NCBI GenBank assembly: GCA_963663395.1
Contig: OY760226.1
Span: forward strand, 3,608,325 to 3,672,324
Reading direction: 5' to 3'
DNA: 64,000 nt
From: Pseudomonadales bacterium
Lineage (GTDB): Bacteria > Pseudomonadota > Gammaproteobacteria > Pseudomonadales > Azotimanducaceae
Made by a program: the position numbers and the translations under genes. Shown piece by piece: positions 1 to 64,000 of this stretch (position 1 is its first letter; each line of letters begins with the position of its first letter). Below the pieces are notes generated by a model. That model made no database searches, had not been told where the DNA came from, and saw only the letters and a list, made by a program, of their open reading frames with translations.

Positions 1-844
1 CGAAATTGAAAACGACCGGGAAGATGACAAGCCCGGCAAGCAGGGCGACCAGGGTGTCCGCCGAGACGATGATCAGGGCGCTGCCGGCGATGGATATTTT
101 TTTCGGCAGGTAGGCGCCGAACGTCATCATCCCCCCCATCGCCACGCCGATCGAAAAGAAGGCCTGCCCCACGGCGGCCAGAATCATCGGCCCGTTGACC
201 TTGCTGAAATCGGGGGCGAACAGGTACGTCAGGGCCTGCCCGAAACCCCCGGCGAAAACGTTGTAGGCCGCCAGCGCCACCAGCAGGCCGAAGAGGGTGG
301 GCATCAGCACCCTGACCGCCCGTTCGATCCCGGAGCGCACGCCGGCGTAGATGATGGTTCCGGTGATGGCCAGCCCCAGCACCGTCCAGAAAATCAGGCC
401 GGGGATATCGGCCAGCACAGCATCGAATTCCGACTTCGCCCCGGGCCCGTCAATACCGGCAAAGCCCGTCGTCAACGCCTTGAAGAGATAGAGCAGCACC
501 CAGCCGGCGATGACGCAGTAGACTACCTGGATCAGAAAGGCGGCAACGAGATTCATGCCGCCCGCCCACTGCCATTGCCGGGATTGCCCCTCCGCCAATG
601 CGACGGCGCGCATCGACCCCGGCGGACTCATCCGGCCCCGGCGCCCGATCATGACTTCGGCGATCAGTATCGGCACGCCAATGGCGAATGCACAGACAAG
701 ATAGACGACCACGAAGGCGGCGCCGCCGTTCTCGCCCGTAATGTAGGGAAAGCGCCAGATGTTGCCGAGCCCGACCGCGAAGCCGATGGACGCCAGCAGG
801 AATCCCGCCCTCGAGGACCATTGCTCGCCCGCCACACTCGCCAT
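1..844 (-). CDS. sodium-dependent transporter, neurotransmitter:sodium symporter (NSS/SNF) family; C-terminal part lies outside the window
   Basis: My own translation of the minus strand from ATG 844..842 gives MASVAGEQWSSRAGFLLASIGFAVGLGNIWRFPYITGENGGAAFVVVYLVCAFAIGVPILIAEVMIGRRG... GLGNIWRFPY is the NSS signature, and hydrophobic helices continue to position 1. It is absent from the ORF track because it runs off the edge. Confidence 0.85.
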   Translation of the reverse strand, partial: MASVAGEQWSSRAGFLLASIGFAVGLGNIWRFPYITGENGGAAFVVVYLVCAFAIGVPILIAEVMIGRRGRMSPPGSMRAVALAEGQSRQWQWAGGMNLVAAFLIQVVYCVIAGWVLLYLFKALTTGFAGIDGPGAKSEFDAVLADIPGLIFWTVLGLAITGTIIYAGVRSGIERAVRVLMPTLFGLLVALAAYNVFAGGFGQALTYLFAPDFSKVNGPMILAAVGQAFFSIGVAMGGMMTFGAYLPKKISIAGSALIIVSADTLVALLAGLVIFPVVFNF

Positions 845-1095
845 TGCTTTCCCTCCCGATTGCCGCATCGCCGGCCCGGCGCGTCATTGCAGACCGATGC
901 CGGACGGATTCTGTCGCGACCGGTCAATATGGCCACCCCCTGCAAAGCTGTCAATCAAGGTGCCCTCCGGGCCCCGGCGTACCGGTTCCCGAGCGACGCG
1001 CCAGCCCGCGAAGCCCGGCGACCGGAATTTCAAGCCGCGCCGGGGAGCGTGCCGTCACCTCGGAAATTCACCGCGCGCGTTGCTACCATGCACCG

Positions 1096-2661
1096 ATGAT
1101 CGACTTTCGCCAGCCCTACCCGTCGACCCGGTCGCCGGTTTGCGCAGCCAACCTGGTGGCAACGTCCCAGCCGCTTGCCGTGCAGGCCGGCGTCGATGCG
1201 CTGCGTCGGGGCGGCAACGCCGTGGACGCCGCCCTTGCCACCGCCATTACGCTGGCCGTGGTCGAGCCGAACAACAACGGCGCGGGCAGCGATGCGTTCG
1301 CCATCGTCTGGGACGGCGACTCGCTCACCGGGTTGAACGCTTCCGGGCGCTCGCCGGCCGGCTGGACTCCGGAGCGGTACGCCGGCCGCGGCTCGATGCC
1401 GAACCGGGGCTGGGATGCAGTGACGGTGCCCGGCGCCGTCAGCGCCTGGGTCGCGCTGTCCGGCCGCTACGGCAGGCTGCCTTTTCCCGAACTGTTCAAC
1501 GATGCGATCCGCTATGCCGAAGCGGGTTTTCAGGTGGGCCCCAAGACCGGTTTCTACTGGCAGTTCGCCGAGGAAGCCTATCGAGGCTTCGAGCACTTCG
1601 CCGAACACTTCCTGCCTGCGCCCGCACCCGGCGACCTGTTCCGGCGCCCGGACCTGGCGGCGACGCTCGCGGAGATTGCCGAGACGCGCGGTGAGTCCTT
1701 CTACCGCGGCAGGCTGGCCGAACGGATCGAGGCCGCGTCCATCGCCGAAGGCGGCGCCATGCGCATGGCCGACCTGGCGGAACACCGCGCCGACTGGGTC
1801 GCTCCACTGGCCCAGGACTACCGCAAGGTAACCCTCCACGAGATTCCGCCCAACGGACAGGGGCTCGCCGCCCAGATCGCGCTGGGCATCCTGCAGCACC
1901 TCGATGTCGCCCCCCTGGACTCCGAAGCGGGCGTCCATCGGGAACTCGAAGCCATGAAGATGGCCATTCGCGCGGCCTTCGATCATTTCGCCGACCCTGC
2001 GGCAATGCAGGTGTCACCGGAGGAGTTGCTGGACGAAAGCTCACTCAAGCGGGCCGCGCAGCGCATCCGAAAGCAGGCCAATTCGCTGCCGCCGGTGGCC
2101 CTGCCAACCAGCCGCGACACCGTCTATCTGACCGCGGCCGACGCCGACGGGATGATGGTTTCCATGATCCAGTCGAACTACGAAGGGTTCGGTTCCGGGG
2201 TCGTCGTCCCCGGCACCGGCATTGCCATGCAGAACCGGGGGCTGGGTTTCGTGCTGGAGTCGGGCCATCCAAACCGGGTCGGCCCGAAAAAGCGCCCCTA
2301 CCACACCATCATTCCGGGTTTCGTAACCCGCGACGGCGCGCCCGCAATGAGCTTCGGGGTCATGGGCGGCCACATGCAGCACCAGGGCCACGTACAGATG
2401 GTGCGGCGCATCTTCGACCAGGGCCAGAATCCCCAGGCCGCCAGCGATGCGCCGCGCTGGCACGTCTACCCGGATTTCAGCGTGGGCCTGGAAACCGGTT
2501 TCGACCACGGAGTGGCACAGGGACTGGCCGACCGGGGCCACCGGGTTCGATTCGAACCGGCCGAGCCCGTGTTCGGCGGCGCTCAACTCATCCTGAAGAC
2601 GGATTCCGGCTACGTGGGCGGGTCCGACCACCGCAAGGAAGGGCTGGTCGCCGGCTTTTGA
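1096..2661 (+). CDS. ggt: gamma-glutamyltransferase family protein
   Basis: Lies in ORF 844..2661. The first convincing start is ATG 1096 (MIDFRQPYPSTRSPV). GGT blocks are present: VATSQPLAVQAGVDALRRGGNAVDAALA, the autoprocessing context SRDTVYLTAAD, GHPNRVGPKKRPYHTIIP and MSFGVMGGHMQ. Confidence 0.9.
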   Translation: MIDFRQPYPSTRSPVCAANLVATSQPLAVQAGVDALRRGGNAVDAALATAITLAVVEPNNNGAGSDAFAIVWDGDSLTGLNASGRSPAGWTPERYAGRGSMPNRGWDAVTVPGAVSAWVALSGRYGRLPFPELFNDAIRYAEAGFQVGPKTGFYWQFAEEAYRGFEHFAEHFLPAPAPGDLFRRPDLAATLAEIAETRGESFYRGRLAERIEAASIAEGGAMRMADLAEHRADWVAPLAQDYRKVTLHEIPPNGQGLAAQIALGILQHLDVAPLDSEAGVHRELEAMKMAIRAAFDHFADPAAMQVSPEELLDESSLKRAAQRIRKQANSLPPVALPTSRDTVYLTAADADGMMVSMIQSNYEGFGSGVVVPGTGIAMQNRGLGFVLESGHPNRVGPKKRPYHTIIPGFVTRDGAPAMSFGVMGGHMQHQGHVQMVRRIFDQGQNPQAASDAPRWHVYPDFSVGLETGFDHGVAQGLADRGHRVRFEPAEPVFGGAQLILKTDSGYVGGSDHRKEGLVAGF

Positions 2662-2695
2662 GTTCCCCGTTGGCCGATTGCCCGTTTTCCTGAAA

Positions 2696-2713
2696 AGGAT
2701 AACGGGTTATCCT
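2696..2713. promoter_or_regulatory. 18-bp perfect palindrome AGGATAAC-GG-GTTATCCT, a candidate operator upstream of the HsaA-like gene
   Basis: Read directly from the sequence. The 8-bp arms are perfectly complementary. It sits 26 nt upstream of ATG 2739 and 35 nt after the ggt stop. It is followed by an A-run, not a T-run, on the + strand, so it is not a typical intrinsic terminator. Confidence 0.35.
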
Positions 2714-2738
2714 AAAAAGACAGCGGAAGGATGCAATC

Positions 2739-3971
2739 ATGGCCGAAGCAACCCAGCAGACATTTTTCACCGAAACGCCTCTCGAGCGGGTGCACCGGAT
2801 CAGGGACGCCATCGTGGAAGGCGGTGACGAAGCCCAGAAGGCAAGGCGGCTGCCGGCGGAAACGGCCGAAATCCTCATCCAGGAAGGCCTGTACCGGTTT
2901 ACCCTGCCCCACGAACTGGGCGGCGAAAACGCCAGCGTCCGCGAAACCATCGAAATCCTCGAGGCCATCGCCGCCATCGACGGTTCGGTGGGCTGGAATA
3001 TCATGATCGGCTCGGAGATCAACGCCATTGCCGCGGGCGGCATGGACCCGGCCATCGCCAAGGAAGTCTACCTGGACAACCCCCGGGTGATCATGTGCGG
3101 CGGCGGCGGGCCCGGAACCCAACCCTCCTATGCAATCGAACAGAAGGACGGCAGCTACCGGGTGTGGGGCCAGGCCACCTTCCTCTCCGGCTGCCACAAC
3201 GCCGAGTGGGCCTTCATGGTGGCGCCCATCGTCGAGGACGGCAATCCGAAGATGGACGACGCCGGCGTCCCGATCTTCCGCATGTGGTTCCTGCACAAGA
3301 GCGAGTGGGAGATCAAGGACACCTGGCACATGGCGGGGCTGCGCGGCTCCGGCAGCCACGATGTGTTTGCCGATGGCGCCCTGGTGCCGGAACGACTGGT
3401 GCCGGTGGAACTCTTCAGCGTACCGGCACACTACCCGAACCCGGTATTCCGCATCCCCGTGGCGCTCAGGCTGTCGTTCAACAAGGCAGCCGTCGCCATC
3501 GGCGTCGCCAGAGGCGCCCTCGACGCCTTCTCCGACATCGCCCAGAACAAGGTTCCGCTGTTGACCACCTCCACCCTCAGAGACAAGCCCATCGCCCACT
3601 ACCGCATGGGCGAAGGCGAAGCTTCGCTGCGCGCGGCCCGGTCCTTCCTGATGGAAACCATGGACGACGTGGTGGAGGAACTGGAGGCCGGCGCGCCCAC
3701 GCCCGGCCCCGAGACCACCAAGCTCGCCCGGCTGGCCTGCACTCATGCAGCGAATGTATCCATGCACGTCGTCGACAGCGTGCACAACGCGGCGGGCACG
3801 ACCAGCCTGCGCATGGATTGCCCGCTGGAACGCAAGCTCCGCGATGCCCACGGCTGCGCCACCCACCGCTGGGTTGCGCACCCGCTGTATGCGGAACTCG
3901 GCAAGATGTTCCTCGGACACCCGGGCCTGCCCGAATTTTCCGGGGAAGGGGACGCGCAACCGGGCAAGTGA
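2739..3971 (+). CDS. acyl-CoA dehydrogenase type-2 fold protein; HsaA/C2/DszC-like oxygenase component of a two-component flavin monooxygenase
   Basis: 410 aa. Motifs: RRLPAETAEILIQEGLYRFTLPHELGG, GSVGWNIMIG, SGCHNAEWAF, WEIKDTWHMAGLRGSGSHDV and ERKLRDAHGCATH. The order matches my memory of the M. tuberculosis HsaA sequence. RBS GGAAGG lies upstream. Confidence 0.75.
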   Translation: MAEATQQTFFTETPLERVHRIRDAIVEGGDEAQKARRLPAETAEILIQEGLYRFTLPHELGGENASVRETIEILEAIAAIDGSVGWNIMIGSEINAIAAGGMDPAIAKEVYLDNPRVIMCGGGGPGTQPSYAIEQKDGSYRVWGQATFLSGCHNAEWAFMVAPIVEDGNPKMDDAGVPIFRMWFLHKSEWEIKDTWHMAGLRGSGSHDVFADGALVPERLVPVELFSVPAHYPNPVFRIPVALRLSFNKAAVAIGVARGALDAFSDIAQNKVPLLTTSTLRDKPIAHYRMGEGEASLRAARSFLMETMDDVVEELEAGAPTPGPETTKLARLACTHAANVSMHVVDSVHNAAGTTSLRMDCPLERKLRDAHGCATHRWVAHPLYAELGKMFLGHPGLPEFSGEGDAQPGK

Positions 3972-4028
3972 GCTCCGGTTCCAGATCAAACAAACCAGCG
4001 GCCCCGCCGGTCGCTTGAGGAGTATGCA

Positions 4029-4325
4029 ATGGCAGCTTATTTCGTTCTTCAATACGAAGTGAATGACCGCGACCTGTACCGCGAATACCAGGTCGGCGCC
4101 GGCGCGACCGCCCAGGCCCACGGGGTCGAGGTGGTCGTCTACGACGAGGCCGCGGAAACCATCGAAGGGACACCGCCGGGCAAGCAGACGATAGTGCTGA
4201 AGTTCCGGGACACCGACCACTTCCGCGAGTGGTACGACTCCGACGAATACCAGGCGGTGATCGGCAAGCGCCACGCCGCCACCGACGGCTTCGGCGTCCT
4301 GTCCCAGTCAATGAACGTGCAGTAG
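4029..4325 (+). CDS. DUF1330 domain-containing protein
   Basis: 98 aa. MAAYFVLQYEVNDRDLYREY...IVLKFRDTDHFREWYDSDEYQAVIGKRHAATDG fits the DUF1330 pattern (start M-x-AY, W-Y-x-S-x-EYQ). RBS GAGGAG lies upstream. Confidence 0.8.
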   Translation: MAAYFVLQYEVNDRDLYREYQVGAGATAQAHGVEVVVYDEAAETIEGTPPGKQTIVLKFRDTDHFREWYDSDEYQAVIGKRHAATDGFGVLSQSMNVQ

Positions 4326-4429
4326 CCAATAGCGACGGCGACGCTGACCGGGCGCCGCCGGGACAATCAGCACCTGCGAGCAGGAAACCCGACGCCTCGG
4401 CGCGCTGAAGCGGCGCACTAATGTGCGGC

Positions 4430-4711
4430 GAACAACGCCGAATCTCGGAAAAGAGTTCGCATGCGGGGTCGCCGCCGGTCGGGCGTAGCCCGAGCCGAAG
4501 CACCGCTTCGGCAGGTGGCGACGCCCCGTAACTGGTTGCGGGGCCGGGTGCCAAACTTTCGGCGCGTTAAGCTCGTCCGAACGCCTCGCGTACATCAAGA
4601 CAACGAGGCCGCGCGCCGAAAGGGAAGCCCCGCATGCGAACTCGCTGCCCGGTGCTGGCGGCTGTTCCATAGAAACCAAAGATCCACATGGGCAATTTGT
4701 TCCATCCGAGC
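4430..4711 (+). repeat. copy A of a ~200-bp intergenic hairpin (REP/MITE-like) element, carrying an ~87-nt internal insertion (4469..4555)
   Basis: Aligns by eye at roughly 85-90% identity with the reverse complement of 10107..10307. It contains the long inverted repeat GAGTTCGCATGCGGGG...CTTTCGGCGCG / CGCGCCGAAAGGGAAGCCCCGCATGCGAACTC and short GGAACAA/TTGTTCC-type ends. It lies between DUF1330 and the aldehyde dehydrogenase. Confidence 0.8.
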
Positions 4712-4776
4712 CTGTCCCCGCGCTTGGCAGCCCCGAATTTGGTGGTAAGCTACCGCCCCCCAATTTCCGGACACAC

Positions 4777-6228
4777 GTGAAGGGTAAAACCGTGAGCAAT
4801 CGACAGAAATTCTATATCAACGGCGAGTGGGTAAAGCCCGCCGGCACCAAGACCCTGGCGGTCATCAATCCCGCCAACGAAGAGCCCATCGATGATATCG
4901 CCCTCGGTAACGAGGAAGACGTCAACCGGGCCGTCGCCGCGGCCAAGGCTGCGTTCGAGACTTTCTCCCAAACCACCCGGGAAGAGCGCGTCGCGATGAT
5001 GGAGCGCATCGTCGGCGTCTACCAGGGGCGCATGGACGAAGTGGCAGCGACCATCAGCGAAGAGATGGGCGCGCCCATGTTCCTCGCCAAGGCCGCCCAG
5101 GCACCGATGGGCATCGCCCACATGATGACCAACCTGAACGTACTGAAGACCTTCGAGTTCGAAGAAGACCTGGGTACGTCCCACATCGTCAAGGAACCCG
5201 CGGGCGTCTGCGGCTTCATCACCCCCTGGAACTGGCCGATCAACCAGATCGCCTGCAAGGTGGCCCCGGCCCTGGCAGCCGGCTGCACCATGGTGCTCAA
5301 GCCCTCGGAAGTGGCCCCCTTCAATGCCGTTCTCTTTGCCGAGATTCTCGACGAGGCCGGCGTTCCCCCAGGGGTCTTCAACCTGGTCAACGGCGACGGG
5401 CCGACGGTGGGCGTGGCGCTGTCCTCGCATCCCGATGTCGACATGATGTCGTTCACCGGTTCGACACGCGCGGGCATAGAGGTGGCGAAAAACGCAGCGC
5501 CCACGGTCAAGCGCGTCACCCAGGAACTCGGCGGCAAGTCTGCCAACATCATTCTCGACGATGCCGATTTCCAGGCCGTCATTGCCCGGGACATGGCGGG
5601 CATGTGCACCAACTCCGGCCAGTCCTGCAACGCGCCGACGCGCATGCTCGTCCCGAACGGGCGCATGGACGAGGCCGCGGCCATTGCCCGGTCAGCCGCC
5701 GAAGGCATCAAGGTCGGCGATCCCAAAGCAGCGGACACCAACATCGGCCCGGTGGTCTCCGAAGTCCAGTTCAACAAGATCCAGGGGCTTATCCAGAAGG
5801 GTATCGATGAGGGAGCCAGGCTCGAGACCGGCGGCCCCGGCCGCCCCGACGGGCTGAATCGCGGCTACTACGTGAAGCCCACGGTGTTCTCCCACGTCAC
5901 CAACGACATGACCATCGCCCGGGAGGAGATTTTCGGTCCCGTGCTGTCGCTGATCGGCTACGAGGACGACGAAGACGCGGTGCGCATAGCCAACGACACG
6001 CCATACGGCTTGTCCGGCTACATTTCCGCCGGCGACCCGGACCGGGCCAGGGCCATGGCGCGGCGCATTCGCTCCGGCAACGTCCACCTGAACGGTGCGT
6101 CGGTAGACCCCAGCGCGCCTTTCGGCGGCTACAAGCAGTCCGGTAACGGCCGCGAGTGGGGTACGCACGGCTTCGAGGAGTTCCTCGAGGTGAAGGCGAT
6201 ACTCGGCTACAACGCAGCCGCCGGCTGA
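4777..6228 (+). CDS. NAD(P)-dependent aldehyde dehydrogenase family protein
   Basis: 483 aa from GTG 4777 (alternative GTG 4792). ALDH motifs: FTGSTRAGIEV, ELGGKSANII, catalytic Cys context NSGQSCNAPTRMLV, and EEIFGPVL. Confidence 0.92.
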   Translation: MKGKTVSNRQKFYINGEWVKPAGTKTLAVINPANEEPIDDIALGNEEDVNRAVAAAKAAFETFSQTTREERVAMMERIVGVYQGRMDEVAATISEEMGAPMFLAKAAQAPMGIAHMMTNLNVLKTFEFEEDLGTSHIVKEPAGVCGFITPWNWPINQIACKVAPALAAGCTMVLKPSEVAPFNAVLFAEILDEAGVPPGVFNLVNGDGPTVGVALSSHPDVDMMSFTGSTRAGIEVAKNAAPTVKRVTQELGGKSANIILDDADFQAVIARDMAGMCTNSGQSCNAPTRMLVPNGRMDEAAAIARSAAEGIKVGDPKAADTNIGPVVSEVQFNKIQGLIQKGIDEGARLETGGPGRPDGLNRGYYVKPTVFSHVTNDMTIAREEIFGPVLSLIGYEDDEDAVRIANDTPYGLSGYISAGDPDRARAMARRIRSGNVHLNGASVDPSAPFGGYKQSGNGREWGTHGFEEFLEVKAILGYNAAAG

Positions 6229-6525
6229 GCCCGTCTCGGTTGCCGAGGACCTGTGCGGGGCGCCATTGCGGCGCCTCGCTCGTCCTCATTTGCTGAAACA
6301 TTCGGCAACCAGCGTCGCCGCGGTTGCGGCACCGCCCCTGACGTCGCATTTGCCGGGTCGCAAGTAACATCGTAACGTTGCTGCTCACCGGGCGATACGA
6401 TTGGCCCCGGGGAGCGCGGCCCATGACAGGAACGAAAGCACGCGGTCGATGGCCAGCCGCCTGACAGGCAAGCGGCCGGCGCGCCCGATTCGTGGTGCCC
6501 GCATTTCCTCCGGGCGCCCATCGCG

Positions 6526-8694
6526 GTGAAGTCGCCGTACATCGAACTCGTGAAGGAACTGCGGTCGGACATCCTGTCCGCGCGAGCCGTGCCGGCTCTC
6601 TCCACCGGCGTCACGTCGGGCCTCGGGCTGCTGGTCGCCCAGGTCGCCTTTGCAACCTTCATATTCTCCGGACAGCTTGCCCCCTACACATCCCAGGGCG
6701 TGGGCCTGATCCTGTTCGGAAACCTCGCCGCCTGCCTGGTCACCGCGCTGGCGGGCGGCTTTCGCGGCGTGATCGCCGGGCTCTCCCCCGCGCTGGTCAT
6801 CGGCATGGCTGTCATCGCCTCCACCATGGATGCACAGGGCGACGCCCTGTTCGTCAGTGTAGCGGTTGCGCTCATCCTCAGTGCCGTTCTGACCGGCCTC
6901 TGCATCGTGGCAATCGGGCATTTTCGTCTTTCCAACCTGGTGCGATTCATCCCCTATCCCGTCGCTTCCGGCTTTGTCGCCGGAATCGGCGGCGCCGTGT
7001 GCCTGGCAGCCATGTCGCTGATGGACGCGGAACTGGCCTGGGGAGCGCTTCCGGAATTGCTGGAGCCCGCAACGCTATGGCGCTGGGTACCCGGCGCGGC
7101 CTACGGAATCGCCCTGTATTGGGCGATGAAACGCTGGCGCAACCCGCTGATTCTGCCCCTGAGCGTCGCGCTCGCGGTCGTTGCCTACCATCTGGCGTTC
7201 GCCGCGCTCGGCATTTCCGGCGCCGAGGCACGGGCAACCGGCCTGCTGCTGACCGGCACGGCCGAGGGCAACCTGTGGCCGGTACTGGGCCCCGCCGACC
7301 TGCTGCGCGTGGATTGGGCTGCGGCAGCCCTGCAGGTTCCCAACATGCTGGGCCTGATGCTGGTCGCACTCATCGCCATCGTCATGAACGTCGCCGGCCT
7401 TGAAGTAGCCCTCAACCGGGAGCTGGATTGGGATCGGGAATTCCGGGCCGGGGGCGCCGCCTCCCTCGTCGCCGGTCTGGGCGGGGGTACGGTCGCCACC
7501 ATCGTCGTACCGGCATCGCTGCGCAGCAAGCTGTTCGGGGCCGACACCCGCCTGACCGGCATCTTCGCCGCGCTGGTCATCGCAAGCGCATTGATCGTCG
7601 GCGATGGCATGCTGGAACTGGTGCCGTCGCCGCTGGTCGGCGGCATATTGATCTTCGCCGGCCTCGGCATGCTGGACCAGGGCCTCATCGGCAGCCGCAA
7701 CCGCCTCCCCTCTTCCGCGTTCGGAATCGTCGTCCTGATCTTCATTGTCATCATCGCCTTCGGGCTGCTCGAAGGCATTGGCGCCGGCATGCTGGCGACA
7801 CTCGTGCTTTTCGCCGTGCAGTTGAGCCGCGTGGATACGATCGCATCCCGCTTTACCGCGCGGGAGCGCCGCAGCAACAGGACACGCCCCGTACCCGACC
7901 GGGCCATACTGCTCGAGGAAGGCGAGCGCGTGCATGCCTACCGCCTGCGCGGCTACATCTTCTTCGGCAGCGTCACTTCACTGGTCGACCGGCTCAGGGA
8001 GTCCCTGGACGGTGCGGCGCGGCCCGTCTGCCTCCTGCTGGATTTCGCTGCCGTTTCGGGCTGCGACCCCTCGGCGGTAAGCGTGCTGGCGCGCTTGCTG
8101 CAGACAGCGCAGGCGGCCGGCGTGAAGGTTGTGCTCAGCGCATTGCCGAAGCAGTTGGCCCGCGATTTCGAGCGCAACCTGTCGGCCAAGGCCTTCGCAG
8201 GATTGTTTATCGAGCCCGATGCAGATCACGCACTGGAGCGCGGCGAGGACATCGCGCTGGCAGCATGGCGGGCGGGCACAAGCTCGACGGAGGGGCAGCG
8301 CGCCTCGCTGCTCGAGCGGGCCGCGGACGACCTCGAGCGCTACCTGGAGCGGCAGATCGATTTCGAGGAACTGGTGGAAGAACTGCGCAACTGGCTGGAA
8401 CCGCGGGAGTATGCTGCCGGCGAATCGCTCGCCGTGGCCGCGGAGCCGCAAGACGGCCTGCAACTGCTGATTTCCGGGCGGGCTTCCGCTTGCGATGTGG
8501 CTGGTGCCCGCCTGTACCAGATTGGGCCGGGCGATGCGGTCCGGCCGCCGGGTGCCGGCAGGGAGCAGGCGATACAGGTGGTTGCGGAAGAGAACTGCCG
8601 GACGATGCTGATGACACCCGCCACGCAGGCCTGGTTGGAAACGCACCGCAAGGAACTCGCGCTCAAGCTCTACGGATATCTCCTGGCCGGCTAA
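6526..8694 (+). CDS. SulP-family anion transporter fused to STAS and cyclic-nucleotide-binding-like domains
   Basis: 722 aa from GTG 6526. About 450 aa form a polytopic membrane domain (GLLVAQVAFATFIFSG, GFVAGIGGAVCL, LVGGILIFAGLGML). A STAS-like segment follows (YRLRGYIFFGSVTSLVDRL...LLLDFAAVSGCDPSAVSVLARLLQ). The tail is cNMP-like (YAAGESLAVAAEPQDGLQLLISGRASA...YQIGPGDAV). Confidence 0.8.
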   Translation: MKSPYIELVKELRSDILSARAVPALSTGVTSGLGLLVAQVAFATFIFSGQLAPYTSQGVGLILFGNLAACLVTALAGGFRGVIAGLSPALVIGMAVIASTMDAQGDALFVSVAVALILSAVLTGLCIVAIGHFRLSNLVRFIPYPVASGFVAGIGGAVCLAAMSLMDAELAWGALPELLEPATLWRWVPGAAYGIALYWAMKRWRNPLILPLSVALAVVAYHLAFAALGISGAEARATGLLLTGTAEGNLWPVLGPADLLRVDWAAAALQVPNMLGLMLVALIAIVMNVAGLEVALNRELDWDREFRAGGAASLVAGLGGGTVATIVVPASLRSKLFGADTRLTGIFAALVIASALIVGDGMLELVPSPLVGGILIFAGLGMLDQGLIGSRNRLPSSAFGIVVLIFIVIIAFGLLEGIGAGMLATLVLFAVQLSRVDTIASRFTARERRSNRTRPVPDRAILLEEGERVHAYRLRGYIFFGSVTSLVDRLRESLDGAARPVCLLLDFAAVSGCDPSAVSVLARLLQTAQAAGVKVVLSALPKQLARDFERNLSAKAFAGLFIEPDADHALERGEDIALAAWRAGTSSTEGQRASLLERAADDLERYLERQIDFEELVEELRNWLEPREYAAGESLAVAAEPQDGLQLLISGRASACDVAGARLYQIGPGDAVRPPGAGREQAIQVVAEENCRTMLMTPATQAWLETHRKELALKLYGYLLAG

Positions 8695-8869
8695 CCCTGG
8701 CGCGAACAAAAGCCGTTGACGAGAGGTTTCTCCTCACGTTTTCCGCGGAGGGTGGTCGATGCGGTCACGTTGGCCGGTATACTACGCGCCGCCATTCGGG
8801 AGGCGCGGGGTCTTCCCCGAATGTCCCGAAAACCATATTTCGACACTCATCAAACAAGAGGAAGAATCA

Positions 8870-9289
8870 ATGTCCGATCAACTCTCCGCAGACCGCATCG
8901 CGCTGCAGGACGTTCATTTGCGGTATGCCGCCGGGGTCGATAACCGGGATATGGACATGTACCGGTCCTGTTTCGCCGACGATGTGGAGGTGCTGGGTTT
9001 CGGCGACGAATCCATCCTCGGCGCCGCAGCCTGGGTTGACTACGTTATCGAGGCGCTCAAGCAGTTCGGGCCGACCCAGCACATGCTGGGCCCGCAACTC
9101 GCCACCGTGGATGGCGACATCGCCCACACGCGCTCCGACGTGCAGGCGCTGCACTACATGGCCGATGCCGAAGACACCACGCTGACGCTCTGGGCGACCT
9201 ACGAATCCGACATGCGTCGGGTCGACGGGGAGTGGAAGATCTTCCGCCATCGCCTGGTACGTCGCGGAACCCGGATTCAGCAGGATTAG
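8870..9289 (+). CDS. SnoaL-like / NTF2-family protein
   Basis: Lies in ORF 8759..9289. ATG 8870 is preceded by AGAGGAAG. MSDQLSADRIALQDVHLRYAAGVDNRDMDMYRSCFADDV...WKIFRHRLV is typical of SnoaL_4-type NTF2-fold proteins. Confidence 0.7.
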   Translation: MSDQLSADRIALQDVHLRYAAGVDNRDMDMYRSCFADDVEVLGFGDESILGAAAWVDYVIEALKQFGPTQHMLGPQLATVDGDIAHTRSDVQALHYMADAEDTTLTLWATYESDMRRVDGEWKIFRHRLVRRGTRIQQD

Positions 9290-9315
9290 CTGGTCAACAC
9301 GACAGGGAGCGCAGC

Positions 9316-10080
9316 ATGATCGACCTTCACTACTGGCCCACGCCCAACGGCTGGAAAGTCACGATAATGCTCGAAGAGTGCGGGCTGGACTACAACATCG
9401 TGCCGGTCGACATCGGCGGCGGTGACCAGTTCAGGCCGGAGTTCCTGCGCATCAGCCCCAACAACCGCATGCCGGCCATCGTCGACCACGACCCGCCCGG
9501 AGGCGGCGCGCCGGTGGCGCTGTTCGAATCCGGCGCCATCCTCGAGTACCTGGCAGACAAGACCGGCAAGTTCCTGCCTGCAGAAGGTGTCGAGCGCTAT
9601 CGCGTGCTCCAGTGGGTGCACTGGCAGATGGCGAACCTCGGCCCGATGATGGGCAACGCCAACCACTTCAAGAACTACGCGAAGAACATCACCGACGACC
9701 CGGATCAACTCGCTTACGGGACGAAACGCTTCGTCGGCGAAGTGGACCGCCTTTCGGGCGTCATGGACGCGCAGCTTTCCGTTCATCCCTGGCTGGCCGG
9801 CGCCGACTATTCCATTGCCGACATCATCACCTGGCCCTGGGCGATGCTCATGGGGCGCCTGATCGACGAGACGGTCTGGGACGACTTCCCGAACCTGAAG
9901 CGCTGGGTGGACGAGGTGGGCGCCCGGCCGGCGGTGGACAAGGGATTCCATATCGGCCGCGAGCTTTCCAAACGTGAGTTGACCGAAGAGGAAGAGAAAG
10001 CCCGGCGGGAGCTGCTCTTCAACCAGACCAACGAAAGCGTGCGCAAGGCCAGGGAAGAAGCGGCCCGAGCCACCTCCTGA
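9316..10080 (+). CDS. glutathione S-transferase (Nu/YfcG-YghU-like)
   Basis: Lies in ORF 9232..10080. ATG 9316 follows GGGAG. MIDLHYWPTPNGWKVTIMLEECGLDYNIVPVDIGGGDQFRPEFLRISPNNRMPAIVDH...ALFESGAILEYLADKTGKFLP is the classic N-terminal GST thioredoxin fold of this class. Confidence 0.88.
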   Translation: MIDLHYWPTPNGWKVTIMLEECGLDYNIVPVDIGGGDQFRPEFLRISPNNRMPAIVDHDPPGGGAPVALFESGAILEYLADKTGKFLPAEGVERYRVLQWVHWQMANLGPMMGNANHFKNYAKNITDDPDQLAYGTKRFVGEVDRLSGVMDAQLSVHPWLAGADYSIADIITWPWAMLMGRLIDETVWDDFPNLKRWVDEVGARPAVDKGFHIGRELSKRELTEEEEKARRELLFNQTNESVRKAREEAARATS

Positions 10081-10106
10081 GGTCCTCGGTCCTGTTGGCC
10101 AAGTTC

Positions 10107-10307
10107 GCTCGCATGGAACAATTCTCCAATCGCTTCTTTCGCTTCTGTAGGACAAATGCCTGCACCGGGCAGCGAGTTCGCATGCGGGGCTTCCCTTTCG
10201 GCGCATCGGCCTCTTTGTCTTGGTGTACGCAAGGCGTTCGAACGAGCTTAACGCGCCGAAAGGGAAGCCCCGCATGCGAACTCTTTTCCGAAATCCGGCG
10301 TTGTTCC
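10107..10307 (-). repeat. copy B of the ~200-bp hairpin (REP/MITE-like) element, inverted relative to copy A
   Basis: Contains an uninterrupted ~31-bp stem, GAGTTCGCATGCGGGGCTTCCCTTTCGGCGC (10174..) / GCGCCGAAAGGGAAGCCCCGCATGCGAACTC (..10283), around a ~50-nt loop. It lies between the GST and the MATE gene. Confidence 0.8.
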
Positions 10308-10427
10308 TTCCACGTCAGCGTCCCGGCAGGCCGGGTTGGAAACTTTTATGGAACAAATCTGTCAGGTCCGGCAGCGAGCCGCGTCCTCGTCCCGACGCGT
10401 CGGGTTGTAAACTCCTAGCTCTGGCCG

Positions 10428-11867
10428 GTGGCTCCCGCGTCTGAGCCGAGCGTTGGAAACACGGGAATCAAGGCCGTGAACCAAGCCTTTTCCAGGGGTT
10501 CTCAGCGCAGTTTCCTCAAGGAGACCAGGGCGCTGGTGCGCCTTGGCGCACCCATGATGGCTACCCAGTTCTGCATCATGGGCATGGGCTTCGTGGACAC
10601 CGCCATGGCGGGCCACTACGCATCGCTGGACCTGGCCGGCGTGACCCTGGCGGGCTTCCTGCTCTGGCCCGTGTTCATGCTGATGACGGGGCTGACCAAT
10701 GCGATCACGCCCATCGTCGCCCAACTCACCGGCGCCCAGCGGGTCGGCGATTCCGGGGCCATTGTCTGCCAGGGCCTCTGGGTCGCTCTTTTCACCTCGC
10801 TGATCACGATCGCGCTCCTGCACAATTCCCACCACTTTTTCGCGTTGCTGAACGCAGAGCCCGCGGTAGTCGAGGTCGCCGTCGCCTATCTCGACGCGGT
10901 TGCCTGGGGCATGCCGCCGGGCATGATCTACATCGCGCTCAGGTACACCTCCGAAGGCCTCGGGTATACGCGGCCGCCGATGACCATCGCGTTTTCCGCA
11001 CTGTGCCTGAACGCGCCGTTGAACTATGTACTGATTTACGGCGCCTGGGGCTTCCCCGAACTCGGCGGCGAGGGATGCGGCTGGGCAACCGCCGTCGTCA
11101 TGTGGTTCGAGCTGGTGCTGATGACCTCGGTGGCGCGGCGGCCGTTTTTCCGGAGGACCGGGCTGTTCGAGCGGCTCCGCTGGCCGGAAGCCGCCACCAT
11201 TGGGCGGATTCTGAAGCTCGGCCTGCCGATCGGGGCGGCGGTATTCATGGAAATGGCCGTCTACTCCGTGATCGGCTTTCTTATAGCCTCGTTCGGGATG
11301 ACTCCCCAGGCCGCCAACGGCATTGCCGGCAACATCAACTGGATGACCTATGTGCTGCCCATGAGCCTGGGTGCGGCCGCGGGAATTCGGGTCGGCTTCC
11401 ACGTCGGTGCCGGAGATGCGGATGGGGCCCGGCAAATCTCCATGACCGCCATGAAGCTGTCGCTGCTCTACGCGCTGGCGGTGAGCGTCGTACTGGTGGG
11501 CCTGCGCAGTGCGCTGGTGGGGATATACACTACCGACCCGGCCGTCATCGCCATTGCCGTCAACCTGTTGATCTTCATTGCCGTCTACCAGCTCGTCGAC
11601 GATGCCATCGCCACGATGGACGGCATCTTGCGGGGGTATAAGGACACCCGCGTTCCCATGGTTTTCGGGCTGCTGGGCTACTGGCTGGTCGCCCTGCCCC
11701 TCGGCCACGCCCTGGCGACGGGCTGGTTCGGATTCCCCGCCATCGGCGTCTACGGCTACTGGGCCGGGATGACCATCGGTATGCTGCTGGTCGCCGTGTG
11801 CCTGGGTGTGCGCCTGCGCCGCACCACCACAGACACGGTGCTCATCCGGCGCCTCGCGCTGGGCTGA
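10428..11867 (+). CDS. MATE family efflux transporter (NorM-like)
   Basis: 479 aa from GTG 10428. An alternative GTG at 10476 gives VNQAFSRGSQRSFLKETRALVRLGAPMMATQ. There are 12 predicted helices, with typical MATE blocks FVDTAMAGH and DGILRGYKDTRVPM. Confidence 0.88.
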   Translation: MAPASEPSVGNTGIKAVNQAFSRGSQRSFLKETRALVRLGAPMMATQFCIMGMGFVDTAMAGHYASLDLAGVTLAGFLLWPVFMLMTGLTNAITPIVAQLTGAQRVGDSGAIVCQGLWVALFTSLITIALLHNSHHFFALLNAEPAVVEVAVAYLDAVAWGMPPGMIYIALRYTSEGLGYTRPPMTIAFSALCLNAPLNYVLIYGAWGFPELGGEGCGWATAVVMWFELVLMTSVARRPFFRRTGLFERLRWPEAATIGRILKLGLPIGAAVFMEMAVYSVIGFLIASFGMTPQAANGIAGNINWMTYVLPMSLGAAAGIRVGFHVGAGDADGARQISMTAMKLSLLYALAVSVVLVGLRSALVGIYTTDPAVIAIAVNLLIFIAVYQLVDDAIATMDGILRGYKDTRVPMVFGLLGYWLVALPLGHALATGWFGFPAIGVYGYWAGMTIGMLLVAVCLGVRLRRTTTDTVLIRRLALG

Positions 11868-11883
11868 CGGCTGCCTGGACGCC

Positions 11884-12780
11884 ATGGAAAACGGTACCGA
11901 CGAAATCTGGATCGAACTGCGCCGCGCCCGCGACCGGCGTGTGCTGGCCGATGCGCAACTGGTGCTCGAAGCCCTGCGTATTCCCCACCGGATGGAACAT
12001 CACAACCGGATGTGGCGCCTGGAGGTGCCTGTGGAACAGGAGTTGACAGCGCGAGCCGAACTCGACAGGTACGACGCGGAAAACCGGCAGCTTCCGCCCT
12101 ATCGCCCGAAGGTGCATCGGTTCGACAGCGGCTGGGCCGGCGTGCTGGGCTACCTGGTCGTCATCTGGATGCTGCCGAACCTGGAAGGCTCGGCCATCTT
12201 CGGCTGGGACTGGCGCGAGTCCGGCGTCATGAACGCGGAACTGGTGCGGGAGGGGCAATGGTGGCGAACAGTCACCGCCCTGACGCTGCACGCCGACCTC
12301 GGCCACATCGCCGGAAACTCCTTCTTCGGCGCCCTGTTCGGGATCTTTCTCGGGCGGTACCTGGGCTCGGGTCTGGGCTGGCTGCTGGTGGTAGTGGGCG
12401 CTTCGCTGGCCAACCTGGCCAACGCCTGGCTGCAGACGCCGCCCTTCGTCTCCCTGGGCGCTTCCACCGCCACCTTCGCCGTCCTGGGCCTGACCGGCAC
12501 CTTCGTGTGGCGGCGCGGTTACCTGCGCGGCCGCAACTGGCGGCAGAGTTTCGCGCCGCTGTTCGCCGCGATCGCGCTGCTGGTTTATACCGGCGTCGGC
12601 GGCGTGCGCACGGACATCATGGCCCACTTCCTGGGATTCGCCGCGGGCGCCGTGGGCGGCGTACTCGCGGCGACCTACGACATCAGGCGGCTGGGCACGA
12701 GCGGACAGTGGATCGCCGGCGCGTTGACCCTCTGGATAATCGCCTATGCCTGGCTGCAGGCAAGTACCCATGCGGCCTGA
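11884..12780 (+). CDS. rhomboid family intramembrane serine protease
   Basis: Lies in ORF 11806..12780, start ATG 11884 (MENGTDEIW). Rhomboid motifs: WWRTVTALTLHADLGHIAGNSFF (HxxxN), GASTATFAVLG (GxSx catalytic Ser) and IMAHFLGFAAGAVGG (catalytic His). Confidence 0.85.
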   Translation: MENGTDEIWIELRRARDRRVLADAQLVLEALRIPHRMEHHNRMWRLEVPVEQELTARAELDRYDAENRQLPPYRPKVHRFDSGWAGVLGYLVVIWMLPNLEGSAIFGWDWRESGVMNAELVREGQWWRTVTALTLHADLGHIAGNSFFGALFGIFLGRYLGSGLGWLLVVVGASLANLANAWLQTPPFVSLGASTATFAVLGLTGTFVWRRGYLRGRNWRQSFAPLFAAIALLVYTGVGGVRTDIMAHFLGFAAGAVGGVLAATYDIRRLGTSGQWIAGALTLWIIAYAWLQASTHAA

Positions 12781-12784
12781 CCCC

Positions 12785-13474
12785 GTGTTCGGATCGCTTC
12801 AATCGATTCCGTGCAGGTCACGAGCCCTGCGGCAACGCGGCTTCAAGAGCGTCGCCGTTGCCCTCGCATTACTTTGGAGCCAACTGTCGTTCAGCCACGG
12901 TGGCGTGGTCGCCGAGGAAGACCTGTGCCTGATGAAGATGGGCTTTCTGCAGGCCCACTTCACGCTGTACCTGCCCGACACCCATGGATCCGAGGAATTC
13001 TGCGAACGGGTGCCCGACACCGGCAGGGCGCTGTTCGTCGTGGAGTACCTGCACGAAATGATGAAGGAGATGCCCATCGAATTCCGCATCGTCAGGGACG
13101 AGCAGGGCTTCGGCATCTTCGCCAACCGGGACGATGTGATTTCCATTCCCGACCTGGATGCGCAGACGGTCTTCCACCGCCCGCTGGCGGCCGAACCCAC
13201 CGGCTGGGTCACTGTCAGCCACTCCTTCGACGACCCGGGCGGCTACATCGGGGTGGTGGTGGCGGAGAACCCCGCCAACGGCAAGGTCTACAACTCTGTC
13301 TTCTACTTCGAGGTGGGCAACGCGGGCTACGGCTACATCCCGCTGTTCATTGCCCTGATTGTCGGCGCGCAACTCCTCTTCTTCGCGAGTACCGGCAGCC
13401 TGCAACGCTGCATCCGGTGGATTCGCAACAGGTACCGCAAGCAACAGCTCGCAACCCGGACCGATAGAGACTGA
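12785..13474 (+). CDS. hypothetical single-pass membrane protein (signal peptide plus C-terminal TM helix)
   Basis: Lies in ORF 12746..13474. Candidate starts are GTG 12785, ATG 12770 and ATG 12746. The N-terminus is RQRGFKSVAVALALLWSQLSFSHG. The C-terminal TM helix YIPLFIALIVGAQLLFFAS is followed by the basic tail RWIRNRYRKQQ. GC3-rich. I recognise no family. Confidence 0.55.
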   Translation: MFGSLQSIPCRSRALRQRGFKSVAVALALLWSQLSFSHGGVVAEEDLCLMKMGFLQAHFTLYLPDTHGSEEFCERVPDTGRALFVVEYLHEMMKEMPIEFRIVRDEQGFGIFANRDDVISIPDLDAQTVFHRPLAAEPTGWVTVSHSFDDPGGYIGVVVAENPANGKVYNSVFYFEVGNAGYGYIPLFIALIVGAQLLFFASTGSLQRCIRWIRNRYRKQQLATRTDRD

Positions 13475-13556
13475 ATTCCCAAACCCGTCTCTCGAAATCG
13501 TCAGGCGATGCGCTATCCTGCGTGTCCAACCAGGGCGACCAAAACAGGCAATCCCG

Positions 13557-13895
13557 ATGACCATCCCACTGAGCAACCTGACGACGACCCACTCGATGCC
13601 CGGCCGGGAGATTCAGGAAACACTCGGCATCGTCACCGCCGAGTGCGTGCTGGGCATCAACGTATTTCGCGACATGCTCGGCGGTCTGCGGGACATCTTC
13701 GGAGGCCGCAGCGGCACCCACCAGAAGGCGCTCAGGCAAGCACGCCAGACCTGCCTCGAGGAACTCGCAGCGCACGCCGAAGAACTCGGTGGCGACGCGG
13801 TGATCGGAGTGGATCTCGATTTCAGCGAGATCAGCGGTGGGGGCAAGGGCATGGTATTCCTGGTCGCCTCGGGGACGGCTGTACGCCTTCGGTGA
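13557..13895 (+). CDS. YbjQ family (UPF0145) protein
   Basis: Lies in ORF 13359..13895, start ATG 13557. MTIPLSNLTTTHSMPGREIQETLGIVTAECVLGINVFRDMLGGLRDIFGGRSG...DAVIGVDLDFSEI...MVFLVASGTAVRL is the canonical YbjQ pattern. Confidence 0.85.
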   Translation: MTIPLSNLTTTHSMPGREIQETLGIVTAECVLGINVFRDMLGGLRDIFGGRSGTHQKALRQARQTCLEELAAHAEELGGDAVIGVDLDFSEISGGGKGMVFLVASGTAVRLR

Positions 13896-14471
13896 CGGCA
13901 GCATCCAAACCCCTGTCCGCCGGATATTCACGGTACGCCCTGCTGCTGCTGACGGTCGTCTTCCTGGTACACAACCTCGACCGGCAGATCATGTCCATCC
14001 TGCTGGTACCGATCCAGAACGAACTGGGGGCCAGCGACACCGCAATGGGCTTCCTGACGGGATTCGCCTTCGCGGCGGTGTACGTCTCGTTCGGCATTCC
14101 CATGGCCCACCTGTGCGACCGCGGCAACCGCCGCAATATCCTGAGTATCGTCATTGCCGTCTGGAGCGGCTTCCGCGCCTGCCGTGGCTACCGTGACCCA
14201 GGGCATCGTCCGGCCCGAGATGCGCTCCATGAGCTATACGACGCAGTACATGGTGACCAGTCTGTTGGGTATGGGCGGCGGCCCGTTCCTGGTCGGGCTG
14301 ACCAATGACCTGCTGGCCCCCCAGTTCGGGGAGTTGTCCATTCGCTACTCCATGCTGGGCGTCATCGGTACCACGGCGCTCGTTTGCGGCTTGACGTTCT
14401 GCTGGGCAAGTCGCAGTGTCGGGGGCGACATGGCGTTGGCGGAAACCGCCATGGACCGCGGCAAAGACTGA
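13892..14471 (+). pseudogene. MFS transporter remnant: N-terminal ~95 aa and C-terminal ~100 aa joined out of frame, with the central ~250 aa deleted
   Basis: The N part is in the frame of ORF 13508..14308, from GTG 13892: YALLLLTVVFLVHNLDRQIMSILLVPIQNELGASDTAMGFLTGFAFAAVY...IAVWSGF. The C part is ORF 14154..14471: VATVTQGIVRPEMRSMS...LVGLTNDLLAPQFGELSIRYSMLGVIG. Both align with the two ends of the intact paralogue at 36827..38140 (VDRQIITIVLDPIKAEFGASDTAMGLLTG... / AIAQTLSPLRMRAMA...IGAVNDFLQPQFGLEAVRYSLGLV). The junction is near 14170-14185. Confidence 0.8.
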
Positions 14472-14537
14472 TCCTGCCGCCGCCCGCGGAACGCCGACCC
14501 TGGCTGGCAAGAGAATGCACCCGGCGGATCATTCCGG

Positions 14538-15914
14538 CTACGGCAGCAGCGCGGAAGCTTCCCTCACGTCCTGAACGACATCCAGGCGCAACAGCGAGTC
14601 GATCAACCGGTCGATCTGTTGTTCCGGTATCGGGTGCCTGGCGTATTGCAGGCAATCCTTGAATTTCGCAATGACGTCTTCCTCGGACATCGGGTTGTTC
14701 GGGTGCCCGAAAACGATGTTGAGTCGATCGGAGAAAGCCTGTCCGTCCTTCGTCTGGACTTCAACGATGGCCGGTGTGATCTCGGCAGCGGGGCCAAGGT
14801 CGTCACTGACCCGATATTGCACGCGGCGAATGGCGGCCAGCACATCGCGACTCCGCAGATTCGCCGGGAGAAAATCCGCGATCCGGGGCGTTTTGATTAC
14901 GCCAACGGCAACCGTAAAGAAGAGCGAAAATTTTGCTTGAATGCTCATGGTCGGCGCCCTCTTTTCAACCTCGGGTTCGCAGAACAGGTCTCGCGTTCCC
15001 TCAGAGACGACCAGCGTGATCTGCCTGATGTTCGCCGGCACGATGCTGTTCTGAGCGAGAATCCTGCGGGTTGCCTCCACGTAGCCGTGGGTCAGGCGGC
15101 AACAGGGCCAGGGCTTTAGGCTGACCCCGGCGTGGCGGTACTCCTCCCCCAATCCCGACAGCAGCCGTTCCGCATCAAAGCGGTTGTCGTAGTAGTTTTC
15201 AAAAAAAAGCTCAATCCCGTTGCGGCATGCCTTGACGCCACTCCCGGCCAACAACGCGCACAACACCCCCTCCTTGTTGATGAAACCGTCCCGAATCGCC
15301 CGCAACTCCGACTCCGGCGCCGCGACGGCATCGAGTTGTCCGTGACAGCGGTGCAATGCAAGGCCGAGCGCATTGATCAACTGGCCTTCGCTCAGGCGCA
15401 GCAGCTTGCCGGCGGCAGCGGTCGCGGAGAAGACCCCGAAATTGCTGATCGGAAACCAGCGGTGATCGACGCCGAGCTTGCCGGTGGGGGATGCGGACAG
15501 GCGCGCGCCCAGATCACTGCCGAGGGCAACCGCGGTGATAAACTCCCTGCCGCTCACGTTGCCCAGGCGCTCGGCAACGGCGAGCGCCGCTGGAACGGTT
15601 TGTGCCGACGGATGATGACCCAGGTCGTCGATTGTGTCGTCGTAGTCCAGGACGTGGGCGAAGGAGCCGTTGAGATAGGCAGCCATGATGGCGGAGCCTT
15701 TCTTACCCAGCCCGATCATCGTCGACTGGCCCGGGCCGCTCTCTTGCGTCACGATTTCCGCCAGGCGTTCGCAGGTCGGGTCCAGGCTGGAGGGCGGCAC
15801 CATGACGCCGAGCGTGTCCAGAATGCTGAGCCTCGTTTTTTCCCGAACGTCGACCGGGATGCTGTCGTAATCGGTCGCAGCAATGGAACGCGCTATCGTC
15901 TCAGTCAGATGCAA
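14538..15914 (-). CDS. MmgE/PrpD family protein (2-methylcitrate dehydratase-like fold)
   Basis: 458 aa. Motifs: DSIPVDVREKTRLSILDTLGVM, AAYLNGSFAHVLDYDDT and HPSAQTVPAALAVAE. The start overlaps the stop of the upstream CoA-transferase by 10 nt. Confidence 0.88.
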   Translation of the reverse strand: MHLTETIARSIAATDYDSIPVDVREKTRLSILDTLGVMVPPSSLDPTCERLAEIVTQESGPGQSTMIGLGKKGSAIMAAYLNGSFAHVLDYDDTIDDLGHHPSAQTVPAALAVAERLGNVSGREFITAVALGSDLGARLSASPTGKLGVDHRWFPISNFGVFSATAAAGKLLRLSEGQLINALGLALHRCHGQLDAVAAPESELRAIRDGFINKEGVLCALLAGSGVKACRNGIELFFENYYDNRFDAERLLSGLGEEYRHAGVSLKPWPCCRLTHGYVEATRRILAQNSIVPANIRQITLVVSEGTRDLFCEPEVEKRAPTMSIQAKFSLFFTVAVGVIKTPRIADFLPANLRSRDVLAAIRRVQYRVSDDLGPAAEITPAIVEVQTKDGQAFSDRLNIVFGHPNNPMSEEDVIAKFKDCLQYARHPIPEQQIDRLIDSLLRLDVVQDVREASALLP

Positions 15915-18217
15915 CTGTCATCCCCCTCAGTCTTGCGCCAGACTTCCGCGACCGCCGCTGAGTCAATTTCGTACTCACCTGGCGGCGTACCGTCGCGCCG
16001 TCGTGTACCGCGCCAATCGGTAAAACCGCCGATGAGGCGCAGCCGCCCCACGCTGGCCGAGTGGACCACCTTCGTGTAACGCTGTTCACAAAGAAACGGG
16101 TCGTCGAACTCCACGCGTTCAAGTACCTGACAGGCCGGAACACCCCCCGCGGCCAGCGCGATAACCCAATCCTCTACCGTCCTGCCCGACACAACCTGAG
16201 CCATCGCCGCCGCAAGCGCCGCATCACCGGCGCCGGCAAGGTCGGCCAGCCCCAGGATGTCGAGTAACGTCTCGCGCTGCTCCCGGGTACGCGCCGATAT
16301 CGCCATCCACCGGTCTTGCGCGCGATAGTAGCGCCGGCAAGCATCGGGGCCGGGATGATCCATGCCGCCGAGAGCCCGCCCCGGACGGCCCGGATACCTG
16401 GTCAGCTCACCGCTTTGCAGCAACGTCGAAACTGCCGCGAGCGAGGTGAATACGCGTTGCGCAACACCTCTGGTCTCGCGTACGTAAAGCGCCGCCAGGG
16501 TCCCGAGGGCGCCGACGGCGCCAGTAGTGACATCGTGTACCGGAGCGCCGGCCGTAATCGGCCGACCCTCCCCGCCCTGCACCGAGGCAAGCCCGCTGAG
16601 GGTCTGCAGCAGCGGATCGAATCCCGGAAACTCGGCCCACGCCCCCGTCTGCCCGAACGCGGTGACCGAGCAACGAATGAGATTCGCGTTTGCGCGCGCG
16701 TACACTACGGGCTGCAACCGAAGACGTGCGAGACTGGCAGGGAGCAGGTTGTCAACGGCCGCATCGGCGCGCGCGATCAGCTCGAGAAATACTTCCCGTT
16801 CACCGGCATCGCGAAGGTTGAGCCTGACCGCTTTCTTGTGTTCGTTGACGATGGCGTATGGGGCGGTAAACACGCTGTACGGGTCTCCCGCGGGGCTCTC
16901 CACCTTGATGACTTCCGCACCGTGAGTGCCCAACAGGCTCGACACGAATGGCCCGGCAAGAAACGTCGAAGAATCGACCACTTTCAGGCCCGTGAGCGGC
17001 AGAACCCCTGGCTCCGGCCGCTTTCCCCCGGGTTTGGGGGGCGCCGCGCCCTTCCACAGGTCACGCATGTCGGCGAGGTCTCCCGGCACGGGAACCGGGC
17101 CCGCCCGTTCCGGGGTCTGCTCCATGTCCACGGCAACTCCCGGCATGACAAGCTCGCCCACCAATGCGTGCGCCACCCGTACCGGCGGACAGGCACCCGC
17201 GATCACCTCGCCTTCCAGCCAGGCATCGGGAGCCAGGACCGGCGCCGCGGGCACATCGGCTGCCCGAAACGCCTCCAGCCAATGCGCTGCCGTTCGCGAC
17301 CTGAAGACGGGTTCCAACTCGGCGGCCACCCGGCTCGCGATCTCCGGGCGCATGATGTTCGTGAAGTCGCCGGCCACATCTTCCCGGGCCATCACATCCA
17401 CCCGGTCGAGCACATCGAGCGCCCGGAAGAACAGCTCCGGAGACAGCGCGCCGAGAAATATCCAGCGCTCGTTACTACATTGATACAGGCGGAACTGGCA
17501 CCCTCCGCCGATCAGCTTGCCGGAGGAAACGATGGGCGGGCCGTCGATGGAAGCGGTCATGAGCGTGCACAGCGCCGCCCCTGCGGCCTGCAGGCCGGTG
17601 ACCACGGCAGAGCGCCCCCAGCCATCGCGGGCTCTCGCGAACAGCCCGGCCGCCGCGGCCGACGCTGCCATGGCGCCGTGCAGGTGCAGGCGTGTCGGTA
17701 CCACGGATGCCACCGGCCGCTCCTCGGTGGCGGGGTGATGGGCGGCGAATCCGGAGACCGCATCGAGCAACAATTCATCGTGCGGCAGGTGGCTCCAGCG
17801 GCCGCCCGCCGAGATGGGTGGCATCCATACGTGCACGAGCGCCGGGGCCGCCGTTGCCAATGTTGCGGCATCCAGGCCGTTGCGCTCGAGACACCCCGGA
17901 TGCGTGTCTGCCAGCAGGACGTCCGCGCGCTCCGCCAAGCGGCGTAGTTCAAGGGCATGCTGGGATGGGTCGTCCAATGGGCCGAACAGCACCTTGCCCC
18001 GATTCCAGCAAAGAAATCCCGGCATCGCTTCATCACCGATGCGAGGGGTGCCCCCTCGCGCTCCCCGGCTGAGGGCTCCATCGAGCGGTTGTGCCGATAC
18101 CGGCCTGACGACCTCGGCTCCCAGATCGGCGAGCAGCATGCCTGCGGTCTGTCCGGCGATGCCGGTGCTGAGTTCCAGTACGCGAATGCCGGTCAGGGGC
18201 GGCGGTGCCGTTTTCAT
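15905..18217 (-). CDS. tandem-domain (fused) family III CoA-transferase (CaiB/BaiF/MCR family), 770 aa
   Basis: Lies in ORF 15905..18550; I place the start at ATG 18217 (MKTAPPPLTGIRVLELSTGIAGQTAGMLLADLGAEVV). A second complete domain begins at LPLTGLKVVDSSTFLAGPFVSSLLGTHGAEVIKVE and contains GFDPLLQTLSGLASV...PVHDVTTGAVGALGTLAAL. Confidence 0.85.
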   Translation of the reverse strand: MKTAPPPLTGIRVLELSTGIAGQTAGMLLADLGAEVVRPVSAQPLDGALSRGARGGTPRIGDEAMPGFLCWNRGKVLFGPLDDPSQHALELRRLAERADVLLADTHPGCLERNGLDAATLATAAPALVHVWMPPISAGGRWSHLPHDELLLDAVSGFAAHHPATEERPVASVVPTRLHLHGAMAASAAAAGLFARARDGWGRSAVVTGLQAAGAALCTLMTASIDGPPIVSSGKLIGGGCQFRLYQCSNERWIFLGALSPELFFRALDVLDRVDVMAREDVAGDFTNIMRPEIASRVAAELEPVFRSRTAAHWLEAFRAADVPAAPVLAPDAWLEGEVIAGACPPVRVAHALVGELVMPGVAVDMEQTPERAGPVPVPGDLADMRDLWKGAAPPKPGGKRPEPGVLPLTGLKVVDSSTFLAGPFVSSLLGTHGAEVIKVESPAGDPYSVFTAPYAIVNEHKKAVRLNLRDAGEREVFLELIARADAAVDNLLPASLARLRLQPVVYARANANLIRCSVTAFGQTGAWAEFPGFDPLLQTLSGLASVQGGEGRPITAGAPVHDVTTGAVGALGTLAALYVRETRGVAQRVFTSLAAVSTLLQSGELTRYPGRPGRALGGMDHPGPDACRRYYRAQDRWMAISARTREQRETLLDILGLADLAGAGDAALAAAMAQVVSGRTVEDWVIALAAGGVPACQVLERVEFDDPFLCEQRYTKVVHSASVGRLRLIGGFTDWRGTRRRDGTPPGEYEIDSAAVAEVWRKTEGDDSCI

Positions 18218-18228
18218 GGCATGCGAGT

Positions 18229-18393
18229 CTAGCAGCCCGTGGCAAAAGTCCGGCGTAGCACCGAGAGCGCCGATGCGCCCGCCTGGCAAGGCGCGAGGAG
18301 CGAGAATATCGGGCATATTTGAGCGACGAGCAACGCAGTCAGGCGGGCGCAGCGGCGTTCGAATGCCGGCGGACTTTTGCCACGGGCTGCTAG
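18229..18393. repeat. 165-bp extended imperfect palindrome in a divergent promoter region (24-bp perfect outer arms, 11-bp perfect inner arms)
   Basis: The outer arm CTAGCAGCCCGTGGCAAAAGTCCG at 18229..18252 is the exact reverse complement of 18370..18393. The inner arms are GCGCCCGCCTG (18274..18284) and CAGGCGGGCGC (18340..18350). The centre AATATCGGGCATATT is also symmetric. Confidence 0.85.
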
Positions 18394-18488
18394 CATCGGT
18401 CGAGTCGACGGCTTCAGTGCCGCTTGATGATCGGGGCACATTGCCGTAGAAGCTTAAATCGCCATCCGACTGCAGGGGTGAACGGGGA

Positions 18489-19511
18489 ATGACGACCTTT
18501 GGAATAGCCAGCAAGCCCGAGCGCAAGGACGAGTTCATTCGTTGGGTCACCGAGGCCGAACAAGCCGGTTTCGGCCTGGTCTGTACCGGAGATTCGCCGG
18601 CGCTGCTGCGCGATCAGTACGTGGCCCTGACGCTGCTGGCCCTCAATACCACGCATTGCAAGATCGGCAGCTTCATCACCAACCCGGTGTCCCGGCATCC
18701 CACCATCACGGCAGGTGCGAGCAGCACCCTCAACGAGCTCTCGGGGGGCCGCTTCCGCATCGGCATCAGCACCGGCGACAGCGGCATTCTGAACCTGGGC
18801 CTGAAGCGGGCGACGCTGGCCCGGCTCGAAGAGTACGTGGTGACCATGCAGAGGCTGTGGCGCGATTCCGAAGCCCCGTACAGGGGCGGAACCGCGCGCC
18901 TGGTGTGGACCGACGAACCGGTGCCCATCTACCTGGCGGCCGGCGGCCCCAGGGCCCTGGAACTGGCCGGCCGCATCGCCGACGGGGTCTATGTGACCCT
19001 GGGGCTCGCGCCCGAAGCCATCGACGGCGCCCTGCGCCACCTGGAAATCGGGGCCGGGCAGTCGGGCCGCACACTCGACGATCTCGACATCTGGTGGCAT
19101 GTACGCGCCAACATCGACGACGACTACGAGACCGCGGTGCGCGGTTGCCTGTCACTGCTCGGCGGTATCGCGCACCATACGTTTCAGGCCGGCGTGGAAG
19201 GTAAGTTCCTGCCCCGAAGGTACCAGGCGCCCATAGCTGACTTGGCCCGCCAATACAATTCCCAGCAGCACACGCGCATTGGCGGCGACGACGGCCTCAA
19301 TGCCAACGAGCGACTGGTGGTGGACCTCGGTCTGAAGGATTTTCTTTGCGAGAACTTCGCGTTCGTGGGAACACCATCCGACTGGATTTCCAAAGCGAGG
19401 GAACTGCACGGCCGCGGTGTCACCCAGATCGCTTTCGCCGTCGTGGTGCCTGACATCCATGCCTTCATCAAACAGGTGGGCGATGAGGTGATCCCGCACC
19501 TGCCCGGCTAG
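18489..19511 (+). CDS. LLM class (luciferase-like) flavin/F420-dependent oxidoreductase
   Basis: 340 aa. Motifs: GFGLVCTGDSPALLRD, HCKIGSFITNPVSRHPTITAGASSTLNELSGGRFRIGISTGDS and PIYLAAGGPRALELAGRIADGV. Confidence 0.85.
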   Translation: MTTFGIASKPERKDEFIRWVTEAEQAGFGLVCTGDSPALLRDQYVALTLLALNTTHCKIGSFITNPVSRHPTITAGASSTLNELSGGRFRIGISTGDSGILNLGLKRATLARLEEYVVTMQRLWRDSEAPYRGGTARLVWTDEPVPIYLAAGGPRALELAGRIADGVYVTLGLAPEAIDGALRHLEIGAGQSGRTLDDLDIWWHVRANIDDDYETAVRGCLSLLGGIAHHTFQAGVEGKFLPRRYQAPIADLARQYNSQQHTRIGGDDGLNANERLVVDLGLKDFLCENFAFVGTPSDWISKARELHGRGVTQIAFAVVVPDIHAFIKQVGDEVIPHLPG

Positions 19512-19532
19512 TCGGAAAGCGGAAGCGGGCCG

Positions 19533-20279
19533 TCAGGCCAGTGCGCGCACCCGTTCCGGATCCGGGGCCCCGGGCATGAACATGATCACCGCGTCATCGA
19601 ACCCGTAGTCCGCGTATTGCTGCAGGCGCGCGCGCAGTTTGCCGAGATCGCTGTCGGGGTCGACGATGATGGTGGTCACGACGGCGCGCCGCCCTCCGGC
19701 CGCTCGGTATCGCTTGAGCCGGGTCTTGAGCCGCTCTGCCTGTTGGAAACGCGCGGAAGCGATCCAGCCATCGAATTCGCGCGCCGCTCGCTCGATTTCG
19801 CCGCCCCAGGTGCCGTAGAAGATCGGCGGCGATGGCCGCGGAATCGGATTGAGCGAGATCTCGCCCCACTCCCCAGTGCAAAGTAGGCCGCGCAGCGGCG
19901 CCAGATTGCGATGCAGCGAATCGAGCCTTTTGGTGTAGTCCCGCCCCAGCGCCGCGAAGTCGGGCTCGGATGAACCGGCCCCCACCCCCACAATCAGCCG
20001 GTCGCCGCACACCTCGACCAGTGAAAGCACGCGATGCGCCAATTCCACCGGGTGATGCAGGGGTACCTGGATGATGCCGGTGCCAAGTTCGACGTTTCGC
20101 GTTACCGTCGCTGCCACGGACAACGCGACGAACGGGTCGACCATGAACACCCCGCGCCCGATCGAACTCGCCGCCCACAGGCTGGTGAAACCCGCATCCT
20201 CGTAGCGGCGCGCCCGGTCGGCGAGCGGCCGTTCCTGCTGCGCCGGCGAGAACGGGGCCAGCACCGCGCCAAGTCTCAT
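19533..20279 (-). CDS. LLM class (luciferase-like) oxidoreductase, short form
   Basis: 248 aa. Motifs: YEDAGFTSLWAA, VELGTGIIQVPLHHPVELAHRVLSLVEVCGDRLIVGVGAGSSEPDF and PPIFYGTWGGEIERAAREFDGWI. Confidence 0.8.
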   Translation of the reverse strand: MRLGAVLAPFSPAQQERPLADRARRYEDAGFTSLWAASSIGRGVFMVDPFVALSVAATVTRNVELGTGIIQVPLHHPVELAHRVLSLVEVCGDRLIVGVGAGSSEPDFAALGRDYTKRLDSLHRNLAPLRGLLCTGEWGEISLNPIPRPSPPIFYGTWGGEIERAAREFDGWIASARFQQAERLKTRLKRYRAAGGRRAVVTTIIVDPDSDLGKLRARLQQYADYGFDDAVIMFMPGAPDPERVRALA

Positions 20280-20387
20280 TGCTCGTCCTCCAGTTCTTCC
20301 GGTTGCGCAAACTCATCGTTAGTATGCGCGAACGCCCCGCCGACAACGACACCAATCCGGGATAGCGCAACACGCGACCAGACGACC

Positions 20388-21728
20388 GTGCGGCTCAGCA
20401 ACACCAAATTGGCGGCTTACTCCCTGCCGGCACTGCCCATCGCTGCCTTCGCGACGCCGCTGGCCATCTACGCACCGCCGTTCTACGCCACCGACATGGG
20501 TCTCGGGCTCGCCGCCGTCGGCACCATCTTCATGGTGGCTCGGTTCTGGGACCTGTTTACCGATCCGGTGATGGGGGTGCTGTCCGACAAGCTGCCGTCG
20601 CGATGGGGCCGCCGGCGCCACTGGATGGTCATCGCCATCCCCATCCTCATGCTCTCCACCGTACTGGTCATGTTTCCCAACTGGTTCCCCCAGGCGCACG
20701 GCAGCGTCGCCTACCTGTTGATCACCTTGCTGCTGTTGTACGTGGGCTACACGCTGCTGACCATCTCCCACATCGCCTGGGGCGCGGAACTCACAGACGA
20801 CTATCACGAGCGCTCGCGCGTCCAGGGATGGCGTGAGTTCGCACACCTCGGATCCATGACGCTGGTGCTGATGATTCCCGCGGTGCTCGAGCAGACCGGT
20901 CAAGCCCTGTCGAGCGTGGTGAAGATGAATGCCATGGGCTGGTACGTGCTGGCACTCACCCCCATTGCCATTTTCATCGCCGTGCGCTTTGTCGGCGAGC
21001 GCCCCGTAAAGCGCGCGCCCAATCCACTAGGCTTCACGGCCGCGTTCAGGGTGCTGGCGCAGAACCCGTTCCTGCGCCGCGTGGTGATCGCCGACCTGTT
21101 CATTCACCTGCCGAGCTCCGTACGCGCCTCCGTGTTCATCTTCTATGTGGCCGCCATCATTGAAATGCCGGAGTGGTCGGCGGTCATCATGCTGTCCTAT
21201 TTCGCTGCCGGGCCTATCGCCGTGCCGCTCTGGGTGAAAATTTCAAAACATCTGAGCAAGCACAAGGCCGCGGCGCTGGGTGTGTTCCTGCACGTGGCGG
21301 TAACCATCTCGTACCTGCTTCCGGGAAAGGGCGATGCCCTGCTGTTCGCCGGCCTGTTTTTCATGTCGGGCATCGTTTACGCGGGCGTACCCTTCCTGAT
21401 CCGCTCCATGGTCGCAGACATCGTCGACTACGACCGATTGCAGACCGGCCAGGACCGGACCGGCCTGTTCTACGCCACCGTCACCACCACCATGAAGGTT
21501 GGCGGGGCGCTCGGCATCGGGCTCGGCTACCCGCTGCTGGCGCTGATCGGATTCAATCCGTCGGGGCCCAACGAGCAGGCGCAACTGGACGGGCTGCGCT
21601 ACGTGTACGCGTTCCTACCCGCCGTCTCCGAGCTGCTGGTGGTTTATCTGCTCTATCGCTTTCCGCTCGATGAGGCCATGCAGAAGCGTCTGCGGGAGCA
21701 ACTGGCTGCACGCGACGCGAGCCGATAG
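20388..21728 (+). CDS. MFS transporter, glycoside-pentoside-hexuronide (GPH/MelB-like) type
   Basis: Lies in ORF 20034..21728; GTG 20388 is the only plausible start after the divergent gene. MRLSNTKLAAYSLPALPIAAF...FYATDMGLGLAAVGTIFMVARFWDLFTDPVMGVLSDKLPSRWGRRRHW is the GPH signature region. About 12 helices. Confidence 0.82.
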   Translation: MRLSNTKLAAYSLPALPIAAFATPLAIYAPPFYATDMGLGLAAVGTIFMVARFWDLFTDPVMGVLSDKLPSRWGRRRHWMVIAIPILMLSTVLVMFPNWFPQAHGSVAYLLITLLLLYVGYTLLTISHIAWGAELTDDYHERSRVQGWREFAHLGSMTLVLMIPAVLEQTGQALSSVVKMNAMGWYVLALTPIAIFIAVRFVGERPVKRAPNPLGFTAAFRVLAQNPFLRRVVIADLFIHLPSSVRASVFIFYVAAIIEMPEWSAVIMLSYFAAGPIAVPLWVKISKHLSKHKAAALGVFLHVAVTISYLLPGKGDALLFAGLFFMSGIVYAGVPFLIRSMVADIVDYDRLQTGQDRTGLFYATVTTTMKVGGALGIGLGYPLLALIGFNPSGPNEQAQLDGLRYVYAFLPAVSELLVVYLLYRFPLDEAMQKRLREQLAARDASR

Positions 21729-21763
21729 GATTTCCGTTTCAACCGGGCCGTCGAGGACAGACA

Positions 21764-22900
21764 TTGACCTTCACGCCAACCGAAGAACAGGTGCTGCTGC
21801 GCGACCAGGTGCACGCGCTCTGCGAAGAGCAGGCGCCGCCGCAGACTTTGCGTGAACTCATCACCGACAACGTGCCCTGGCACCGGGAACTGTGGGGCGT
21901 CATGGGGGAGCTTGGCCTGCTCGGCGCAGCGATTCCCCAATCCTGCGGCGGGGTGGGGCTGGGGCCTGGGGAACTCGCAGTCATCAACCGGGAACTCGGG
22001 CGTGCGGTAGCCCCGGTGCCGTTCTTTTCATCGTCCTGCATGGCAGCGGAAGCCATCCGGCTCGCCGGCACTACCGAGCAGCAGGCCCGCTGGCTGCCGG
22101 GCCTGGCTACGGGCGAGCGCGTTGCCACCTTTGCCTGGGCCGAGCCATCCGCCACCCTGACGGCGCGACCGCTTGCCACGAGCATCACCGGGGCGAGAAT
22201 TCGCGGCACCAAAACGCCGGTGCCGGATGCCGGGATTGCCGAGCTTTGCGTGGTGCTGGCAGACCGGGGTGGGGAGGACTGCCTGGCCGTGGTCGAACTC
22301 GACCAGGGGGGAGTGCAGCGAAAGCCGCTGAACGGCTTTGACCAACTGCGTCACCATGCAGCCATCGATTTTCACGATGCCCGCTGTGAAGCCCTCGATG
22401 CCGCGAGCGGCGGCGCGTTGACCCGGACACTGTTCGATGAATTCGCCACGCTGCTCGCCTTCGAGCAGGTGGGCGGGGCCGAAGCCGCGCTGCACATGGC
22501 CCGGGACTACACGCTGGAACGCTACATATTCGGCCGCAAGCTGGGCTCCTACCAGGCAGTGAAGCACAAGCTGGCCGACATTCTGGCGGCGCTGGAGCTG
22601 GCGCACGCCAACGCCCTCTGCGCCCTCGAATCTCTTGCGGTGGAATCGCTGGCAAAGGACCAGCCCGACAGCCACACCGCAGCGGCCACTGCGCGCATCG
22701 GCGCGACCGAGGTCTACGAGTCCGCGGCACGCGAGAACCTGCAACTGCACGGCGGTATCGGCTTCACCTGGGAAGCCGATTGCCATTTCCACTACCGCCG
22801 GGCGCGCCTGCTGGCACTGAGCCTGGGCAGCGTCGAGGTGTGGACCGACATGTTGATCGATGCACTCGCCGGTACGGCGAGCCATCCGCAAGCCGCCTGA
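21764..22900 (+). CDS. acyl-CoA dehydrogenase family protein, small/degenerate partner of a two-gene pair
   Basis: 378 aa from TTG 21764 (GAGGA lies 8 nt upstream). ACAD fold: LWGVMGELGLLGAAIPQSCGGVGL, RYIFGRKLGSYQAVKHKLADI and NLQLHGGIGFTWEADCHFHYRRAR. Where partners have SEPxAGSD, this protein has the degenerate AEPSATLT. Confidence 0.85.
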   Translation: MTFTPTEEQVLLRDQVHALCEEQAPPQTLRELITDNVPWHRELWGVMGELGLLGAAIPQSCGGVGLGPGELAVINRELGRAVAPVPFFSSSCMAAEAIRLAGTTEQQARWLPGLATGERVATFAWAEPSATLTARPLATSITGARIRGTKTPVPDAGIAELCVVLADRGGEDCLAVVELDQGGVQRKPLNGFDQLRHHAAIDFHDARCEALDAASGGALTRTLFDEFATLLAFEQVGGAEAALHMARDYTLERYIFGRKLGSYQAVKHKLADILAALELAHANALCALESLAVESLAKDQPDSHTAAATARIGATEVYESAARENLQLHGGIGFTWEADCHFHYRRARLLALSLGSVEVWTDMLIDALAGTASHPQAA

Positions 22901-22917
22901 AAGGCCCGGGACACCCG

Positions 22918-24132
22918 ATGAGCGAACAGGCACGAGACGACGGGTACCGCAAACAGGTTAGGGAGTGGCTTGCCGAAAACGCCGCCGAGTACACCGAACC
23001 CCGAGAGTATTCCGAAACGGAGCTGGTGGCGCGCAGCAAGGCGTGGATCCGCAGGAAACACGATGCCGGCTACTCGGCGATCGCGGAACCCGTCGCAGCC
23101 GGCGGCGCCGGTGGAACGGCCCGGCAGGCAGCCGTTTTCGCCCGGGAGGAAGCCCGCTATCACACGCCGATCTTTACCGGGGTGGGCATCGGCTTCGACA
23201 TGACCATGGCGGCGGTGAAGCGTCATGGCACGCCGCAGCAGTACGACCATTTCGGTACCCTCACCCATCGGGGCGACATCACCTGGTGTCAACTCTTCTC
23301 CGAGCCGTCCGCCGGGTCGGACCTGGCGGCGCTGCGAACGCGGGCGGTCAAGGACGGCGACAACTGGGTGGTCAACGGGCAGAAGGTCTGGTCGAGCTGG
23401 GCGCACCACGCCGACTGGGGCATCCTTATCGCGCGCACCGATCCCGCCGTGGCGAAGCACAACGGCCTGACCTTCTTCCTGGTGGACATGAAAAGCCCCG
23501 GCATCGAGGTGCGCCCCATCCGGCAGATCACGGGCAAATCCGACTTCAACGAAACATTCCTCACCGACGTGGTCATCCCCGATGCCAACCGCGTCGGCGC
23601 CGAAGGCGAAGGTTGGGCCTGCTGCATGACGGTACTCGCCACGGAGCGCAATCGCACCCGCACCGCCCGCGCGGGCGGGGACCGGTCCGGTTCGGTGCTG
23701 TCGTTGATTCAACAGGCCGCGGCAACGCCACGGCAGGGCGGCAGTGCACTCGACAGCCCGGCGGTGCGCGCCAAGCTCGCCCGCTGGTACGTGCGCGAGC
23801 AGGGCCTGAAAAACTTCGGCCGGCGCCTGGATGAGCAGGCTCGGTCCGGCGATGGCCTTCCCGCCACCGTCGCGCTGGTAAAGCTTGTATCCGCCACCCT
23901 TTTACAGGAAACGCATGCGTTCCTGATGGACCTCGACGAGTTCGAGGGCACCTTCAGCAGCGACGAAACGGATCGCGAAGAGGTTTTCTACCAGTACCTG
24001 TGGTCATCGGCCATGCGCATCGCCGGAGGCGCCGACGAAGTGCTGCGCAACCAGCTCGCCGAGCGCGCGCTGGGCATGCCCGGAGAGATGCGCGCCGACA
24101 AGGGCGTGCCGTTCAACGAGCTGCCCGGATAA
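22918..24132 (+). CDS. acyl-CoA dehydrogenase (FadE-like, large subunit of pair)
   Basis: Lies in ORF 22780..24132, start ATG 22918. Motifs: WCQLFSEPSAGSDLAALRTRA, DGDNWVVNGQKVWSS, LATERN (Glu at the IVD/LCAD-type base position) and IAGGADEVLRNQLAERALGMP. Confidence 0.9.
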   Translation: MSEQARDDGYRKQVREWLAENAAEYTEPREYSETELVARSKAWIRRKHDAGYSAIAEPVAAGGAGGTARQAAVFAREEARYHTPIFTGVGIGFDMTMAAVKRHGTPQQYDHFGTLTHRGDITWCQLFSEPSAGSDLAALRTRAVKDGDNWVVNGQKVWSSWAHHADWGILIARTDPAVAKHNGLTFFLVDMKSPGIEVRPIRQITGKSDFNETFLTDVVIPDANRVGAEGEGWACCMTVLATERNRTRTARAGGDRSGSVLSLIQQAAATPRQGGSALDSPAVRAKLARWYVREQGLKNFGRRLDEQARSGDGLPATVALVKLVSATLLQETHAFLMDLDEFEGTFSSDETDREEVFYQYLWSSAMRIAGGADEVLRNQLAERALGMPGEMRADKGVPFNELPG

Positions 24133-24149
24133 GTTGACTCTGACCCCAT

Positions 24150-24989
24150 TTATCTCACCGAGACTGCAGCCTGTGCCAAGCGCTGTGCGGCAGACATGAA
24201 TTCGTCAAAAGTGGCCGACTTTGTATCCACGGCGGCCTGCACGCAACCCGCCGCCTGATAACCGCCGAGCCAATCCTGCATCTCCCCCAACGAAGCATCG
24301 TCGGTGATCCGTCCACGGATGCTCGTGGGCACAATGCGGCCGGCCTGTTCGTCGATGACCGTGCTGCCGCGCTGCACTTCCTCGGGAGACAGACCCGTCG
24401 GGTGCCAGTAGTCGGCGTACTTCGCAGCGCGGCGCAAGGGTGCGCGCGCCGTTCCCCGGGAGCCGATCCACAGCGGAATGCGCGGTTGCTGGACGGGCCG
24501 CGGTTGAAAGCGCACCTTGCGAAAGCTATGAAACTCTCCACTGAAAGCAACATCGTCTTTGGCGCTCCAACAGGCCTGCATGACATCGAGGGCCTCGTCG
24601 GTATACGCACCCCGCCGCTCGTAGAGGTGCTGCCTGCCCAGCGCAAAGAACTCCGCCCGTGCCCAGCCCGTGCCGATGCCCAGGTCGACGCGCCCGCCGG
24701 ACAGCGCGTCGATGCTGGCCAGCATCTTGGCGGTCAGCACCGCGTCCCGGTACGGAACCACCAGCACGCCGATGCCGAGGCGGATGGTATCCGTAATGCC
24801 GGCGACATAGGCGAGCGTGCTCACCGTCTCGAGCCAGCAATCGCCATATACGGGCTGGAAGATCTCGAACCCCACGACGTGGTCGGTGAGCCACAGCCCA
24901 TCGAAGCCCATCTGCTCGAGGTCTTTACAGCCCGCGACCGCCTGTTCCGCAAAAGGCCCCTCGTTGGGAACCACGATATCTACACGCAC
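24150..24989 (-). CDS. LLM class F420-dependent-type oxidoreductase
   Basis: 279 aa from GTG 24989. Motifs: GFDGLWLTDHVVG, IRLGIGVLVVPYRDAVLTAKMLASIDALSGGRVDLGIGTGWARAEF and IPLWIGSRGTARAPLRRAAKYADYW. Confidence 0.85.
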   Translation of the reverse strand: MRVDIVVPNEGPFAEQAVAGCKDLEQMGFDGLWLTDHVVGFEIFQPVYGDCWLETVSTLAYVAGITDTIRLGIGVLVVPYRDAVLTAKMLASIDALSGGRVDLGIGTGWARAEFFALGRQHLYERRGAYTDEALDVMQACWSAKDDVAFSGEFHSFRKVRFQPRPVQQPRIPLWIGSRGTARAPLRRAAKYADYWHPTGLSPEEVQRGSTVIDEQAGRIVPTSIRGRITDDASLGEMQDWLGGYQAAGCVQAAVDTKSATFDEFMSAAQRLAQAAVSVR

Positions 24990-25065
24990 TCGCCTTCTCC
25001 TTTGCCGACGCCAACCTCAGGCCGCCCATGCCACGCCGCGAAACCGGCGGCTTGTATCGCCATTC

Positions 25066-25536
25066 TCAACCCGCCTTTTCCAGGCCGCGCAGCTTGCGGT
25101 TGTACCAGGAACGCACCTCCCCCTCGCGCAACGTGCACCGGTAAACCACCGAAGACGCCGCGTAGTGCTTCCTGGTGGCCTTCGGGGCTTTGCTGACCTC
25201 GGCTCGAAATGCCGCGTATTTCTCGCCGAGCAGTTTCTGGATGCGCCGGTTCTCCGTTTCGTCCTGCACCACCTCGGCATCGCAGTTGATCACCACCGCC
25301 CTGAGGTCCACCCAGCGCTCGCCGGATTCCACCAAAAGGCACACCCGGCGGTCGCGCTCGATGTGCTTTGCCTTGGCGGACCTCGCCCGGGTTCTCAGGT
25401 AGATAGCGCCGTTTTCGTAGACGTACCACAACGGCGTCATGAACGGCACGCCGGACTTGCGTGTCGTGGCGAGAATCACCGTGTGACCTTTGGTCAGGTA
25501 CTCGTCGATTTCATCCCTGGTCAGTTGAACTCCCAT
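25066..25536 (-). CDS. pyridoxamine 5'-phosphate oxidase (PPOX) family / split-barrel flavin or deazaflavin-binding protein
   Basis: 156 aa. MGVQLTRDEIDEYLTKGHTVILATTRKSGVPFMTPLWYVYENGAIYLRTRARSAKAKHIERDRRVCLLVESG is the typical PPOX-class N-terminal pattern. Confidence 0.8.
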   Translation of the reverse strand: MGVQLTRDEIDEYLTKGHTVILATTRKSGVPFMTPLWYVYENGAIYLRTRARSAKAKHIERDRRVCLLVESGERWVDLRAVVINCDAEVVQDETENRRIQKLLGEKYAAFRAEVSKAPKATRKHYAASSVVYRCTLREGEVRSWYNRKLRGLEKAG

Positions 25537-25666
25537 TCAAATACTCCTATTCAGTTGAATTACCAGACCTGGTGATCACGAACCAGGTTTGCAAATGAGT
25601 CAACCATCAAGCCGACGACTGTCCTCTGGTTGATCTGAGGCAAAACCCTGTCAGGCATCGAACCCT

Positions 25667-26860
25667 TCACAGCCCCAGCACGCGCTTGGCCAGTATGTTC
25701 CTCTGCACCTCGTCCGAGCCTGCGTAGATGGTCTCCCCGCGTTTCATGAAGTAGCGCAATGTCTCGGCGGTCGCGTAGTCAGGCGCCACGGGCCGGCTGT
25801 TACTGGCCGCGGAAAGCATGTCCGGCTCATAGGGTAGTCCATAGTAGCCGAGCGCCTGCATGCCCAGTTCCGTGATGCGCTGCATCAGGTTGGCGCTCAG
25901 CACCTTGGTTGCCGAGACCTCCGCCCCGGGCTGCTCGCCGCGGCTCAACCGGCTGGTGAAGCGCAGTTCCCAGGTGTCCAGCGCCTGCAGGTCCACCTCG
26001 ATACGGGCGAGCCGCCGCGCCACATCCGCATCGTCCGCCAGGCGGGCGCCGTCGCCGGCCCGCTCCAGGCCGACGATGTGCCTGACGCGATCCAGCCGCT
26101 GCAACAACCGCGAGGCGCCGCTGCCGAGCCGCTCGAAGGCGAGAAAATACTTGGCCACCGTCCAGCCCTCGTTCTCCGCCCCCACCCGGTTGGCCTTGGG
26201 AACGCGCACGTCGCTCAAAAACACCTGGTTGAAATCGTGCTGGCCCGCCAGGTTGATTATGGGCCGGATCTCGATGCCCGGCGTGCCCAGGTCCATCAAC
26301 AGGAAGGTGATGCCCTGTTGTCTGCGGCCCTCCCGCGACGTTCGCACCAGGCAGAATAGCCAGTCTGAGCGGTGCGCATAGGTGGTCCAGGTCTTGGTGC
26401 CGTTGACGATGTAGTCATCGCCGTCGGCAACGGCTGAGGTGACCAGCGATGCCAGGTCAGACCCCGCGGCGGGCTCGGAGTAACCCTGGGCCCAGATGGT
26501 GTCGACCTTGAGGATGTCCGGCAGAAAGCGCGCTTTCTGCGCATCGCTGCCGAAGCCCAGGATGCAGGAGCCCGGGTGATTGTTGAAGCCCCGCGGCGCT
26601 CCCGCCAGGGCGACTTCGCGGTTGAAGATGTAGTGCTGCAACGCACTCCACCCGGTTCCGCCCCACTCCACGGGCCAGCCGGGCTGCCCCCAGCCGCGCT
26701 CCGCCAGAATCTTCAGCCAGCGGTTGCCGTATTCGAATTCGCAGTAAGTCTCCACGGTGCGGTCGGCGGCGGCCATGAGGTCCGGCGTCAGCCTGTCGGC
26801 CAGAAACGCCCGCACCTCGTCGCGAAACGCCGTATCCGCATCGCCAAAGGACAGGTCCAT
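25667..26860 (-). CDS. acyl-CoA dehydrogenase (FadE-like), stand-alone
   Basis: Lies in ORF 25667..26908, start ATG 26860 (MDLSFGDADTAFRDEVRAFL). Motifs: WAQGYSEPAAGSDLASL, DGDDYIVNGTKTWTT, LAFERLG and IYAGSDEVQRNILAKRVLGL. Confidence 0.9.
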   Translation of the reverse strand: MDLSFGDADTAFRDEVRAFLADRLTPDLMAAADRTVETYCEFEYGNRWLKILAERGWGQPGWPVEWGGTGWSALQHYIFNREVALAGAPRGFNNHPGSCILGFGSDAQKARFLPDILKVDTIWAQGYSEPAAGSDLASLVTSAVADGDDYIVNGTKTWTTYAHRSDWLFCLVRTSREGRRQQGITFLLMDLGTPGIEIRPIINLAGQHDFNQVFLSDVRVPKANRVGAENEGWTVAKYFLAFERLGSGASRLLQRLDRVRHIVGLERAGDGARLADDADVARRLARIEVDLQALDTWELRFTSRLSRGEQPGAEVSATKVLSANLMQRITELGMQALGYYGLPYEPDMLSAASNSRPVAPDYATAETLRYFMKRGETIYAGSDEVQRNILAKRVLGL

Positions 26861-26988
26861 GGGATTCCCCGCAAAACCACGGGCGTACCCGGGTGGGCAC
26901 GCCCCCATTCACGTAATAGTATTCCGATTCTGCCAAATCCTATAAATCTTTTAACCAATTGCGGGCATGCGCCGATGGAGACGATCCG

Positions 26989-27795
26989 ATGAGCTACGAA
27001 TACATCCTGGTGGAGCGGCCCGCGCAGCGGGTGGCAAGCATTACCCTCAATAATCCGCCACGGCTGAACGCCATCAACGGCGACATGCTGCGCGAACTCG
27101 ACCGGGCGGTGCGCCGCATCGAGCGCGACGAGGAGGTGCGCGCCTGGCTGCTCACCGGCGCGCCGCGCCCGGACGGCAGGCCCTGCTTCAGCGCCGGGGT
27201 CGACCTGAAAGCCATCAACGAAGGCGTCCGCCTGGACCGACACCTGGGGCCCAGGGTAACCAATACCATCGACGACATGCTCAAACCCTCCATCGCCGTA
27301 CTGGACGGCATCGCCAGCACCGGCGCCATCGAGCTGGCCCTGGCCTGCGACTTCCGGCTGGTGGGCACTCAAGCCGCCATCAGCGACTGGCACCTGAAGC
27401 ACCTGGGCTCCGGCGTAGGCTCCTGGGGCTCGCCGGCCCGCTGGCTGACCCTGGTGGGCCCGGCGGTCACCAAGGAGATGATTCTCACCGCCAGGGTGAT
27501 GAATGCCGACGAGGCGATCGCCACCGGCTTCGCAACGGCCCGACACCCTTCGAATGAGTTGTACGGACAGGCCATCGACATGGCCGGGACGATGGCGGAC
27601 ATGAATCCCGACGGGGTCAGCCAGGCGCTGGCCCACATCCAGCAGTCCGGCGCCCGCGAGCGCGATCACTCGCTGACGCTGGCCACCCAGGTCAGGCAAT
27701 GGTTCGGCAGCCCGGAAACCTTCGGCGAGCGCGCCAGCAAGGTGATGGCCGCGCGCCGGAAACGCCACGGGCCGCAACAGCCCAATTCAGATTGA
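26989..27795 (+). CDS. enoyl-CoA hydratase/isomerase (crotonase) family protein
   Basis: Lies in ORF 26959..27795, start ATG 26989. Motifs: VASITLNNPPRLNAINGDML, CFSAGVDLKAI and AVLDGIASTGAIELALACDFRLVG. Confidence 0.88.
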   Translation: MSYEYILVERPAQRVASITLNNPPRLNAINGDMLRELDRAVRRIERDEEVRAWLLTGAPRPDGRPCFSAGVDLKAINEGVRLDRHLGPRVTNTIDDMLKPSIAVLDGIASTGAIELALACDFRLVGTQAAISDWHLKHLGSGVGSWGSPARWLTLVGPAVTKEMILTARVMNADEAIATGFATARHPSNELYGQAIDMAGTMADMNPDGVSQALAHIQQSGARERDHSLTLATQVRQWFGSPETFGERASKVMAARRKRHGPQQPNSD

Positions 27796-27802
27796 GGGAC
27801 TC

Positions 27803-28067
27803 ATGAACGACGGTGGCGGCTCCTGCATCACGGCAGCCATCGCCGGCCCCTCGCGCGCCAAGTACATGGTGATGACCGGCGAACTGGTGGATGCGCAACA
27901 GGCCCTCGACTGGGGACTCATCGACTTCCTGGTCCCCGACGAAGAGGTCGATGCACGGGCATTGCAGATCGCCGCGAAGATCGCCGCACAACCGCCTGTG
28001 CATGTGTCCGTGGCCAAGCAACTGTGCGACGGCGTCCATGGCCAGTCGATACGTCAGGGCATGAATG
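27803..28067 (+). pseudogene. C-terminal fragment of a second crotonase (N-terminal ~140 aa missing)
   Basis: ORF 27803..28171 reads GPSRAKYMVMTGELVDAQQALDWGLIDFLVPDEEVDARALQIAAKIAAQPPVHVSVAKQL. This matches only the C-terminal half of enoyl-CoA hydratases. The remaining ORF overlaps the SDR on the other strand and turns Arg/Pro-rich. Confidence 0.7.
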
Positions 28068-28939
28068 TCAGGTCACATCGTCGACCAGCACGCGCCCCTG
28101 ATTCTGCACCCAGCGGCCCTCGGGGTCGCGTACCCAGCCGCTCGATGCCCAGGTGCCGCCGTCGACGCTGAGGGTCACGCCGGTAACGTACTCCGACATT
28201 TTCGATGCCAGGTACACCGCCGCATTGCCGCATTCGTCAACGTTGCCTTCGCGGCCCAGGGGAATCAGGCGGTTGGTCGAATCGAGTTGCTCCGGCGTCG
28301 GCACCGTCCATTGACTTTCATCCACCGGCCGGTGCGGTTGCCCCGGTTGCCGGGCGTCACCGTATGGTCCGGCGCGATGGCGTTGACGCGAATGCCGTGC
28401 GACGACAGCTCCAGCGCCATGCTGCGCGTGAAGCTCAACATGCCCGCTTTGCACGCCGCATAGACCGCGAAATAGGGCGCCGCCCGCTGCCCCTCGATGC
28501 TCGACACATTGACGATGGCGCCGCCGCGCCCCTCCCGGATCATGATCCTGGCCACCTCCGAGGTGGCCGCCAGCATGCTCACCAGGTTGATTTCGATGTG
28601 CCGGCGCCAACTGCGTTCGCTCTGCTTGAGAAACGGCCGGCCGTTCACGCCGCCGGCATTGTTGACCAGGATGTCGATACGGCCGAACCGCTCGTCCGCC
28701 TCGGCGATGGCTGTGCGCAGTTGATCCGTAACCATGACGTCCGCCACCAGGGGCAGTGCCTGGCGGCCCAACGCCTCCACCTGGCCGGCAACGTGCTGCG
28801 CACGCCCCGGCTCGATGTCCAGAATCGCCACATGGGCGCCGTAGCGCGCCAGCGACAGGGCGATACCCGCCCCGATACCCCCGCCGCCGCCGGTTACCAG
28901 CGCCACCTGATCGGTCACCGCGTAGTCGTTGTCGCTCAT
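28068..28939 (-). pseudogene. SDR family oxidoreductase interrupted by a frameshift (or a sequencing error)
   Basis: ORF 28265..28939 carries the N-terminal two thirds (ALVTGGGGGIGAGIALSLARYG, NNAG, YAACKAGMLSFTR, RVNAIAPD). The canonical C-terminus (RLIPLGREGNVDECGNAAVYLASKMSEYVTGVTLSVDGG) is in the frame of ORF 28068..28964. The span is 872 nt, not a multiple of 3. The shift lies in the G/C runs around 28320..28360. Confidence 0.7.
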
Positions 28940-29913
28940 GCTTCGCCTCGCGCAATCCTGTCAAGAAAAGGCTTCACCGCGGCCAGGAATCCCGCCGTGT
29001 TCTGTGACGCCACGTTGTGTCCGCAGTCAGGCACAACCTTGAGTTCCCCATCGGGTAGCGCCGCCACGAACCGTTCGGCCGCTTCCTGTTCCAGCACGTT
29101 GGAGTTGCCGCCCCGTATCAACAGCACCGGCATTTCAAGCTTGCTAACATCAGCGAGGCCGGGCACGCCGGGCACCCGGGCTCGAGCCCCTGCATCGCCA
29201 TCGCCGCTCGACACCACGTATCGGCGCCGGTCAGCCTTTGTCATGTAGCGGCCGTCCGCGCGCTTGATCAGGTTGTACTTCAACGTGCGCTCGATGTGCG
29301 CCCGGGTTCGGTAGCGGTCGTATCGCTCTACCCGGTCGAGGAATTCTTCCATGTCGTCGAACTCGATGTTGCGGCCGACGAATTCCCGGATCATGCGCGC
29401 ACCGCGCTCTCCCACCTCGGGACCGATATCCACGACCACTACCGCGCGCACCTGTTGCGGATGCGCACAGGCCAGCGCCAGCGCCACCACGCCACCCATC
29501 GAGTGGCCCACCACCACCGGGCGGGACAGGCCCAGTGCGGCAACAAATTCCCTGGCGTCGGGCATCATGTCCGAGATCGCGTAGTGGGCGCCCCGGTTCC
29601 ACTCGGAGTCGCCGTGTCCGCGCTGATCGAGCGCGATCACCCGGTAGTCCGCCGACAGGTGCAGGCTCACCAGGTCCCAGGAGTGCGCGGATTGATTTCC
29701 GCCGTGCAGCAGCAACACCGGCTGTGCGTCTTCCCTGCCCCATTCCAGAAAGTGGAAGCGCTGATGGCGCACTACCGTGTTGCGGGAAACGTAACGAACC
29801 TTTTCCGGTACGTCGAGGTCGAGGTCGCGCGCGCTGGTAAGCAGGCTGGCGAACTCTTCCAGTCCAATCATCTCAAGCGGTTGGAGGTCGCTACTGAAGG
29901 TGTTCAGATACAT
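28936..29913 (-). CDS. alpha/beta hydrolase fold protein
   Basis: Lies in ORF 28936..30207, start ATG 29913 (MYLNTFSSDL). Motifs: VLLLHGGNQSAHSWD, nucleophile elbow VVVGHSMGGVVAL and His context VPDCGHNV. The stop overlaps the SDR start (ATGA at 28936..28939). Confidence 0.85.
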   Translation of the reverse strand: MYLNTFSSDLQPLEMIGLEEFASLLTSARDLDLDVPEKVRYVSRNTVVRHQRFHFLEWGREDAQPVLLLHGGNQSAHSWDLVSLHLSADYRVIALDQRGHGDSEWNRGAHYAISDMMPDAREFVAALGLSRPVVVGHSMGGVVALALACAHPQQVRAVVVVDIGPEVGERGARMIREFVGRNIEFDDMEEFLDRVERYDRYRTRAHIERTLKYNLIKRADGRYMTKADRRRYVVSSGDGDAGARARVPGVPGLADVSKLEMPVLLIRGGNSNVLEQEAAERFVAALPDGELKVVPDCGHNVASQNTAGFLAAVKPFLDRIARGEA

Positions 29914-29938
29914 CCGCGTGTTACGCCGCCCGCTACCG

Positions 29939-31018
29939 TCAGACCGCCCGCGCCCAGCCTGACAGATCCGCCACCCGCACCCGGTGCACGCTGGTCGATC
30001 CCATGAACATGCGGTCAAAGACCGCGCGCTTGAGCCAGACGTGCAATGGAAATTCCCAGGTGTAGGCGATACCTCCATGCGCCTGGGTGGTCTCCCGCGC
30101 GGCGTGCAGGAAGCGTTCGGCAATATGCGCCTTCGCCAGGGCCGCCATGCGTTCCGCATCATCGGGCACCGCATCGAAGGCGTGCGCGGCGTACCAATAC
30201 AGGCCACGGGCCGGCTCCACGTCGGTGGCCACGTTGGCGAGCTGGTGCTTCAGTCCCTGGAACGCCCCGATCACCTGGCCGAACTGTTCCCTGGTGAGGG
30301 CATAGTCAACCGCCATGTCGATGCATCGCCGCGCTCCGCCGAAGGCATCGGCCGCGAGCAGCACCAGCAGCGCATCCCTGAGCCGTCGAGCCGACCCGCC
30401 AAGTGGCACTGCGGGCGTATCGCGGAAGGCAACATGGGCGATACGCCGGGTTGCATCCAGGCAAGGCAGCGGGGTCACTTCGATGGCCTGCGCCGGGTTC
30501 TCCACCAGCATCAGCTCACCGCCGGCAACGCCGACCACCATCAGGTCTGCCTGCCGGGGATAGAGCACATTGCGCTTGGCACCATTCAGTGCAGCCTGCC
30601 CTGCCAACTCCCACTCGTCGGGCTGCCATGCATCGTCGCTCTCGGCCAGGGCAACGGTGCCCAGGCAGTCGCCGGTGGCCAGCCGCGGCAACCAGCGCTC
30701 TTTCTGAACGTCGTTACCGCCCATGGAAATGGCCAGGGCCGCCGCGACATGGCCAAGGTAGGGCCCCGGGGTGCCGTGATAGCCCAGAATTTCGGCCACC
30801 ACCGCGGCGTCAAGCATCTGCAGCCCCGTCCCCCCATGCTGCTCGTCGATCATGAGACCCAGCACGCCCAGCCTGCCGAGCGCCTGCCACAGCCGCACAT
30901 CGTGCCCGTCTTCGCTGTCGAAGATTTCCAGGAGCCGAGTCTGTTCGAGTTCGTTGTGCAGCAATCGGCCGACAGAGTCCTGAAGCGCTGACTGCTCTTC
31001 GGAGAGATCGAAGTTCAC
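29939..31018 (-). CDS. acyl-CoA dehydrogenase family protein, small/degenerate partner of a pair
   Basis: 359 aa from GTG 31018 (GTGA overlap with the upstream ACAD). Motifs: LWQALGRLGVLGLMIDEQHGGTGL, REQFGQVIGAFQGLKHQLA and AHGGIAYTWEFPLHVWLKRA. It has no SEPxAGSD block (LAESDDAW instead) and no Glu at either catalytic-base position (LAADAFGG, FMGST). Confidence 0.85.
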   Translation of the reverse strand: MNFDLSEEQSALQDSVGRLLHNELEQTRLLEIFDSEDGHDVRLWQALGRLGVLGLMIDEQHGGTGLQMLDAAVVAEILGYHGTPGPYLGHVAAALAISMGGNDVQKERWLPRLATGDCLGTVALAESDDAWQPDEWELAGQAALNGAKRNVLYPRQADLMVVGVAGGELMLVENPAQAIEVTPLPCLDATRRIAHVAFRDTPAVPLGGSARRLRDALLVLLAADAFGGARRCIDMAVDYALTREQFGQVIGAFQGLKHQLANVATDVEPARGLYWYAAHAFDAVPDDAERMAALAKAHIAERFLHAARETTQAHGGIAYTWEFPLHVWLKRAVFDRMFMGSTSVHRVRVADLSGWARAV

Positions 31019-32199
31019 GCGGCGCCCCCGGTCTTGTCACGGGGCAGGCCGAGACCACGCTCGCCGATGATGTTGCGCTGAATGTTCGAGGTGCCGCCGG
31101 CAATGGCGATACCCAGCGAACCGAAGAACTGGTTCATCCAGCGCTCGTTGCCGACCTTGTGGCCAGGCTCGTAGACGGGCAGCAGCAGGCTCTCATCGCC
31201 GATCAGTTCCTGCGCGAGCGCGGCGATCAGGTGTCCCAGGTTGGTGACCACGAGTTTGTTCATGGTGGTCACCGGGCCCGGGTTCCTGCCGGCAAGGCTC
31301 ATGCTGAGCTGGCGAAAAGTGGAGTATCGGTGCGCCTGAAGGTAGCCCTCTATCTCTGCGAGCCGGTCCTTGACGATCGGGTTATCAATTGCGGGCCGGC
31401 CATTCCTGGTCGTGCTCCTGGCGACGTTGACGAGCTTGGCAAACTGCTCCAGGTAGGTTTCCGCGTTGCCGATGCCCGTGCGCTCATGCTTGAGCGTCGC
31501 GCGCGACACCTGCCAGCCTTCGCCGCGCCGGCCGACGATCCAGTCGGCGGGCGTGCGCACATCGTCGAAGAACACCTCGTTGAACGTGCTTTGGCCGGTA
31601 ATCTGCTTCAGCGGGCGAATGGTGACGCCGGGCTGGTGCAAGTCGAGCAGCAGGTAGGAAATGCCCTGGTGCTTGGGGGCGTCCGGTTCCGTTCGTACCA
31701 GCGCGAACATGTACCGGCACAGCTGCGCGCGGCTGGTCCAGATCTTCTGCCCGTTGATGATCCACTCATCGCCTACCAACTCGCCGCGTGTGCGCACCGA
31801 GGCCAGGTCGCTGCCGGACCCGGGCTCGCTGTAACCCTGGGCCCAATCGACCTCGCCGCGCACCGTGGGCGGTATGAACCGTTCCTGCTGCCAGGGTGTA
31901 CCGCACTCGAGAAGCGTCGGCACCAGCATGCGCACGCCGTTGCCCGCTACTTCCATGGGCGCCCGCGCACCGGAAAATTCCTCGTGGATGACTTGGGCGC
32001 GCAGCACATCCGCGGGCTGTTCGCTACCGCCGAAACGGCGCGGGATATTGCGGTACAGGTACCCGGCCTCGGTTGCCCGCAGTCGGAACGCCGAGATACG
32101 TTGCGGATCCCGCCCGTCCTCCCGCGACCAGTTGGTGGCGACGAACTCGCGCACCTCTTCGCGGAACGTTTCGTACTCCGCGCCGTAGCTCAGATCCAT
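31015..32199 (-). CDS. acyl-CoA dehydrogenase (FadE-like, large subunit of pair)
   Basis: 394 aa. Motifs: WAQGYSEPGSGSDLASVRT, VGDEWIINGQKIWTS, LKHERTG and IAGGTSNIQRNIIGERGLGLP. Confidence 0.9.
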   Translation of the reverse strand: MDLSYGAEYETFREEVREFVATNWSREDGRDPQRISAFRLRATEAGYLYRNIPRRFGGSEQPADVLRAQVIHEEFSGARAPMEVAGNGVRMLVPTLLECGTPWQQERFIPPTVRGEVDWAQGYSEPGSGSDLASVRTRGELVGDEWIINGQKIWTSRAQLCRYMFALVRTEPDAPKHQGISYLLLDLHQPGVTIRPLKQITGQSTFNEVFFDDVRTPADWIVGRRGEGWQVSRATLKHERTGIGNAETYLEQFAKLVNVARSTTRNGRPAIDNPIVKDRLAEIEGYLQAHRYSTFRQLSMSLAGRNPGPVTTMNKLVVTNLGHLIAALAQELIGDESLLLPVYEPGHKVGNERWMNQFFGSLGIAIAGGTSNIQRNIIGERGLGLPRDKTGGAA

Positions 32200-32258
32200 G
32201 CCGGCCTCCCGGTCGGATTACTGTTCAGGGCGCCGGTCCCCCTATTCGACGCCACAAG

Positions 32259-32270
32259 ACAATCGATTGT
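32259..32270. promoter_or_regulatory. perfect 12-bp palindrome ACAATCGATTGT upstream of the ACAD pair, a candidate operator
   Basis: Read directly. It lies in a locally AT-richer 95-nt gap, 60 nt upstream of ATG 32199 (minus strand) and 25 nt after the crotonase stop. Confidence 0.3.
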
Positions 32271-32294
32271 AGATCAACTCAACTAATGTTCAAC

Positions 32295-33119
32295 TTATCT
32301 AGATGATTTTGCCTGAGCCTTCCTGCGCATGCGCTGCACGATGTCCTTTCCCGCCTGACGCTGGTTGCGCGCCTCCAGATCGAACAGGTAACGGCGCCGG
32401 TCGGCCTCCTCCTCGGCCTCGGTGAGGTTGTTCTTGATCAGCGTCAGCAGCGTTGCGGGCACCCTCAGCAGTTTTCGCGCCACCGACATCGTGTAATCCC
32501 GCAACTCTGCGGGCGGCAACACCTTGTTCAGCATGCCCCATTCGTACGCCTGCTGCGCCGTCAGCCGTTCGTTGAGGTAGTAGAACTCGCGCGTGCGGGC
32601 CGTGCCCATGACCCGGGTCCAGAACAGCGAACCCCCGTAGTCGCCGGAAAGGCCAACGCTGGAAAAGCTGGACATGAATGCCGCATCTTCAGATGCATAG
32701 CGAAGGTCGCACGCCGCCGCCAGACTGCAGCCGGCGCCCACCGCGGGACCCCCGATCATGGCGATCGCCGGTTTGGGCATGGTGTGCAGCAACATTGGCG
32801 CGTGCAGGTCGTAGCGGGTCAGATCGTCCTCCGCGGCATCGGGATCGGCGCCCAGCGTGCCTCTCCGCAGCCCGCCGCCGTCCTTGATGTCGCCGCCGGA
32901 GCAGAATCCTCCCGGTGCATCGCCCTTCGGCGCCCCGGTGAGTACCACCACCTTCACGCCGTCATCCGCCGCCATTTCCCGCACGGCCCCATCCAGAGCG
33001 TCAATCAGTGCGCCATTCAACGCATTCAAGCGCTGCGGGCGGTTGAGCGTGATCACACCAATTCGCTCGTTGACTTCTGTGAGGATCACGGGCGCCTCCG
33101 GCGCCTGCTCGTTTTTCAT
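32295..33119 (-). CDS. enoyl-CoA hydratase/isomerase family protein
   Basis: 274 aa. Motifs: IGVITLNRPQRLNALNGALIDAL, GGFCSGGDIKD and AMIGGPAVGAGCSLAAACDLRYAS. Confidence 0.9.
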   Translation of the reverse strand: MKNEQAPEAPVILTEVNERIGVITLNRPQRLNALNGALIDALDGAVREMAADDGVKVVVLTGAPKGDAPGGFCSGGDIKDGGGLRRGTLGADPDAAEDDLTRYDLHAPMLLHTMPKPAIAMIGGPAVGAGCSLAAACDLRYASEDAAFMSSFSSVGLSGDYGGSLFWTRVMGTARTREFYYLNERLTAQQAYEWGMLNKVLPPAELRDYTMSVARKLLRVPATLLTLIKNNLTEAEEEADRRRYLFDLEARNQRQAGKDIVQRMRRKAQAKSSR

Positions 33120-33152
33120 GCGCTGCCCTCCTCTGGCTCGATAGCCATGTGG

Positions 33153-33953
33153 CTAGAAGTCCGTGCCGCCGTCGATATTGACCGTTGCGCCGGTCATGTA
33201 CGCCGCGCGTTCGGACAGCAGGAACGCCATCAGATCGCCGACGTCTTCCGGCTTGCCGATCGAGCGCATCGCCACCGGCAGTTTCCATTCCTCGATCATC
33301 ACGTGCTCCAGGGCCTGATCCAGGGGCAGGCCATATTCCTTGGCCGCCAGGTGCCGGCGGCGTATGAGCACGTCCGTCTCTATGGCGCCCGGACACACGC
33401 AATTGGCGCGAATGCCCTCGGCGCCATAGGTCTTGCACAGGTTCTTGGTGAAATTCACCAACGCTGCTTTCAGTGCCGCATAGGCGAACAGGAACGGCTT
33501 GGCAGCGCGCGCCGAATAGGCAGCCGTGGTCACGAGCTGCCCCCCGCCCTGTTCCAGAAGATGCGGCACGATCGCCCGGCAACTGCGCACCTGGCTCATG
33601 AGCACGTCCTGGAAGTTGACCTCCCAATCGTCATCGCTCATCTCCAGGAGGGTGCCGTTGCGGTCGGTGGAGCCGGGCGTCGTGAGCAGGCCGCGGATGG
33701 TACCGAGTGCATCGATGGCTCGCCCGACCGCCTGCTCCACCTGATCGCGAGCGCTGGCATCGGCACCGAAGCCGACCACCTGTGCACCGGTCTCGGCCCG
33801 CAACTCGGCGGCACGCTCGCCGGCCGCGGCTTCGGTGCGCCCGACGATTGCGACGCGAGCGCCGTCCCCGGCCAGGCGACGGGCCGCCTCCCAGCCCATG
33901 CCGCGCGTACCGCCGACGACAATGTAAGCGTTATCCCTGACTCCCAGTTCCAT
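33153..33953 (-). CDS. SDR family oxidoreductase
   Basis: Lies in ORF 33153..33968, start ATG 33953 (alternative 33968). Motifs: IVVGGTRGMGWEAARRLAGDGARV, YAALKAALVNFTKNL (YxxxK) and MTGATVNIDGG. Confidence 0.88.
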   Translation of the reverse strand: MELGVRDNAYIVVGGTRGMGWEAARRLAGDGARVAIVGRTEAAAGERAAELRAETGAQVVGFGADASARDQVEQAVGRAIDALGTIRGLLTTPGSTDRNGTLLEMSDDDWEVNFQDVLMSQVRSCRAIVPHLLEQGGGQLVTTAAYSARAAKPFLFAYAALKAALVNFTKNLCKTYGAEGIRANCVCPGAIETDVLIRRRHLAAKEYGLPLDQALEHVMIEEWKLPVAMRSIGKPEDVGDLMAFLLSERAAYMTGATVNIDGGTDF

Positions 33954-34109
33954 CGCAGTTCCCCGCATCAGATTGATTTTTCAAAAGTACCACGACCGTT
34001 GCCGCGAACGGCTTCAGGCGCGGCGAATGACGGCGCCGGCGATACCGCCAACCCTTCCTGGCGCAACGCCGGCTGATCGTGGGCGGGCGCCGCTCGGAAA
34101 CCTCGAGGT

Positions 34110-35606
34110 TCATGGATTTGTCGATTCCATTTCGCGCTCGATCAACGCACGAACCTCGTTCGACAACACCTTGAACATCGCATTGCGCGGCAGGGCATCT
34201 ACGAATACGACCGCCACGGGCACGCAATACCCGGGTTTGCGCTGTGCAACCCAGGCCTTGAGTTCCGCCGCCGACACCGAGCCGTCCGTGCATCGCACCA
34301 CCGCCGCAGCGGGCACCTGTCCGAGCCGGACATCGTCCAGCCCCACCACCACCGCATCGGCAACCGCCGGGTGCACGCACAGCACCTCGGCCACCTCGTT
34401 GGCGGCGACCTTGAAGCCACCGCGCACCAGCACATCGTCGACCCGGCCCTCGATCCACACGAAACCGTCCTCGTCCATGCATGCGAGGTCGTTGGTGCGT
34501 ATCCAGCCGGCCGGCGCATCGGCCGGACGCCGTGGCGGGTCGGCTTCGAGCAGACCGACTTCGCCCGACGGCAACTCCCTGCCCGTGTCCGCATCCACGA
34601 TGCGCACCTTGTTGTCCGGCAGTGCACGCCCGACACTGCCGCGCTTCTCCTTCACAAGCGCCAGGTCGGTGCCTGCGAACCCCGTCACGGCGCCCAGAAA
34701 CTCCGTTGCACCGTAGGCAGTAATCACCGGTATGCCGTAGGTGGCCTCGAATTCCTCCGCCGTTGCGGGGTCCAGGCGGGCGGACGCCGCGCGGAACACC
34801 GATGCGCCGGACAGGTATTCCCGGGGCACCCGGTTGTCGAGCAGCATGCGAATCACCGCCGGCGGCGCGGCCAACTGTCGCGGTTTGTACGCTCTAACCA
34901 TCTCTGCCCAGCGCCAGATGTCGAAGCGCTCCAGGAGCGCCGTGGGGCGGCCCTTCCAGACCGCCGCCGCCGCACCCATGACGCCGCCCATGCTCACCAG
35001 CGGCACCGCCGAGATGGCCACGCCGCGCTGGTCCGGCGGGCGCGGATTCGCCGGCCGGTCGCCCGCGAAATGCCGGAAAGGCACCGGCACGCGCTTGGGC
35101 GGCCCCGTTGTGCCGCTGGTCAGCATGGTCACCGCGGTGTCGTCGAGCGGCTCGTAGTGGCGGCCCGAGCCCAGGCGCTCGAGCCCCGGAACCACGCGAA
35201 CCGGCAGGTGCCGGTCTCCGGTCAGTTCGATGCCCAGGGTGCCCGTGGCCTGCAGCACTTGCCGAAAACCGGTGCGCCGCCAGTCTTGTGCATCCGCCAC
35301 CAGCACCGCCGGGCGCAAGGCTCCGAGATCTTCACGGATCGCCGCATCCGGCTGAATGGGCGTGGCCAGAACGGCGCAACGGCGCATGGCAAGTACGGAA
35401 ACATAGGCGCCGAAGCAGTGCGGACGCTGTCTGAGCACCAGGCCAACGCCTTCCCGGTCGGCAACCCCTGCGGCGGTGAGCGCATCGCGCAGCCCGTCGC
35501 GTATGCGGGCGAGATCCCCCCAGGTCCAGGTTCCGCCCTCGTAGAACACCGCCGGCGCATCGGGCTCGTTCCGAAAAAGCTCATCGATGCGCTCGTTGAT
35601 CTCCAT
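34110..35606 (-). CDS. AMP-dependent synthetase/ligase (acyl-CoA synthetase)
   Basis: 498 aa. Motifs: P-loop MLTSGTTGPPKRVP, ITAYGATE, WIRTNDLACMDEDGFVWIEGRVDDVLVRGGFKV. Confidence 0.92.
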   Translation of the reverse strand: MEINERIDELFRNEPDAPAVFYEGGTWTWGDLARIRDGLRDALTAAGVADREGVGLVLRQRPHCFGAYVSVLAMRRCAVLATPIQPDAAIREDLGALRPAVLVADAQDWRRTGFRQVLQATGTLGIELTGDRHLPVRVVPGLERLGSGRHYEPLDDTAVTMLTSGTTGPPKRVPVPFRHFAGDRPANPRPPDQRGVAISAVPLVSMGGVMGAAAAVWKGRPTALLERFDIWRWAEMVRAYKPRQLAAPPAVIRMLLDNRVPREYLSGASVFRAASARLDPATAEEFEATYGIPVITAYGATEFLGAVTGFAGTDLALVKEKRGSVGRALPDNKVRIVDADTGRELPSGEVGLLEADPPRRPADAPAGWIRTNDLACMDEDGFVWIEGRVDDVLVRGGFKVAANEVAEVLCVHPAVADAVVVGLDDVRLGQVPAAAVVRCTDGSVSAAELKAWVAQRKPGYCVPVAVVFVDALPRNAMFKVLSNEVRALIEREMESTNP

Positions 35607-35622
35607 CGGCCGGCGTCGGCGG

Positions 35623-36675
35623 CTATGCGGCCCGGTTTTCTTCGATCAGCCGATGCACGACTTCGATGGTCTCGAGCTTGGCATCGGCGCCCCGCCCCAT
35701 GACCTGCAGCTGGAGGATATCGATGCCGCAGTGCTCGTATTCCCGCAGGCGCTCCCGCACCATGTCCCGGGTGCCGATCACGCTGGCCTGCAGCGCCATG
35801 TCGTCAGGAACCCGGGCCACCGCCTGGTCGCGCTTCCCCGCCACCCAGAGCCGCTGCACGTCAGCGGCCACATCATCGTAGCCGATGCGCCGGAACGCCT
35901 GGTTGTAGAAATTGGTCTTCGGCGAGCCCATGCCGCCCAGTTGAAACGCCAATGCCGGCTTGCGTTTGGCAATCATCTCCTCGACGTTGTCGCCCACGCC
36001 GACAACCGCACCCACGGCAAGCTCGATGTCATCGAAGTTTCGTCCCGCTCGCACGGCCCCGCGCCGCATGGGCTCCAGGTACGATGCAGCCGTCGCGGGC
36101 GTGAACGAGGTGCCGATCCAGCCGTCCGCCATTTCCCCCGTGTATTCCAGCGCCCTCGGCCCCAGGGTCGCCAGAAAGATCGGAATGTTGGCATTCGGCC
36201 GGTGCGCCAGGCGCAGGGCCTTGCCTTCGCCGCCGGGTAGGGGCAACACATGGTGTTTGCCCTCGTAGCGCAGCTTCTCGCCCGCGAAGGCGAGCTTCAG
36301 GATGTCCACCAGTTCCTTCATGCGCGCCAGCGGATGTGCAAAAGGCACGCCGTGCAGGCCCTCGACAACCTGGGGCCCGCTCACCCCCAACCCAAGCATG
36401 AACCGGTTTTCGCTCATCGCCGCCAGAGACAGGGCTGCCATGGCGATGTTTCCCGGTGCCCGCGCGCTGACCTGGGCGATGCCCGAGGCCAGCCGCATCG
36501 TCGTGGTCCTGGCTGCCAGATAGGCCAGCGGCGTGAACGCGTCGGTACCCCAGGCCTCAGCCGACCAGGCCACGTCGACACCGAGTTTTTCACACTCGAT
36601 CGCATAGTCGACCGAGCGCGCGAAGCCGCCTTTCCTGTCCGCATCCACGCCGCCTATGGCAATAGCCGTTTTCAT
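35623..36675 (-). CDS. LLM class F420-dependent-type oxidoreductase
   Basis: 350 aa. Motifs: CEKLGVDVAWSAEAWGTDAFTPLAYLAARTTTMRLASGI, NRFMLGLGVSGPQVVEGLHGVPF and IPIFLATLGPRALEYTGEMADGW. Confidence 0.88.
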   Translation of the reverse strand: MKTAIAIGGVDADRKGGFARSVDYAIECEKLGVDVAWSAEAWGTDAFTPLAYLAARTTTMRLASGIAQVSARAPGNIAMAALSLAAMSENRFMLGLGVSGPQVVEGLHGVPFAHPLARMKELVDILKLAFAGEKLRYEGKHHVLPLPGGEGKALRLAHRPNANIPIFLATLGPRALEYTGEMADGWIGTSFTPATAASYLEPMRRGAVRAGRNFDDIELAVGAVVGVGDNVEEMIAKRKPALAFQLGGMGSPKTNFYNQAFRRIGYDDVAADVQRLWVAGKRDQAVARVPDDMALQASVIGTRDMVRERLREYEHCGIDILQLQVMGRGADAKLETIEVVHRLIEENRAA

Positions 36676-36826
36676 GTCACCCCCCGGTTGACTTCGTTCA
36701 GGCTGCGTCAGGCGACTCGCTCATCGGAAGTCTTTGTGTAAACTCGGCTGCGCCGGACCTGTTTAGATAATTTATACTTTTCGCTGGAGCATGGAAATAC
36801 CGGGAACAAATCGGACAGGACACCAG

Positions 36827-38140
36827 ATGGACTCCGACCCGCGCCGTCACTTCGTGCTGACCACCCTGTGTGTGGTCGCCATCGTCAACATGGTGGACCG
36901 GCAGATCATCACCATCGTCCTGGACCCCATCAAGGCCGAGTTCGGCGCATCCGATACCGCCATGGGGTTGCTCACCGGTATGATCTTCGCCGCCTTTTAC
37001 GCGACCGCCGCGTTTCCGCTCGCGCGCTGGGCGGACGGCGGCTCACGCAAGGTGGTGCTGGCGGCCTGTCTCGGATTCTGGAGCCTGATGACAACCCTTG
37101 GCGGCATCGCGCAGTCGTTCATTCAACTCGCCATCACGCGCGTTGGCGTCGCCATCGGAGAAGCCGGCGCCAGCCCCACCAGTCAGTCGATGCTCTCGGA
37201 CCTGTTTCCGTTGAGTTCCCGTGCAACGGTATTGGCCACGCTGTCGGCATTCAGCTCTTTCGGCATCGGGCTCGGCGTCCTGCTGGGTGGCTGGCTATCC
37301 GACACGTTCACCTGGCGCACGGCGTTTTTCATCGTCGGAGTACCGGGATTGCTGCTCGCTGCGTTTGTTTACCGGTTTCTGCCCGAGCCCCGGCGCGGCG
37401 CCGCCGATGGCCTGGTGGACGATCGGCAAACCCCCGGCATCGGGCAGGTATTCACGCATCTGAGAAAAATACCGACCTACCGCCACGTCGTCACGATCGC
37501 GGCCTTCGTTGCCCTGTGCGGCTACGGCCAGCTCATGTGGGGGCCCACGTTTTTTCGTCGCGTACACGACATGACCGGCACCGAGGCCGGAGTCGGATTC
37601 GGCCTCGCCACCATGGGGGCGTTCATGCTCGGCAATTTCACCGCCGGGCTCCTCTCCGACTGGGCCGGACAGAAGGACATACGCTGGTACATGCGTATCG
37701 CAGCCATCGGACCTGCCCTCGGGTTCCCCTGCGGCCTGCTGTTCGTCTTCGCGCCCGGCGCCATGGTCGCGCTCATCGCGTCGTTCCTGTTTCAGTTCTT
37801 CATCGTCTTTCACATCCCGCCCTGCTACGCCATCGCGCAGACCCTGTCGCCGTTGCGCATGCGGGCGATGGCCATGGTGATCATCGGCCTGTTCCAGAGC
37901 CTGATCGGCATTGGCCTGGCGCCCATCCTGATCGGTGCCGTCAATGATTTTCTACAACCGCAGTTCGGCCTGGAGGCGGTTCGGTATTCCCTGGGGCTGG
38001 TGATGGTTGGCGCCGTCATCGCCGCCTGCTTCGCGTTGCGCGCTTCGTTCACCATCAGCTCAGACCATGCGCAACGACAGCGTTCGGTAGCGCAGGAGCC
38101 TGGTGTAGTGTTCGAAGGCCAGCGCCGTGAGTTCAAATGA
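36827..38140 (+). CDS. MFS transporter (intact paralogue of the 13892..14471 remnant)
   Basis: Lies in ORF 36791..38140, start ATG 36827 (MDSDPRRHF) or ATG 36791. Motifs: VDRQIITIVLDPIKAEFGASDTAMGLLTGMIFAAFYATAAFPLARWADGGSRKVV. About 12 helices. Confidence 0.88.
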   Translation: MDSDPRRHFVLTTLCVVAIVNMVDRQIITIVLDPIKAEFGASDTAMGLLTGMIFAAFYATAAFPLARWADGGSRKVVLAACLGFWSLMTTLGGIAQSFIQLAITRVGVAIGEAGASPTSQSMLSDLFPLSSRATVLATLSAFSSFGIGLGVLLGGWLSDTFTWRTAFFIVGVPGLLLAAFVYRFLPEPRRGAADGLVDDRQTPGIGQVFTHLRKIPTYRHVVTIAAFVALCGYGQLMWGPTFFRRVHDMTGTEAGVGFGLATMGAFMLGNFTAGLLSDWAGQKDIRWYMRIAAIGPALGFPCGLLFVFAPGAMVALIASFLFQFFIVFHIPPCYAIAQTLSPLRMRAMAMVIIGLFQSLIGIGLAPILIGAVNDFLQPQFGLEAVRYSLGLVMVGAVIAACFALRASFTISSDHAQRQRSVAQEPGVVFEGQRREFK

Positions 38141-39407
38141 CAACAGAGTGAGCACAATGATTGACGCAACCGACGAAACGCCTCGAGTCCCCGATCACGT
38201 GCCCCCGGAACTGGTGCGTTCCAGCCAGGGCTTCGATGATGTCGCCAGCGACTGGCGCAACCCGTTTGCCGACACGGAGAACGTTTTCAAGGCGGACTAC
38301 CCGCCGATATTCTTCGTTCCCGGCTACCCCATACCCATTGTCGGGTCCACGGCTCTTGGAACCTGGATGATCACCCGGCACGATGACATTCGCGAGGTCT
38401 ATCAGACGCCGGCCATTTTCTCCAGCCACGGCATCGCCGGCTATCAGCACCTGGCCGGCGAGGACTGGGAGATGCTGCCGCTGTCGGTCGATGCGCCCCT
38501 GCACAGGCACTATCGATTGCCGCTGGTTGCGTCGGTGTCGCCCAAGGCCGTAAATGCGATGGACGGCTTGATCCGTTCGCGGGCGAATTCGCTCATCGAC
38601 AACTTCATCGACCGGGGCAAGTGCGAGTTCACTAGCGAGTTCGGGCGCCCGTTTCCAATCTCCATCTTCATGCGGCTGATGGGCTTTCCCGTGGAAGAGA
38701 TGTACGAGAAGTTCCTGGTTTGGGAAAAGCACATTCTGAGCGGTGACGACCTGACGCTGGAGGAGCGCGGCGAGGGAATCAAGGAGTGCATTGCCTGGCT
38801 CCGGGCGTTCATTGCAGAACGGGAACGGAATCCACGGGACGACCTCACCAGCAAGATTATCCAGGCGCAGATCGACGGTCGCCTCATTAACGCCGATGAA
38901 AAAATCGGCCTGGTGTTCATGCTGTTCGTCGGCGGCCTCGATACCATCGTCGGCAGCCTGAGCCTCTGGTTTCCCTGGCTTTGCGCCCACCCGGACTACC
39001 GGGCCAGGCTCATCGAGCAACCGGAACTCATTCCGGGCGCCGTGGAGGAATTGTTGCGCATGAATCCCCTGGTGAGTTCACCCCGAACCGTAACCCGGGA
39101 CATCGAATTCCGCGGGGTAACCATGAAAGCGGGTGACGTGGTGTTGCTGCTGAGTGCTACCGGCAACTTCGACGAGCGCAAATTCACCTGCCCACGCACC
39201 GCGGACTTCGAGCGTAGCCCGAATCCGCACATGACGCTGGCGGCCGGCCCGCACCGCTGTCTTGGTTCTCACCTGGCGCGCCGTGAACTCCAGGTTGCCC
39301 TGGAAACCTGGCTGCAGCGTATTCCGAACTTTCAGATCGAGGACGGCTTTGAAGTGGTCGCCCATGCGGGGCTGCAGGCAGTGCGCGAATTGCGCCTTGT
39401 CTGGTAG
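38127..39407 (+). CDS. cytochrome P450
   Basis: 426 aa. An alternative start at ATG 38157 (MIDATDETPRVPDHVPPELV) resembles the N-terminus of the other P450 better. Motifs: I-helix FVGGLDTIVGSL, EELLRM (ExxR), and Cys loop HMTLAAGPHRCLGSHLARRE. Confidence 0.9.
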   Translation: MSSNDNRVSTMIDATDETPRVPDHVPPELVRSSQGFDDVASDWRNPFADTENVFKADYPPIFFVPGYPIPIVGSTALGTWMITRHDDIREVYQTPAIFSSHGIAGYQHLAGEDWEMLPLSVDAPLHRHYRLPLVASVSPKAVNAMDGLIRSRANSLIDNFIDRGKCEFTSEFGRPFPISIFMRLMGFPVEEMYEKFLVWEKHILSGDDLTLEERGEGIKECIAWLRAFIAERERNPRDDLTSKIIQAQIDGRLINADEKIGLVFMLFVGGLDTIVGSLSLWFPWLCAHPDYRARLIEQPELIPGAVEELLRMNPLVSSPRTVTRDIEFRGVTMKAGDVVLLLSATGNFDERKFTCPRTADFERSPNPHMTLAAGPHRCLGSHLARRELQVALETWLQRIPNFQIEDGFEVVAHAGLQAVRELRLVW

Positions 39408-39644
39408 GGGCAGCCCCTCCTGCAATGCGGTCCAACGGCCAGAATACCCGACAACACCCTGCAAAAGACGCCGGGCGCTCGCGACTTCGAGACGCGCAGG
39501 CGCGTGACGCAGGACGACTCGGTCCAGTTGTATTGCCTGCCGGTGTGATGCCGCACGACAAAAGCACGCGCACTGCCGGATGGGTTCGGCCCTGTCGTTT
39601 GAGTACCCTTCTGCTGGAGTCATGACAAAAAACGAGGACGCAAA

Positions 39645-42074
39645 GTGAATTCCACCCCCCGCGCTGACAGCCGCCCGCTGCCGCTCGCCGGCATCCGGGT
39701 GCTGGACCTGTCCGGCGAGACCGCACCCGTCTGCGGTCAGATGCTCACCCTGTTCGGCGCCGACGTGGTGCTCGCCGAGCGCGGACCGAGTCGCGACCGC
39801 AGCGGACACTTTGCCTGGCTGGCGGCAAATGCCGGCAAGCGCAGCCTGGCACTGGACGAGGCCGGTTCGGCCGATGTGCTGGCCGAACTATGCCGCGTGG
39901 CCGACGTGGTGATCGACGGCGACCCCGGGAACCCGCTTGATTTCGACCCCCGCGTCGCGTCTCCGGGCCTCATCCACGTCACCGTCAGTCCCTTCGGCCT
40001 CGCCGGGCCGCATGCCGACTGGCTCGACAGCGAGCTCGTTGCCCAGGCGGCCGGCGGGCTGCTGTTTCTTTCCGGCGACGAGGACCATCCCCCGGCACAG
40101 ATCGGTGTCCCGCTGGCCACCGGCGTTGCAGGCGCCCAGGCCGCGTGCGCCGTGCTCATCGCCCTGGCCCAGCGGCGCCGGACCGGCGCCGGCGCGCGCA
40201 TCGACGTGTCGCGCCAGGAGAGCGTCGCCTGCCTGCTTTACGTCACCGAGTACATGGCTCACATCGACAAGCGCTCCGGCCGGCGGGGCGAAGTGCCGCT
40301 GACCTTCAGTGGCCGCAAGCTCACGCGCAAGGCATTCTGGCGCTGCGCTGACGGCTACCTCACCTGGACCCTCTGGACCGGCCCGGGCATGGGGCGCAAG
40401 AACGAGCCCATGTTCGAGTGGATGCGCGAGGAAGGCGTGCCCGAGGCCGCGCAATTGCTGGCCATGCCCTGGGAGAAGATGGGCACCGGCGATCTGACCG
40501 TGGAGCTGATCGAGCACGTCAACCGGGTGATGGGAGACTTTTTCGCACAGCGTACCAAGCGGCAGATCGACCGCCAGGCGCTTGAGCGACGCATATTGCT
40601 ATTCGTGGTGCAGAGCCTGGAAGAAGTGGCCAACAGCGAACAGCTCCTTGCCCGGGAGGCATTCGATTCGTTCGAACTGCCCGGTGGCCGAGCCGTCAGT
40701 ATCGTTTCCCGGCCGGCGCGCTCAACCGCCTACGCGGTGGAAGTTGCGGGCAAGGCGCCGGCGTGGGGCGCCGATACCGAAGCCGTGCGCACGCAGTGGC
40801 TTGCCCATGCGCCCACACCCGCCACGCCATCACCTGTCTCATCCCCGACGCCATCCGGCTCACTCCCGTTCACGGGCATTCGCGTGCTCGATTTCGGCTG
40901 GGCCATCGTCTCCCCGCTCACCACCCGCATGCTGTCGATCTTCGGCGCCGACGTGGTCAAGGTGGAGTTTCGCGGGCGGCCCGATACCCTGCGCATGACC
41001 GGCCCCTATCCCCAGGGCCACCCGTCGATGGACGGCAGTTCGGTATTCGTGAGCGTCAACGCCGGCAAGCGCAGCCTCGGCGTCGACATCAACCATCCCC
41101 AGGGCCGCGAACTGCTGTATCGCATGGCCGGTCAGGCGGATGTGGTGTGTGAGAACTTTACCCCGGGGACCGCCGTGCGGCTCGGCTATGGCTACGATAA
41201 ATTCCGCGCCATCCGCGAAGACATCATCATGCTGAGCCTGTCGATGCAGGGGCAGACCGGTCCGCGTGCCGATCAGCCCGGGCTTGGCAACCACCTGCAG
41301 GCCATGAGCGGCCTCGACTTCATGACCGGCTACCCCGATGGCCGTCCCCAGGGGCCCAACCAGGTACTGCCCGACTTCGTCGGGCCCTGGATGGCCATCG
41401 CCGCATTGACCTGCGCCCTGGAGCACCGGCACCGAACCGGGCAGGGGCAGGGCCAGTACCTGGACATCGCCCAGTTCGAGTCGATCATGCTCTACCTGCA
41501 GCCGGCGCTCATCGAATACGGGGTCACCGGGGCCTCGCCGGAGCGGCGCGGCAACAGTTCGCCCAGCCACGCACCACACGGCGTCTATCCGGGCAAGGGC
41601 GACGAGCGCTGGATCGCCATTGCCATCACCTGCGATGCCGAATGGCGGGCACTGCACGCACGCCTGCCACAGGCCCTGCGCGGGCGCTTCAATGCCGGCC
41701 TGTCCACCCCGAAACGGCTCGACCGCGCGACGGAACTGGATGCGGCACTCGCCGAGTGGACCGCCGCGCACGACCCGGGCGAGCTGGCGGGCAGCTTGCA
41801 GGCGCATGGCGTGCGCGCCCATCTGGTCTGCACGGGTCAGGACCTGCTCGACGACCCGCAACTCGCTTTCCGCGGGCACTACTTCACCCGCGAGCACGCC
41901 AAGCTCGGGGCGTCGCTGATGGTCGCCAACTCGTTTCGAATCAGCAGCGCCGAGCCCCTTTTCAAGCCCGGGCCGCGCTATGCGAGTGACTCCGTACAGG
42001 TGCTGGAGGACTGGCTGCAGGTCGAAGCGGACGAACTCGCCGACCTGCTGGCCACGGGGGCCATCGTCACGTAG
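39645..42074 (+). CDS. tandem-domain (fused) family III CoA-transferase, 809 aa
   Basis: From GTG 39645, with GAGGA upstream. Domain 1 starts LPLAGIRVLDLSGETAPVCGQMLTLFGADVV. Domain 2 starts LPFTGIRVLDFGWAIVSPLTTRMLSIFGADVVKVE and contains LQAMSGLDFMTGYPDGRPQGPNQVLPDFVGPWMAIAALTCAL. Confidence 0.85.
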   Translation: MNSTPRADSRPLPLAGIRVLDLSGETAPVCGQMLTLFGADVVLAERGPSRDRSGHFAWLAANAGKRSLALDEAGSADVLAELCRVADVVIDGDPGNPLDFDPRVASPGLIHVTVSPFGLAGPHADWLDSELVAQAAGGLLFLSGDEDHPPAQIGVPLATGVAGAQAACAVLIALAQRRRTGAGARIDVSRQESVACLLYVTEYMAHIDKRSGRRGEVPLTFSGRKLTRKAFWRCADGYLTWTLWTGPGMGRKNEPMFEWMREEGVPEAAQLLAMPWEKMGTGDLTVELIEHVNRVMGDFFAQRTKRQIDRQALERRILLFVVQSLEEVANSEQLLAREAFDSFELPGGRAVSIVSRPARSTAYAVEVAGKAPAWGADTEAVRTQWLAHAPTPATPSPVSSPTPSGSLPFTGIRVLDFGWAIVSPLTTRMLSIFGADVVKVEFRGRPDTLRMTGPYPQGHPSMDGSSVFVSVNAGKRSLGVDINHPQGRELLYRMAGQADVVCENFTPGTAVRLGYGYDKFRAIREDIIMLSLSMQGQTGPRADQPGLGNHLQAMSGLDFMTGYPDGRPQGPNQVLPDFVGPWMAIAALTCALEHRHRTGQGQGQYLDIAQFESIMLYLQPALIEYGVTGASPERRGNSSPSHAPHGVYPGKGDERWIAIAITCDAEWRALHARLPQALRGRFNAGLSTPKRLDRATELDAALAEWTAAHDPGELAGSLQAHGVRAHLVCTGQDLLDDPQLAFRGHYFTREHAKLGASLMVANSFRISSAEPLFKPGPRYASDSVQVLEDWLQVEADELADLLATGAIVT

Positions 42075-42267
42075 CTCGACAGGAACATTACCGCGCATGC
42101 GTGAGCGCACCAGCGTCTGCACCATGGCCTGGGCCGGCGGCAGGTGAGGGCACAGGTGTCCCGAGCGGTCCGAACAGCGGGCGCCCGGCGGCTGAATTGC
42201 GCCGGATTGTCGAACGCGACTAGTATCCGGCTACCCGGCGCTCGAACGGCCGCAAGCAGCGAACCCC

Positions 42268-44538
42268 ATGACTGACGAAATCGTCGTCAACACCGTCTGT
42301 GCCCACAACTGTGGCGGACGCTCGCCACTGGCCTGCACCGTACGCGACGGCCGCCTGGTGCGTGTGGCGCCCGCCGACCACCCGGATACCCGCTATCAGG
42401 GTTTGTGTGTGCGCTGCCTGACCTTGCCCCAATGGGTTTACGCAGAGGAGCGCATCGCTACGCCCCTGCGGCGTACGGGCGGGCGCGGCAACGGCGAATT
42501 CGAGCCGGTAAGCTGGGACGATGCGCTGGACGAGATCGCCGGGCGGTTCACGGCCCTGATCGATGCCCAAGGCGCCGAAAGCATCGCGTTTTCCCGCACC
42601 TCCGGGTCATCGCAACTGGCCAACTACAGCCGCCTGGCGGCGCTGATCGGCGGCGGCGGCAGCGCCAACTTCTTCGGCGGCGTGGACATGGCCGTGCACA
42701 TGGGCCTTAACAACGTGCTGGGTTTCAAGGGCATGTTCGGGCAGGCCGCCAACGAGTGGACAGACCGGCCCAACGCCAGAAACTACCTGGTGTGGGGCAA
42801 CAATCCCGCGGAAACGTCCATGACCTCCATGCGTTTCCTGCTCGATGCGCGCGCAGCCGGCACCGAGATCATCGTCATCGACTCGCGTTACTCGGCAACC
42901 GCCATGCACGCCACCTGGTGGATCGCACCGCGCCCGGGCACCGACCTGGCTCTGGCGCTGGGCATGTTGCACGTACTCATCGACGAACAACTGATCGATG
43001 AATCGTTCGCCATCGCACACACGGTCGGCCCGTTGCTGGTGCGCAAGGACAACGGCAGGTTTCTGCGCGAGTCCGATGTGTCTGCTACAGGATCGAGCAA
43101 TGGGTATCTCGTGCTCGACGCTGTCGGCACCCCCGGCAATTTCTCGGCGGTTTCCGCCCCCCGGCTGCGCGGGCACTTCGAAGTCGGCGGCCACGCGGTG
43201 AAAACGGCCTTCACCTTGCTCACCGAACTGGTGGCCGGCTATCCGCCCGACCGCGTCGCCGACATCACGGGGGTCGCGGCCGGCGAGATCCGCGAACTCG
43301 CCCGGAGTTACGCCAACGGCCCTTCCACCATCGGCTTCGGCTATGGCGTCGATCGCTACCTGCACGCCGAGGTGCTCACTCGCGCCGCCGCCACCATGGC
43401 GGTACTCACCGGCAACATCGGCAAGCCGGGCAGCGGAGTCGGCGTGCAAAGCCACGGCATCGGCAGCCGCATGGCCGCGCTCGGCCCCACGCCGCCGCTA
43501 CCGGACTGGGCCGGGACCGAGTCGATTCCCAATATCGAAGTCGGTTCCCGGGACCTGCCGGTGCGCGCCCTGTTCTGCCAGGGCGACTGGCTGAACCAGC
43601 GCATGGCGCACATGGAGCGCGCCCGCGAATACCTCCAGAGCCTGGAGTTCGTGGTGACCGTGGATCACTTCTGGCAGACCACCGCCGAGTGGTCCGACAT
43701 CGTGCTGCCCGCCTCCACCTTCCTGGAAGGCCGCGAACGGGTGCGCGACGTGGCGATGGCCGGCAACAGCGTGATGTTGCGCCAGCCGGTCATCCCGCCG
43801 GTGGGCGATTCGCGCCCCGACAGCGACATCGAAAAGGCGCTGGCCGAACGGCTGGGGCTGGGCGAATACTTCGAAGTCACCTGCGAAGACATGGTGCGCG
43901 CGCAGATCGATGGCTCCACCGACCCGGCCATGCAGGGCATCACCTTCGATGGCCTGCTCGCCCGGGGTGGCAGCGCCGCACTCAAGGTGCCACGCACGCC
44001 CAACGTGCAGTTCCCCGATCTCAGGTTTCCCACGGCCACCGGCCTTGCGGAGTTCTACGTGGAAGCGCTCGCGCCGCTCGGGGAAGCCCTGCCCGTATAC
44101 CGGGAAGACCACGAAGCCCTTCCCGGCCACCCCAACGCGGACGAGTACCCGTTGGTCCTAGTGCAAGCCCACGCCCGGCAACGGGCCCACTCGACCTTCT
44201 TCAACACCCGCTGGACCCTGGAACTCTGGCCGGAGCCGGTGCTGGAGATCAGTCCCGCCGATGCCGGCGCACGGGGACTGACCGATGGTGACCTGGCCGA
44301 AGCATTCAACGCACGCGGAAATGTCGTGGCGCGCGTGGCGGTCAGTGCCGACTACCCCCCCGGCATGGCCAACCTGTCGGAGGGGTGGAAGCAGAACCAG
44401 TACCTGGCGGGAAACGTGCAGGCACTGACCAACGGCGACATCAACCCTGCGCAGCAGCACCTGTGGGGCCACGCCAACATTCCCTTCTACGACACCCGGG
44501 TTGAAGTGCGGCCGTGGCGACAGGAGCCATCGCAATGA
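42268..44538 (+). CDS. molybdopterin (Mo/W-bisPGD) oxidoreductase catalytic subunit, DMSO-reductase superfamily, no Tat signal
   Basis: 756 aa. N-terminal Fe-S motif NTVCAHNCGGRSPLACTV...QGLCVRCL. Typical blocks: EFEPVSWDDALDEIA, NYLVWGNNPAETS, IVIDSRYSATAMHATWWIAPRPGTDLAL, FVVTVDHFWQTTAEWSDIVLPASTFLE, and C-terminal PLVLVQAHARQRAHSTF...ISPADAGARGLTDGDL. An in-frame stop at 42193 with no start codon after it excludes a longer N-terminus. Confidence 0.88.
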   Translation: MTDEIVVNTVCAHNCGGRSPLACTVRDGRLVRVAPADHPDTRYQGLCVRCLTLPQWVYAEERIATPLRRTGGRGNGEFEPVSWDDALDEIAGRFTALIDAQGAESIAFSRTSGSSQLANYSRLAALIGGGGSANFFGGVDMAVHMGLNNVLGFKGMFGQAANEWTDRPNARNYLVWGNNPAETSMTSMRFLLDARAAGTEIIVIDSRYSATAMHATWWIAPRPGTDLALALGMLHVLIDEQLIDESFAIAHTVGPLLVRKDNGRFLRESDVSATGSSNGYLVLDAVGTPGNFSAVSAPRLRGHFEVGGHAVKTAFTLLTELVAGYPPDRVADITGVAAGEIRELARSYANGPSTIGFGYGVDRYLHAEVLTRAAATMAVLTGNIGKPGSGVGVQSHGIGSRMAALGPTPPLPDWAGTESIPNIEVGSRDLPVRALFCQGDWLNQRMAHMERAREYLQSLEFVVTVDHFWQTTAEWSDIVLPASTFLEGRERVRDVAMAGNSVMLRQPVIPPVGDSRPDSDIEKALAERLGLGEYFEVTCEDMVRAQIDGSTDPAMQGITFDGLLARGGSAALKVPRTPNVQFPDLRFPTATGLAEFYVEALAPLGEALPVYREDHEALPGHPNADEYPLVLVQAHARQRAHSTFFNTRWTLELWPEPVLEISPADAGARGLTDGDLAEAFNARGNVVARVAVSADYPPGMANLSEGWKQNQYLAGNVQALTNGDINPAQQHLWGHANIPFYDTRVEVRPWRQEPSQ

Positions 44539-45212
44539 CCCGGTGGGCCATGACATACGATCTCGACCGCTGCATCGGCTGCTGGGCCTGCGCGGTGGCC
44601 TGCAAGGCGGAAAACAGCGTCGGCGAGGGCCTCTGGTGGCAGCAGGTCGACACCGTCGGCAGCACGCAACGCGACACCGCCGCCGGCACATTCCCCCAAC
44701 TTGACAAGCACTACCGGCCGCGCAACTGCTTCCATTGCGCCGAGCCGCCCTGCCTGCCCGCCTGCCCGGAGGGCGCCATCAGCCAACGCCCGGACGGCAT
44801 CGTGGAAATCGACTACGAAGCCTGCACCGGCTGCGGCGAATGCATTCCGGCCTGTCCCTACGATGCCATCAGCCTCAACCGGGCCGCTCCCGTCCTCCCG
44901 CACGGGCTGGAAAACGGGCACGGCGATGCCGCCGTGCCACCACGGCGAGCAGGCGTCGTGGAAAAATGCACGTTCTGCACACACCGCCTCGACCGCGGCG
45001 ACGACCCCGCCTGCGTTGCCGCCTGCCCGACCCAGGTCATCAGCTTCGGCGACCTCGACGATGCCGGCAGCACCGTCGCCGAGCATGCTGCCAGACACGA
45101 GGCGCACCGTCCCCGGGAGTCTTCCGGAGCCCAGCCTTCGGCCTGGTACCTCCCCTATTCCATCGGCTCGCGCCAGAGACGCAGTGGCGGCAGCCAGAAG
45201 CCTGCGTCGTAG
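44535..45212 (+). CDS. 4Fe-4S dicluster-domain electron-transfer subunit (DmsB/PsrB/NrfC-like), four Cys groups
   Basis: Lies in ORF 44514..45212. ATG 44535 overlaps the alpha stop (ATGA), and CAGGAG lies upstream. Cys groups: CIGCWACAVACKAEN, CFHCAEPPCLPACP, CTGCGECIPACP and CTFCTHRLDRGDDPACVAACP. Confidence 0.88.
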   Translation: MTRWAMTYDLDRCIGCWACAVACKAENSVGEGLWWQQVDTVGSTQRDTAAGTFPQLDKHYRPRNCFHCAEPPCLPACPEGAISQRPDGIVEIDYEACTGCGECIPACPYDAISLNRAAPVLPHGLENGHGDAAVPPRRAGVVEKCTFCTHRLDRGDDPACVAACPTQVISFGDLDDAGSTVAEHAARHEAHRPRESSGAQPSAWYLPYSIGSRQRRSGGSQKPAS

Positions 45213-45302
45213 GAATTCGCGGCTGCAAACTACTGCGAACGAATTTGAGCATGTATTCTGCGCCCCCGGATCGCTCATTCAGATGCATGGTGACAGAACG
45301 TA

Positions 45303-46502
45303 ATGGTTGACCTGTGCCCGGACGACACCCCGGAACTAAAGGCGTGGCGCCACGAGGTTCGCGACTTCCTCGAAAAAGCGCTGCCCGAGCCCTGGACTTT
45401 CTGGTACGACTACGACGAGAACCCCGAGTCCTGGGACCGCTATCTCGCCTTCTGGCGCCAGGTAGGAAAGAAGCGGTGGACAGCCCTGACCTGGCCCGCC
45501 GAGTACTACGGCCTCGGCCGCCCGGCCATCGAGAAATGGATCCTGGAAGAAGAGTTCGTCAACCACGATGTGCCCACTTACCCGGTGATCGGCATGCACG
45601 TCGCCGGCTACCTGTTGCGCCTCGGCACCCACGGACAACGCCGGCGCCACCTGAAGGGCATCGCTGACTCCACCGTGCTCTGGGGCGAGGGGTACAGCGA
45701 GCCAGGTGCGGGGTCTGACCTGGCACGGCTGACCACCAGGGCGCACCGCGACGGCGACGACTGGGTGATCAACGGCCAGAAGACTCTCGGCACCGCTGCC
45801 CACTTCTGCCAGTGGATGTCGGTCCTGGCGCGCACCGACCCCGACGCGCCGCGGCATGCGGGCATTTCCTGTTTCCTGGTGCCGCTGGATGCCCCGGGCG
45901 TCGAGATGCTGCCCCTGGACAACATGGCGGACGGCCGCCAGAACATGACCTACTTCGATGACGTGCGCGTACCGGCGGACAGCCTGCTCGGCGATGAGAA
46001 CCAGGCATGGACGCAGATCTGGTTCGGCATGGGCGGCGAACGGCTCGACAACGCCGGCCCCAGCTTCGGCCCCCACGCCATGCGCATCGTGCCACTCTTG
46101 AAACGGGTCATCCGCTACTGCACCCAGACCACCCGCGGTGGCCGTCGTCTCGCCGACGACCCGGTGGTGCGCCAACAGCTCGGCGAACTCATGATGGGTG
46201 TGGAGGCCATCAAGCTGCAGGCCTATGAGATGTACGGCAACGCACGATCGGCCAGGCCGAACCGGTTCGGCGAGGCGTCGATGCACATGCACCAGGCCGT
46301 ATTCAAGGAATTCTGGCCGCACCTGGCGCAGGTGTGCATGGAAATCGTCGGCCCCATGGCGCAGATACAGGGCGGCCGATGGGCGCAGCTCAACGGCGAC
46401 ATCGAGCACTACTTCAGAGCCTCGTTCGGCAACCACGCCGGCGGCACATCGCAGCTCAAGCGCATGGTGCTGGCCACCCGCGGTCTCAACCTGCCGCGCT
46501 GA
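45303..46502 (+). CDS. acyl-CoA dehydrogenase (FadE-like, large subunit of pair)
   Basis: 399 aa. Motifs: LWGEGYSEPGAGSDLARLTT, DGDDWVINGQKTLGT, MGGERLD and HAGGTSQLKRMVLATRGLNLP. Confidence 0.9.
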   Translation: MVDLCPDDTPELKAWRHEVRDFLEKALPEPWTFWYDYDENPESWDRYLAFWRQVGKKRWTALTWPAEYYGLGRPAIEKWILEEEFVNHDVPTYPVIGMHVAGYLLRLGTHGQRRRHLKGIADSTVLWGEGYSEPGAGSDLARLTTRAHRDGDDWVINGQKTLGTAAHFCQWMSVLARTDPDAPRHAGISCFLVPLDAPGVEMLPLDNMADGRQNMTYFDDVRVPADSLLGDENQAWTQIWFGMGGERLDNAGPSFGPHAMRIVPLLKRVIRYCTQTTRGGRRLADDPVVRQQLGELMMGVEAIKLQAYEMYGNARSARPNRFGEASMHMHQAVFKEFWPHLAQVCMEIVGPMAQIQGGRWAQLNGDIEHYFRASFGNHAGGTSQLKRMVLATRGLNLPR

Positions 46503-46517
46503 AATCGGGAAAACGCC

Positions 46518-47654
46518 ATGGGCATCGATCTGCAACTCAGCGAAGAGCAGGAACTCATCGGCACTACGGCCAACGAGTTTTTCGGCAAATACTGCCCGCC
46601 GGAACTGGTGCGCGAATACGAAACGGGCGCATCGGACTTCCCCGGGGAACTCTGGTCACGGATGGCCGAACTGGGCTGGCTCGGCATGCCGTTCCCGGAA
46701 CGCCATGGCGGGCTGGGCCTGGCCATGCTGGACATGGTTCCGCTGTACGTCGAACTCGGCCGGCACCTGGTGCCCTGCCCGCTTCTCGATACCGCCGCCC
46801 TTGCCGGCGGTCTCATCAGTGCCCTCGGCAGCGAGGACCAGAAAAAAGAGCTGCTGGGGGGCATTGCCCGGGGCGAGTCCGTGATTACCCCCGCCATCAT
46901 GGAGCCCGACGGCGGTTACGGACCCGAGGCCGTGCAGCTCGAAGCCAGGCCCGACGGATCGCAATTCGTGCTAAGCGGCACCAAGGTGCTCGTCGCCTGT
47001 GCGCGCTCCGCGGACAAGCTGCTTTGCGCTGCCCGCACGGCAACCCATGCGAACGGTAACGGCATTACCCTGTTCCTGGTCGACCCCCGGGCAGCCGGCG
47101 CAACCATCGAGCGCATGCCCAACATTGCCGGCTACCCGCTGTATGCGGTTACGTTCGACCGGGTGTCCGTACCGCGGGAAGCCCTGGTCGGCGACCCTGA
47201 CGCGGCATGGCCGACCCTGTACGAGACGACGATGAAAGCCGCGGTATTGCAATCGGCGATGGTGGTCGGCGCTGGCGAGCGCGTACTGGCAATGACCACC
47301 GACTACGCCAGGGAGCGGGAGCAGTTTGGCCAGGCCATCGGCAGGTACCAGGCGGTGCAGTACCTCTGTACCGACATCGCCATACACTGCCACTGGACCC
47401 GCCTGCTCACCCTGCAGGCCGCCTGGCGCATCGACTCCGGCCGGCGCTTTTTCCGCGAGGCGGCGCTTGCCAAGGCTTCCGCCAGCCGCGGCGCCGCCGC
47501 CATGACCTTCGCCGCCCACGAGGTGCATGCCGGCATTGCCTTTGTCGTCGATTACGACCTGCAGCTATACACCCGCCGCGCCAAGCACTGGGAATACAAC
47601 CTGGGAGACCTGCGCTACCACCTCGACCGGGCCTGCGCGGAAAGCGGCCTGTAG
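46518..47654 (+). CDS. acyl-CoA dehydrogenase family protein, small/degenerate partner of a pair
   Basis: 378 aa. Motifs: LWSRMAELGWLGMPFPERHGGLGL, REQFGQAIGRYQAVQYL and VHAGIAFVVDYDLQLYTRRAK. It has IMEPDGGYG instead of SEPxAGSD, and no Glu at either base position (VLQSAMVVG, EYNLGD). Confidence 0.85.
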   Translation: MGIDLQLSEEQELIGTTANEFFGKYCPPELVREYETGASDFPGELWSRMAELGWLGMPFPERHGGLGLAMLDMVPLYVELGRHLVPCPLLDTAALAGGLISALGSEDQKKELLGGIARGESVITPAIMEPDGGYGPEAVQLEARPDGSQFVLSGTKVLVACARSADKLLCAARTATHANGNGITLFLVDPRAAGATIERMPNIAGYPLYAVTFDRVSVPREALVGDPDAAWPTLYETTMKAAVLQSAMVVGAGERVLAMTTDYAREREQFGQAIGRYQAVQYLCTDIAIHCHWTRLLTLQAAWRIDSGRRFFREAALAKASASRGAAAMTFAAHEVHAGIAFVVDYDLQLYTRRAKHWEYNLGDLRYHLDRACAESGL

Positions 47655-47665
47655 AAAAAGGCCGC
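47644..47665. terminator. weak stem-loop at a convergent gene junction (7-bp stem GCGGCCT/AGGCCGC, 8-nt loop containing the ACAD stop codon)
   Basis: Read directly from AAAGCGGCCTGTAGAAAAAGGCCGCGTT. It lies between the + strand ACAD end (47654) and the - strand P450 end (47743). There is no clear U-tract, so confidence is low. Confidence 0.25.
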
Positions 47666-47742
47666 GTTGCCTGAATTCAGAGTACGAACCCGCCTGCCGC
47701 TCAATCGCGTGCCGGTTTCTTTGGCCATCCTGCTACAGGCGA

Positions 47743-48966
47743 TCAGACATCCCACACCAGGGGCAGGCTGCCGAGGCAGACCAGGCCACCGTCGTAGCTG
47801 AGTTCTACGCCCTCCTGCAGGCGAAACGGCGGCACGCGCTCCAGCATCTGGGTTACCGCGATACGCAGTTCGCGGCGCGCCAGGTGCGACCCGGCACAGC
47901 GATGCACGCCGGCGCCGAAACCGAGGTGAGGGTTCGGCGCCCGGCAAAAATCGATCCGCTCCGGGTCGGGGATGGTCGCCGGGTCGTGGCTGGCGAAGTA
48001 GGTTGCGCACATGACAAAGTCGCCCTCGCGCATCTGCACGCCATGAAACTCGTGATCACGGGCCAGTACCCGGCTGGTGTTGATCCAACTGTGAAAACGC
48101 ACCAACTCCTCGATGGCGTCAGGGATCAACCCGGGGTCATCGCGCAGCCGCTGCTGCTCCGCGGGATATTCGGCGAGGTAGCGGAACACATGGCCGAGAC
48201 CGGCCGTGACCGTATCGAGGCCCGCCAGGAACAGCAGGAAGCCCATGTCCTCCAGCTTGTCCTGGGCGATGGGCTCGCCGTCAATGCGCGCCTTGACCAG
48301 CTGGCTCAGCAGGTCATCGCCGGGGTTCGCCCGCTTTTCTTCCGCCAGCTCGGCGATCATCGCTGCGACCTGCACCCCCGCGGCCTGTCGTTCTTCGGTA
48401 GTTTCGCCGTGAAACATGGTGCGCTCCCATTTCGAGAACTGTTCCCGCCGCTCGAGCGGGAACCCCACCAGTTCCATGAGCGCGATGATCGGAAACACGC
48501 GCGCGTACTCGACCATGAAGTCCACCGAACCGCGCCCGGCAAATCCGTCGATGATCTCGGCGGAGAGTTTTCTGAGCGGTTCTTCCAGGCCGTTGATCAT
48601 CTTCGGCGAGAACTCCGAGGCCAGGAGCTTGCGATACTTGGTGTGCTCCGGCGGGTCGAGTTCCAGGGGAACCAGCTTTCTAGGCCACGCGGTCGTCCCG
48701 CCGCCCACGACAATGCGGCTGGAAAACAATTCGCCGTTCTGGAAGACCTCGCGCATCAAGCCGGCCGTCTGCACCACCCAGGTGCCCCCGGCCCGGCTCG
48801 GCCGCCAGTCTCTGGGCAGATAGAAAAGGTCCGGCGCCCGTTCGCGCATTCGATCGAGAAGCGCGTAAGGCGACTTCAGTTCTTCCAGGGGATACTCCGG
48901 TTCGAAGTCGTAGACAAGCTCCGGCGGTACGTGGTCAGGAATTGTGTACGCTGCGATCTCAGCCAT
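47743..48966 (-). CDS. cytochrome P450
   Basis: Lies in ORF 47743..49062. Start ATG 48966 follows GGGAGG (MAEIAAYTIPDHVPPELVYDF). Motifs: I-helix LFLAGLDTVTAGL, EELVRF, and Cys loop HLGFGAGVHRCAGSHLARRE. Confidence 0.92.
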   Translation of the reverse strand: MAEIAAYTIPDHVPPELVYDFEPEYPLEELKSPYALLDRMRERAPDLFYLPRDWRPSRAGGTWVVQTAGLMREVFQNGELFSSRIVVGGGTTAWPRKLVPLELDPPEHTKYRKLLASEFSPKMINGLEEPLRKLSAEIIDGFAGRGSVDFMVEYARVFPIIALMELVGFPLERREQFSKWERTMFHGETTEERQAAGVQVAAMIAELAEEKRANPGDDLLSQLVKARIDGEPIAQDKLEDMGFLLFLAGLDTVTAGLGHVFRYLAEYPAEQQRLRDDPGLIPDAIEELVRFHSWINTSRVLARDHEFHGVQMREGDFVMCATYFASHDPATIPDPERIDFCRAPNPHLGFGAGVHRCAGSHLARRELRIAVTQMLERVPPFRLQEGVELSYDGGLVCLGSLPLVWDV

Positions 48967-49119
48967 GCATGCCTCCCGTATAATTTCTTCCCTTGGGATT
49001 AAGTTAACCCATTCACACTGGCTTGCCCACCATCCGGTCGGCGGCTCGAGTCCGCCAGCCAATGCATCCGCAACAACGATGGGCTATAAAGGCCGATTGC
49101 TGAACCAGGAGATTGGAGC

Positions 49120-49905
49120 ATGGACAAGATCGGCGATGTCGCCATCGAGATTCACGATCACGTGGCGCTGCTGGAAATCCAGCGGCCACCGAATAACTTC
49201 TTCGACGAAGATCTGATCAACTCCCTGGGAGACGCTTTCGATCTCATGGACGAAACCCCGGAGGTACGCGCCCTGGTGTTGGCCGCCCAGGGCAAGCACT
49301 TCTGCGCGGGCCGCAATTTCGCAAGCCCGGAAACGAAGCGCGCCAGTGAAAAGCGCCCCGAGGGGTGGGGCAACGACCTGTATTCCGCCGCGGTGCGGCT
49401 GTTCGAAGCCAAGAAGCCCGTGGTCGCAGCCGTACAGGGCGCTGCCGTCGGCGGCGGCTTCGGCCTCGCCGTCATGCCCGACTTTCGCGTCGTCAGCCCC
49501 CAGGCGCGCTTCACCGCCAATTTCGCCAAGCTCGGTTTTCATCCCGGCTTCGGGCTCACCCACACGCTGCCCAGGCTGATTGGCCAGCAGAAGGCAAACC
49601 TGCTGTTCCTCACCGGCCGGCGCATCAACGGCGAAACCGCCTATGAGTGGGGCTTGGCCGACATTCTTACCGACGCCGATTCACTGCGCGGCCGGGCCAT
49701 GGAATTCGCCGCCGAAATCGCCGAGAACGCGCCGCTGGCCCTGTTGTCCATCCGCAAAACCATGCGCGAAGGGCTCGCCCAGAAGGTGCGCGAGCAGACC
49801 GACAAGGAGTGGGAAGAACAGCGCTGGCTGCAGTCGACCAATGACCACCAGGAAGGCCTGAAGGCAGTAGCCGAGCGGCGCGTCGGCAACTTTACCGGCA
49901 CCTGA
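49120..49905 (+). CDS. enoyl-CoA hydratase/isomerase family protein
   Basis: 261 aa. Motifs: VALLEIQRPPNNFFDEDLINSL, HFCAGRNF and VAAVQGAAVGGGFGLAVMPDFRVVS. Confidence 0.9.
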   Translation: MDKIGDVAIEIHDHVALLEIQRPPNNFFDEDLINSLGDAFDLMDETPEVRALVLAAQGKHFCAGRNFASPETKRASEKRPEGWGNDLYSAAVRLFEAKKPVVAAVQGAAVGGGFGLAVMPDFRVVSPQARFTANFAKLGFHPGFGLTHTLPRLIGQQKANLLFLTGRRINGETAYEWGLADILTDADSLRGRAMEFAAEIAENAPLALLSIRKTMREGLAQKVREQTDKEWEEQRWLQSTNDHQEGLKAVAERRVGNFTGT

Positions 49906-50064
49906 CCGGTCTATTGCATGAAAATTTTCCCAGCCGCGGCGGGGCGCTGACCTGCAGGGAACGACGGCGGATTGTGGGATGAGACTGGGCGTGCGGTGCC
50001 CGATATCACGACAAACGAATTTCGTTGCGAGTGAGGTCGGTGGCGGTGCCGGCCAGCAGCGCTG

Positions 50065-51237
50065 TCACGCCATCACGAGCCCCGATTTCATCTGTTCAAC
50101 GGGCAGCGATCGCTCGATCATGCCGTAGGCCGACTCTTCGCCCCAGGTATACAGCGCCCCGCCCTGATGAAACGGCAAACCCCTGTCGCGATCGCGGGGC
50201 CAGTCGCCGAACATGGGAGCCCCCACCGCAACATACGTGGAATCGTGGGTTTTCCCCGTGATGCGGGTCTGACCTTCGTCGGTTTCAAGTACCACGTCCA
50301 CGGGGCCGCCATGCGCCACGAATTCCGTCATCCAGGGCGCTTCAACGAGCTTTGCGTATACCTTGCGCCGACCGTCGAAAACAAAGCCTTCACTGTATGC
50401 CGGCGTGCCGTCGGAGCGCGGCGGGAATGCCATAATGCCGAACGCCCTGCCGCTCGGAAACAATGCCGACTGCCAGCAGTGCCCCGGAAACTCGCCAATA
50501 TTACGCACGCCAAACCGGCGAATCTTCAGGCCGGTGCCGGTGAAGGCTTTCTCCGTTTCGCCGTCGACGGCAAACCGGCCGCTGCACCGGAACAACTGCT
50601 CGTGCCGGTGCCCGTCCACGGCGCCTACCGCATTTACGGTGGCATGGTCGCCAATGCGGACTGCCTGCTCGCCGGGTGTCCAGGGCGGCACTGCCATCAC
50701 CGCATCGACTTCGATGCGTAGGCGACGCACCGGTCCTCCCCTTTCGCCCATGACCTGACGCGCGATGGTGGTCTCGTAGGCATCTCCGTCAAACGTCATG
50801 CGCCAGTGCCGGAGCGGCTCGAGCACCTCGAACGTGAGCGGGCCCGCGTTCAGCGTCACCGCTCGCCCCTGCACCAGCCTCGCCGGCGCCGGCGCAAATC
50901 CCCCTGAACCGATCAATACCCGTCCATCCGGAAAAGCGACGTTCGCTTCCACGCCCCGGTTTTCCCAGGCCCCGGCCACCGCTTCGATACAGAACCGGGG
51001 AAAACCGAAGCGGCCCGCGTCGTCGGAAATCCACATGGAGACGCTCTCGCGCATGGCCGGATCGTCAGGCTTTTCCGGAAGTAGATAATCCAGTGCCGGA
51101 TCGTACCCGCCGCTCAATTCCAAGCCGGTCGGTTTCGCTGCGATTGCCCGGCCAGCCACCGCGGGCCACCCCCACAACAACGCCGCGCTACCCACTGCCC
51201 TGACACCGAAACCCAGGCTCACCCGCCGACTCAACAT
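50065..51237 (-). CDS. hypothetical protein with a twin-arginine-like signal peptide
   Basis: Lies in ORF 50065..51327. I prefer ATG 51237, preceded by GGGAG. The N-terminus MLSRRVSLGFGVRAVGSAALLWGWPAVAGRAIA|AKP looks like a Tat leader. The beta-rich body (GTGLKIRRFGVRNIGEFPGHCWQSALFPSG) loosely recalls AttH/CrtC-like lipocalin-fold proteins, but that is not verifiable here. Confidence 0.6.
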   Translation of the reverse strand: MLSRRVSLGFGVRAVGSAALLWGWPAVAGRAIAAKPTGLELSGGYDPALDYLLPEKPDDPAMRESVSMWISDDAGRFGFPRFCIEAVAGAWENRGVEANVAFPDGRVLIGSGGFAPAPARLVQGRAVTLNAGPLTFEVLEPLRHWRMTFDGDAYETTIARQVMGERGGPVRRLRIEVDAVMAVPPWTPGEQAVRIGDHATVNAVGAVDGHRHEQLFRCSGRFAVDGETEKAFTGTGLKIRRFGVRNIGEFPGHCWQSALFPSGRAFGIMAFPPRSDGTPAYSEGFVFDGRRKVYAKLVEAPWMTEFVAHGGPVDVVLETDEGQTRITGKTHDSTYVAVGAPMFGDWPRDRDRGLPFHQGGALYTWGEESAYGMIERSLPVEQMKSGLVMA

Positions 51238-51238
51238 G

Positions 51239-51376
51239 CTATCGATTCTCCCTCGCTCGACCAGCTCCCGGCGCCGCCACCTCGTCGCCGCACCAGTTGA
51301 CGATGTTGGCGGGCACGGGCGCAGCATCGAGCAGATTGCTGGCGCCGGTCGCCAGGATCTTTTCCCCAGTGATCAT
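51239..51376 (-). CDS. candidate small ORF (45 aa) between the sulfotransferase and the Tat-signal protein
   Basis: My own translation is MITGEKILATGASNLLDAAPVPANIVNWCGDEVAAPGAGRARENR. ATG 51376 lies 16 nt after the sulfotransferase stop, with GGAG 9 nt upstream. The stop TAG lies 1 nt before ATG 51237. By my count GC3 > GC1 > GC2 (about 76/65/54%). It is below the ORF-track length cutoff. I recognise no family. Confidence 0.35.
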   Translation of the reverse strand: MITGEKILATGASNLLDAAPVPANIVNWCGDEVAAPGAGRARENR

Positions 51377-51392
51377 CTTGTCTCACTCCATG

Positions 51393-52595
51393 TCAGTCAG
51401 CCACGCTGTCCGCAAGCAGGTCTCCGAAGCGCGCACGATACTCCAGAAATCGATCGGGCAGGTTCAGAGCATCGATGTCGAACTCTGCCGGGTCGTAGAT
51501 GTGTTTGCCGTGGCCCGTGCTGCGGCGCTTGTTGATGTGTGATTTCAGCCGCTCGTCAAAGGCCGCCGTCCACGGCAAGTCGAAACGATCGTAGATACGC
51601 CGGACGGTTCCGACCGGATCGCGCACCAGGTCCCGGTAGGCAATGTCGAGGAAGCGCGATTCCACGTCCGGATCCTCACGGCTCGCCACGCCACGCTGCA
51701 ATGCGGTGCCGAAGTGGTAAAGCACCGAGCGGGCAATCGATTCGGGTTCCAGAAGATCGGCAATATCCGGTAAGCGCGCCCGGCGCAAAGCCCGAATCAT
51801 GTTCGCAAGTGACGCCACCATCTTCGCCGGCTCACGGTGGGTCTGTACCAGGCAGGCATCGGGATAGGCGGCGAGCAAATCTTCGAGCATGAGCAGATAG
51901 GGCGGCGACTTCAGCACCCAGCGTCCCTTCGGTCCTTTCCACTGCAACTGTTGCAGCACCCGTCGATGGATGTTCATCGCTTCCGGGGCGGGCGCCTCCG
52001 TGTGCCAGCGCAGGTAATCCGGCACGTCATACGACGCCCAGAAATTGGAGCTCGCGAAATGCAGCTGCGTGATGGCGTTGCACTCAGCCGGCACGGTGGC
52101 GCCAAAGGGATGCATGGTGGCGAGTTCCGGCACCGCCTGGAGCATGGCATCGAATCCGGCCTGGGTCCGGCGGATACGGGGGTCGGTCGCAAAGGTGGCA
52201 AGCTCCGGTGCCGGCCAGGGCGCCGCCGCTTCCCAGGTGAGCGGCGCCCGCGCACCTGGGTCCAGTGCCAGCAACTCGAACAGCCAGGTGGTGCCGGTGC
52301 GCGGCAATCCCAGCACAATGAGCGGACGACGAACCTCGCCACGCAGAATTTCCGGCTGTTGCCTGGCGTCTTCTTCGAGTTGCAGCCGCGTGGCCAGCAG
52401 TTGCGTGACCTGCGCCGCCACCGCTTCGCGCAGTGCCGCGGCGAACGGCATGGCCTCTACCGCGTCGACGAGCCGGTCAAGGCCCTCCTCGAAGGTGCGG
52501 TCGACGCCCCAACGCGAAAGCCCCGAATCCTGCTCCGCCTGCGCCATCAGCGCCGCGCGGTCGAGCCCGGGATGTCGGCCGGCGTCACCTGCCAT
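51393..52595 (-). CDS. sulfotransferase family protein (PAPS-dependent type)
   Basis: Lies in ORF 51393..52628 (TTG 52628; I prefer ATG 52595). 5'-PSB-type loop LIVLGLPRTGTTWLFELL; also WVLKSPPYLLMLEDLL and THREPAKMVASL. Confidence 0.82.
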   Translation of the reverse strand: MAGDAGRHPGLDRAALMAQAEQDSGLSRWGVDRTFEEGLDRLVDAVEAMPFAAALREAVAAQVTQLLATRLQLEEDARQQPEILRGEVRRPLIVLGLPRTGTTWLFELLALDPGARAPLTWEAAAPWPAPELATFATDPRIRRTQAGFDAMLQAVPELATMHPFGATVPAECNAITQLHFASSNFWASYDVPDYLRWHTEAPAPEAMNIHRRVLQQLQWKGPKGRWVLKSPPYLLMLEDLLAAYPDACLVQTHREPAKMVASLANMIRALRRARLPDIADLLEPESIARSVLYHFGTALQRGVASREDPDVESRFLDIAYRDLVRDPVGTVRRIYDRFDLPWTAAFDERLKSHINKRRSTGHGKHIYDPAEFDIDALNLPDRFLEYRARFGDLLADSVAD

Positions 52596-52743
52596 ACGCC
52601 GCGACCACCACCAGGCTCGGCCTGACAATCGTGTGACTTGAGAGCTTGCGCATCATCCCTCCCCGATTCGAATTATCTTAATACGTTGACTAACTGGTAG
52701 CCATATCGCCTAATTGCCGGCACTGGTCGGCGGAGGCCGGGAG

Positions 52744-54009
52744 ATGACCGAACCGCGTACAACGGAGGTGGTGCGAATCACCGACGAGACCCTTGAGCGC
52801 ATGCGCGAACGCGTGGGAATTGAGGTGCCGGAACCGCGCCGCTATCACAACGACGTGGTGACCCAGGACGGCGCCCGCCACTTTGCCTGGGGTTACGGCG
52901 ACGACAACCCGCTGTACTGCGATGCCCAATATGGGCGCGGCACGCGCTGGGGCGGGCTAATTGCCGCGCCAGCCTTCTCCTACACCATGGGCGAAGACGA
53001 CGTGGCGCCGTTGTCGGGCGACATGAAGCGCAAGATGAAGGGCGATCCCCTCGCCGGCCTCGGCCTCTACCAGGCCGAGATGCAACTCGAGTGGTGGCGG
53101 CCCCTGCGCGAAGGCGACCGCTGTTTTCTGCGCAAGGCACAGGTGGGCACGCGGCTCACCGAAGGGCGCACCGGCAGCAAATCGATACACGAGGTACGCG
53201 GCATATTTCAGCGCAACCAGAACGGCGAACCGGTTGCCATGCGGCGTGGAACCTTCTTCGCGACCGAGCGCGATCCCGACAGCGGCAAGCGCCGCAAGAA
53301 AACCGACCCCCCAGCCCCCGAACCCTACTCCCAGGCCGAAATCGACGCCATCGATGCCTGCTATGACGCCGAGGCCGATTCCCGCCGGGGTGCCGAGCCG
53401 CGCTATTGGGAGGATGTCGCGGTCGGGGAAACCCTAGGGCCCATGGTCAAGGGGCCGCTCAAGCTTACCGACATCATCCTGTGGCACATGGGCTGGGGGA
53501 TGCACATGTCGCCGCCCGGCGCCTTCCGCATGACCCGCGATGTACGCAAGAAGATCCCGGGCATGTTTCCCAAGGATCCGATGGGCATTCCCGACACCGT
53601 CCAGCGCTGCCACTGGCAGGCGGACTGGGCGCAACGGCTGGGCTTTCCCGCCGCCTACGACTACGGGGCCCAGCGGGAGGTGTGGTTCACCCATCTCATC
53701 AGCGACTGGATGGGCGACGATGCCTGGCTGTGGAAACTCACCGCCAAGCACCACAAGTTCAATTTTCACGGTGACACCAGCTGGATGACCGGCGAGGTGA
53801 CCGCCAGGGAGGATCTGGACGGTCATAAGGCCGTGCACATCAACCTGACGGCGACCAATCGCGCCGAGGAAATTTCATCCTCCGGCCACGCCGTTGTGCT
53901 GCTTCCTTCTCGAGCGGGCGGACCCATCGACCTTCCCGCTCCGCCGGCCCCGGACCTGAGCAGCCTGATCGCCCACCAGGTGGCCGAATACCGCAACACG
54001 TTCGGCTGA
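52744..54009 (+). CDS. fused double hot-dog MaoC-like (R)-specific enoyl-CoA hydratase/dehydratase
   Basis: Lies in ORF 52714..54009. ATG 52744 follows GGAGG. The N half (VTQDGARHFAWGYGDDNPLYCD...) and C half (GPLKLTDIILWHMGWG...FNFHGDTSWMTGEVT) each look like a MaoC/hot-dog module, joined by a basic linker (DPDSGKRRKKTDPP). Confidence 0.7.
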   Translation: MTEPRTTEVVRITDETLERMRERVGIEVPEPRRYHNDVVTQDGARHFAWGYGDDNPLYCDAQYGRGTRWGGLIAAPAFSYTMGEDDVAPLSGDMKRKMKGDPLAGLGLYQAEMQLEWWRPLREGDRCFLRKAQVGTRLTEGRTGSKSIHEVRGIFQRNQNGEPVAMRRGTFFATERDPDSGKRRKKTDPPAPEPYSQAEIDAIDACYDAEADSRRGAEPRYWEDVAVGETLGPMVKGPLKLTDIILWHMGWGMHMSPPGAFRMTRDVRKKIPGMFPKDPMGIPDTVQRCHWQADWAQRLGFPAAYDYGAQREVWFTHLISDWMGDDAWLWKLTAKHHKFNFHGDTSWMTGEVTAREDLDGHKAVHINLTATNRAEEISSSGHAVVLLPSRAGGPIDLPAPPAPDLSSLIAHQVAEYRNTFG

Positions 54010-54022
54010 CCGCGCTGCAGCA

Positions 54023-54378
54023 ATGCCAACGCAGACCAAGGTGGTGGTCGTCGCCGGCGCCAGTTCCGGAATCGGGCTGAGTGCCTGCAGACAGTTCGCG
54101 GAACGTGGCTATCGGGTTGCAGCGGGGGCACTCGACCCCGACGCCGCGGCGCTGCCCACGTGGCACTGCGCGCGCAGTACGACGCATTGATGGCCGCCGG
54201 CGAAGGTCGCGAGCAATCGCCCGATGACGCGGCGGCCTGCATCGTGGCGGTGGCCGAAGAGACGGAACCCGGGCTTCGCTATCAGACCTCCCGGTTTGCC
54301 ACAAGGCTGGCCGCGATCAAGGTGGCCGACCTCGACGGTGGAGCGGTCAGCGACTTTACGGCCAACTGGTTCACCTGA
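54023..54378 (+). pseudogene. SDR remnant: Rossmann N-terminus (~45 aa) joined out of frame to a C-terminal ~70 aa, core deleted
   Basis: From ATG 54023: MPTQTKVVVVAGASSGIGLSACRQFAERGYRVAAG, then a stop at about 54190. ORF 54160..54378 (SPDDAAACIVAVAEETEPGLRYQTSRFATRLAAIK) looks like the tail of classical SDRs. The total is only ~120 aa, against ~250-280 expected. Confidence 0.65.
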
Positions 54379-54505
54379 GCCGCACGGAAACCCGCTGAGA
54401 AACAAGAACGTGGGCGAACAATTGGACTTTACGGGCCAGGTCGCCGCGTCGATAGATACGCTTGAGGTCCCCCTTGGCGGCCTCGCTAATCCTGTAGCTC
54501 GCCAC
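54371..54505 (-). pseudogene. truncated ParE/RelE-type toxin remnant (only ~20 N-terminal residues recognisable)
   Basis: My own translation from GTG 54505 is (M)ASYRISEAAKGDLKRIYRRGDLARKVQLFAHVLVSQRVSVRLR*. YRISEAAKGDLKRIY matches the ParE N-terminal pattern (Y-x-L/I-S-x-x-A-x-x-D-L-x-x-I). It overlaps the parD stop, as in parDE operons. It is 44 aa, against ~95 expected. Confidence 0.55.
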
Positions 54506-54734
54506 CGCGCCGCAACTCCTTTCTTATTTCGGCGCGTATCTCTTCGCGAGACATTTCCGTGAATCCGCTGAGTTCGGCCTCGATCAGCCGGGCGCGGGTC
54601 GCTTCGACCCCGCGGGCCCTGCGGATGAGATCGTTGACTGCTTCGCTGTTACTCCTGTATTCGTGTTCGACGTTTACCTTCCTGCTGAGCCACTCGGCGT
54701 TCGGAGAGGTGAATGAAATGCTCTGTCGCGACAA
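54486..54734 (-). CDS. parD: type II antitoxin, ParD/ribbon-helix-helix family
   Basis: Lies in ORF 54486..54794. The likely start is TTG 54734 (MSRQSISFTSPNAEWL); the alternative is ATG 54776. SISFTSPNAEWLSRKV...YRSNSEAVNDLIRRARGVEATRARLIEAELSGF fits ParD antitoxins. The segment is visibly less GC-rich than its flanks. Confidence 0.7.
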   Translation of the reverse strand: MSRQSISFTSPNAEWLSRKVNVEHEYRSNSEAVNDLIRRARGVEATRARLIEAELSGFTEMSREEIRAEIRKELRRGGELQD

Positions 54735-54775
54735 TGTTGTTTCCCGCAAAGCCTGAGTGATGCGATAATACATCA

Positions 54776-54946
54776 TTAACGCACCACCCCGCATATCGTG
54801 GGTCCCGCTTCAACATGCCCATCTTCGGAGCTCCCGTAGAGCACGCCGACCCGGGCTCCTTCATTCGCCAGCCAACGGGCGCTTGCCCCACCGATACCGC
54901 TCACGCCGCCCGTCACCCAGGCTACCTGTCCGTCAAAATCTCCCAT
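54776..54946 (-). pseudogene. N-terminal fragment of an SDR (Rossmann motif only)
   Basis: Lies in ORF 54776..54985. From ATG 54946: MGDFDGQVAWVTGGVSGIGGASARWLANEGARVGVLYGSSEDG, then unrelated residues and a stop next to parD. Confidence 0.65.
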
Positions 54947-55066
54947 GCAACAATTCTCCGTCCCGTCGTCGCGACGGGACACCAAGTGAACTTACGGCGC
55001 TCCTTTTCCGCCGCCCCGGGTTCCGCACTTCGCGGCATTCTCCTCTTCGCCAACCATTACAAGCGG

Positions 55067-55873
55067 CTATATCGGCAGCTCGAACACCGGCGTTCGCTCG
55101 CCGATCATGGCGTCGACGCGCGCGGTGAGCGCGTCGTGGAAGTTGTGGTGCGTGAAAATCCAGAAACGGTTTCGGGCCAGCCCTTCGAATATGCAATCGG
55201 CCACCTCGCCCGCGGCGATTCCGGTCGCCTCGCGGAACTTCGAGATCTTGTCGTCGGCGCTTTTGGACCCCTGACCGGTCATGCCTGCGATACGCTTCTT
55301 TTTCACTGCACCCGGACATACGACGGAAATGCCGATGGGCGATCGCCGCGCCGCCAGTTCGTGATGCACGGTTTCGCTGATGCTGATGATGGCGGCCTTG
55401 GTGCCGTTGTAGACGCCCATGGCCGGATAGGCGAGCAGCCCGTTCAGGGAACTGATATTGACCACGTGACCGGCGCCATCGGCGAGCATTCGAGGCATGA
55501 ACTCCTTCATCCCGTACAGCGTGCCCCACAGGTTTGTGTCGATCATGCGGCGCATGTCGTCCCGGGGCAGCTTCAACAGAGACCCGGGCGTCATTGTGCC
55601 GGCATTGTTGAACACCAGGTGCACCGCGCCGAACCGCGTGTAGGCCGCCTCGGCCAGCGCCTGCACTTCTGCGTGTTGACCCACGTCGGTGGTAACTGAC
55701 AGCACCTGGAAACCCCCGGCCTTAAGGTCGCTATCGACAGTTTGCAGCCGCTCCCCATCGATGTCGGCCAGCACCAGGTTCATGCCCAGTGATGCCGCTT
55801 TGGCCGCGATCGCTTCGCCGATGCCGCCGGATGCGCCGGTCACCACCGCGGTCTTGCCGTGCCAGTCATCCAC
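55067..55873 (-). CDS. SDR family oxidoreductase
   Basis: 268 aa. Motifs: KTAVVTGASGGIGEAIAAKAASLG, NNAG and YNGTKAAIISISE. Confidence 0.9.
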   Translation of the reverse strand: MDDWHGKTAVVTGASGGIGEAIAAKAASLGMNLVLADIDGERLQTVDSDLKAGGFQVLSVTTDVGQHAEVQALAEAAYTRFGAVHLVFNNAGTMTPGSLLKLPRDDMRRMIDTNLWGTLYGMKEFMPRMLADGAGHVVNISSLNGLLAYPAMGVYNGTKAAIISISETVHHELAARRSPIGISVVCPGAVKKKRIAGMTGQGSKSADDKISKFREATGIAAGEVADCIFEGLARNRFWIFTHHNFHDALTARVDAMIGERTPVFELPI

Positions 55874-55960
55874 GTTCAGCCTCCCGCCGGCGGTCGAATT
55901 GTCCGCTCCAGAACCCGGAGCTATAGTGTAGCGCCAAAAGAGTTACCTCAAGTGACGACC

Positions 55961-56881
55961 ATGCCGAAATTCGATTTTGACGGCCCCACCGACAAAATCG
56001 ACCCGGAGCGCGACCGGCAGGAAATCCTGGACGAAATCGCGGCCCTCAACCTGCACCGATACATCACCGAACTCGATGTCCAGGGCTACACGGTGCTAGA
56101 GCCGGGGGTTGCCGCCCCTGTGGAATATGTCGAGCGGCTCCGAGATACGGTGCTAGAGACTTGCCGCGACCGGCTGGTGGGTTTCGATGCCGGTGCCGGC
56201 ATCGTTCGCACCGACCGAAACGGGGTCAAGGGCGCTTATGCGAACCTTTTCTACCTGATTTTCGAAGGCGCCCTGTTCGAAGACGTTGTACTAAACCGCG
56301 CGGCCATGGCCATCGTCGACTACCTGTGTGGACGCAGTTGCCAGCTGTTGAGCCTCAATGCGCAGGTTAAGGGAGCCGGCACCCAGGTGACGGCCATTCA
56401 CAACGACCTCAGCCGTCAGCCTGCCCCGCTGCCCGTATACGCGCAGATGGCGAACGCCACCTGGTGTCTCACGGATTACAGCCGCGAGGGGGGCGGTCTC
56501 GCCATGGTCCCGGGCTCGCACCGATGGTGCAGCCATCCACGGCCGGAAGACAGGAATCCACACAAGAACGAAAAGGCCGTTCCGGTCGAAGCGCCCTTCG
56601 GGTCTCTGATCGTCTGGCACTCCAACACCTGGCATGGCGCGTACAAAAAAACCACGCCGGGCCTGCGCCTGAACCTGATCATGTATTACGGTCGCCCCTA
56701 CCTGGAACAGGCCGAGATCTACTGGGACAAGGTCACCGACGAGTTTCTCGAGCGCACGCCGCCGAGAATGAAAACCCTGCTCAACCTCGATGCCCGCTGG
56801 CCCATCTACACCGATGTGGACATCGACCTGCGGCGCATCTCGCCCCGGGCCGGCGCCTCGGGGATGAGCCTGTTCAGCTGA
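55961..56881 (+). CDS. phytanoyl-CoA dioxygenase (PhyH) family Fe(II)/2-oxoglutarate oxygenase
   Basis: Lies in ORF 55859..56881, start ATG 55961 (MPKFDFDGPTD). It has an HxD-type site (AIHNDLS), GGLAMVPGSHRW, and a distal His/Arg (LIVWHSNTWHGAYKKTTPGLR). Confidence 0.78.
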   Translation: MPKFDFDGPTDKIDPERDRQEILDEIAALNLHRYITELDVQGYTVLEPGVAAPVEYVERLRDTVLETCRDRLVGFDAGAGIVRTDRNGVKGAYANLFYLIFEGALFEDVVLNRAAMAIVDYLCGRSCQLLSLNAQVKGAGTQVTAIHNDLSRQPAPLPVYAQMANATWCLTDYSREGGGLAMVPGSHRWCSHPRPEDRNPHKNEKAVPVEAPFGSLIVWHSNTWHGAYKKTTPGLRLNLIMYYGRPYLEQAEIYWDKVTDEFLERTPPRMKTLLNLDARWPIYTDVDIDLRRISPRAGASGMSLFS

Positions 56882-56883
56882 CG

Positions 56884-57738
56884 GTGGACTTTTCCGGAGG
56901 CGTAGCCGCGGTCACAGGCGGCGGGAGCGGCATCGGCGAGGCGCTGTGCAGGGCGCTGGCGGGCGCAGGCATGCAGGTGGCGGTAATCGATGTGAACGGC
57001 GATCGCGCCGCGGCCGTCGCCGAGCGCATCGGCAACCGCGCGCGGCCATATCCGCTCGACGTTACCGATCGCCGGGCGCTCGATGAACAGGCCGCCGGCA
57101 TTGAGCGGCAACTCGGCTCGGTCAACCTGCTCTGCGCCAATGCCGGCGTGGTCATGCCATTCGGCTCCGTCATCGAACGCAACGATGCCGACTGGCAATA
57201 CGTGCTCTCGGTGAATCTGTTCGGCGTGATTCACACGGTGGATGCCTTCATCGAGCAGCTTCGCCGCAATGCCGGCAATGCCCACATCCTCGTGACCTCT
57301 TCCATGGGCGGTCTGGTGATCGGCGGGCACATTCCGCTCGGACCCTACACCGTCTCCAAGTACGCGTGCGTCGGCTATTGCGAAGAACTGCGGTCAGCGC
57401 TGAGCGAGGCGGGAATCGGCGTGTCCATGCTGGCGCCGGGCGTGGTCAACACGGAAATCATGCACAACTCCAGCGAGACCCGGCCCGGCGCCCTCGGCAG
57501 CCAACCGCCGCCGCCACGCCAGCGCGGCTATGTCTCGCCCCGCCTGGCGGCGGTGGCCGTCACCCCGGCCCAGACGGCCGAAACTGCCTTGGAAGGGATG
57601 CGCAACAACCGCTTCTATATTTCCACCCATATCGATGACGCGGGCCGGCTGAAAGACCACTACGACGCGATCGTTACCGAGATGTCCGGTCAGGGTCAAA
57701 AGGGGGGGATCAGAGGGGTGGAGGAGCTGAATGGCTAG
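56884..57738 (+). CDS. SDR family oxidoreductase
   Basis: Lies in ORF 56464..57738. GTG 56884 is 2 nt after the PhyH stop. Motifs: VAAVTGGGSGIGEALCRALAGAG, ANAG and YTVSKYACVGYCE. Confidence 0.88.
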   Translation: MDFSGGVAAVTGGGSGIGEALCRALAGAGMQVAVIDVNGDRAAAVAERIGNRARPYPLDVTDRRALDEQAAGIERQLGSVNLLCANAGVVMPFGSVIERNDADWQYVLSVNLFGVIHTVDAFIEQLRRNAGNAHILVTSSMGGLVIGGHIPLGPYTVSKYACVGYCEELRSALSEAGIGVSMLAPGVVNTEIMHNSSETRPGALGSQPPPPRQRGYVSPRLAAVAVTPAQTAETALEGMRNNRFYISTHIDDAGRLKDHYDAIVTEMSGQGQKGGIRGVEELNG

Positions 57739-57774
57739 CAGTATTCGCGCTAGGGACCGACGCGTAGGCGCACC

Positions 57775-57866
57775 ATGCTGACTTACGTGCTGATTCACGG
57801 GGCCGGCCCGAAGAGCTTGCCCGATTGCTCGACGCCGTCGACCCAGCCGGCATGGCCGCCTCTTGA
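57775..57866 (+). pseudogene. ~90-bp remnant of an alpha/beta hydrolase: the first 11 codons fused out of frame to the last ~20 codons
   Basis: From ATG 57775: MLTYVLIHGAG, against MLPYVLIHGAGG at the start of the intact gene at 60418..61134. Frame +2 then reads RPEELARLLDAV...*, against SRPKELAAVLDSVDD* at that gene's end. Confidence 0.6.
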
Positions 57867-58014
57867 ACACCGGAGAAGCATCGATGGACGTTGCCGAAAA
57901 GATTCCCGTTGCACAGGCCGCCCGCCGCAAACCCCTCGGACGCAGACTCGCTCCGTTTCGCAGCAAGCGTGAAACGAGCACCAGTCATCGTGTTGCACGC
58001 ACGGGAGACCCATC

Positions 58015-58884
58015 ATGAAGTTCTGGCAATTCCTGCGGTTCGCGCCACCGGAGATGCTACCCCGGCTGGCGCAGATCGCCGAAGACGCCGGCTTTCACGG
58101 CGCCATGCTGGTGGACCACATGTTCGTTCCCGAGCAATTCGACACCACCGGCACGCTCTACAGCACCGGCCAGGACGGCACGCCGTTCTGGGGGGAAGAG
58201 GATCCCTGGCCGGACCCCTGGGCGGCCATTGGCGCCATGGCTGCAGTCACCTCGCGCCTCAAGTTTTCCACCTGCATCTACATCCTGCCACTGCGCAACC
58301 CGTTCGATGTGGCCAAATCCCTGGCCACCCTGTCGGTAATGACCGGCAACCGGGTGGCGCTGGGGTGCGGCGCGGGCTGGATGAAGGAAGAGTACGCCGC
58401 CCTGGACATCGACTTCGCGACCCGCGGCCAGCGCTACACCGAGATGCTGGAGGTCATGCAGTTCCTGTGGCGCAGGGAGATGGTCGAGTATCACGGCGAG
58501 ATTTTCGACTTTCCCCGGCTGCAGATGTCGCCTGCGCCCACCGCGGAGATCCCCATCTACCTGGGCGGCAACGCAAAAGTCGCGAAACGGCGCGCCGCCC
58601 GTTTCGCCAACGGCTGGATCACGCATAAATTCCGGCGCAGCGAAATCGCCGGAATGGTGAGCGAGATGAAGGACATGCTCGGTGCGCAAGGCCGCGCCAA
58701 CGAACCTTTCGAGATCATCGTGCCGGCCGGCAGCAGCATGGACGCCTACCGGCAGTTTCAGGACGAGGGCGTGACCGGTATCGTCAACCTGCCGACGCTG
58801 GACGAAGTGGGGCCCCGGGCAAGCCTGGACGACATGACCCGCTACATCGAGAACTACGCAAACGCCTTTATCGGCAAGGTATGA
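58015..58884 (+). CDS. LLM class F420-dependent-type oxidoreductase
   Basis: 289 aa. Motifs: AEDAGFHGAMLVDHMF, LKFSTCIYILPLRNPFDVAKSLATLSVMTGNRVALGCGAGWMKEEY and IPIYLGGNAKVAKRRAARFANGW. Confidence 0.88.
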   Translation: MKFWQFLRFAPPEMLPRLAQIAEDAGFHGAMLVDHMFVPEQFDTTGTLYSTGQDGTPFWGEEDPWPDPWAAIGAMAAVTSRLKFSTCIYILPLRNPFDVAKSLATLSVMTGNRVALGCGAGWMKEEYAALDIDFATRGQRYTEMLEVMQFLWRREMVEYHGEIFDFPRLQMSPAPTAEIPIYLGGNAKVAKRRAARFANGWITHKFRRSEIAGMVSEMKDMLGAQGRANEPFEIIVPAGSSMDAYRQFQDEGVTGIVNLPTLDEVGPRASLDDMTRYIENYANAFIGKV

Positions 58885-58887
58885 GAC

Positions 58888-60387
58888 TCAGCCGCCGGAT
58901 TCGAACAGCGCCCGGATATCGACCAGCTTGGGTTTCATGGACGGCGTGCGCGGCATGTCGTCGATGAAGCTGAAAACTGCCGGAACCTGGTAAGGCAGCA
59001 TGTTTTCCCGTGCCCAGGCGCGGAGTTCGTCCACCGACAGCTTGGCTCCCTGCCTCGGCACTACCGCCGCCGCTGGCACGGCACCAAGGCGCTTGTCGGC
59101 AATGCCCACCACGCAGACCTCGCGCACGTCGGGGTGACGCTCCAGGATCCGCCCGATTTCCTCACCGTGCACCTTGAAGCCGCCGCGATTGATGGCGTTG
59201 TCGGTGCGGCCGGTGATCCACAGAAACCGGTCTTCATCCAGCTTCGCCAGGTCGGTGGTGCGAACCCACTTGCCGTCCCACACGAATTCGCCCCGCAGTT
59301 CCAGCACGCCTTCGCTGCCGAACGGCAGCTCCGCGTCACTGTCCGGGTCTACCACCCGGGCATCGTAGTTGGGATGCACGCGGCCCACGGAGCCGCGGTG
59401 CGTTTCCCAGTGCTCGCGGAATTCATCGATCGTCCAGCCCGCCACACCGGTGAATTCCGTGGAACCATAGGTGGTCAGCACCGGGATTCCCCAGCGTTGC
59501 ATGACCGCATCGATTGTTTCCGGGCTGGTGGCCGCGGTGCCCGCGCGAAACGCAATGAGACTGGACAGCTCATCGGCGGTCACGTCCGACTCCAGCAGCA
59601 TGAGCAGGCCGCTGGGCGGCACGCCGGCCGCCTTGGGCCGGTGCCGGACCATCGCCCGGCGAAATTCCGGCACGGTGAACCGGTCCAGCATGCAGATTCT
59701 GAAACCGCCCATGACGCCGCTGATCAGCCCCCACAGGCCCGCTATGTGCACCATGGCGTTCATGTGCAGCATCACGCTCTTGCGCAGCGTCGGCCCGGTA
59801 TCCAACCGGCGACTGCGCTCGTAGCGCAAGGCGCCCTCCAGGGTCTTGAGCACGCGCTTTCTGGTCAGGGGGATGCGCTTTGGCGGGCCGGTCGTGCCGG
59901 AGGTGAGCATGTAGATCACCACATTGGGTTCGGCGGTGAAGTGATCACTGCCGGTTCTCGCATCCAATCCCCCTACGGCCTCCACTACGCCGCCGGCCCC
60001 GAGTTCGACTCCCGCGGCGCCAACGTCAAGCGCGGCTTCACGCAAACCGGGGCGGCGCCAGTCCTTTCGTGACGCCACGATCACCGGTGGCCGCAGCTTG
60101 CGGATGTCATCGGCGAGGGTTTCATCCGGATAGAAGGGGTTGAGGGTGACCAGGCAACGGTCGCTGGCCACCAGCGACAGCACCAGGCCCGCGTGGTTCG
60201 GCGTGTTACGCAATACCGCCCCTACGGCGGCATCCGCCGGCGCGCCCACCCGTTCCAGCGCATCGTCCACGCCCTCGACGATGCCTCGCAGCTCCCCCCA
60301 GCTCGTCCACCGTCCCTCGTGTTCGATGGCGGGCGCTTCGGGTTCGATGGTCAGGGTTTTTCGAATGCGGTCGTGGAAGTCAAGCAT
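58888..60387 (-). CDS. AMP-dependent synthetase/ligase (acyl-CoA synthetase)
   Basis: 499 aa. Motifs: YMLTSGTTGPPKRIP, TTYGSTEF, WVRTTDLAKLDEDRFLWITGRTDNAINRGGFKV. Confidence 0.92.
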   Translation of the reverse strand: MLDFHDRIRKTLTIEPEAPAIEHEGRWTSWGELRGIVEGVDDALERVGAPADAAVGAVLRNTPNHAGLVLSLVASDRCLVTLNPFYPDETLADDIRKLRPPVIVASRKDWRRPGLREAALDVGAAGVELGAGGVVEAVGGLDARTGSDHFTAEPNVVIYMLTSGTTGPPKRIPLTRKRVLKTLEGALRYERSRRLDTGPTLRKSVMLHMNAMVHIAGLWGLISGVMGGFRICMLDRFTVPEFRRAMVRHRPKAAGVPPSGLLMLLESDVTADELSSLIAFRAGTAATSPETIDAVMQRWGIPVLTTYGSTEFTGVAGWTIDEFREHWETHRGSVGRVHPNYDARVVDPDSDAELPFGSEGVLELRGEFVWDGKWVRTTDLAKLDEDRFLWITGRTDNAINRGGFKVHGEEIGRILERHPDVREVCVVGIADKRLGAVPAAAVVPRQGAKLSVDELRAWARENMLPYQVPAVFSFIDDMPRTPSMKPKLVDIRALFESGG

Positions 60388-60417
60388 GTCGATTCCGGTT
60401 GGACAGGGTTGAGCGGG

Positions 60418-61134
60418 TCAATCGTCGACGCTGTCCAGCACAGCCGCCAGTTCCTTTGGCCGGCTGATGGTCGCCATGTGGCCTGCCTCCAATTCGACAA
60501 CCTCGACCGGGCACCCGCAATCGCGCAGGGTCGCAACGCACTGACGCTGAACCTCCGGCAGGATGACCTGATCGAGCGTCCCCAATACCCAGGTGCATGG
60601 CAGCGGGTGGGCCATGATTCCCGCCAGCGAGATGGGCCGATGCAGCGGCTTGCGCGCGTCCTTGACCATGCCCGCGACCGCGAACCGGGCCTGCTCCTCG
60701 TCCATGTCGTTGCAGTGGTAGGCGCGGATGGCGTCCGGATGCAGGCTGCGGCCATCCTCGCCTACGCCGTAGCGGTCGACCATTTCCCGGACCCTCTCGC
60801 CCACCACGTGGAAGTTGCCCTTGCCGTCGGGCGGCACCACGCAGTTGATGAACACCAGCCGCGCAATGCGTTCGGGAATCAGTTCGGCCAGGGTAACCAT
60901 GGTTAGCCCCGCCAGCGAGGCGCCGCCGACGATGGCGCGATCGATGCCCGCAGCATCCATGTCATCCACCACGGACCGCGCGAAGTCATTGACCGTGAGT
61001 GTGTCCAGGTCTCCGGGTTTGTCACCGCGACCCGGCAGGTCCACGGCCAGCGCCTGGTGCCGAAGGTGTGGCAAGACCCGGTCCCAGCGGCGCCCGGTCC
61101 CACCGGCACCATGAATCAGAACATACGGCAGCAT
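60418..61134 (-). CDS. alpha/beta hydrolase (small, methylesterase-like)
   Basis: Lies in ORF 60418..61371, start ATG 61134. Motifs: MLPYVLIHGAGGTGRRWDRVLPHL, nucleophile context IVGGASLAGLT and EAGHMATISRP. Confidence 0.8.
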   Translation of the reverse strand: MLPYVLIHGAGGTGRRWDRVLPHLRHQALAVDLPGRGDKPGDLDTLTVNDFARSVVDDMDAAGIDRAIVGGASLAGLTMVTLAELIPERIARLVFINCVVPPDGKGNFHVVGERVREMVDRYGVGEDGRSLHPDAIRAYHCNDMDEEQARFAVAGMVKDARKPLHRPISLAGIMAHPLPCTWVLGTLDQVILPEVQRQCVATLRDCGCPVEVVELEAGHMATISRPKELAAVLDSVDD

Positions 61135-61571
61135 CGTCCACCCCCCGATCGAATCGCACCCCCCGGCCGCACTGCCGCATTTGAGGTTCCTCAATAAAGT
61201 ATATTCCGATACCATCAACGCTTGCACGATGGCGAGATCAGCGCAAGTCAGCCAGGCTCGAAACGCACCCAGATTTCCGACCGACGACGCCAGCCACGAG
61301 CGTTTCCGGCACGGCGCAGCGCATGGCGTTGTACACATGCCGCCGGTACGGAATCGACGCGGTACGGGCATGGCGGTCTGGAATCCTTGAACGGCCTTTA
61401 CGTGGACAGATGAGTCGCATTTTCGAACAACGCCTCCAAGTTGCGGAGCAACTTGATCGCCTCGCCTGGCGATGCGCCTAGACCTCTTGTTCGCGGATCA
61501 GGTTTACCCATGAACCATCTGTCACGCCGACAACCGCCTCCTTTGGGGACCGAGTCACCGCCACGTTCGTC

Positions 61572-62396
61572 ATGGCATTGAAGTTCGAACGGTTGACCGC
61601 CAACATCGGGGCTCGCGTCAGGGGCTTTGACCTGTCCACGACAGGCGATTCGGACAGTGAGCACGCGCTGCGCGGCGCGTTGCGGCGCTACAAGCTGCTC
61701 ACCTTCCACCTGCCGGGCTTTTCCGCCGCCGACCAGGTCCGCCTGGCCGGCGTATTCGGCGAGATCAGCACACGCCGCACCTCGTACGGAGGCTCCCCCT
61801 CAAACGAAACCGAATACGTTTCGAACACCCGGGCGGACGGCACCCTCGGCAACGGGCCGTTCCATTACCACCACGACCACCTGTTCTACGAACAGCCGCT
61901 GTCCGCCTTGATGCTCTACGGACTGGAGATTCCGGGGTCCGGCACCGCAACCAAGTTTCGCGACGGGCACGGCTTCTACGAGTCGCTGCCGGAGGAGACC
62001 AAAGCCGTTGCGCGGCGTATCGATGCGCTGCACATGCTGGATTTCCGCACCGATGAGCACGGCAACACCGGGCGTTTCGTACACTCCGATGCCACGGGGC
62101 CGGAGCCACCGAGCTGCTGGCGGCCGCTCGTCTGGAGCAACCCCCAGACCGGCAAGCCGCAGCTGTTGCTGTCTCCTGCCATTGAAGATTTCCGGGGCAT
62201 CGAGCGGCAGGCGGGCTACGAACTGCTGCGCTCGCTGTTGCGCATCGGGCGGCACGAGGACGACCCGCAAACCACCTATGTGCATCGCTGGAAGGTCGGC
62301 GACCTGGTCATATGGGACAACGTCGCCCTCGCCCATGCGCGCCCGCCGTTCGATACATCGCAACCGAGGACCCTGCGGCGAACGGCCATCCTCTAA
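61572..62396 (+). CDS. TauD/TfdA family Fe(II)/2-oxoglutarate dioxygenase
   Basis: 274 aa. Motifs: FHYHHDHLF (HxD), GTATKFRD and VIWDNVALAHARPPF...RTLRRT. Confidence 0.85.
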   Translation: MALKFERLTANIGARVRGFDLSTTGDSDSEHALRGALRRYKLLTFHLPGFSAADQVRLAGVFGEISTRRTSYGGSPSNETEYVSNTRADGTLGNGPFHYHHDHLFYEQPLSALMLYGLEIPGSGTATKFRDGHGFYESLPEETKAVARRIDALHMLDFRTDEHGNTGRFVHSDATGPEPPSCWRPLVWSNPQTGKPQLLLSPAIEDFRGIERQAGYELLRSLLRIGRHEDDPQTTYVHRWKVGDLVIWDNVALAHARPPFDTSQPRTLRRTAIL

Positions 62397-62453
62397 GCGC
62401 GAACTATTCATCAATGAATGTGGCGAGGCTGGCAAGAGTAGTGAAAGCGCTGG

Positions 62454-62540
62454 GTGCGCAGACGCGTGCTAGGAGCACGTTGAGTGCGCACAGGCGTGCT
62501 TGACAGCACGTCGAGCACGCAGCGGGAGCACGCTCAACGG
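62454..62540. repeat. ~2.7 tandem copies of a 30-31-bp unit, each containing a CGTGCT/AGCACG mini-hairpin
   Basis: Unit 1 is GTGCGCAGACGCGTGCTAGGAGCACGTTGA (62454..62483). Unit 2 is GTGCGCACAGGCGTGCTTGACAGCACGTCGA (62484..62514). A diverged third unit is GCACGCAGCGGGAGCACGCTCAACGG. It is intergenic, between the TauD-like gene and the next SDR. Confidence 0.75.
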
Positions 62541-62641
62541 CAGGCTGCGTTTGCGCGGCCTCACCCCGGGCCCAGCATCGAATCCGTTGATCCGCACCGG
62601 GCAGCTCGTGTATTGATGCATCGACAGCAAAGGAGGTGCAC

Positions 62642-63550
62642 GTGAGGCGACTCGAAGGCAAGGCGGCCGTCGTCACCGGCGGCGGCGGGCTGGTCGGCGG
62701 TGCATTCTCTCGCGCGCTGGCCGAGCATGGCGCCAGCGTACTGGTCTACGATATCGAGGCCGCAAGCGCCGAACAGGTCGCCGCCTCGATCGTCGCGGCG
62801 GGCGGAACCGCCGTTTCCCTGGCCGGATCGGTCGGGTCGTTTGCCGACGGCGAGCGCATCGTGGACGAATGCGTCGAGCGATTCGGGGCTATCGACTGTC
62901 TCGTCAACTGCGCGGGGCGGGCCGTGGCCCAGCCCCTCGTCGAGATTACCGAGCCAGACCTGATGGTGGCGTTTTCGAGCCACGTGATCGGCCATTTCGC
63001 CTGTGCCCGCCGCGCCGCCCAGCACATGAGCCGGCAAGGGCGCGGCAGCATCGTCAACGTGGTATCGCGGGCCATGGCCGGCTGGCGCGGACACTCCGCC
63101 TACGGGGCCGCCAAGGGTGCCATCCTGTCGGCTACCATCAACTGGGCGCTGGAGCTTGCCGCCGCCGGCATCCGTGTCAACGCCATCAGCCCCGCCGCCA
63201 GACGATATGAACCCGGCGAGGAACACAGCATGCGCATGCCATGGCGGCCCGAGCCTGGCCGGACCGTTGCCGAGATGCGCGCGCAAACACCGCCGCCGGA
63301 GAGCGTGGCGCCGTTGGCCGTCTACCTGGCCAGCGATGTATCCGACTGGGTATCGGGGCAGATCATTTTTCTGGGCGGTGACTCCCTGGCACTGGTTCGC
63401 CACCCCATGGAAGACCGCTTTGCCTTCCGCCCCGGGGGATGGGACGTCGAGAGCATCGAGCAGCACTTCCGCCACGCCTTCGAGACGGCGGTCGAATGGC
63501 CGAGCATGTCCCCGGGACCGTACCGCTGGTTCGACGGAATCGGCTCGTAG
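62642..63550 (+). CDS. SDR family oxidoreductase (with a ~60-aa C-terminal extension)
   Basis: Lies in ORF 62636..63550. GTG 62642 is 5 nt after AGGAGG. Motifs: KAAVVTGGGGLVGGAFSRALAEHG, NCAG and YGAAKGAILSATI. Confidence 0.88.
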   Translation: MRRLEGKAAVVTGGGGLVGGAFSRALAEHGASVLVYDIEAASAEQVAASIVAAGGTAVSLAGSVGSFADGERIVDECVERFGAIDCLVNCAGRAVAQPLVEITEPDLMVAFSSHVIGHFACARRAAQHMSRQGRGSIVNVVSRAMAGWRGHSAYGAAKGAILSATINWALELAAAGIRVNAISPAARRYEPGEEHSMRMPWRPEPGRTVAEMRAQTPPPESVAPLAVYLASDVSDWVSGQIIFLGGDSLALVRHPMEDRFAFRPGGWDVESIEQHFRHAFETAVEWPSMSPGPYRWFDGIGS

Positions 63551-63678
63551 CAGTCACGCAACACGCACCGGCACGCCCGCTGCGCAAGCAGGGAATGCGC
63601 CGGGCGATGTGCGGCCCATAGCAAAGCACCGCCCATTCAGATACCTTTTTGAAGCAACAACCGAACCGGGAGCACCGC

Positions 63679-64000
63679 ATGAACAAGCAGGAAATTCGTG
63701 AGCAGTGGCAACGCATCCAGCAGCACATTCAACAGTACAAAGAAGACCCGGTAGCGGCTCACGAACACAATCCCTACGGCAAGGTGGTGCCCGCGCTGAT
63801 GCTGACCGCCAGGGGGAGGCGCACCGGCAAGGACCGCTCGCTGCCCCTGATTTACAGGAAGGTGGGGAATTCCTTCGTCATCGTCGGCTCGAAAGCCGGA
63901 TTGGACGACCACCCTGCCTGGTACAAGAACCTGCTCGCCAATCCCGATTGCCACATCCAGGTGGCGACGGATCATCACGACGTGCGTGCGCGAACGACTT
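63679..64000 (+). CDS. deazaflavin-dependent nitroreductase (DDN/FDOR-A) family protein; 3' end outside the window
   Basis: My own translation from ATG 63679 is MNKQEIREQWQRIQQHIQQYKEDP...VPALMLTARGRRTGKDRSLPLIYRKVGNSFVIVGSKAGLDDHPAWYKNLLANPDCHIQV. GxxxHPAWYxNLxANP is the family hallmark. It is absent from the ORF track because it is truncated by the window end. Confidence 0.8.
   Translation, partial: MNKQEIREQWQRIQQHIQQYKEDPVAAHEHNPYGKVVPALMLTARGRRTGKDRSLPLIYRKVGNSFVIVGSKAGLDDHPAWYKNLLANPDCHIQVATDHHDVRARTT

Follow-up and report, generated by a model that had tools for sequence, protein, structure and literature searches.

We analyzed a window of 64,000 nt from a Pseudomonadales bacterium (GCA_963663395.1, OY760226.1:3608325-3672324) that contains two genes, here called W1 and W2, each encoding a two-domain family III CoA-transferase. 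W1 lies on the minus strand at 15905..18217 (coordinates of both genes include the stop codon) and encodes a 770-residue protein with the N-terminus MKTAPPPLTGIRVLELS when read from the ATG at 18217; the two strings quoted for this gene in the original prediction, PTRLHLHGAMAASAAAAGL and PVHDVTTGAVGALGTLAAL, are both present in this reading. W1 is 100% identical to protein P0001 of the public collection. A single open frame spans 15905..18550 at this locus, and the W1 start is ambiguous: an upstream ATG at 18316, the call in the public record, gives 803 residues. The choice of start codon has no effect on the assignment of two domains and one Asp. W2 lies on the plus strand at 39645..42074, where one uninterrupted frame encodes 809 residues, and appears in the public collection as P0131.

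The gene that follows W1 on the minus strand (14538..15914) belongs to the MmgE/PrpD family (Pfam PF03972 and PF19305). Its TTG start codon overlaps the W1 stop codon by 10 nt and is preceded by GGGGGA, and this overlap suggests that the gene is probably translationally coupled to W1. The pairing is kept in an orthologue with 73% identity and is lost at 64% identity.

Domain organization and the catalytic column

Both proteins matched the Pfam family CoA_transf_3 (PF02515) in two stretches per chain, with E-values of 1e-120 and 1e-130 and scores of 403.5 and 436 bits for W1 and W2, respectively, compared to a gathering cut-off of 23.3. In W1, hmmsearch placed the N-terminal domain at residues 4–372 (17102..18208), and this domain is followed by a linker of residues 373–405 (17003..17101; GPVPVPGDLADMRDLWKGAAPPKPGGKRPEPGV) and by the C-terminal domain at residues 406–763 (15929..17002), where the best Pfam stretch covered residues 408–740. 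When each half of W1 was compared to PDB chains using phmmer, E-values were 4e-19 for the N-half and 8e-33 for the C-half. The N-terminal domain of W2 (residues 7–387; 39663..40805) resembles a BbsE-type subunit, and its C-terminal domain (residues 401–808; 40845..42068), which begins after a linker encoded by 40806..40844, resembles a BbsF-type subunit.

We located the catalytic column by three independent alignments: phmmer against PDB chains, MAFFT L-INS-i with Escherichia coli CaiB (D169), Frc (D169), and YfdE as references, and hmmalign to a profile of the C-half. All three placed D562 of W1 and D577 of W2 in the Asp column of the C-halves, and L177 of W1 and T159 of W2 in the same column of the N-halves. 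Thus, an Asp equivalent to D169 of CaiB and Frc, at the start of a long helix, is found in both C-halves and in neither N-half. Direct inspection of the codons gave GAT for D562 (16532..16534) and CTG for L177 (17687..17689) in W1, and GAC for D577 (41373..41375) and ACC for T159 (40119..40121) in W2. There is no Asp or Glu within three positions on either side of L177 in W1, and neither residue occupies the N-half column of W1 or W2 in the alignments to Frc and CaiB. These results uphold the original prediction that the single W1 chain holds two complete CoA_transf_3 domains, that only the C-terminal domain carries the catalytic Asp, and that the same pattern recurs in W2.

Conservation of the two halves

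All 242 complete two-domain homologues carried the C-half Asp; at the N-half column, 212 of them (88%) had a non-acidic residue, 17 had Glu, and 13 had Asp. Among 116 full-length sequences aligned with MAFFT (114 homologues plus W1 and W2), the C-half Asp was invariant (116/116), and the N-half column was occupied by L, H, S, T, N, F, G, or Q. D577 of W2 fell in one of only two invariant columns of a 97-sequence alignment (A2), and when 1.84 billion representative proteins were searched exhaustively, 101 of the 108 full-length top matches had the same Asp pattern. None of the homologues examined combined a live N-half with a dead C-half. As a control, adjacent unfused pairs of single-domain genes carried the Asp in both genes. 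Degeneration of the N-domain, whose conservation the original prediction proposed to survey, is a strong tendency but not a rule; the ~12% of homologues that keep Asp or Glu, together with a Lachnospiraceae fusion that retains both Asp residues, indicate that fusion alone does not imply a dead site. The survey quantifies what the literature mentions only in passing: the C-domain Asp has no exception among the 242 complete homologues, and the N-domain position is relaxed. A scan of genome contigs returned mostly distant relatives, often with a single domain; a stand-alone protein resembling the N-half (P0310) is encoded on a 1.7-kb contig.

Mean pairwise identity was 44.0% for the N core, 44.7% for the C core, and 19.6% for the linker. 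By this measure, the N-half is not decaying, and the N-domain as a whole remains as constrained as the C-domain. Columns conserved at ≥90% made up 24% of the first large-domain segment in the C-half compared to 11% in the N-half, and 36% compared to 6% for the motif preceding the Asp. The KVExPxGD motif is kept by the C-half and is missing from the corresponding N-half loop (residues 44–54 of W1). At the column three residues downstream of the former Asp position, N-halves of the W1 family have Gln in 58 sequences, His in 55, and Ala in 3, whereas canonical enzymes have Thr, Ser, or Gly; this His/Gln motif hints that the W1-type N-half may retain some role for its pocket.

One explanation of this pattern, which we regard as unlikely, is that the N-half pocket has been repurposed and would support a second activity, ligand binding, or regulation without the canonical Asp, by analogy with the two-domain enzymes DddD, which is a lyase as well as a CoA-transferase, and PtmU4, which forms a thioacid. 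In the W1 family, the conserved His or Gln would be a candidate residue. The equal conservation of the two halves speaks for this explanation, as does the fact that neither of the characterized two-domain members is limited to plain CoA transfer (PMC6006322). However, the His/Gln motif is missing from W2, from gene A of a split pair in Aromatoleum aromaticum EbN1, and from BbsE-type chains, and the N-half shows poor conservation or disorder in its pre-Asp motif and in the CoA-binding loop that follows strand 2. Moreover, a structural partnership with the C-half and a contribution to the live site would explain high N-half conservation equally well.

A neighbour-joining tree and hhalign profile scores hint that the halves of the W1 type and of the W2 type may each be nearest their own partner half, but rates were unequal and the W1-type N-half formed the longest branch, which weakens this placement. 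We tentatively raise the possibility, itself doubtful, that at least two fused lineages, one of the W1 type and one of the W2/BbsEF type, lost the N-half Asp independently. The polarity would have been the same each time, which would point to some structural or folding constraint of the interlocked fold. If so, a candidate for that constraint would be an ordered linker that occludes a site built on the N-half, and the vacated W1-type pocket, with its His/Gln motif, could have taken on a new function in binding or regulation.

Structure models and predicted mechanism

AlphaFold2 modeled W1 and W2 as single compact bodies, both with a pLDDT of 94 and a pTM of 0.95. The W1 linker was placed with a pLDDT of 93–97 and the W2 linker less confidently (62–87); the W1 N-half was mostly above 90, except for loop residues 44–54, which were below 50. 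A Foldseek search with the whole W2 model returned chains B and D of BbsEF as top matches (TMt 0.93, rmsd 2.1 Å), followed by chains A and C (0.85). The Foldseek output does not give the half of the W2 model that was aligned to chains B and D. The PDB copy that we searched contained no solved two-domain structure; one of a protein this well predicted would be useful but no surprise.

Structures of Frc, CaiB, and MCR establish the single-domain family III enzymes as obligate interlocked dimers. The pTM of 0.95 and the TMt values of up to 0.93 to protomers from dimers are compatible with an interlock within one chain, and we infer from the pTM and from this precedent that the halves of W1 and of W2 interlock intramolecularly. 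Our preferred reading, to which we assign a probability of roughly 0.78, is that W1 and W2 are tandem type III CoA-transferases that fold on themselves into pseudo-dimers with one catalytic centre at the C-half Asp. The covalently fused pseudo-heterodimer of one catalytic and one Asp-less half put forward in the original prediction thus gains support from the alignments, from conservation across the family, and from the confident single-body models; of the structural proposal, the compact body is seen in the models, and the interlock itself would follow by inference.

It is quite unlikely, in our view, that the halves are instead swapped between chains, with the N-half of one chain pairing with the C-half of another to give dimers or higher oligomers that have two live sites per dimer. 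BbsEF is described as an α2β2 complex, single-domain relatives dimerize obligately, and the AlphaFold2 monomer run is compatible with swapping too. On the other hand, the monomer models reach a pTM of 0.95 with a confidently placed W1 linker, and two-domain PtmU4 elutes as a monomer on size exclusion, at 75.9 kDa observed and 65.2 kDa calculated (PMC6006322, supplementary figure 16).

For the self-folded pseudo-dimer, each chain would form by itself the interlocked assembly that single-domain enzymes make from two chains, giving a covalent α–β 'heterodimer' whose single catalytic centre is predicted to lie around D562 in W1 and D577 in W2. By the standard class III route, this Asp would attack the donor acyl-CoA, an Asp-acyl anhydride and then an Asp-CoA thioester would form, and CoA would be handed from the thioester to the acceptor carboxylate. 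The N-half would be an obligatory structural partner, kept by strong selection, and probably forms part of the live site's substrate pocket. The reciprocal site on the N-half is predicted to be dead, with the Asp, the ordered KVE-P-GD loop, and the conserved motif before the Asp all lost. Most likely, the physiological role is to activate a carboxylic acid, perhaps a dicarboxylic or alicyclic one, without ATP, with succinyl-CoA or a similar compound as the putative donor. None of the named NCBIfam equivalogs (succinate-glutarate CoA-transferase, Frc, YfdE, CaiB, mesaconate CoA-transferase, and Mct) matched W1 or W2 above its cut-off; the best scores were 157.8 and 225.6 bits, compared to a cut-off of 750, and the nearest NCBIfam similarity was to succinate-glutarate CoA-transferase.

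Fused and split relatives and gene context

A class of two-domain CoA-transferases, defined by two domains in tandem, a linker of low conservation, and a C-terminal domain whose Asp is conserved, has been described (PMC6006322, 2018, following Todd et al. 2007) and is widespread in Actinobacteria and Proteobacteria (PMC6006322). W1 and W2, which come from a gammaproteobacterial MAG, have tandem domains, a linker far more divergent than the cores (19.6% compared to 44%), and a C-terminal Asp, and do not differ from the class at this level of definition. The original view that such a fusion is unusual and lacks a characterized example does not stand, as DddD and PtmU4 have both been characterized biochemically (PMC6006322, PMC7174347). 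The fit of W1 and W2 to a described class makes the finding real but fairly ordinary.

DddD from Marinomonas MWYL1 has CaiB domains at residues 1–416 and 439–821 (PMC7174347), and Dong et al. place it outside the remaining two-domain enzymes, as their outgroup (PMC6006322). Like those of W1 and W2, its tandem domains are full-length. Its catalytic residue is reportedly Asp602, ~160 residues into the C-domain, a position like those of D562 and D577. The usual partner genes in ddd clusters encode a BCCT transporter, DddB, and DddC. Among the genes scanned around W1 and W2, we found no BCCT-type DMSP transporter, dddB/dddC-type dehydrogenase, or LysR regulator, a difference from DddD in gene context. 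PtmU4, the thioacid-forming enzyme of Streptomyces platensis, requires Asp430 of its C-domain (PMC6006322); it has ~600 residues, a truncated N-domain, and its Asp near residue 430, whereas the N-domains of W1 and W2 are full-length and the Asp is at 562 or 577. The partners of PtmU4 are a neighbouring acyl-CoA synthetase and sulfur-carrier proteins; no such cassette adjoins W1 or W2, and the neighbours scanned include no sulfur carrier.

A parallel in separate polypeptides is BbsEF, the succinyl-CoA:(R)-benzylsuccinate CoA-transferase, which pairs an Asp-less with a catalytic subunit just as W1 and W2 pair an N-half with a C-half: in PDB entries 9fn0 and 9fol, chain B carries a CoA adduct on D178, and chain A has Tyr171 in the Asp column. 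Unlike BbsEF, W1 and W2 are covalently fused, and identity is only 24–30%. A CoA-transferase gene pair on plasmid 2 of A. aromaticum EbN1 (NC_006824, 66351..68755, with a 4-nt overlap) is colinear with W2 but split into two genes. The W2 N-half matches gene A at 35% identity and the W2 C-half matches gene B at 34%, and the Asp column holds Tyr in gene A and Asp in gene B. Gene context and review text suggest that this pair is a succinyl-CoA:o-phthalate CoA-transferase; it adjoins UbiD/UbiX phthaloyl-CoA decarboxylase genes, whereas none lie near W2. W1 and W2 share the order of the BbsEF and phthalate types, with the Asp-less part followed by the Asp-bearing part, but are single frames, and the neighbours scanned include no bbs or UbiD genes. 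The survey thereby ties the fused class to two-gene heteromers with the same subunit order. The single-domain enzymes Frc, YfdW, YfdE, CaiB, SUGCT, and MCR have the fold and Asp position of the W1 and W2 C-halves but assemble as homodimers in which the two active sites are equivalent, unlike the single site predicted here.

Split versions in the same order exist and a few database relatives are half-length, but we give almost no credence to the idea that the fusions are assembly or annotation artefacts of two adjacent genes such as BbsEF or the EbN1 pair. Neither frame is interrupted in the linker, and the half-length relatives resemble fragments or frameshifted calls. The assemblies behind 11 members of a 90% identity cluster are different and include contigs of 1.6–6.7 Mb, and fused frames in hundreds of independent genome and metagenome assemblies from many phyla leave very little likelihood of an overlooked stop or frameshift. 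The main value of the finding is for annotation: 'CoA transferase' genes of ~750–820 residues are best read as single-active-site pseudo-heterodimers with a catalytic C-terminal Asp, and as neither two enzymes nor mis-assemblies.

Gene neighbourhoods of the homologues vary widely and contain no conserved functional partner; the MmgE/PrpD pairing occurs only in close orthologues, and the remaining genes are generic catabolic ones. NCBIfam scans of the genes neighbouring W1 and W2 gave no equivalog-level match. W1 and W2 are set in catabolic islands that encode acyl-CoA dehydrogenases, P450s, luciferase-like (LLM) oxidoreductases, an acyl-CoA ligase, and a molybdoenzyme with an Fe-S subunit, and the neighbours scanned also include MmgE/PrpD, MFS and MatE transporters, an SDR, a SnoaL-like protein, and a GST. 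The sole AMP-binding gene among these neighbours (34110..35606) lies 4 kb from W2 on the opposite strand.

Aspartate at a single half of each fused chain

W1 (15905..18217, minus strand, 770 aa) and W2 (39645..42074, plus strand, 809 aa) are two-domain family III CoA-transferase genes, and a Pfam scan found two CoA_transf_3 stretches in each protein (403.5 and 436 bits compared to a cut-off of 23.3), as had been foreseen. Both reading frames are open, that of W1 throughout 15905..18550 (minus strand). Where W1 starts is ambiguous: the 770-aa reading from ATG 18217 has an N-terminus, MKTAPPPLTGIRVLELS, that is usual for family III CoA-transferases and agrees with homologue N-termini; ATG 18316 gives the 803-aa public call; and GTG 18550 would overlap a divergent LLM gene (18489..19511). 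No clear Shine-Dalgarno sequence was seen ahead of ATG 18217. W1 and W2 fell far under the cut-offs of the named NCBIfam equivalogs (succinate-glutarate CoA-transferase, Frc, YfdE, CaiB, mesaconate CoA-transferase, and Mct) and, passing Pfam, are thus family members without an assignable named function. A profile built from the C-terminal halves found no further family III genes in the window.

We aligned the four halves with E. coli CaiB, YfdE, and Frc, which served as references for the catalytic-Asp column, using MAFFT L-INS-i, phmmer against PDB chains, and hmmalign to a C-half profile. By all three methods, CaiB D169, Frc D169, and the YfdE Asp aligned with W1 D562 (PVH-D-VTTG) and W2 D577 (VLP-D-FVG) in the C-halves, and the N-half residues at this column were W1 L177 (PTR-L-HLHG) and W2 T159 (PLA-T-GVAG). 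The codons at these columns were verified directly in the sequence. The agreement of three alignments and the codons bears out the original prediction, for W1 and W2 alike, of an Asp in the C-half and none at the N-half column. Three positions past the former Asp site (residue 180 in W1; 17678..17680, minus strand), W1-family members nearly always carry His (55/116) or Gln (58/116); the residue three places after the Asp is Thr, Ser, or Gly in canonical enzymes, and the His/Gln motif is absent from W2-type N-halves.

The catalytic residue of DddD, a two-domain enzyme, is Asp602 as reportedly found by Alcolombri in 2014, a residue at the position expected within the C-domain. The CaiB domains of DddD span residues 1-416 and 439-821 (PMC7174347). 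Until Dong et al. 2018, who describe 2,401 two-domain CoA-transferases in bacteria, DddD was the sole characterised two-domain member (PMC6006322). The C-terminal domain of PtmU4 and of its homologues carries a conserved Asp, D430, and activity falls 125-400-fold when it is mutated (PMC6006322); PtmU4 is monomeric by size exclusion (PMC6006322 supplement). The further claim that the architecture is unusual and uncharacterised was therefore not borne out, as the class has been described and both DddD and PtmU4 have been characterised (PMC6006322); W1 and W2 join this known class as new, uncharacterised members. Their interest is modest and lies in the quantified asymmetry between halves, the link from fused to split heteromers, and the lack of a two-domain structure in the PDB copy searched.

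Constraint, asymmetry, and predicted structure of the halves

Mean pairwise identity among 90 W1-family members was 44.0% in the N core, 44.7% in the C core, and 19.6% in the linker, and at the level of sequence the N-half is a partner under constraint rather than a decaying copy. Columns conserved at 90% or more made up 24% of the C-half and 11% of the N-half in the first large-domain segment (from the CoA-binding strands to the Asp helix), 36% and 6%, respectively, of the 36 residues around the Asp column, and 4% and 10%, respectively, of the last (C-terminal) segment. The C-half keeps the KVExPxGDPYR motif after strand 2, whereas the N-half has an unconserved loop with pLDDT <50 (residues 44-54). 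In CaiB and Frc, each active site sits at the interface of one protomer's large domain with the small domain of its partner. The local asymmetry fits a live site formed by the C-half large domain and N-half elements, with the reciprocal site abandoned.

AlphaFold2 with family alignments returned models with mean pLDDT 94.0 and pTM 0.95 for W1 and mean pLDDT 93.9 and pTM 0.95 for W2; such high pTM values over 770-809 residues make the relative placement of the two halves confident. The W1 linker had pLDDT values of 93-97 despite its low conservation. Foldseek matches in the PDB were single-domain chains of ~400 residues only (query-normalised TM ≤0.48), the best for the W2 model being BbsEF chains B/D (TMt 0.93, rmsd 2.1 Å) followed by chains A/C (TMt 0.85), and neither sequence nor Foldseek searches found a solved structure of a two-domain member in this PDB copy. 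Most likely, each chain is a pseudo-heterodimer joined covalently, its one class III active site lying on D562 (W1) or D577 (W2) and its N-half acting as an obligatory structural and pocket-forming partner. The alignments, the asymmetric conservation, and the confident models support the pseudo-heterodimer reading, which the original prediction had put forward; from the pTM values and by precedent, we infer that the halves interlock within the chain.

Profile-profile scores between halves (1 and 2 denoting the W1 and W2 families) were 415 for N1-C1, 381 for N1-N2, 360 for N1-C2, 468 for C1-N2, 542 for C1-C2, and 563 for N2-C2. A rough neighbour-joining tree agreed with these scores and placed each family's N-half nearest its own C-half. 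Duplication or fusion may have occurred separately in the two families, with the N-half Asp lost convergently; the closeness of each N-half to its own C-half could equally be a rate artefact.

Split and fused relatives

In the split heteromer BbsEF, the catalytic column holds D178 in chain B (crystal structures 9fn0 and 9fol, the latter titled "D178-CoA adduct") and Tyr171 in chain A (9fn0). Of the annotated plasmid relatives of W2, the best comes from Aromatoleum aromaticum EbN1, whose plasmid 2 carries two adjacent, overlapping CoA-transferase genes. Gene A (contig L089, 6998..8185) shares 35% identity with the W2 N-half and has Tyr at the Asp column; gene B shares 34% identity with the W2 C-half and has Asp there. 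The EbN1 pair adjoins UbiD/UbiX/UbiD and TRAP transporter genes, a setting that matches the published anaerobic o-phthalate cluster, which includes succinyl-CoA:phthalate CoA-transferase (PMC13040137, PMC9516798); on this gene context, we tentatively assign the pair to that enzyme. BbsEF and the EbN1 pair both combine an Asp-less and an Asp-bearing subunit in the same order as the W2 halves, and W2 is thus a known kind of alpha-beta heteromer in fused form. Both known split Asp-less subunits have Tyr at the Asp column, as do 10 W2-family N-halves.

We retrieved 499 relatives of W1 at E≤1e-10, nearly all of the 120 listed being 700-820 aa, and 295 relatives of W2. The fused relatives came from MAGs labelled Chloroflexia, Actinomycetota, Binatia, Alpha-/Deltaproteobacteria, Dehalococcoidia, and Acidobacteria, and from one Bradyrhizobium genome; half-length matches were few and had the appearance of fragments or frameshifted calls. 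A missed stop or frameshift behind the fusions is very unlikely, since fused relatives are widespread across taxa with a consistent survey pattern. When 116 full-length sequences (W1, W2, and 114 homologues) were aligned with MAFFT, the C-half Asp proved invariant and the N-half column held L, H, S, T, N, F, G, or Q. An HMM-anchored count of complete two-domain W1/W2 homologues gave a C-half Asp in 242/242; at the N-half column, 212 had a non-acidic residue, 17 had Glu, and 13 had Asp, the acidic exceptions being mostly distant W2-type sequences. With the W1 N-half as query, phmmer searched 1.84 billion representative proteins exhaustively and returned 152 matches at E≤1e-30; within the top 150, 101 of the 108 full-length proteins combined an N-half lacking the acid with a C-half Asp. 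No sequence among those examined had the reverse polarity of a live N-half and an Asp-less C-half, and adjacent but unfused single-domain gene pairs kept the Asp in both genes. Fusions are widespread, but Asp loss is conserved in most rather than all of them, and N-half degeneration in the fused class is a strong tendency, not an absolute rule.

A Lachnospiraceae MAG encodes an exception, a 780-aa fusion whose two halves both retain the catalytic-column Asp (L061, 6173..8512), in addition to the 13 Asp/Asp and 17 Glu/Asp cases among distant homologues. An Actinomycetota MAG (L007) has back-to-back two-domain frames (3111..7199 and 7072..9849), each pairing an N-half that lacks the Asp with a C-half that has it; the first frame stays open over 1,363 codons and may carry a long N-terminal extension. 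Five proteins of single-domain length (413-428 aa; P0310, P0318, P0321, P0338, and P0392) resemble the W1 N-half and lack the Asp, the column being occupied by A, G, S, Y, or I. They may serve split versions as free-standing, non-catalytic subunits; P0310 is located on a 1.7-kb contig.

Gene neighbourhoods and candidate substrates

Downstream of W1 lies an MmgE/PrpD-family gene (14538..15914, minus strand), whose TTG start overlaps the W1 stop by 10 nt (15905..15914) with GGGGGA just upstream, suggesting that the two genes are translationally coupled. W1 also adjoins genes for a MatE transporter and for an LLM oxidoreductase, the latter transcribed divergently. A 73%-identical orthologue (L086) retains this block of LLM oxidoreductase, CoA-transferase, MmgE/PrpD, and MatE genes, which is lost at 64% identity and beyond. 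W2 is flanked on one side by a P450 gene and on the other, directly downstream (42268..47654, plus strand), by genes for a molybdopterin oxidoreductase (DMSO-reductase family, 756 aa), its 4Fe-4S subunit, and a PimC/PimD-like acyl-CoA dehydrogenase pair. The first stretch of the molybdopterin oxidoreductase reads MTDEIVVNTVCAHNC, in which no twin-arginine motif was noticed by eye. The link between CoA-transferase and molybdoenzyme recurs in a 71%-identical W2 orthologue (L088). The setting of W1 and W2 is catabolic, and their best, sub-threshold family similarities make it reasonable to guess that they act on dicarboxylic or alicyclic acids, with succinyl-CoA as the donor.

The window, apparently from a gammaproteobacterial genome, holds three luciferase-like (LLM) oxidoreductase genes (18489..19511, 24150..24989, and 35623..36675), one of which scored 323.9 bits compared to the 335-bit cut-off of the F420-dependent Rv3520c subfamily, and two P450 genes (38127..39407 and 47743..49062).

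Follow-up and report, generated by a model that had tools for sequence, protein, structure and literature searches.

A probable single-chain counterpart of split BbsEF-type family III CoA-transferases in a sponge-associated gammaproteobacterium

Introduction

Family III CoA-transferases with two domains in a single chain were described as a class in 2018 (PMC6006322, after Todd et al. 2007), with DddD and PtmU4 as the characterised members. In this class an Asp lies in the C-terminal domain, and its mutation lowered the activity of PtmU4 125-400-fold. As both DddD and PtmU4 exceed simple CoA transfer, canonical transfer cannot be assumed for their uncharacterised relatives. Other family III enzymes are built from two separate polypeptides. 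The succinyl-CoA:(R)-benzylsuccinate CoA-transferase BbsEF of anaerobic toluene degradation (PDB 9fn0, 9fol, 9fun) combines the subunits BbsE and BbsF, and the title of PDB 9fol names Asp178 of BbsF as the CoA-adduct residue. A comparable pair of overlapping CoA-transferase genes lies on plasmid 2 of Aromatoleum aromaticum EbN1, in a phthalate/UbiD decarboxylase cluster beside UbiX/UbiD. Going by this context and by PMC9516798 and PMC13040137, rather than by the annotation of the record, these two genes would encode the characterised succinyl-CoA:o-phthalate CoA-transferase (SPT).

Here, we describe a two-domain family III CoA-transferase gene found in a 64,000-nucleotide stretch of DNA (hereafter the window) from a sponge-associated gammaproteobacterium, and compare it with these systems. 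An earlier reading of the window, made from the sequence alone, had already pointed to a degenerate N-terminal and a catalytic C-terminal half.

Results

Two family III domains, one of which carries the catalytic Asp

The gene (P0001; 39645..42074, forward strand) is an uninterrupted open reading frame for an 809-aa protein. It starts with GTG, 6 nt downstream of a Shine-Dalgarno-like GAGGA read from the sequence (39634..39638, +), and this start position matches that of the orthologues, which begin with M/V-N-S-T-P. Two separate stretches of the protein match Pfam PF02515 (E 1.6e-130; 436 bits, cut-off 23.3), in agreement with the two full domains that had been proposed: a BbsE-type, non-catalytic N-terminal domain (aa 13-378; 39681..40778, +; model positions 1-366, 152 bits) and a BbsF-type, predicted catalytic C-terminal domain (aa 409-771; 40869..41957, +; model positions 2-353, 288 bits), the bits per domain being taken from a genome-wide PF02515 scan. 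Outside both matches lies a Pro/Ser/Thr-rich inter-domain linker of about 30 residues (aa 379-408; 40779..40868, +). While the linker averages only 45% identity to the orthologues, the N half averages 68% and the C half 71%; the N half thus falls little short of the C half in conservation, and is under selection.

At the position of the family III catalytic Asp (Asp169 in Frc/CaiB, Asp178 in BbsF), the C half has Asp577 (codon 41373..41375, +), in the context VLPDFVG. This predicted nucleophile is invariant in all 115 two-domain relatives. The claim that the C half keeps its Asp holds. The N half has no Asp at the corresponding site, for which the sequence-only reading had given "Ala or Thr". 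The residue is Thr159 (codon 40119..40121, +; context GVPLATGV), which lies opposite the Asp of 10uh_A and Tyr171 of BbsE in the alignments. This position varies freely among relatives: Y/W/F/T/A/E/R/L are the commonest residues in the 115 two-domain proteins, and T/R/A/I/K/H/L occur in the 30 orthologues.

With its two domains, its less conserved linker and its C-terminal Asp, the protein belongs to the class of PMC6006322. Indeed, it shares with that class the tandem family III domains, the poorly conserved linker and a catalytic Asp confined to the C-terminal domain, as well as a wide spread in Actinobacteria and Proteobacteria. The catalytic Asp of PtmU4 is residue 430 rather than 577, which suggests that the N-terminal part of PtmU4 is shorter than that of the 809-aa protein.

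The two halves group with different subunits of split CoA-transferases

Comparison with known structures pointed to BbsEF as the best match in both sequence and fold, at an identity of about 25-31%. The best PDB sequence match of the C half is BbsF (9fn0_B, E 2.9e-52), and the best Foldseek match to the C-terminal domain is 9fn0_D (TMt 0.93); the N half finds 10uh_A and BbsE (9fn0_A; E 1.5e-17 for BbsE) as its best PDB sequence matches. AlphaFold2 modelled the whole chain with a pLDDT of 93.5 and a pTM of 0.95, and uncertainty was confined to the linker, where secondary structure is missing between about residues 388 and 412 and the pLDDT drops to 57 at residues 391-400. The model thus predicts one rigid body, confidently folded and with fixed packing of the domains.

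In a maximum-likelihood (ML) tree, the N half falls in a clade with BbsE, the first EbN1 subunit and g540791 (support 98/92, inner node 100/99), and the C half in a clade with BbsF, the second EbN1 subunit and g539559 (99/97). Both the E-type and the F-type clade were recovered again after the EbN1 pair had been added, and the internal branching of the N-half and C-half clades is congruent. The residue pattern follows the same division, with a Tyr in BbsE (Tyr171), the first EbN1 subunit and g540791 where the N half has Thr159, and an Asp in BbsF (Asp178) and the second EbN1 subunit where the C half has Asp577. In other words, the two halves show the pairing of a partner without the Asp and a partner with it that is expected of a heteromer. 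Judged from sequence, the protein is best read as a fused E-F heteromer, because its halves group with the separate subunits of the benzylsuccinate and phthalate enzymes. Duplication in place, which had been considered as an origin of the halves, is at odds with a tree in which the halves go to different types of subunit, BbsE for the N half and BbsF for the C half.

The genes of the EbN1 pair follow the same order as the two halves, the Tyr subunit preceding the Asp subunit, and the pair is 34.6% identical to the 809-aa protein over 91% of the query; joining the two overlapping genes would yield the architecture seen here. It differs in being split, and in its phthalate/UbiD setting. Likewise, BbsEF consists of two polypeptides rather than one linker-joined chain and serves anaerobic toluene degradation, whereas the 809-aa gene lies among genes for P450s and LLM oxidoreductases.

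Paralogues and a second fused gene in the same window

The 5.9-Mb genome contains 36 family III genes, 10 of which are two-domain fusions, and in all 10 the Asp occurs in the C half only (for one, once the alignment had been shifted by 2 residues). The layout is therefore no peculiarity of this genomic island, but is common to the two-domain paralogues and the published class (PMC6006322). Similarly, the presence of two fused genes within 25 kb, to which meaning had been attached, says little because the genome has 36 family III genes. The second of these genes (15905-18217, reverse strand) encodes a protein with the same two-domain layout, with Leu at the N-half site and Asp in the C half. 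As previously noted, it is only a distant relative, giving partial local alignments of 26-31% identity. It is placed outside the BbsE/BbsF superclade in the ML tree, together with three other paralogues of the genome, and its gene has an MmgE/PrpD-family protein as operon partner.

The sequence-only reading had left open whether the fused architecture is old or arose twice. Its age is supported by its presence in Gammaproteobacteria, Chloroflexi, Acidimicrobiia, Actinomycetes, Myxococcota and one archaeal MAG. The ML tree keeps the lineages of the 39645-42074 and 15905-18217 genes apart by 19-20 log-likelihood units. AU tests did not reject a common origin when the E-type clade was joined with the N half of the 15905-18217 protein (p 0.22) or with all four class-B N halves (p 0.098), nor when the F-type clade was joined with all four class-B C halves (p 0.11). 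As to one fusion or two, a joint origin of the two genes is thus not rejected (p 0.10-0.22). A further AU test, in which all 19 N halves were constrained to one clade (p 0.00012), had seemed to indicate two fusions; its constraint was mis-specified and the test unusable, because it forced out split BbsE-type proteins that are nested inside the N-half clade.

Gene neighbourhood

Directly upstream, across a 237-nt gap, lies a cytochrome P450 gene (38127..39407, +; Pfam p450), and the order MFS transporter, P450, CoA-transferase is shared by the loci L001, L002 and L022. A cytoplasmic bis-MGD molybdenum enzyme follows 193 nt downstream (42268..45212, +), with an alpha subunit (42268-44538) and a 4Fe-4S beta subunit (44514-45212) recognised by the Pfam Molybdopterin, Molydop_binding, Fe4S4 and Fer4 families. 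It belongs to the DMSO-reductase family, and its closest PDB match is the perchlorate reductase PcrA (4.8e-60). Next comes a pair of large and small acyl-CoA dehydrogenases (45303..47654, +; Pfam ACAD domains), which are PimC/PimD-like: their best NCBIfam matches, both below cut-off, are the large and small subunits of pimeloyl-CoA dehydrogenase. This pair is kept in L001, L002 and L003. Besides the MFS transporter, P450s, molybdenum enzyme and acyl-CoA dehydrogenases, the scanned neighbours include crotonases, an SDR, an LLM oxidoreductase and a ligase, and enzymes of acyl-CoA metabolism adjoin the CoA-transferase in every orthologue context examined.

The position directly upstream of the molybdenum enzyme had been emphasised before. 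While the 193-nt gap bears this out, the link is limited to close gammaproteobacterial relatives. A molybdenum enzyme near the CoA-transferase was found only in L001, L002 and L003, with a different intervening gene each time (Amidohydro_2, LLM or MFS), and was absent from that position at L022, L004, L083 and L084. A conserved operon of the two genes was considered and holds only in part (three of four close relatives). Near the 58%-identical orthologue at L081 there is a molybdenum enzyme as well, which we regard as a different one, as the two share only 29% identity across 247 residues. Scans for promoters and terminators around the gene were uninformative, and among the sequencing runs that contain its sequence none is labelled as RNA, the kind of library being either unrecorded or probably DNA.

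Discussion

Considering its architecture, residue pattern, conservation, phylogenetic placement and confident single-body fold, we believe that the gene probably encodes a single-chain heteromeric family III CoA-transferase of the BbsEF type. We infer that the protein transfers CoA at a single active site and has a role in a catabolic pathway. The two halves would pack together as one intramolecular pseudo-dimer, in which the N half acts as a conserved, non-catalytic BbsE-like partner and the C half as the BbsF-like catalytic unit, giving one active site per polypeptide. Asp577 would attack the thioester of the donor acyl-CoA and, as in formyl-CoA transferase, the reaction would proceed through a mixed anhydride and an aspartyl-CoA thioester and would leave CoA bound to the acceptor acid's carboxylate. 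The product acyl-CoA could then be taken up by the acyl-CoA dehydrogenase pair and the enoyl-CoA hydratases encoded nearby, with no ATP spent. More speculatively, and by analogy with BbsEF, the phthalate enzyme and the PimCD-like dehydrogenases next door, the donor may be succinyl-CoA and the acceptor a bulky or substituted dicarboxylic acid; we put this forward tentatively, since the characterised relatives are distant (about 30-35% identical) and the family matches are sub-threshold.

Among the other chemistries, the one that survives best, although we consider it unlikely, is a non-canonical reaction on CoA esters, carried out by a DddD-like transferase/lyase or a PtmU4-like thioacid-forming sulfur transferase in which the N half provides an extra function. 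The strong conservation of the N half fits a role beyond scaffolding, and the 58%-identical orthologue adjoins two acyl-CoA ligases. However, more than 90% of the members of the thioacid group have a PtmA3-type ligase within 2 genes, while the nearest ligase here (34110-35606, −; AMP-binding) is divergent and separated by three genes. The neighbours are of a catabolic, beta-oxidation type (MFS transporter, P450s, acyl-CoA dehydrogenases, crotonases), and unlike the DMSP operon in PMC7174347 the scanned neighbours include no LysR regulator or BCCT-type transporter. In addition, the closest characterised relatives in sequence, BbsEF and the phthalate enzyme, are plain transferases. It is thus by gene context, with no adjacent PtmA3-type ligase or DMSP-type operon, that this subfamily is set apart from DddD and PtmU4; a PtmU4-type thioacid cassette was ruled out on this context, no PtmA3-type ligase lying within 2 genes. 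A plasmid search for an annotated dddD returned no such label, and it was in this search that the EbN1 phthalate pair turned up.

Decidedly less probable is intramolecular transfer, in which an Mct-like enzyme, or CoA "mutase", would move CoA between the two carboxylates of one dicarboxylic acid. Such enzymes do exist in family III (PDB 8apq, 7xkg), and dicarboxylates are substrates of the known enzymes of the E/F clade, but the protein scores only 71 bits with the 2-methylfumaryl-CoA isomerase model, whose cut-off is 725, Mct structures come well down the list of fold matches (TMt about 0.80, compared with 0.93 for BbsF), and nothing in the gene context points specifically to this reaction.

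The sequence-only reading had also raised the alternative of an MCR/AMACR-like racemase for alpha-methyl-branched acyl-CoA esters, which we now regard as highly improbable. MCR shares the family III fold, the protein gives weak sequence matches to it (E about 1e-18), and processing of branched lipids would be plausible for the island. The reading fails because neither half has the MCR-type His/Asp pair, which we take to be His126/Asp156 in MCR: at the position of the His, the N half has Ser129 and the C half Leu547. Both residues occur only in the two genuine MCR paralogues of the genome, g1804876 and g4790623 (MCR/Far, E 1e-105 or better), from which the 809-aa protein is far removed in the tree.

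We give practically no credence to the remaining reading, that two adjacent genes were wrongly joined by an assembly artefact or belong to a decaying pseudogene: split homologues that overlap by 4 nt exist (the EbN1 pair), so that a one-base error could conceivably mimic a fusion, but here the domain junction is covered by single contigs from three independent studies with zero indels, 30 full-length orthologues of equal length (about 800 aa; 46-99% identity) come from many assemblies, a dedicated linker of some 30 residues takes the place of an overlap, and codon usage is coding-like (GC3 0.84). The fusion, whose possible origin as an artefact had been raised earlier, is therefore intact, and the artefact and pseudogene readings appear refuted as far as sequence data reach.

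Returning to the single-chain BbsEF-type transferase, one may ask whether it serves the adjacent molybdenum enzyme. A CoA ester made by the transferase could be the substrate of this cytoplasmic, Tat-less DMSO-reductase-family enzyme, which would then hydroxylate or dehydrogenate a CoA-activated lipid or dicarboxylate intracellularly and without O2; succinyl-CoA regenerated by the pathway would be the donor, in a bbs-like ATP-free cycle within a sponge symbiont. We consider this improbable; to our knowledge, no such hydroxylation or dehydrogenation of CoA esters is known for the bis-MGD family. If the transferase does serve its neighbour, it would help to identify the substrate of the molybdenum enzyme.

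The 809-aa protein adds an uncharacterised member to a large class that already has a name, and the finding is a modest one. Nevertheless, the main body of the two-domain class is now tied to split heteromers of the BbsE/BbsF type, and the N half would always lack the Asp because a non-catalytic partner subunit was either its ancestor or its descendant. PDB 9fn0 and 9fol may serve as a structural template for thousands of proteins that are so far unannotated, and a succinyl-CoA donor with a bulky dicarboxylate acceptor as a first guess at their chemistry. Finally, 36 family III genes, 10 of them fused, in a genome from sponge-associated samples would fit the use of ATP-free CoA activation for degrading recalcitrant lipids, a strategy that has been proposed for SAR202 (PMC5395668).

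Domain layout and catalytic residues

The open frame at window positions 39645-42074(+) encodes 809 residues and begins at a GTG codon with GAGGA 6 nt upstream, a start position common to its orthologues (M/V-N-S-T-P); its GC3 of 0.84 is usual for genes of the window. PF02515 (CoA_transf_3) matches the protein twice (whole-protein E-value 1.6e-130, Pfam), and a six-frame genome scan found near-full models at residues 13-378 (N domain, 152 bits) and 409-771 (C domain, 288 bits), bearing out the two complete domains described in the sequence-only reading. An assembly artefact, which that reading had named as a refutation, is excluded for the fusion: contigs of 3 independent studies (a sponge metagenome among them) run across the junction of the two domains, with 0-3 substitutions and free of indels. 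Runs of at least 10 studies, among them sponge metagenomes and a metagenome of the viral fraction, contain window positions 39400-44600; within one run (X1), two strain variants of the N-domain/linker region carry ~4-5% substitutions and lack indels.

Benzylsuccinate CoA-transferase, whose subunits are the catalytic BbsF and the non-catalytic BbsE, serves as a reference for the catalytic positions. The C half aligns to BbsF (PDB 9fn0_B, E 2.9e-52) with Asp577 (VLPDFVG) at Asp178, the residue named in the title of PDB 9fol as the 'D178-CoA adduct'. In the N half, Thr159 falls both at the Asp of Brucella formyl-CoA transferase (10uh_A) and at Tyr171 of BbsE (9fn0_A). The aspartate is thus kept in the C half and missing from the N half, as proposed earlier, and the 'Ala or Thr' once suggested for the N half is Thr. 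Asp577 never varies across 115 two-domain relatives, in which position 159 is chiefly Y, W, F, T, A, E, R or L; even 30 close orthologues differ among themselves at the latter position.

The degenerate-N/catalytic-C layout is general, being found also in the other fusions of the source genome. Family III accounts for 36 genes of this single-contig genome (5.87 Mb), of which 26 encode one domain and 10 encode two; 7 of the 36 lie within 3.60-3.74 Mb, or ~2.4% of the genome. This large expansion of paralogues resembles that described for SAR202. In HMM alignments, the catalytic column holds Asp in none of the ten N halves (F, Q, L, T, S, S, V, W, V, A), in all ten C halves (one after a 2-residue shift) and in 25 of the 26 single-domain paralogues. 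The sole exception, g540791, has Tyr, and its top PDB match is BbsE (6e-45). Outside the window (source contig C1:539559-542041), it overlaps with an upstream single-domain gene, g539559, which has the Asp. This pair is a split BbsEF-type heteromer, with gene order reversed relative to the fused proteins. The two-domain class itself was published by Dong et al. 2018, after Todd et al. (PMC6006322), with a poorly conserved linker, an Asp conserved within the C-terminal domain, 2,401 members in 2017, and DddD and PtmU4 as characterised examples.

Origin of the two halves

We built a maximum-likelihood tree of 67 sequences, comprising the halves of the 10 source-genome fusions and 9 distant relatives, the 26 single-domain paralogues, BbsE, BbsF and 10uh_A. 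The N half of the 809-residue protein falls in a clade with BbsE, g540791 and 15 N halves in all (98/92; inner node 100/99), and the C half in a clade with BbsF, g539559 and 15 C halves in all (99/97). These E-type and F-type clades are congruent in their internal branching, and split and fused forms are interleaved within both. Among the early branches in both clades are two two-domain paralogues, C1:5108847-5110823(-) and C1:5816712-5818916(+), whose truncated N domain covers no more of the model than positions ~136-353; in this shorter N part they are reminiscent of PtmU4, with its catalytic Asp at residue 430.

Among plasmids, tblastn revealed two CoA-transferase genes on Aromatoleum aromaticum EbN1 plasmid 2 (L085:7998-10402) that overlap by 4 nt, adjoin UbiX and UbiD genes and are collinear with the N and C halves (identity 34.6%, coverage 91%). 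Judged by these neighbours, they encode the succinyl-CoA:o-phthalate CoA-transferase reported in PMC9516798 and PMC13040137. Tyr occupies the catalytic column in the first gene and Asp in the second, and therefore only the second subunit of the phthalate-type enzyme keeps the catalytic aspartate; when added to the tree, the first gene joined the E-type clade and the second the F-type clade. Because its halves and the EbN1 subunits sort in this way, we read the 809-residue protein as a fused pair of BbsE-like and BbsF-like subunits, and not as an in-place domain duplication.

Relation to the second fused gene

The distant similarity previously noted to the other fused CoA-transferase of the window, 15905-18217(-), was confirmed (26-31% identity over partial BLASTP alignments). 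Both halves of that protein lie outside the E/F superclade, on long branches with three other source-genome fusions. The two genes are thus not recent duplicates of one another, and in neither protein is the N half sister to its own C half, so the clustering expected from independent duplications was not found. The alternative, a single ancient fusion with all N halves in one clade, is not the arrangement of the maximum-likelihood tree, although AU tests did not reject joining the E-type clade with the N half of the 15905-18217 protein (p 0.22) or with all four N halves of its group (p 0.098), or the F-type clade with all four C halves (p 0.11). Two fusions, towards which the tree leans, and one ancient fusion are thus both compatible with the data.

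The longest reading of the other gene, 15905-18550(-), gives 881 residues from the farthest upstream start, with the first family III domain beginning at residue 118; the start at 18217 proposed earlier (770 aa) is plausible. An MmgE/PrpD-family gene, not a ligase, overlaps its 3' end (14538-15914(-)), a hint that the substrate of this operon may be a di- or tricarboxylate.

Gene context

The gene at 39645-42074 is preceded by an MFS transporter and a P450 and, further upstream, by an LLM oxidoreductase, an acyl-CoA ligase, an SDR and a crotonase. A Tat-less bis-MGD Mo enzyme and its 4Fe-4S subunit follow downstream, together with a PimC/PimD-like acyl-CoA dehydrogenase pair, another P450 and a crotonase. 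Pseudomonadales and Gammaproteobacteria MAGs supply the close orthologues (70-86% identity), followed by a Chloroflexi MAG at 46% and then identities of at most 38%. In the window only a 193-nt spacer separates the CoA-transferase from the Mo enzyme; in three relatives with Mo genes nearby, the intervening gene differs each time (Amidohydro_2, L001:12510-13865; LLM-like, L002:12495-13343(-); MFS, L003:12451-13725(-)), and this junction is a gene-turnover hot spot. Mo genes were not found within 10 kb of the CoA-transferase in two other loci (L022, L004). Orthologues at 47-48% identity neighbour a MaoC-like dehydratase, a crotonase, a PNPOx-like protein and an aldehyde dehydrogenase, and one at 58% (L081) has two ligases and an unrelated Mo enzyme close by. 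The latter, a 719-aa cytoplasmic molybdopterin oxidoreductase (L081:15041-17200(-)), lies 2.4 kb away and shares only 29% identity over 247 residues with the Mo enzyme of the window; a xanthine-oxidase-family Mo enzyme is also near. Acyl-CoA metabolism is the one constant theme of these contexts, and the link to the Mo enzyme is confined to particular lineages and no more than suggestive.

Predicted structure and proposed reaction

An AlphaFold2 model from the 115-sequence alignment had a mean pLDDT of 93.5 and a pTM of 0.95 across the 809 residues, the clearest dip beyond the first six residues being the linker (pLDDT 57 at residues 391-400). The pTM points to a defined mutual arrangement of the two halves, as would be expected for an intramolecular pseudo-dimer. 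Conservation among orthologues is 68% in the N half, 71% in the C half and 45% in the linker; with conservation so close to that of the C half, the N half is functional and not in decay. Foldseek ranked BbsF first (TMt 0.93), followed by Brucella formyl-CoA transferase and human SUGCT, with MCR and Mct lower.

The enzyme most likely works by canonical family III chemistry, with one active site. Asp577 would form an anhydride and then an aspartyl-CoA thioester, from which CoA would be handed to the carboxylic acid of the pathway, with the BbsE-like half completing the pseudo-dimer. Both characterised E/F-clade members examined, BbsEF and the phthalate enzyme, work with succinyl-CoA and bulky dicarboxylates; from these substrates and the adjacent PimCD-like dehydrogenases, we offer a succinyl-CoA:dicarboxylate reaction as a reasonable though speculative first guess. 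Additional DddD-like chemistry is less likely than plain transfer. A PtmU4-type thioacid cassette fails on context, with no ligase within two genes. The MCR-like racemase once proposed as an alternative is rejected, as Ser129 and Leu547 stand where MCR has its His, and two genuine MCR paralogues elsewhere in the genome carry His and Asp. The original observation was thus correct and its interpretation partly so.

The protein is an uncharacterised addition to a known class, and the modest new insight is that it represents a fused BbsEF-type heteromer.

Follow-up and report, generated by a model that had tools for sequence, protein, structure and literature searches.

The gene pair at positions 42268-45212 of the window (the whole 64-kb stretch of DNA that was analysed) encodes a soluble, cytoplasmic predicted heterodimer of a molybdenum- or tungsten-dependent catalytic (alpha) subunit and an electron-transfer (beta) subunit. 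Together with its close relatives, the core clade, it forms a small branch of the DMSO-reductase superfamily that is as yet uncharacterised and lies outside every characterised respiratory family. In this clade the Tat leader, the membrane anchor and the chaperone have all been lost, and the proximal iron-sulfur cluster has been rewired by replacement of Cys19 with Ser or Ala and of Gly50 with Cys. The pair apparently forms an operon with an acyl-CoA dehydrogenase (ACAD) pair of the alpha2beta2 type inside a large acyl-CoA catabolic island, and we tentatively favour, at short of even confidence, an O2-independent, water-dependent oxidation of an island intermediate by this type-II-like relative. 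The pair is a good lead for new enzymology. The genes of the locus are the following:

36791-38140, plus strand: MFS transporter (Pfam), overlapping the P450 gene; syntenic in L001, L010 and L022
38127-39407, plus strand: P450, CYP101/P450cam-like (P450cam family, E 4e-72); syntenic in L001, L010 and L022
39645-42074, plus strand: fused double family-III CoA-transferase (CoA_transf_3 twice), 809 aa, 193 bp upstream of alpha
42268-44538, plus strand: catalytic (alpha) subunit, 756 aa, Mo/W-bisPGD (DMSO-reductase/MopB) superfamily by domains and fold
44535-45212, plus strand: electron-transfer (beta) subunit, 225 aa, small PsrB/NrfC/DmsB type
45303-46502, plus strand: acyl-CoA dehydrogenase, pimC-like, separated by 90 bp from the beta gene upstream; the large member of a heteromeric pair, with synteny in L001-L003, L009-L011 and L022
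46518-47654, plus strand: acyl-CoA dehydrogenase, second partner, pimD-like and IpdE2-like, 15 bp after the first
47743-49062, minus strand: second P450, convergent with the operon
49120-49905, plus strand: enoyl-CoA hydratase (the EchA19 model is the best NCBIfam match, under its cut-off)

An earlier note on this DNA had described a 756-aa Mo-bisPGD catalytic subunit that cannot be extended upstream and that is coupled through an ATGA to a 225-aa partner with four [4Fe-4S] clusters, and all of these points were borne out. The alpha ORF begins with MTDEIVVNTVCAHNC; its reading frame has a TGA at 42193-42195, after which no possible start codon (ATG, GTG or TTG) comes before the ATG at 42268. 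The alpha stop codon and the beta start codon share the ATGA that is read in the sequence at 44535-44538, and beta is translationally coupled to alpha via this overlap. An AGGAG lies 9-13 nt 5' of the beta start, for which the N-termini of homologues favour the ATG at 44535 over a GTG at 44514. The GC3 of the two genes is 0.82-0.84. Further downstream, a 491-aa ORF at 47527-49002 on the plus strand was rejected as an antisense artefact, the true gene being the second P450.

Alpha belongs to the Mo/W-bisPGD superfamily, as both the molybdopterin oxidoreductase and the C-terminal dinucleotide-binding domains are present; the Pfam matches were PF00384 (167 bits), PF01568 (67 bits) and PF04879 (24 bits, barely over the cut-off). 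An AF2 model of alpha (pLDDT 86.8) was compared by Foldseek and matched at least 50 superfamily members in the PDB with probability 1.00. The best matches were PcrA (TMq 0.83-0.85), EBDH (0.84) and Nxr (0.83), and lower values were obtained for transhydroxylase (0.76), PsrA (0.74) and acetylene hydratase (0.73). PcrA and EBDH were also the nearest solved structures by sequence, with profile scores of 312 bits for PcrA, 237 for EBDH, 204 for acetylene hydratase and 126 for transhydroxylase. Alpha is thus predicted to fold like the type II enzymes (PcrA, EBDH, NarG), the superfamily branch in which Asp is the metal ligand.

None of the curated NCBIfam equivalog or subfamily models reached its cut-off for alpha, and all were far below. 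The best score was that of TIGR03479 (type II alpha; 311 bits versus a cut-off of 984.75), and the EbdA model gave 143 bits against a cut-off of 2000. Three familiar assignments were rejected: DmsA/YnfE (TIGR02166, 253 bits versus 778; no RR motif and no DmsC- or DmsD-like gene), PsrA/PhsA (NF012032, 203 bits versus 694; Asp/Val at or beside the ligand position and no NrfD gene) and the formate dehydrogenase alpha subunits FdhF/FdnG (TIGR01591, 233 bits versus 666; V139-D140 in place of Cys-His). In a neighbour-joining tree all of 50 bootstrap replicates recovered the core clade as monophyletic, and it did not nest within the NarG/PcrA/EBDH clade on a backbone that is poorly resolved. The scores below cut-off and the monophyly agree with the earlier view of an uncharacterised enzyme outside the characterised respiratory clades.

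Beta was matched by Fer4_11 and related Pfam models. Its 16 cysteines fall into four complete motifs (C13/16/19/23, C65/68/73/77, C97/100/103/107 and C145/148/160/164) and would suffice for four [4Fe-4S] clusters. Profile scores were 152 bits for PsrB, 99 for PcrB and 92 for EbdB, and in the PDB beta matched PsrB (2vpw_B, E 1e-43) and ArrB (E 2e-40). Assignment to the NarH type was rejected, because NarH-type subunits exceed 320 aa and have one Cys group degraded towards a [3Fe-4S] cluster, whereas the window beta has 225 aa and four complete groups; TIGR03478 scored 107 bits against a cut-off of 481.

The N-terminal cysteines of alpha are arranged as Cys11-x3-Cys15-x3-Ser19 and Cys47-x2-Cys50. 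This spacing, with Ser at the third ligand, had already been remarked upon, and the alignment confirmed it by placing Ser19 in the column of NarG Cys57, the canonical third-Cys position. We propose C11, C15, C47 and C50 as the putative ligand set of the proximal cluster, FS0, and Arg49 represents the conserved K/R after the fourth Cys. The motif His-x3-Cys-x3-Cys-xn-Cys of type II enzymes is not matched by the window alpha, and His-x3-Cys-x3-Cys is found in the sister clade. The earlier note had also placed an Asp at the Mo-ligand position by eye. In support of this, D140 shares a column with NarG D222 and PcrA D170 in a MAFFT multiple alignment, which also recovers the NarG FS0 ligands H49/C53/C57/C92, whereas with HMMER, sequence against sequence, the ligand falls nearby on V139, A142 or V143. 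Asp140 is kept in all of 100 homologues and is the probable Mo ligand.

The core clade was defined as P0001-P0043 plus the window protein. Its members are all at least 52% identical and form one 50%-identity cluster, the representative scoring 1255 bits versus 763 for the next protein. They are marked by the absence of a Tat leader, Ser or Ala at position 19 instead of the canonical third FS0 Cys, Cys instead of Gly at position 50, the motif GG(V/I)D(M/L)AVHMG, and a beta C-terminal tail, QRRSGG, that is specific to the clade; the window protein has all of these marks. The hosts are Gamma- and Alphaproteobacteria, Actinobacteriota, Myxococcota and Chloroflexota.

The missing export, anchor and chaperone parts, first noted for the window, turned out to be a property of the clade. 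A twin-arginine motif was found neither in alpha nor in about 40 full-length core-family members. A Pfam scan of the approximately 55 genes of the window revealed no NrfD/DmsC, heme-b or TorD/NarJ domain, and NrfD, NarJ-like and heme gamma/NarI genes were absent also from the other core-clade loci examined. The RR motif is present in P0044, P0045 and the whole sister clade; the P0044 locus contains NrfD and a NarJ-like gene, and the P0052 locus contains NrfD, a NarJ-like gene and TatABC. Because the basal member and the sister clade thus keep classical Tat/NrfD/chaperone complexes, the core clade is secondarily cytoplasmic.

In one subclade the reduction has gone further, in that beta has only 147-173 aa and Cys groups II and III are gone. 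Such a stepwise loss, first of anchor, chaperone and Tat leader and then of two of the four beta Cys groups, could mean that the enzyme is redox-neutral (a hydratase, hydroxyl-transferase or isomerase), with an FeS chain that is structural or vestigial. The architecture would be that of pyrogallol transhydroxylase, a cytoplasmic alpha-beta enzyme without Tat leader, anchor or obvious redox partner, and a conserved acceptor or donor gene was not found. However, in the subclade of the window there is no variation at all in the 16 beta cysteines, in the FS0 ligands or in Arg49, which bridges to the pterin, and this argues for selection on the electron path. In addition, acetylene hydratase and transhydroxylase are less similar to alpha than PcrA and EBDH in both bit score and TMq, and the ligand is, by alignment, Asp and not Cys or Ser. 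A redox-neutral reaction is therefore the least probable of the explanations considered here.

The neighbours were confirmed to be the fused CoA-transferase, a P450, an MFS transporter and the ACAD pair. No terminator-like site was found between beta and the first ACAD gene. The large ACAD has its best PDB matches in ChsE4-ChsE5 (4x28) and Tcur3483, both steroid-type alpha2beta2 ACADs, and the C-terminal half of the CoA-transferase resembles benzylsuccinate CoA-transferase (9fn0, E 3e-52). The order LLM-MFS-P450-CoAT-alpha-beta-ACAD-ACAD-P450-ECH is kept in relatives at 79-93% identity.

In more distant genomes, the lipid-gene neighbourhood stressed by the earlier note was recovered in part. 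Neighbours of the lipid/CoA type (ACAD pair, ECH, P450, CoA-transferase, SDR) occur in about half of the relatives, but not in all. The Rhizorhabdus locus reads P450-ECH-Fer2-thiolase-FadB-alpha-beta; MaoC, SDR, CoA-transferase, ECH and ALDH genes flank the pair in a Myxococcota MAG; ECH and an ACAD pair flank it in a 68%-identical gammaproteobacterium; and the P0010 locus has ACAD, ECH and four SDR genes. SDR genes are the commonest neighbours (10 of 15 locus groups), which would fit a hydroxylase followed by an alcohol dehydrogenase. Other core members adjoin catechol-cleavage and xanthine-dehydrogenase-type genes, and further contexts consist of amidase/ABC/Rieske genes, a GlcD-like gene with an esterase, or housekeeping genes. 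The clade is very conserved in sequence but its contexts vary, which argues against a single lipid-CoA substrate.

The varying contexts raise the possibility that the pair is a mobile accessory module for a small common metabolite or by-product, such as a sulfur or nitrogen oxo-compound, and that its adjacency to lipid genes is incidental. One tight cluster spread over five phyla with differing neighbours suggests horizontal transfer of the alpha-beta unit alone, a transposase lies directly 5' of alpha in a 93%-identical relative, and sulfur-ester-related genes (sulfotransferase-like, TauD, SulP, sulfatase) are found nearby in two contexts. We consider such a module quite improbable: alpha, beta and the ACAD genes stay packed as in an operon in relatives at 79-93% identity, CoA/lipid genes recur in unrelated hosts, and neither an inorganic-ion transporter nor a regulator is consistently adjacent to the pair.

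According to the favoured oxidation of an island intermediate, the enzyme would be a cytoplasmic one whose substrate is an organic compound formed in the catabolism that the island encodes, most likely a carboxylate of bulky alicyclic or isoprenoid type, either free or as the CoA thioester. Among the arguments for a link to the island are the resemblance of the ACAD to steroid-type ChsE4-E5 and of the P450 to the terpenoid P450cam family. At the Mo, a C-H bond might be hydroxylated, or an alcohol or other group dehydrogenated, as by EBDH or steroid C25 dehydrogenase; we infer water-dependent hydroxylation by analogy from the type-II-like fold. Two electrons would pass from Mo via the pterin and Arg49 to FS0 (C11/C15/C47/C50) and the four beta clusters, and on to a soluble or peripheral acceptor, with ferredoxin, ETF or quinone as candidates. 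The product would enter the pathway in which the presumably co-transcribed ACAD pair (alpha2beta2) acts together with the enoyl-CoA hydratase and the SDRs.

Several observations speak against this oxidation. To our knowledge, the characterised hydroxylases of the branch (EBDH, S25DH and p-cymene dehydrogenase) are all periplasmic, carry heme b in a gamma subunit and depend on acceptors of high potential. No electron acceptor is evident at the locus. The hosts evidently live aerobically and have many oxygenase genes close by, so that it is not clear why they would require an O2-independent hydroxylase. The shrunken beta of one subclade would be more in keeping with an electron path that is short or vestigial. 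The tree, with its poorly resolved backbone, also counts against this reading in that the clade is not nested with NarG, PcrA and EBDH. A more specific proposal is that the clade represents the first cytoplasmic, anchor-less relative of the EBDH/steroid-C25-dehydrogenase type. In aerobes it would hydroxylate a CoA-activated terpenoid- or steroid-like acid with water and without O2, or else hydrate it or shift a hydroxyl group without net redox change, and would feed an alpha2beta2 ACAD. This we regard as unlikely; if it were true, the role of the rewired proximal cluster, with Cys50 in place of the lost Cys19, would be to adjust the potential to a soluble acceptor.

The electrons might also flow in the opposite direction. 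In a cytoplasmic reductase, a low-potential soluble donor would deliver electrons via beta to the Mo for dehydroxylation, for reduction of an S-oxide, N-oxide or epoxide, or for reduction of an oxyanion. The nearest structure, PcrA, the haloarchaeal Dms enzymes (33% identity) and most relatives are reductases, the operons of the basal member and of the sister clade are of the respiratory-reductase type, and an FAD-dependent oxidoreductase gene adjoins the pair in a related Tat-less clade. A soluble complex without a quinone-binding anchor would also couple more easily to cytoplasmic reductants. A precedent exists in the Gordonibacter-type catechol dehydroxylases (Dodh, Cldh), which are described as Tat-less, smaller and probably soluble, with a small 4Fe-4S partner and adjoining MFS genes (PMC7028382), but the branch to which they belong, related to acetylene hydratase, lies clearly further from alpha than PcrA and EBDH do. 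Moreover, no gene for a donor module (flavoprotein, ferredoxin reductase) is conserved beside the pair in the core-clade loci examined, and the genomic context is one of oxidative catabolism. A reductase therefore appears somewhat unlikely, and oxidation of an island intermediate remains our tentative choice.

Among characterised systems, PcrAB of Azospira suillum (4ydd, 5ch7, 5e7o) is the best match of alpha in sequence and fold, although the identity is only 23-24%. PcrA likewise has an N-terminal FS0 followed by K/R, a partner FeS subunit, and, in the multiple alignment, its ligand Asp170 in the D140 column. In contrast to the window pair, PcrA is Tat-exported and periplasmic and has an oxyanion substrate. 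Of its residues for gate and substrate, F164, Y165 and W461, none is matched by the identical amino acid when the window alpha is aligned with it pairwise, and it carries the third FS0 Cys and a Gly where the window has Ser19 and Cys50; PcrB is a 333-aa NarH-type subunit.

EbdABC resembles the pair in the type-II-like fold of alpha, at 19% identity. EbdABC and the Sterolibacterium steroid C25/C26 dehydrogenases are catabolic enzymes that perform water-based hydroxylation of hydrocarbon or sterol side chains, and their genes adjoin alcohol dehydrogenase genes (see also PMC7411048 and PMC11061730). These enzymes (S25DH being likened by description only) work in the periplasm as alpha-beta-gamma complexes that include a heme-b subunit and have a chaperone of their own, their alpha subunits have about 976 aa versus 756 aa, and both the ligand Asp223 of EBDH, which lies in a one-residue insertion relative to the core clade, and His192 fall into insertions.

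Transhydroxylase AthL/BthL (4v4c) shares with the window pair a soluble cytoplasmic alpha-beta Mo-bisPGD architecture, an organic substrate, and the lack of Tat leader, membrane anchor and external redox partner. It differs in sequence (17% identity, with the low scores given above), in its Ser ligand, in a beta subunit with three clusters and an extra domain instead of four Cys groups, and in its strictly anaerobic source. Dodh and Cldh, compared by description only, are reductive enzymes of anaerobic gut Coriobacteriia.

PsrABC, DmsABC and haloarchaeal DmsEABCD have a beta subunit of the same small four-cluster type, and Haloferax DmsA, the 33%-identical relative, has Asp in the D140 column. 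These Psr/Dms complexes carry a Tat leader, an NrfD/DmsC anchor and a TorD-type chaperone, all of which the window pair lacks, and the Mo ligand is Cys in PsrA and Ser in E. coli DmsA, versus the candidate Asp140. PadBCD of Thauera and Aromatoleum, which in contrast to the window pair is membrane-bound via PadD, is a Mo-FeS enzyme of the superfamily whose substrate, a CoA thioester, is oxidised on the side of the cytoplasm; likened by description only, it offers the closest functional analogy for action on an acyl-CoA.

The gene pair belongs to the Mo/W-bisPGD superfamily and represents a clade that is uncharacterised, became cytoplasmic secondarily and has a rewired FS0, the N-terminal Fe-S cluster of the catalytic subunit alpha. 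It consists of two genes:

42268-44538, plus strand, alpha gene, 756 aa
44535-45212, plus strand, beta gene, 4Fe-4S partner of alpha, 225 aa

The reading frames overlap at ATGA, an AGGAG motif precedes the beta start by 9-13 nt, and the coordinates, lengths and overlap all match the earlier description of the two ORFs. A longer alpha N-terminus with a hidden Tat leader was excluded because the in-frame TGA at 42193 is followed by no start codon until the ATG at 42268. The homologues start at the same residue, and the earlier view that alpha cannot be extended upstream was thus confirmed. An exact-sequence look-up of alpha found no record. Pfam matched Molybdop_Fe4S4 (24 bits, barely over the cut-off), Molybdopterin (167 bits) and Molydop_binding (67 bits) on alpha, and Fer4_11 and related models on beta. 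Because the 16 Cys residues of beta form four groups that are all complete, the sequence indicates that beta should bind four [4Fe-4S] clusters.

No NCBIfam model reached its cut-off with alpha. The best score was that of TIGR03479 (type II alpha; 311 bits, cut-off 985), followed by the models for DmsA/YnfE (253 bits, cut-off 778), Fdh-alpha (233 bits, cut-off 666) and PhsA (203 bits, cut-off 694). The top PDB match was perchlorate reductase, PcrA, both with the single sequence and with a 22-member family profile (312 bits with the profile); the profile then matched an FdhF (246 bits), EBDH (237), PsrA (224) and DMSO reductase (about 217), and at lower ranks acetylene hydratase (204) and NarG (163). 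An AlphaFold2 model of alpha (mean pLDDT 86.8, pTM 0.88) ranked the folds in the same order, with query-normalised TM scores of 0.83-0.85 for PcrA, 0.84 for EBDH and 0.83 for Nxr, versus 0.73-0.77 for acetylene hydratase, PsrA, TorA, DMSO reductase and pyrogallol transhydroxylase. Beta was nearest to the small PsrB/NrfC/ArrB/DmsB type (152 and 142 bits) and scored lower with the NarH-type subunits of PcrAB (99 bits) and EBDH (92 bits). The complex is therefore a type-II-like alpha joined to a small beta of the four-cluster kind. The tested features that define type II enzymes (the FS0 His motif, a NarH-type beta, a gamma subunit and chaperone, and the curated score) were absent from the pair, as were those tested for the DmsA, PsrA/PhsA and Fdh families. 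A literature search found no characterised member of the clade, and a superfamily survey of 47,000 sequences names only known families (PMC10100899).

The clade is sharply delimited. A large protein search yielded 47 clusters, all with generic database names, at 49-93% identity to alpha, after which identity dropped sharply to at most 38%. In a library of 1.84 billion proteins clustered at 50% identity, one representative (1255 bits) covers the entire core clade (alpha and its homologues P0001-P0043), and the next match scored 763 bits. The nearest relatives (87-93% identity) stem from MAGs of uncultured Pseudomonadales and Gammaproteobacteria, one of them sponge-derived; further hosts are Mesorhizobium, Rhizorhabdus, Caulobacteraceae, Ilumatobacteraceae, Thermomicrobiales, Myxococcota and Dehalococcoidia. 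This wide spread implies that the module was transferred horizontally among five phyla, mostly among aerobic heterotrophs. A search of a plasmid collection found no relative above 34% identity.

In a neighbour-joining tree, all 50 bootstrap replicates recovered the core clade, with a Tat-bearing clade that includes Coriobacteriia proteins as its sister; NarG, PcrA and EBDH grouped apart. The tree is based on 235 columns of the N-terminal half, includes partial PDB fragments and has a short, poorly resolved backbone that should not be over-read. An assignment of the sister clade to the catechol dehydroxylases was unsupported, as it is nearer to PcrA/EBDH, and the catechol dehydroxylases are set apart by their description as related to acetylene hydratase (PMC7028382). 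Another clade without Tat leaders (P0055, P0058 and P0060-P0068; about 37% identity) carries the motif CDPNCHA...GVDYGVP. Beside it branches a Tat-less homologue on plasmid pLA3 of N. pentaromativorans (L017:8953-13166, 34% identity), whose alpha gene precedes those for a small 4Fe-4S protein and an FAD-dependent oxidoreductase. These Tat-less proteins show that this region of the superfamily gave rise to soluble forms on more than one occasion.

The core clade was compared with its relatives with respect to export and membrane attachment. The basal members P0044 and P0045 (Dehalococcoidia, 49% identity) have the leader TRRTVLKGAAV..., and their locus carries genes for beta, NrfD and a NarJ-like chaperone. 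A sister-clade locus encodes an alpha with a Tat leader, beta, NrfD, a NarJ-like protein and TatA/B/C, and DmsA of Haloferax (33% identity) is encoded within dmsEABCD together with NrfD and TorD. RR motifs are absent from all of the approximately 40 core members of full length, and no anchor or chaperone gene was present at any core-clade locus inspected. In the window, a Pfam scan of essentially every called gene of the 64 kb revealed no NrfD/DmsC anchor, heme-b subunit or TorD/NarJ chaperone. The earlier note had claimed the lack of a Tat leader and of these accessory genes, and both claims hold. Judged from these sequences, the core clade is visibly a secondarily cytoplasmic form derived from an exported, membrane-anchored complex of the respiratory type. 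A cytoplasmic reductase is nearly as plausible as the O2-independent oxidation that we favour: the closest structure and both the basal and the sister lineage look reductase-like, and soluble Tat-less dehydroxylases offer a precedent (PMC7028382).

The alpha sequence has two signatures, of which the first concerns FS0. The published FS0 ligands of E. coli NarG (H49, C53, C57 and C92) align with C11, C15, S19 and C47 of alpha (MAFFT alignment). At position 19, the canonical place of the third ligand, core members invariably have Ser or Ala, which verifies the Ser noticed earlier at this site; the other full-length homologues, approximately 50 with the Tat-bearing basal ones among them, all have Cys. 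At position 50, the whole core clade has Cys and all other homologues have Gly, so that the two positions covary perfectly. This covariation suggests that Cys50 (C47-x2-C50) takes over from Cys19 as FS0 ligand. Another possibility is that FS0 is of the [3Fe-4S] type. Cys23 is less likely to have replaced Cys19, because the sister clade has it with Cys19 still present. Arg49, at a position where K/R usually bridges FS0 and the pterin, is conserved. The coupled exchange of Cys19 to Ser/Ala and of Gly50 to Cys represents a clean natural experiment in FS0 re-ligation.

Asp140, within the motif GG(V/I)D(M/L)AVHMG, is kept in 100 of 100 homologues. In the multiple alignment its column contains D222 of NarG, D170 of PcrA, an Asp of Haloferax DmsA and a Ser of E. 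coli DmsA, in line with the earlier proposal of an Asp at the Mo-ligand position. Pairwise HMMER alignments, however, moved the ligand by 1-2 residues: D170 of PcrA fell on A142, D223 of EBDH in an insertion after A142, C173 of PsrA on D140 and the Cys of FdhF on V139. Because the gaps varied with the target, and consistency was better in the multiple alignment, which includes intermediate sequences, the pairwise approach was abandoned, and Asp140 is the probable Mo ligand. His144 is specific to the clade.

The beta subunits are not uniform. The subclade of the window's pair retains all 16 Cys. A divergent subclade (P0034, P0043 and a Myxococcota MAG; 52-58% identity) pairs alpha with a mini-beta of 147-173 aa, in which Cys groups II and III are missing along with the second Cys of group IV, so that it can accommodate only one or two clusters. 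Its genes were found at:

L016:12307-12750, mini-beta
L021:12298-12789, mini-beta
L055:10303-10824, mini-beta

Such a stepwise loss of electron-transfer parts agrees with a redox-neutral hydratase or transhydroxylase, but this reaction fits less well, as the clusters are conserved in the window's pair. A conserved ...W(Y/F)xP...QRRSGG tail (45150-45212 in the window) closes every core-clade beta and that of the basal Tat-bearing member; it was not present in the sister-clade beta or in E. coli DmsB, and could dock onto alpha or a partner.

The 64-kb window as a whole is an acyl-CoA catabolic island. An AMP-ligase and a luciferase-like monooxygenase (LLM) are followed on one strand by MFS-P450, a double CoA-transferase, alpha-beta and a pair of acyl-CoA dehydrogenases (ACADs), and then by a convergent P450 and an enoyl-CoA hydratase (ECH). 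The gaps from the CoA-transferase over alpha, beta and the first to the second ACAD are 193, -4, 90 and 15 bp, and no terminator-like site was found from the CoA-transferase through the end of the ACAD pair. A 491-aa ORF at 47527-49002 (plus strand) had no Pfam match and was rejected as an antisense artefact; the real gene at that site, conserved in relatives, is:

47743-49062, minus strand, second cytochrome P450

The ACAD adjoining beta is most like the steroid-type alpha2beta2 enzymes ChsE4-ChsE5 and Tcur3483, the P450 of the MFS-P450 unit is most like the P450cam/CYP101 terpenoid family, and the CoA-transferase upstream of alpha is most like benzylsuccinate CoA-transferase. ACADs occur in the island at least four times, as pairs or singles, alongside two fused double CoA-transferases, five LLMs, four ECH genes, five SDR genes and two acyl-CoA ligases, as well as MaoC-like, PhyH, TauD, sulfotransferase-like, MmgE/PrpD, ALDH and GST genes. 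The second double CoA-transferase (family III, 881 aa; 15905-18550, minus strand) adjoins an MmgE/PrpD-family gene (14538-15914, minus strand), and the tandem-fused enzymes resemble the two-subunit benzylsuccinate CoA-transferase. Also present are a PhyH-family (phytanoyl-CoA dioxygenase-like) gene (55859-56881, plus strand), an LLM oxidoreductase (35623-36675, minus strand) slightly under the cut-off of the Rv3520c-type model (324 versus 335 bits) and a SnoaL-like protein (8759-9289, plus strand), all typical of branched-lipid, steroid or terpenoid catabolic clusters. Sulfate-ester-associated genes (Sulfotransfer_3, 51393-52628, minus strand; TauD-family dioxygenase, 61572-62396, plus strand; SulP/STAS permease, 6526-8694, plus strand), together with a sulfatase in the Myxococcota locus (L016:6001-7386), may be a sign that the substrates are sulfated lipids or sterols.

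The synteny from the LLM to the ECH gene is retained in relatives at 79-93% identity. In a 93%-identical relative (L022), a DDE transposase (8256-9761) sits between the CoA-transferase gene and alpha, so that the alpha-beta-ACAD unit may have its own promoter or may be disrupted in this relative. Among more distant core-clade members, the first five entries below have CoA/lipid genes beside the pair, and the last five differ:

Rhizorhabdus dicambivorans: TonB receptor, P450, ECH, Fer2, thiolase, FadB, alpha, beta, LLM
Myxococcota MAG: SDR, MaoC-like, CoA-transferase, ECH, ALDH, ligase, sulfatase
68%-identical gammaproteobacterium: ECH and ACAD pair
P0010: ACAD, ECH, four SDRs, glyoxylate shunt
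L023 and L036: P450, LLM, ACAD fragments
Other context: two TetR genes, catABC, xanthine-dehydrogenase-type enzyme, HpaB
Other context: peptide-type ABC transporter, amidase, Rieske oxygenases
Mesorhizobium: GlcD/F-like genes, esterase, SDR
Other context: wax-ester synthase, esterase
Other context: actinobacterial housekeeping genes

Among 15 dereplicated locus groups, SDR genes occurred in ten, P450 in five, and ACAD, ECH and CoA-transferase in four each, counts that are lower bounds owing to a crude gene caller. Because the caller sometimes took an antisense ORF for beta (cluster c17), the presence of beta was scored by tblastn together with the called genes. The co-occurrence with ACAD, CoA-transferase and P450 genes suggested earlier was thus found in near and some distant relatives, but other members have different neighbours; the tie of the pair to lipid/CoA catabolism is real but partial. 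The contexts are diverse although the sequence is highly conserved, so the substrate may also have nothing to do with the island.

A protein family of about 400 aa without Pfam or PDB match lies near the pair in four locus groups, directly upstream of it in L023:

window 50065-51327, minus strand, protein of about 400 aa
L023:5604-6680, minus strand, protein of about 400 aa
L053:5988-7199, plus strand, protein of about 400 aa

A role as a new membrane anchor was rejected, as no hydrophobic segment was found (maximum KD19 1.19). Because two copies have Tat-like leaders (SRRVSLG in the window, DRRKAMK in L053), the protein is probably periplasmic.

Beyond the architecture and evolutionary derivation demonstrated here, we infer for the pair an O2-independent oxidation of an organic intermediate, which would proceed by water-derived hydroxylation or by dehydrogenation, with electrons passing from Mo via FS0 and the four beta clusters to a soluble acceptor. 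This reaction is favoured because alpha has a type-II-like fold and a probable Asp ligand, the pair lies in an apparent operon with ACADs, SDR and ALDH genes are frequent nearby, and the electron path is strictly conserved in the window's subclade.

To our knowledge, few Mo-bisPGD enzymes oxidise or rearrange organic molecules without O2, among them EBDH, steroid C25/C26 dehydrogenases, acetylene hydratase, pyrogallol transhydroxylase and catechol dehydroxylases, and each of those that we know of has brought new chemistry. The present clade is worth study since it stands sharply apart from every curated family, has apparently moved between five phyla, was visibly converted from an exported, anchored complex to a soluble cytoplasmic one, and in several hosts is part of operons for bulky acyl-CoA catabolism. 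It is a well-defined, experimentally tractable lead, for which cultured hosts exist, such as Rhizorhabdus dicambivorans and Mesorhizobium muleiense. If water-dependent hydroxylation or a lipid-CoA rearrangement were true, the pair would add an unexpected O2-independent step to 'aerobic' terpenoid/steroid degradation, which could matter where anoxia is intermittent, e.g. in sponges and soils, and it would be a tractable soluble model of the enzyme class. In architecture it resembles pyrogallol transhydroxylase and the Gordonibacter-type dehydroxylases, which are likewise soluble alpha-beta enzymes, and in fold alpha is closest to PcrA and EBDH.
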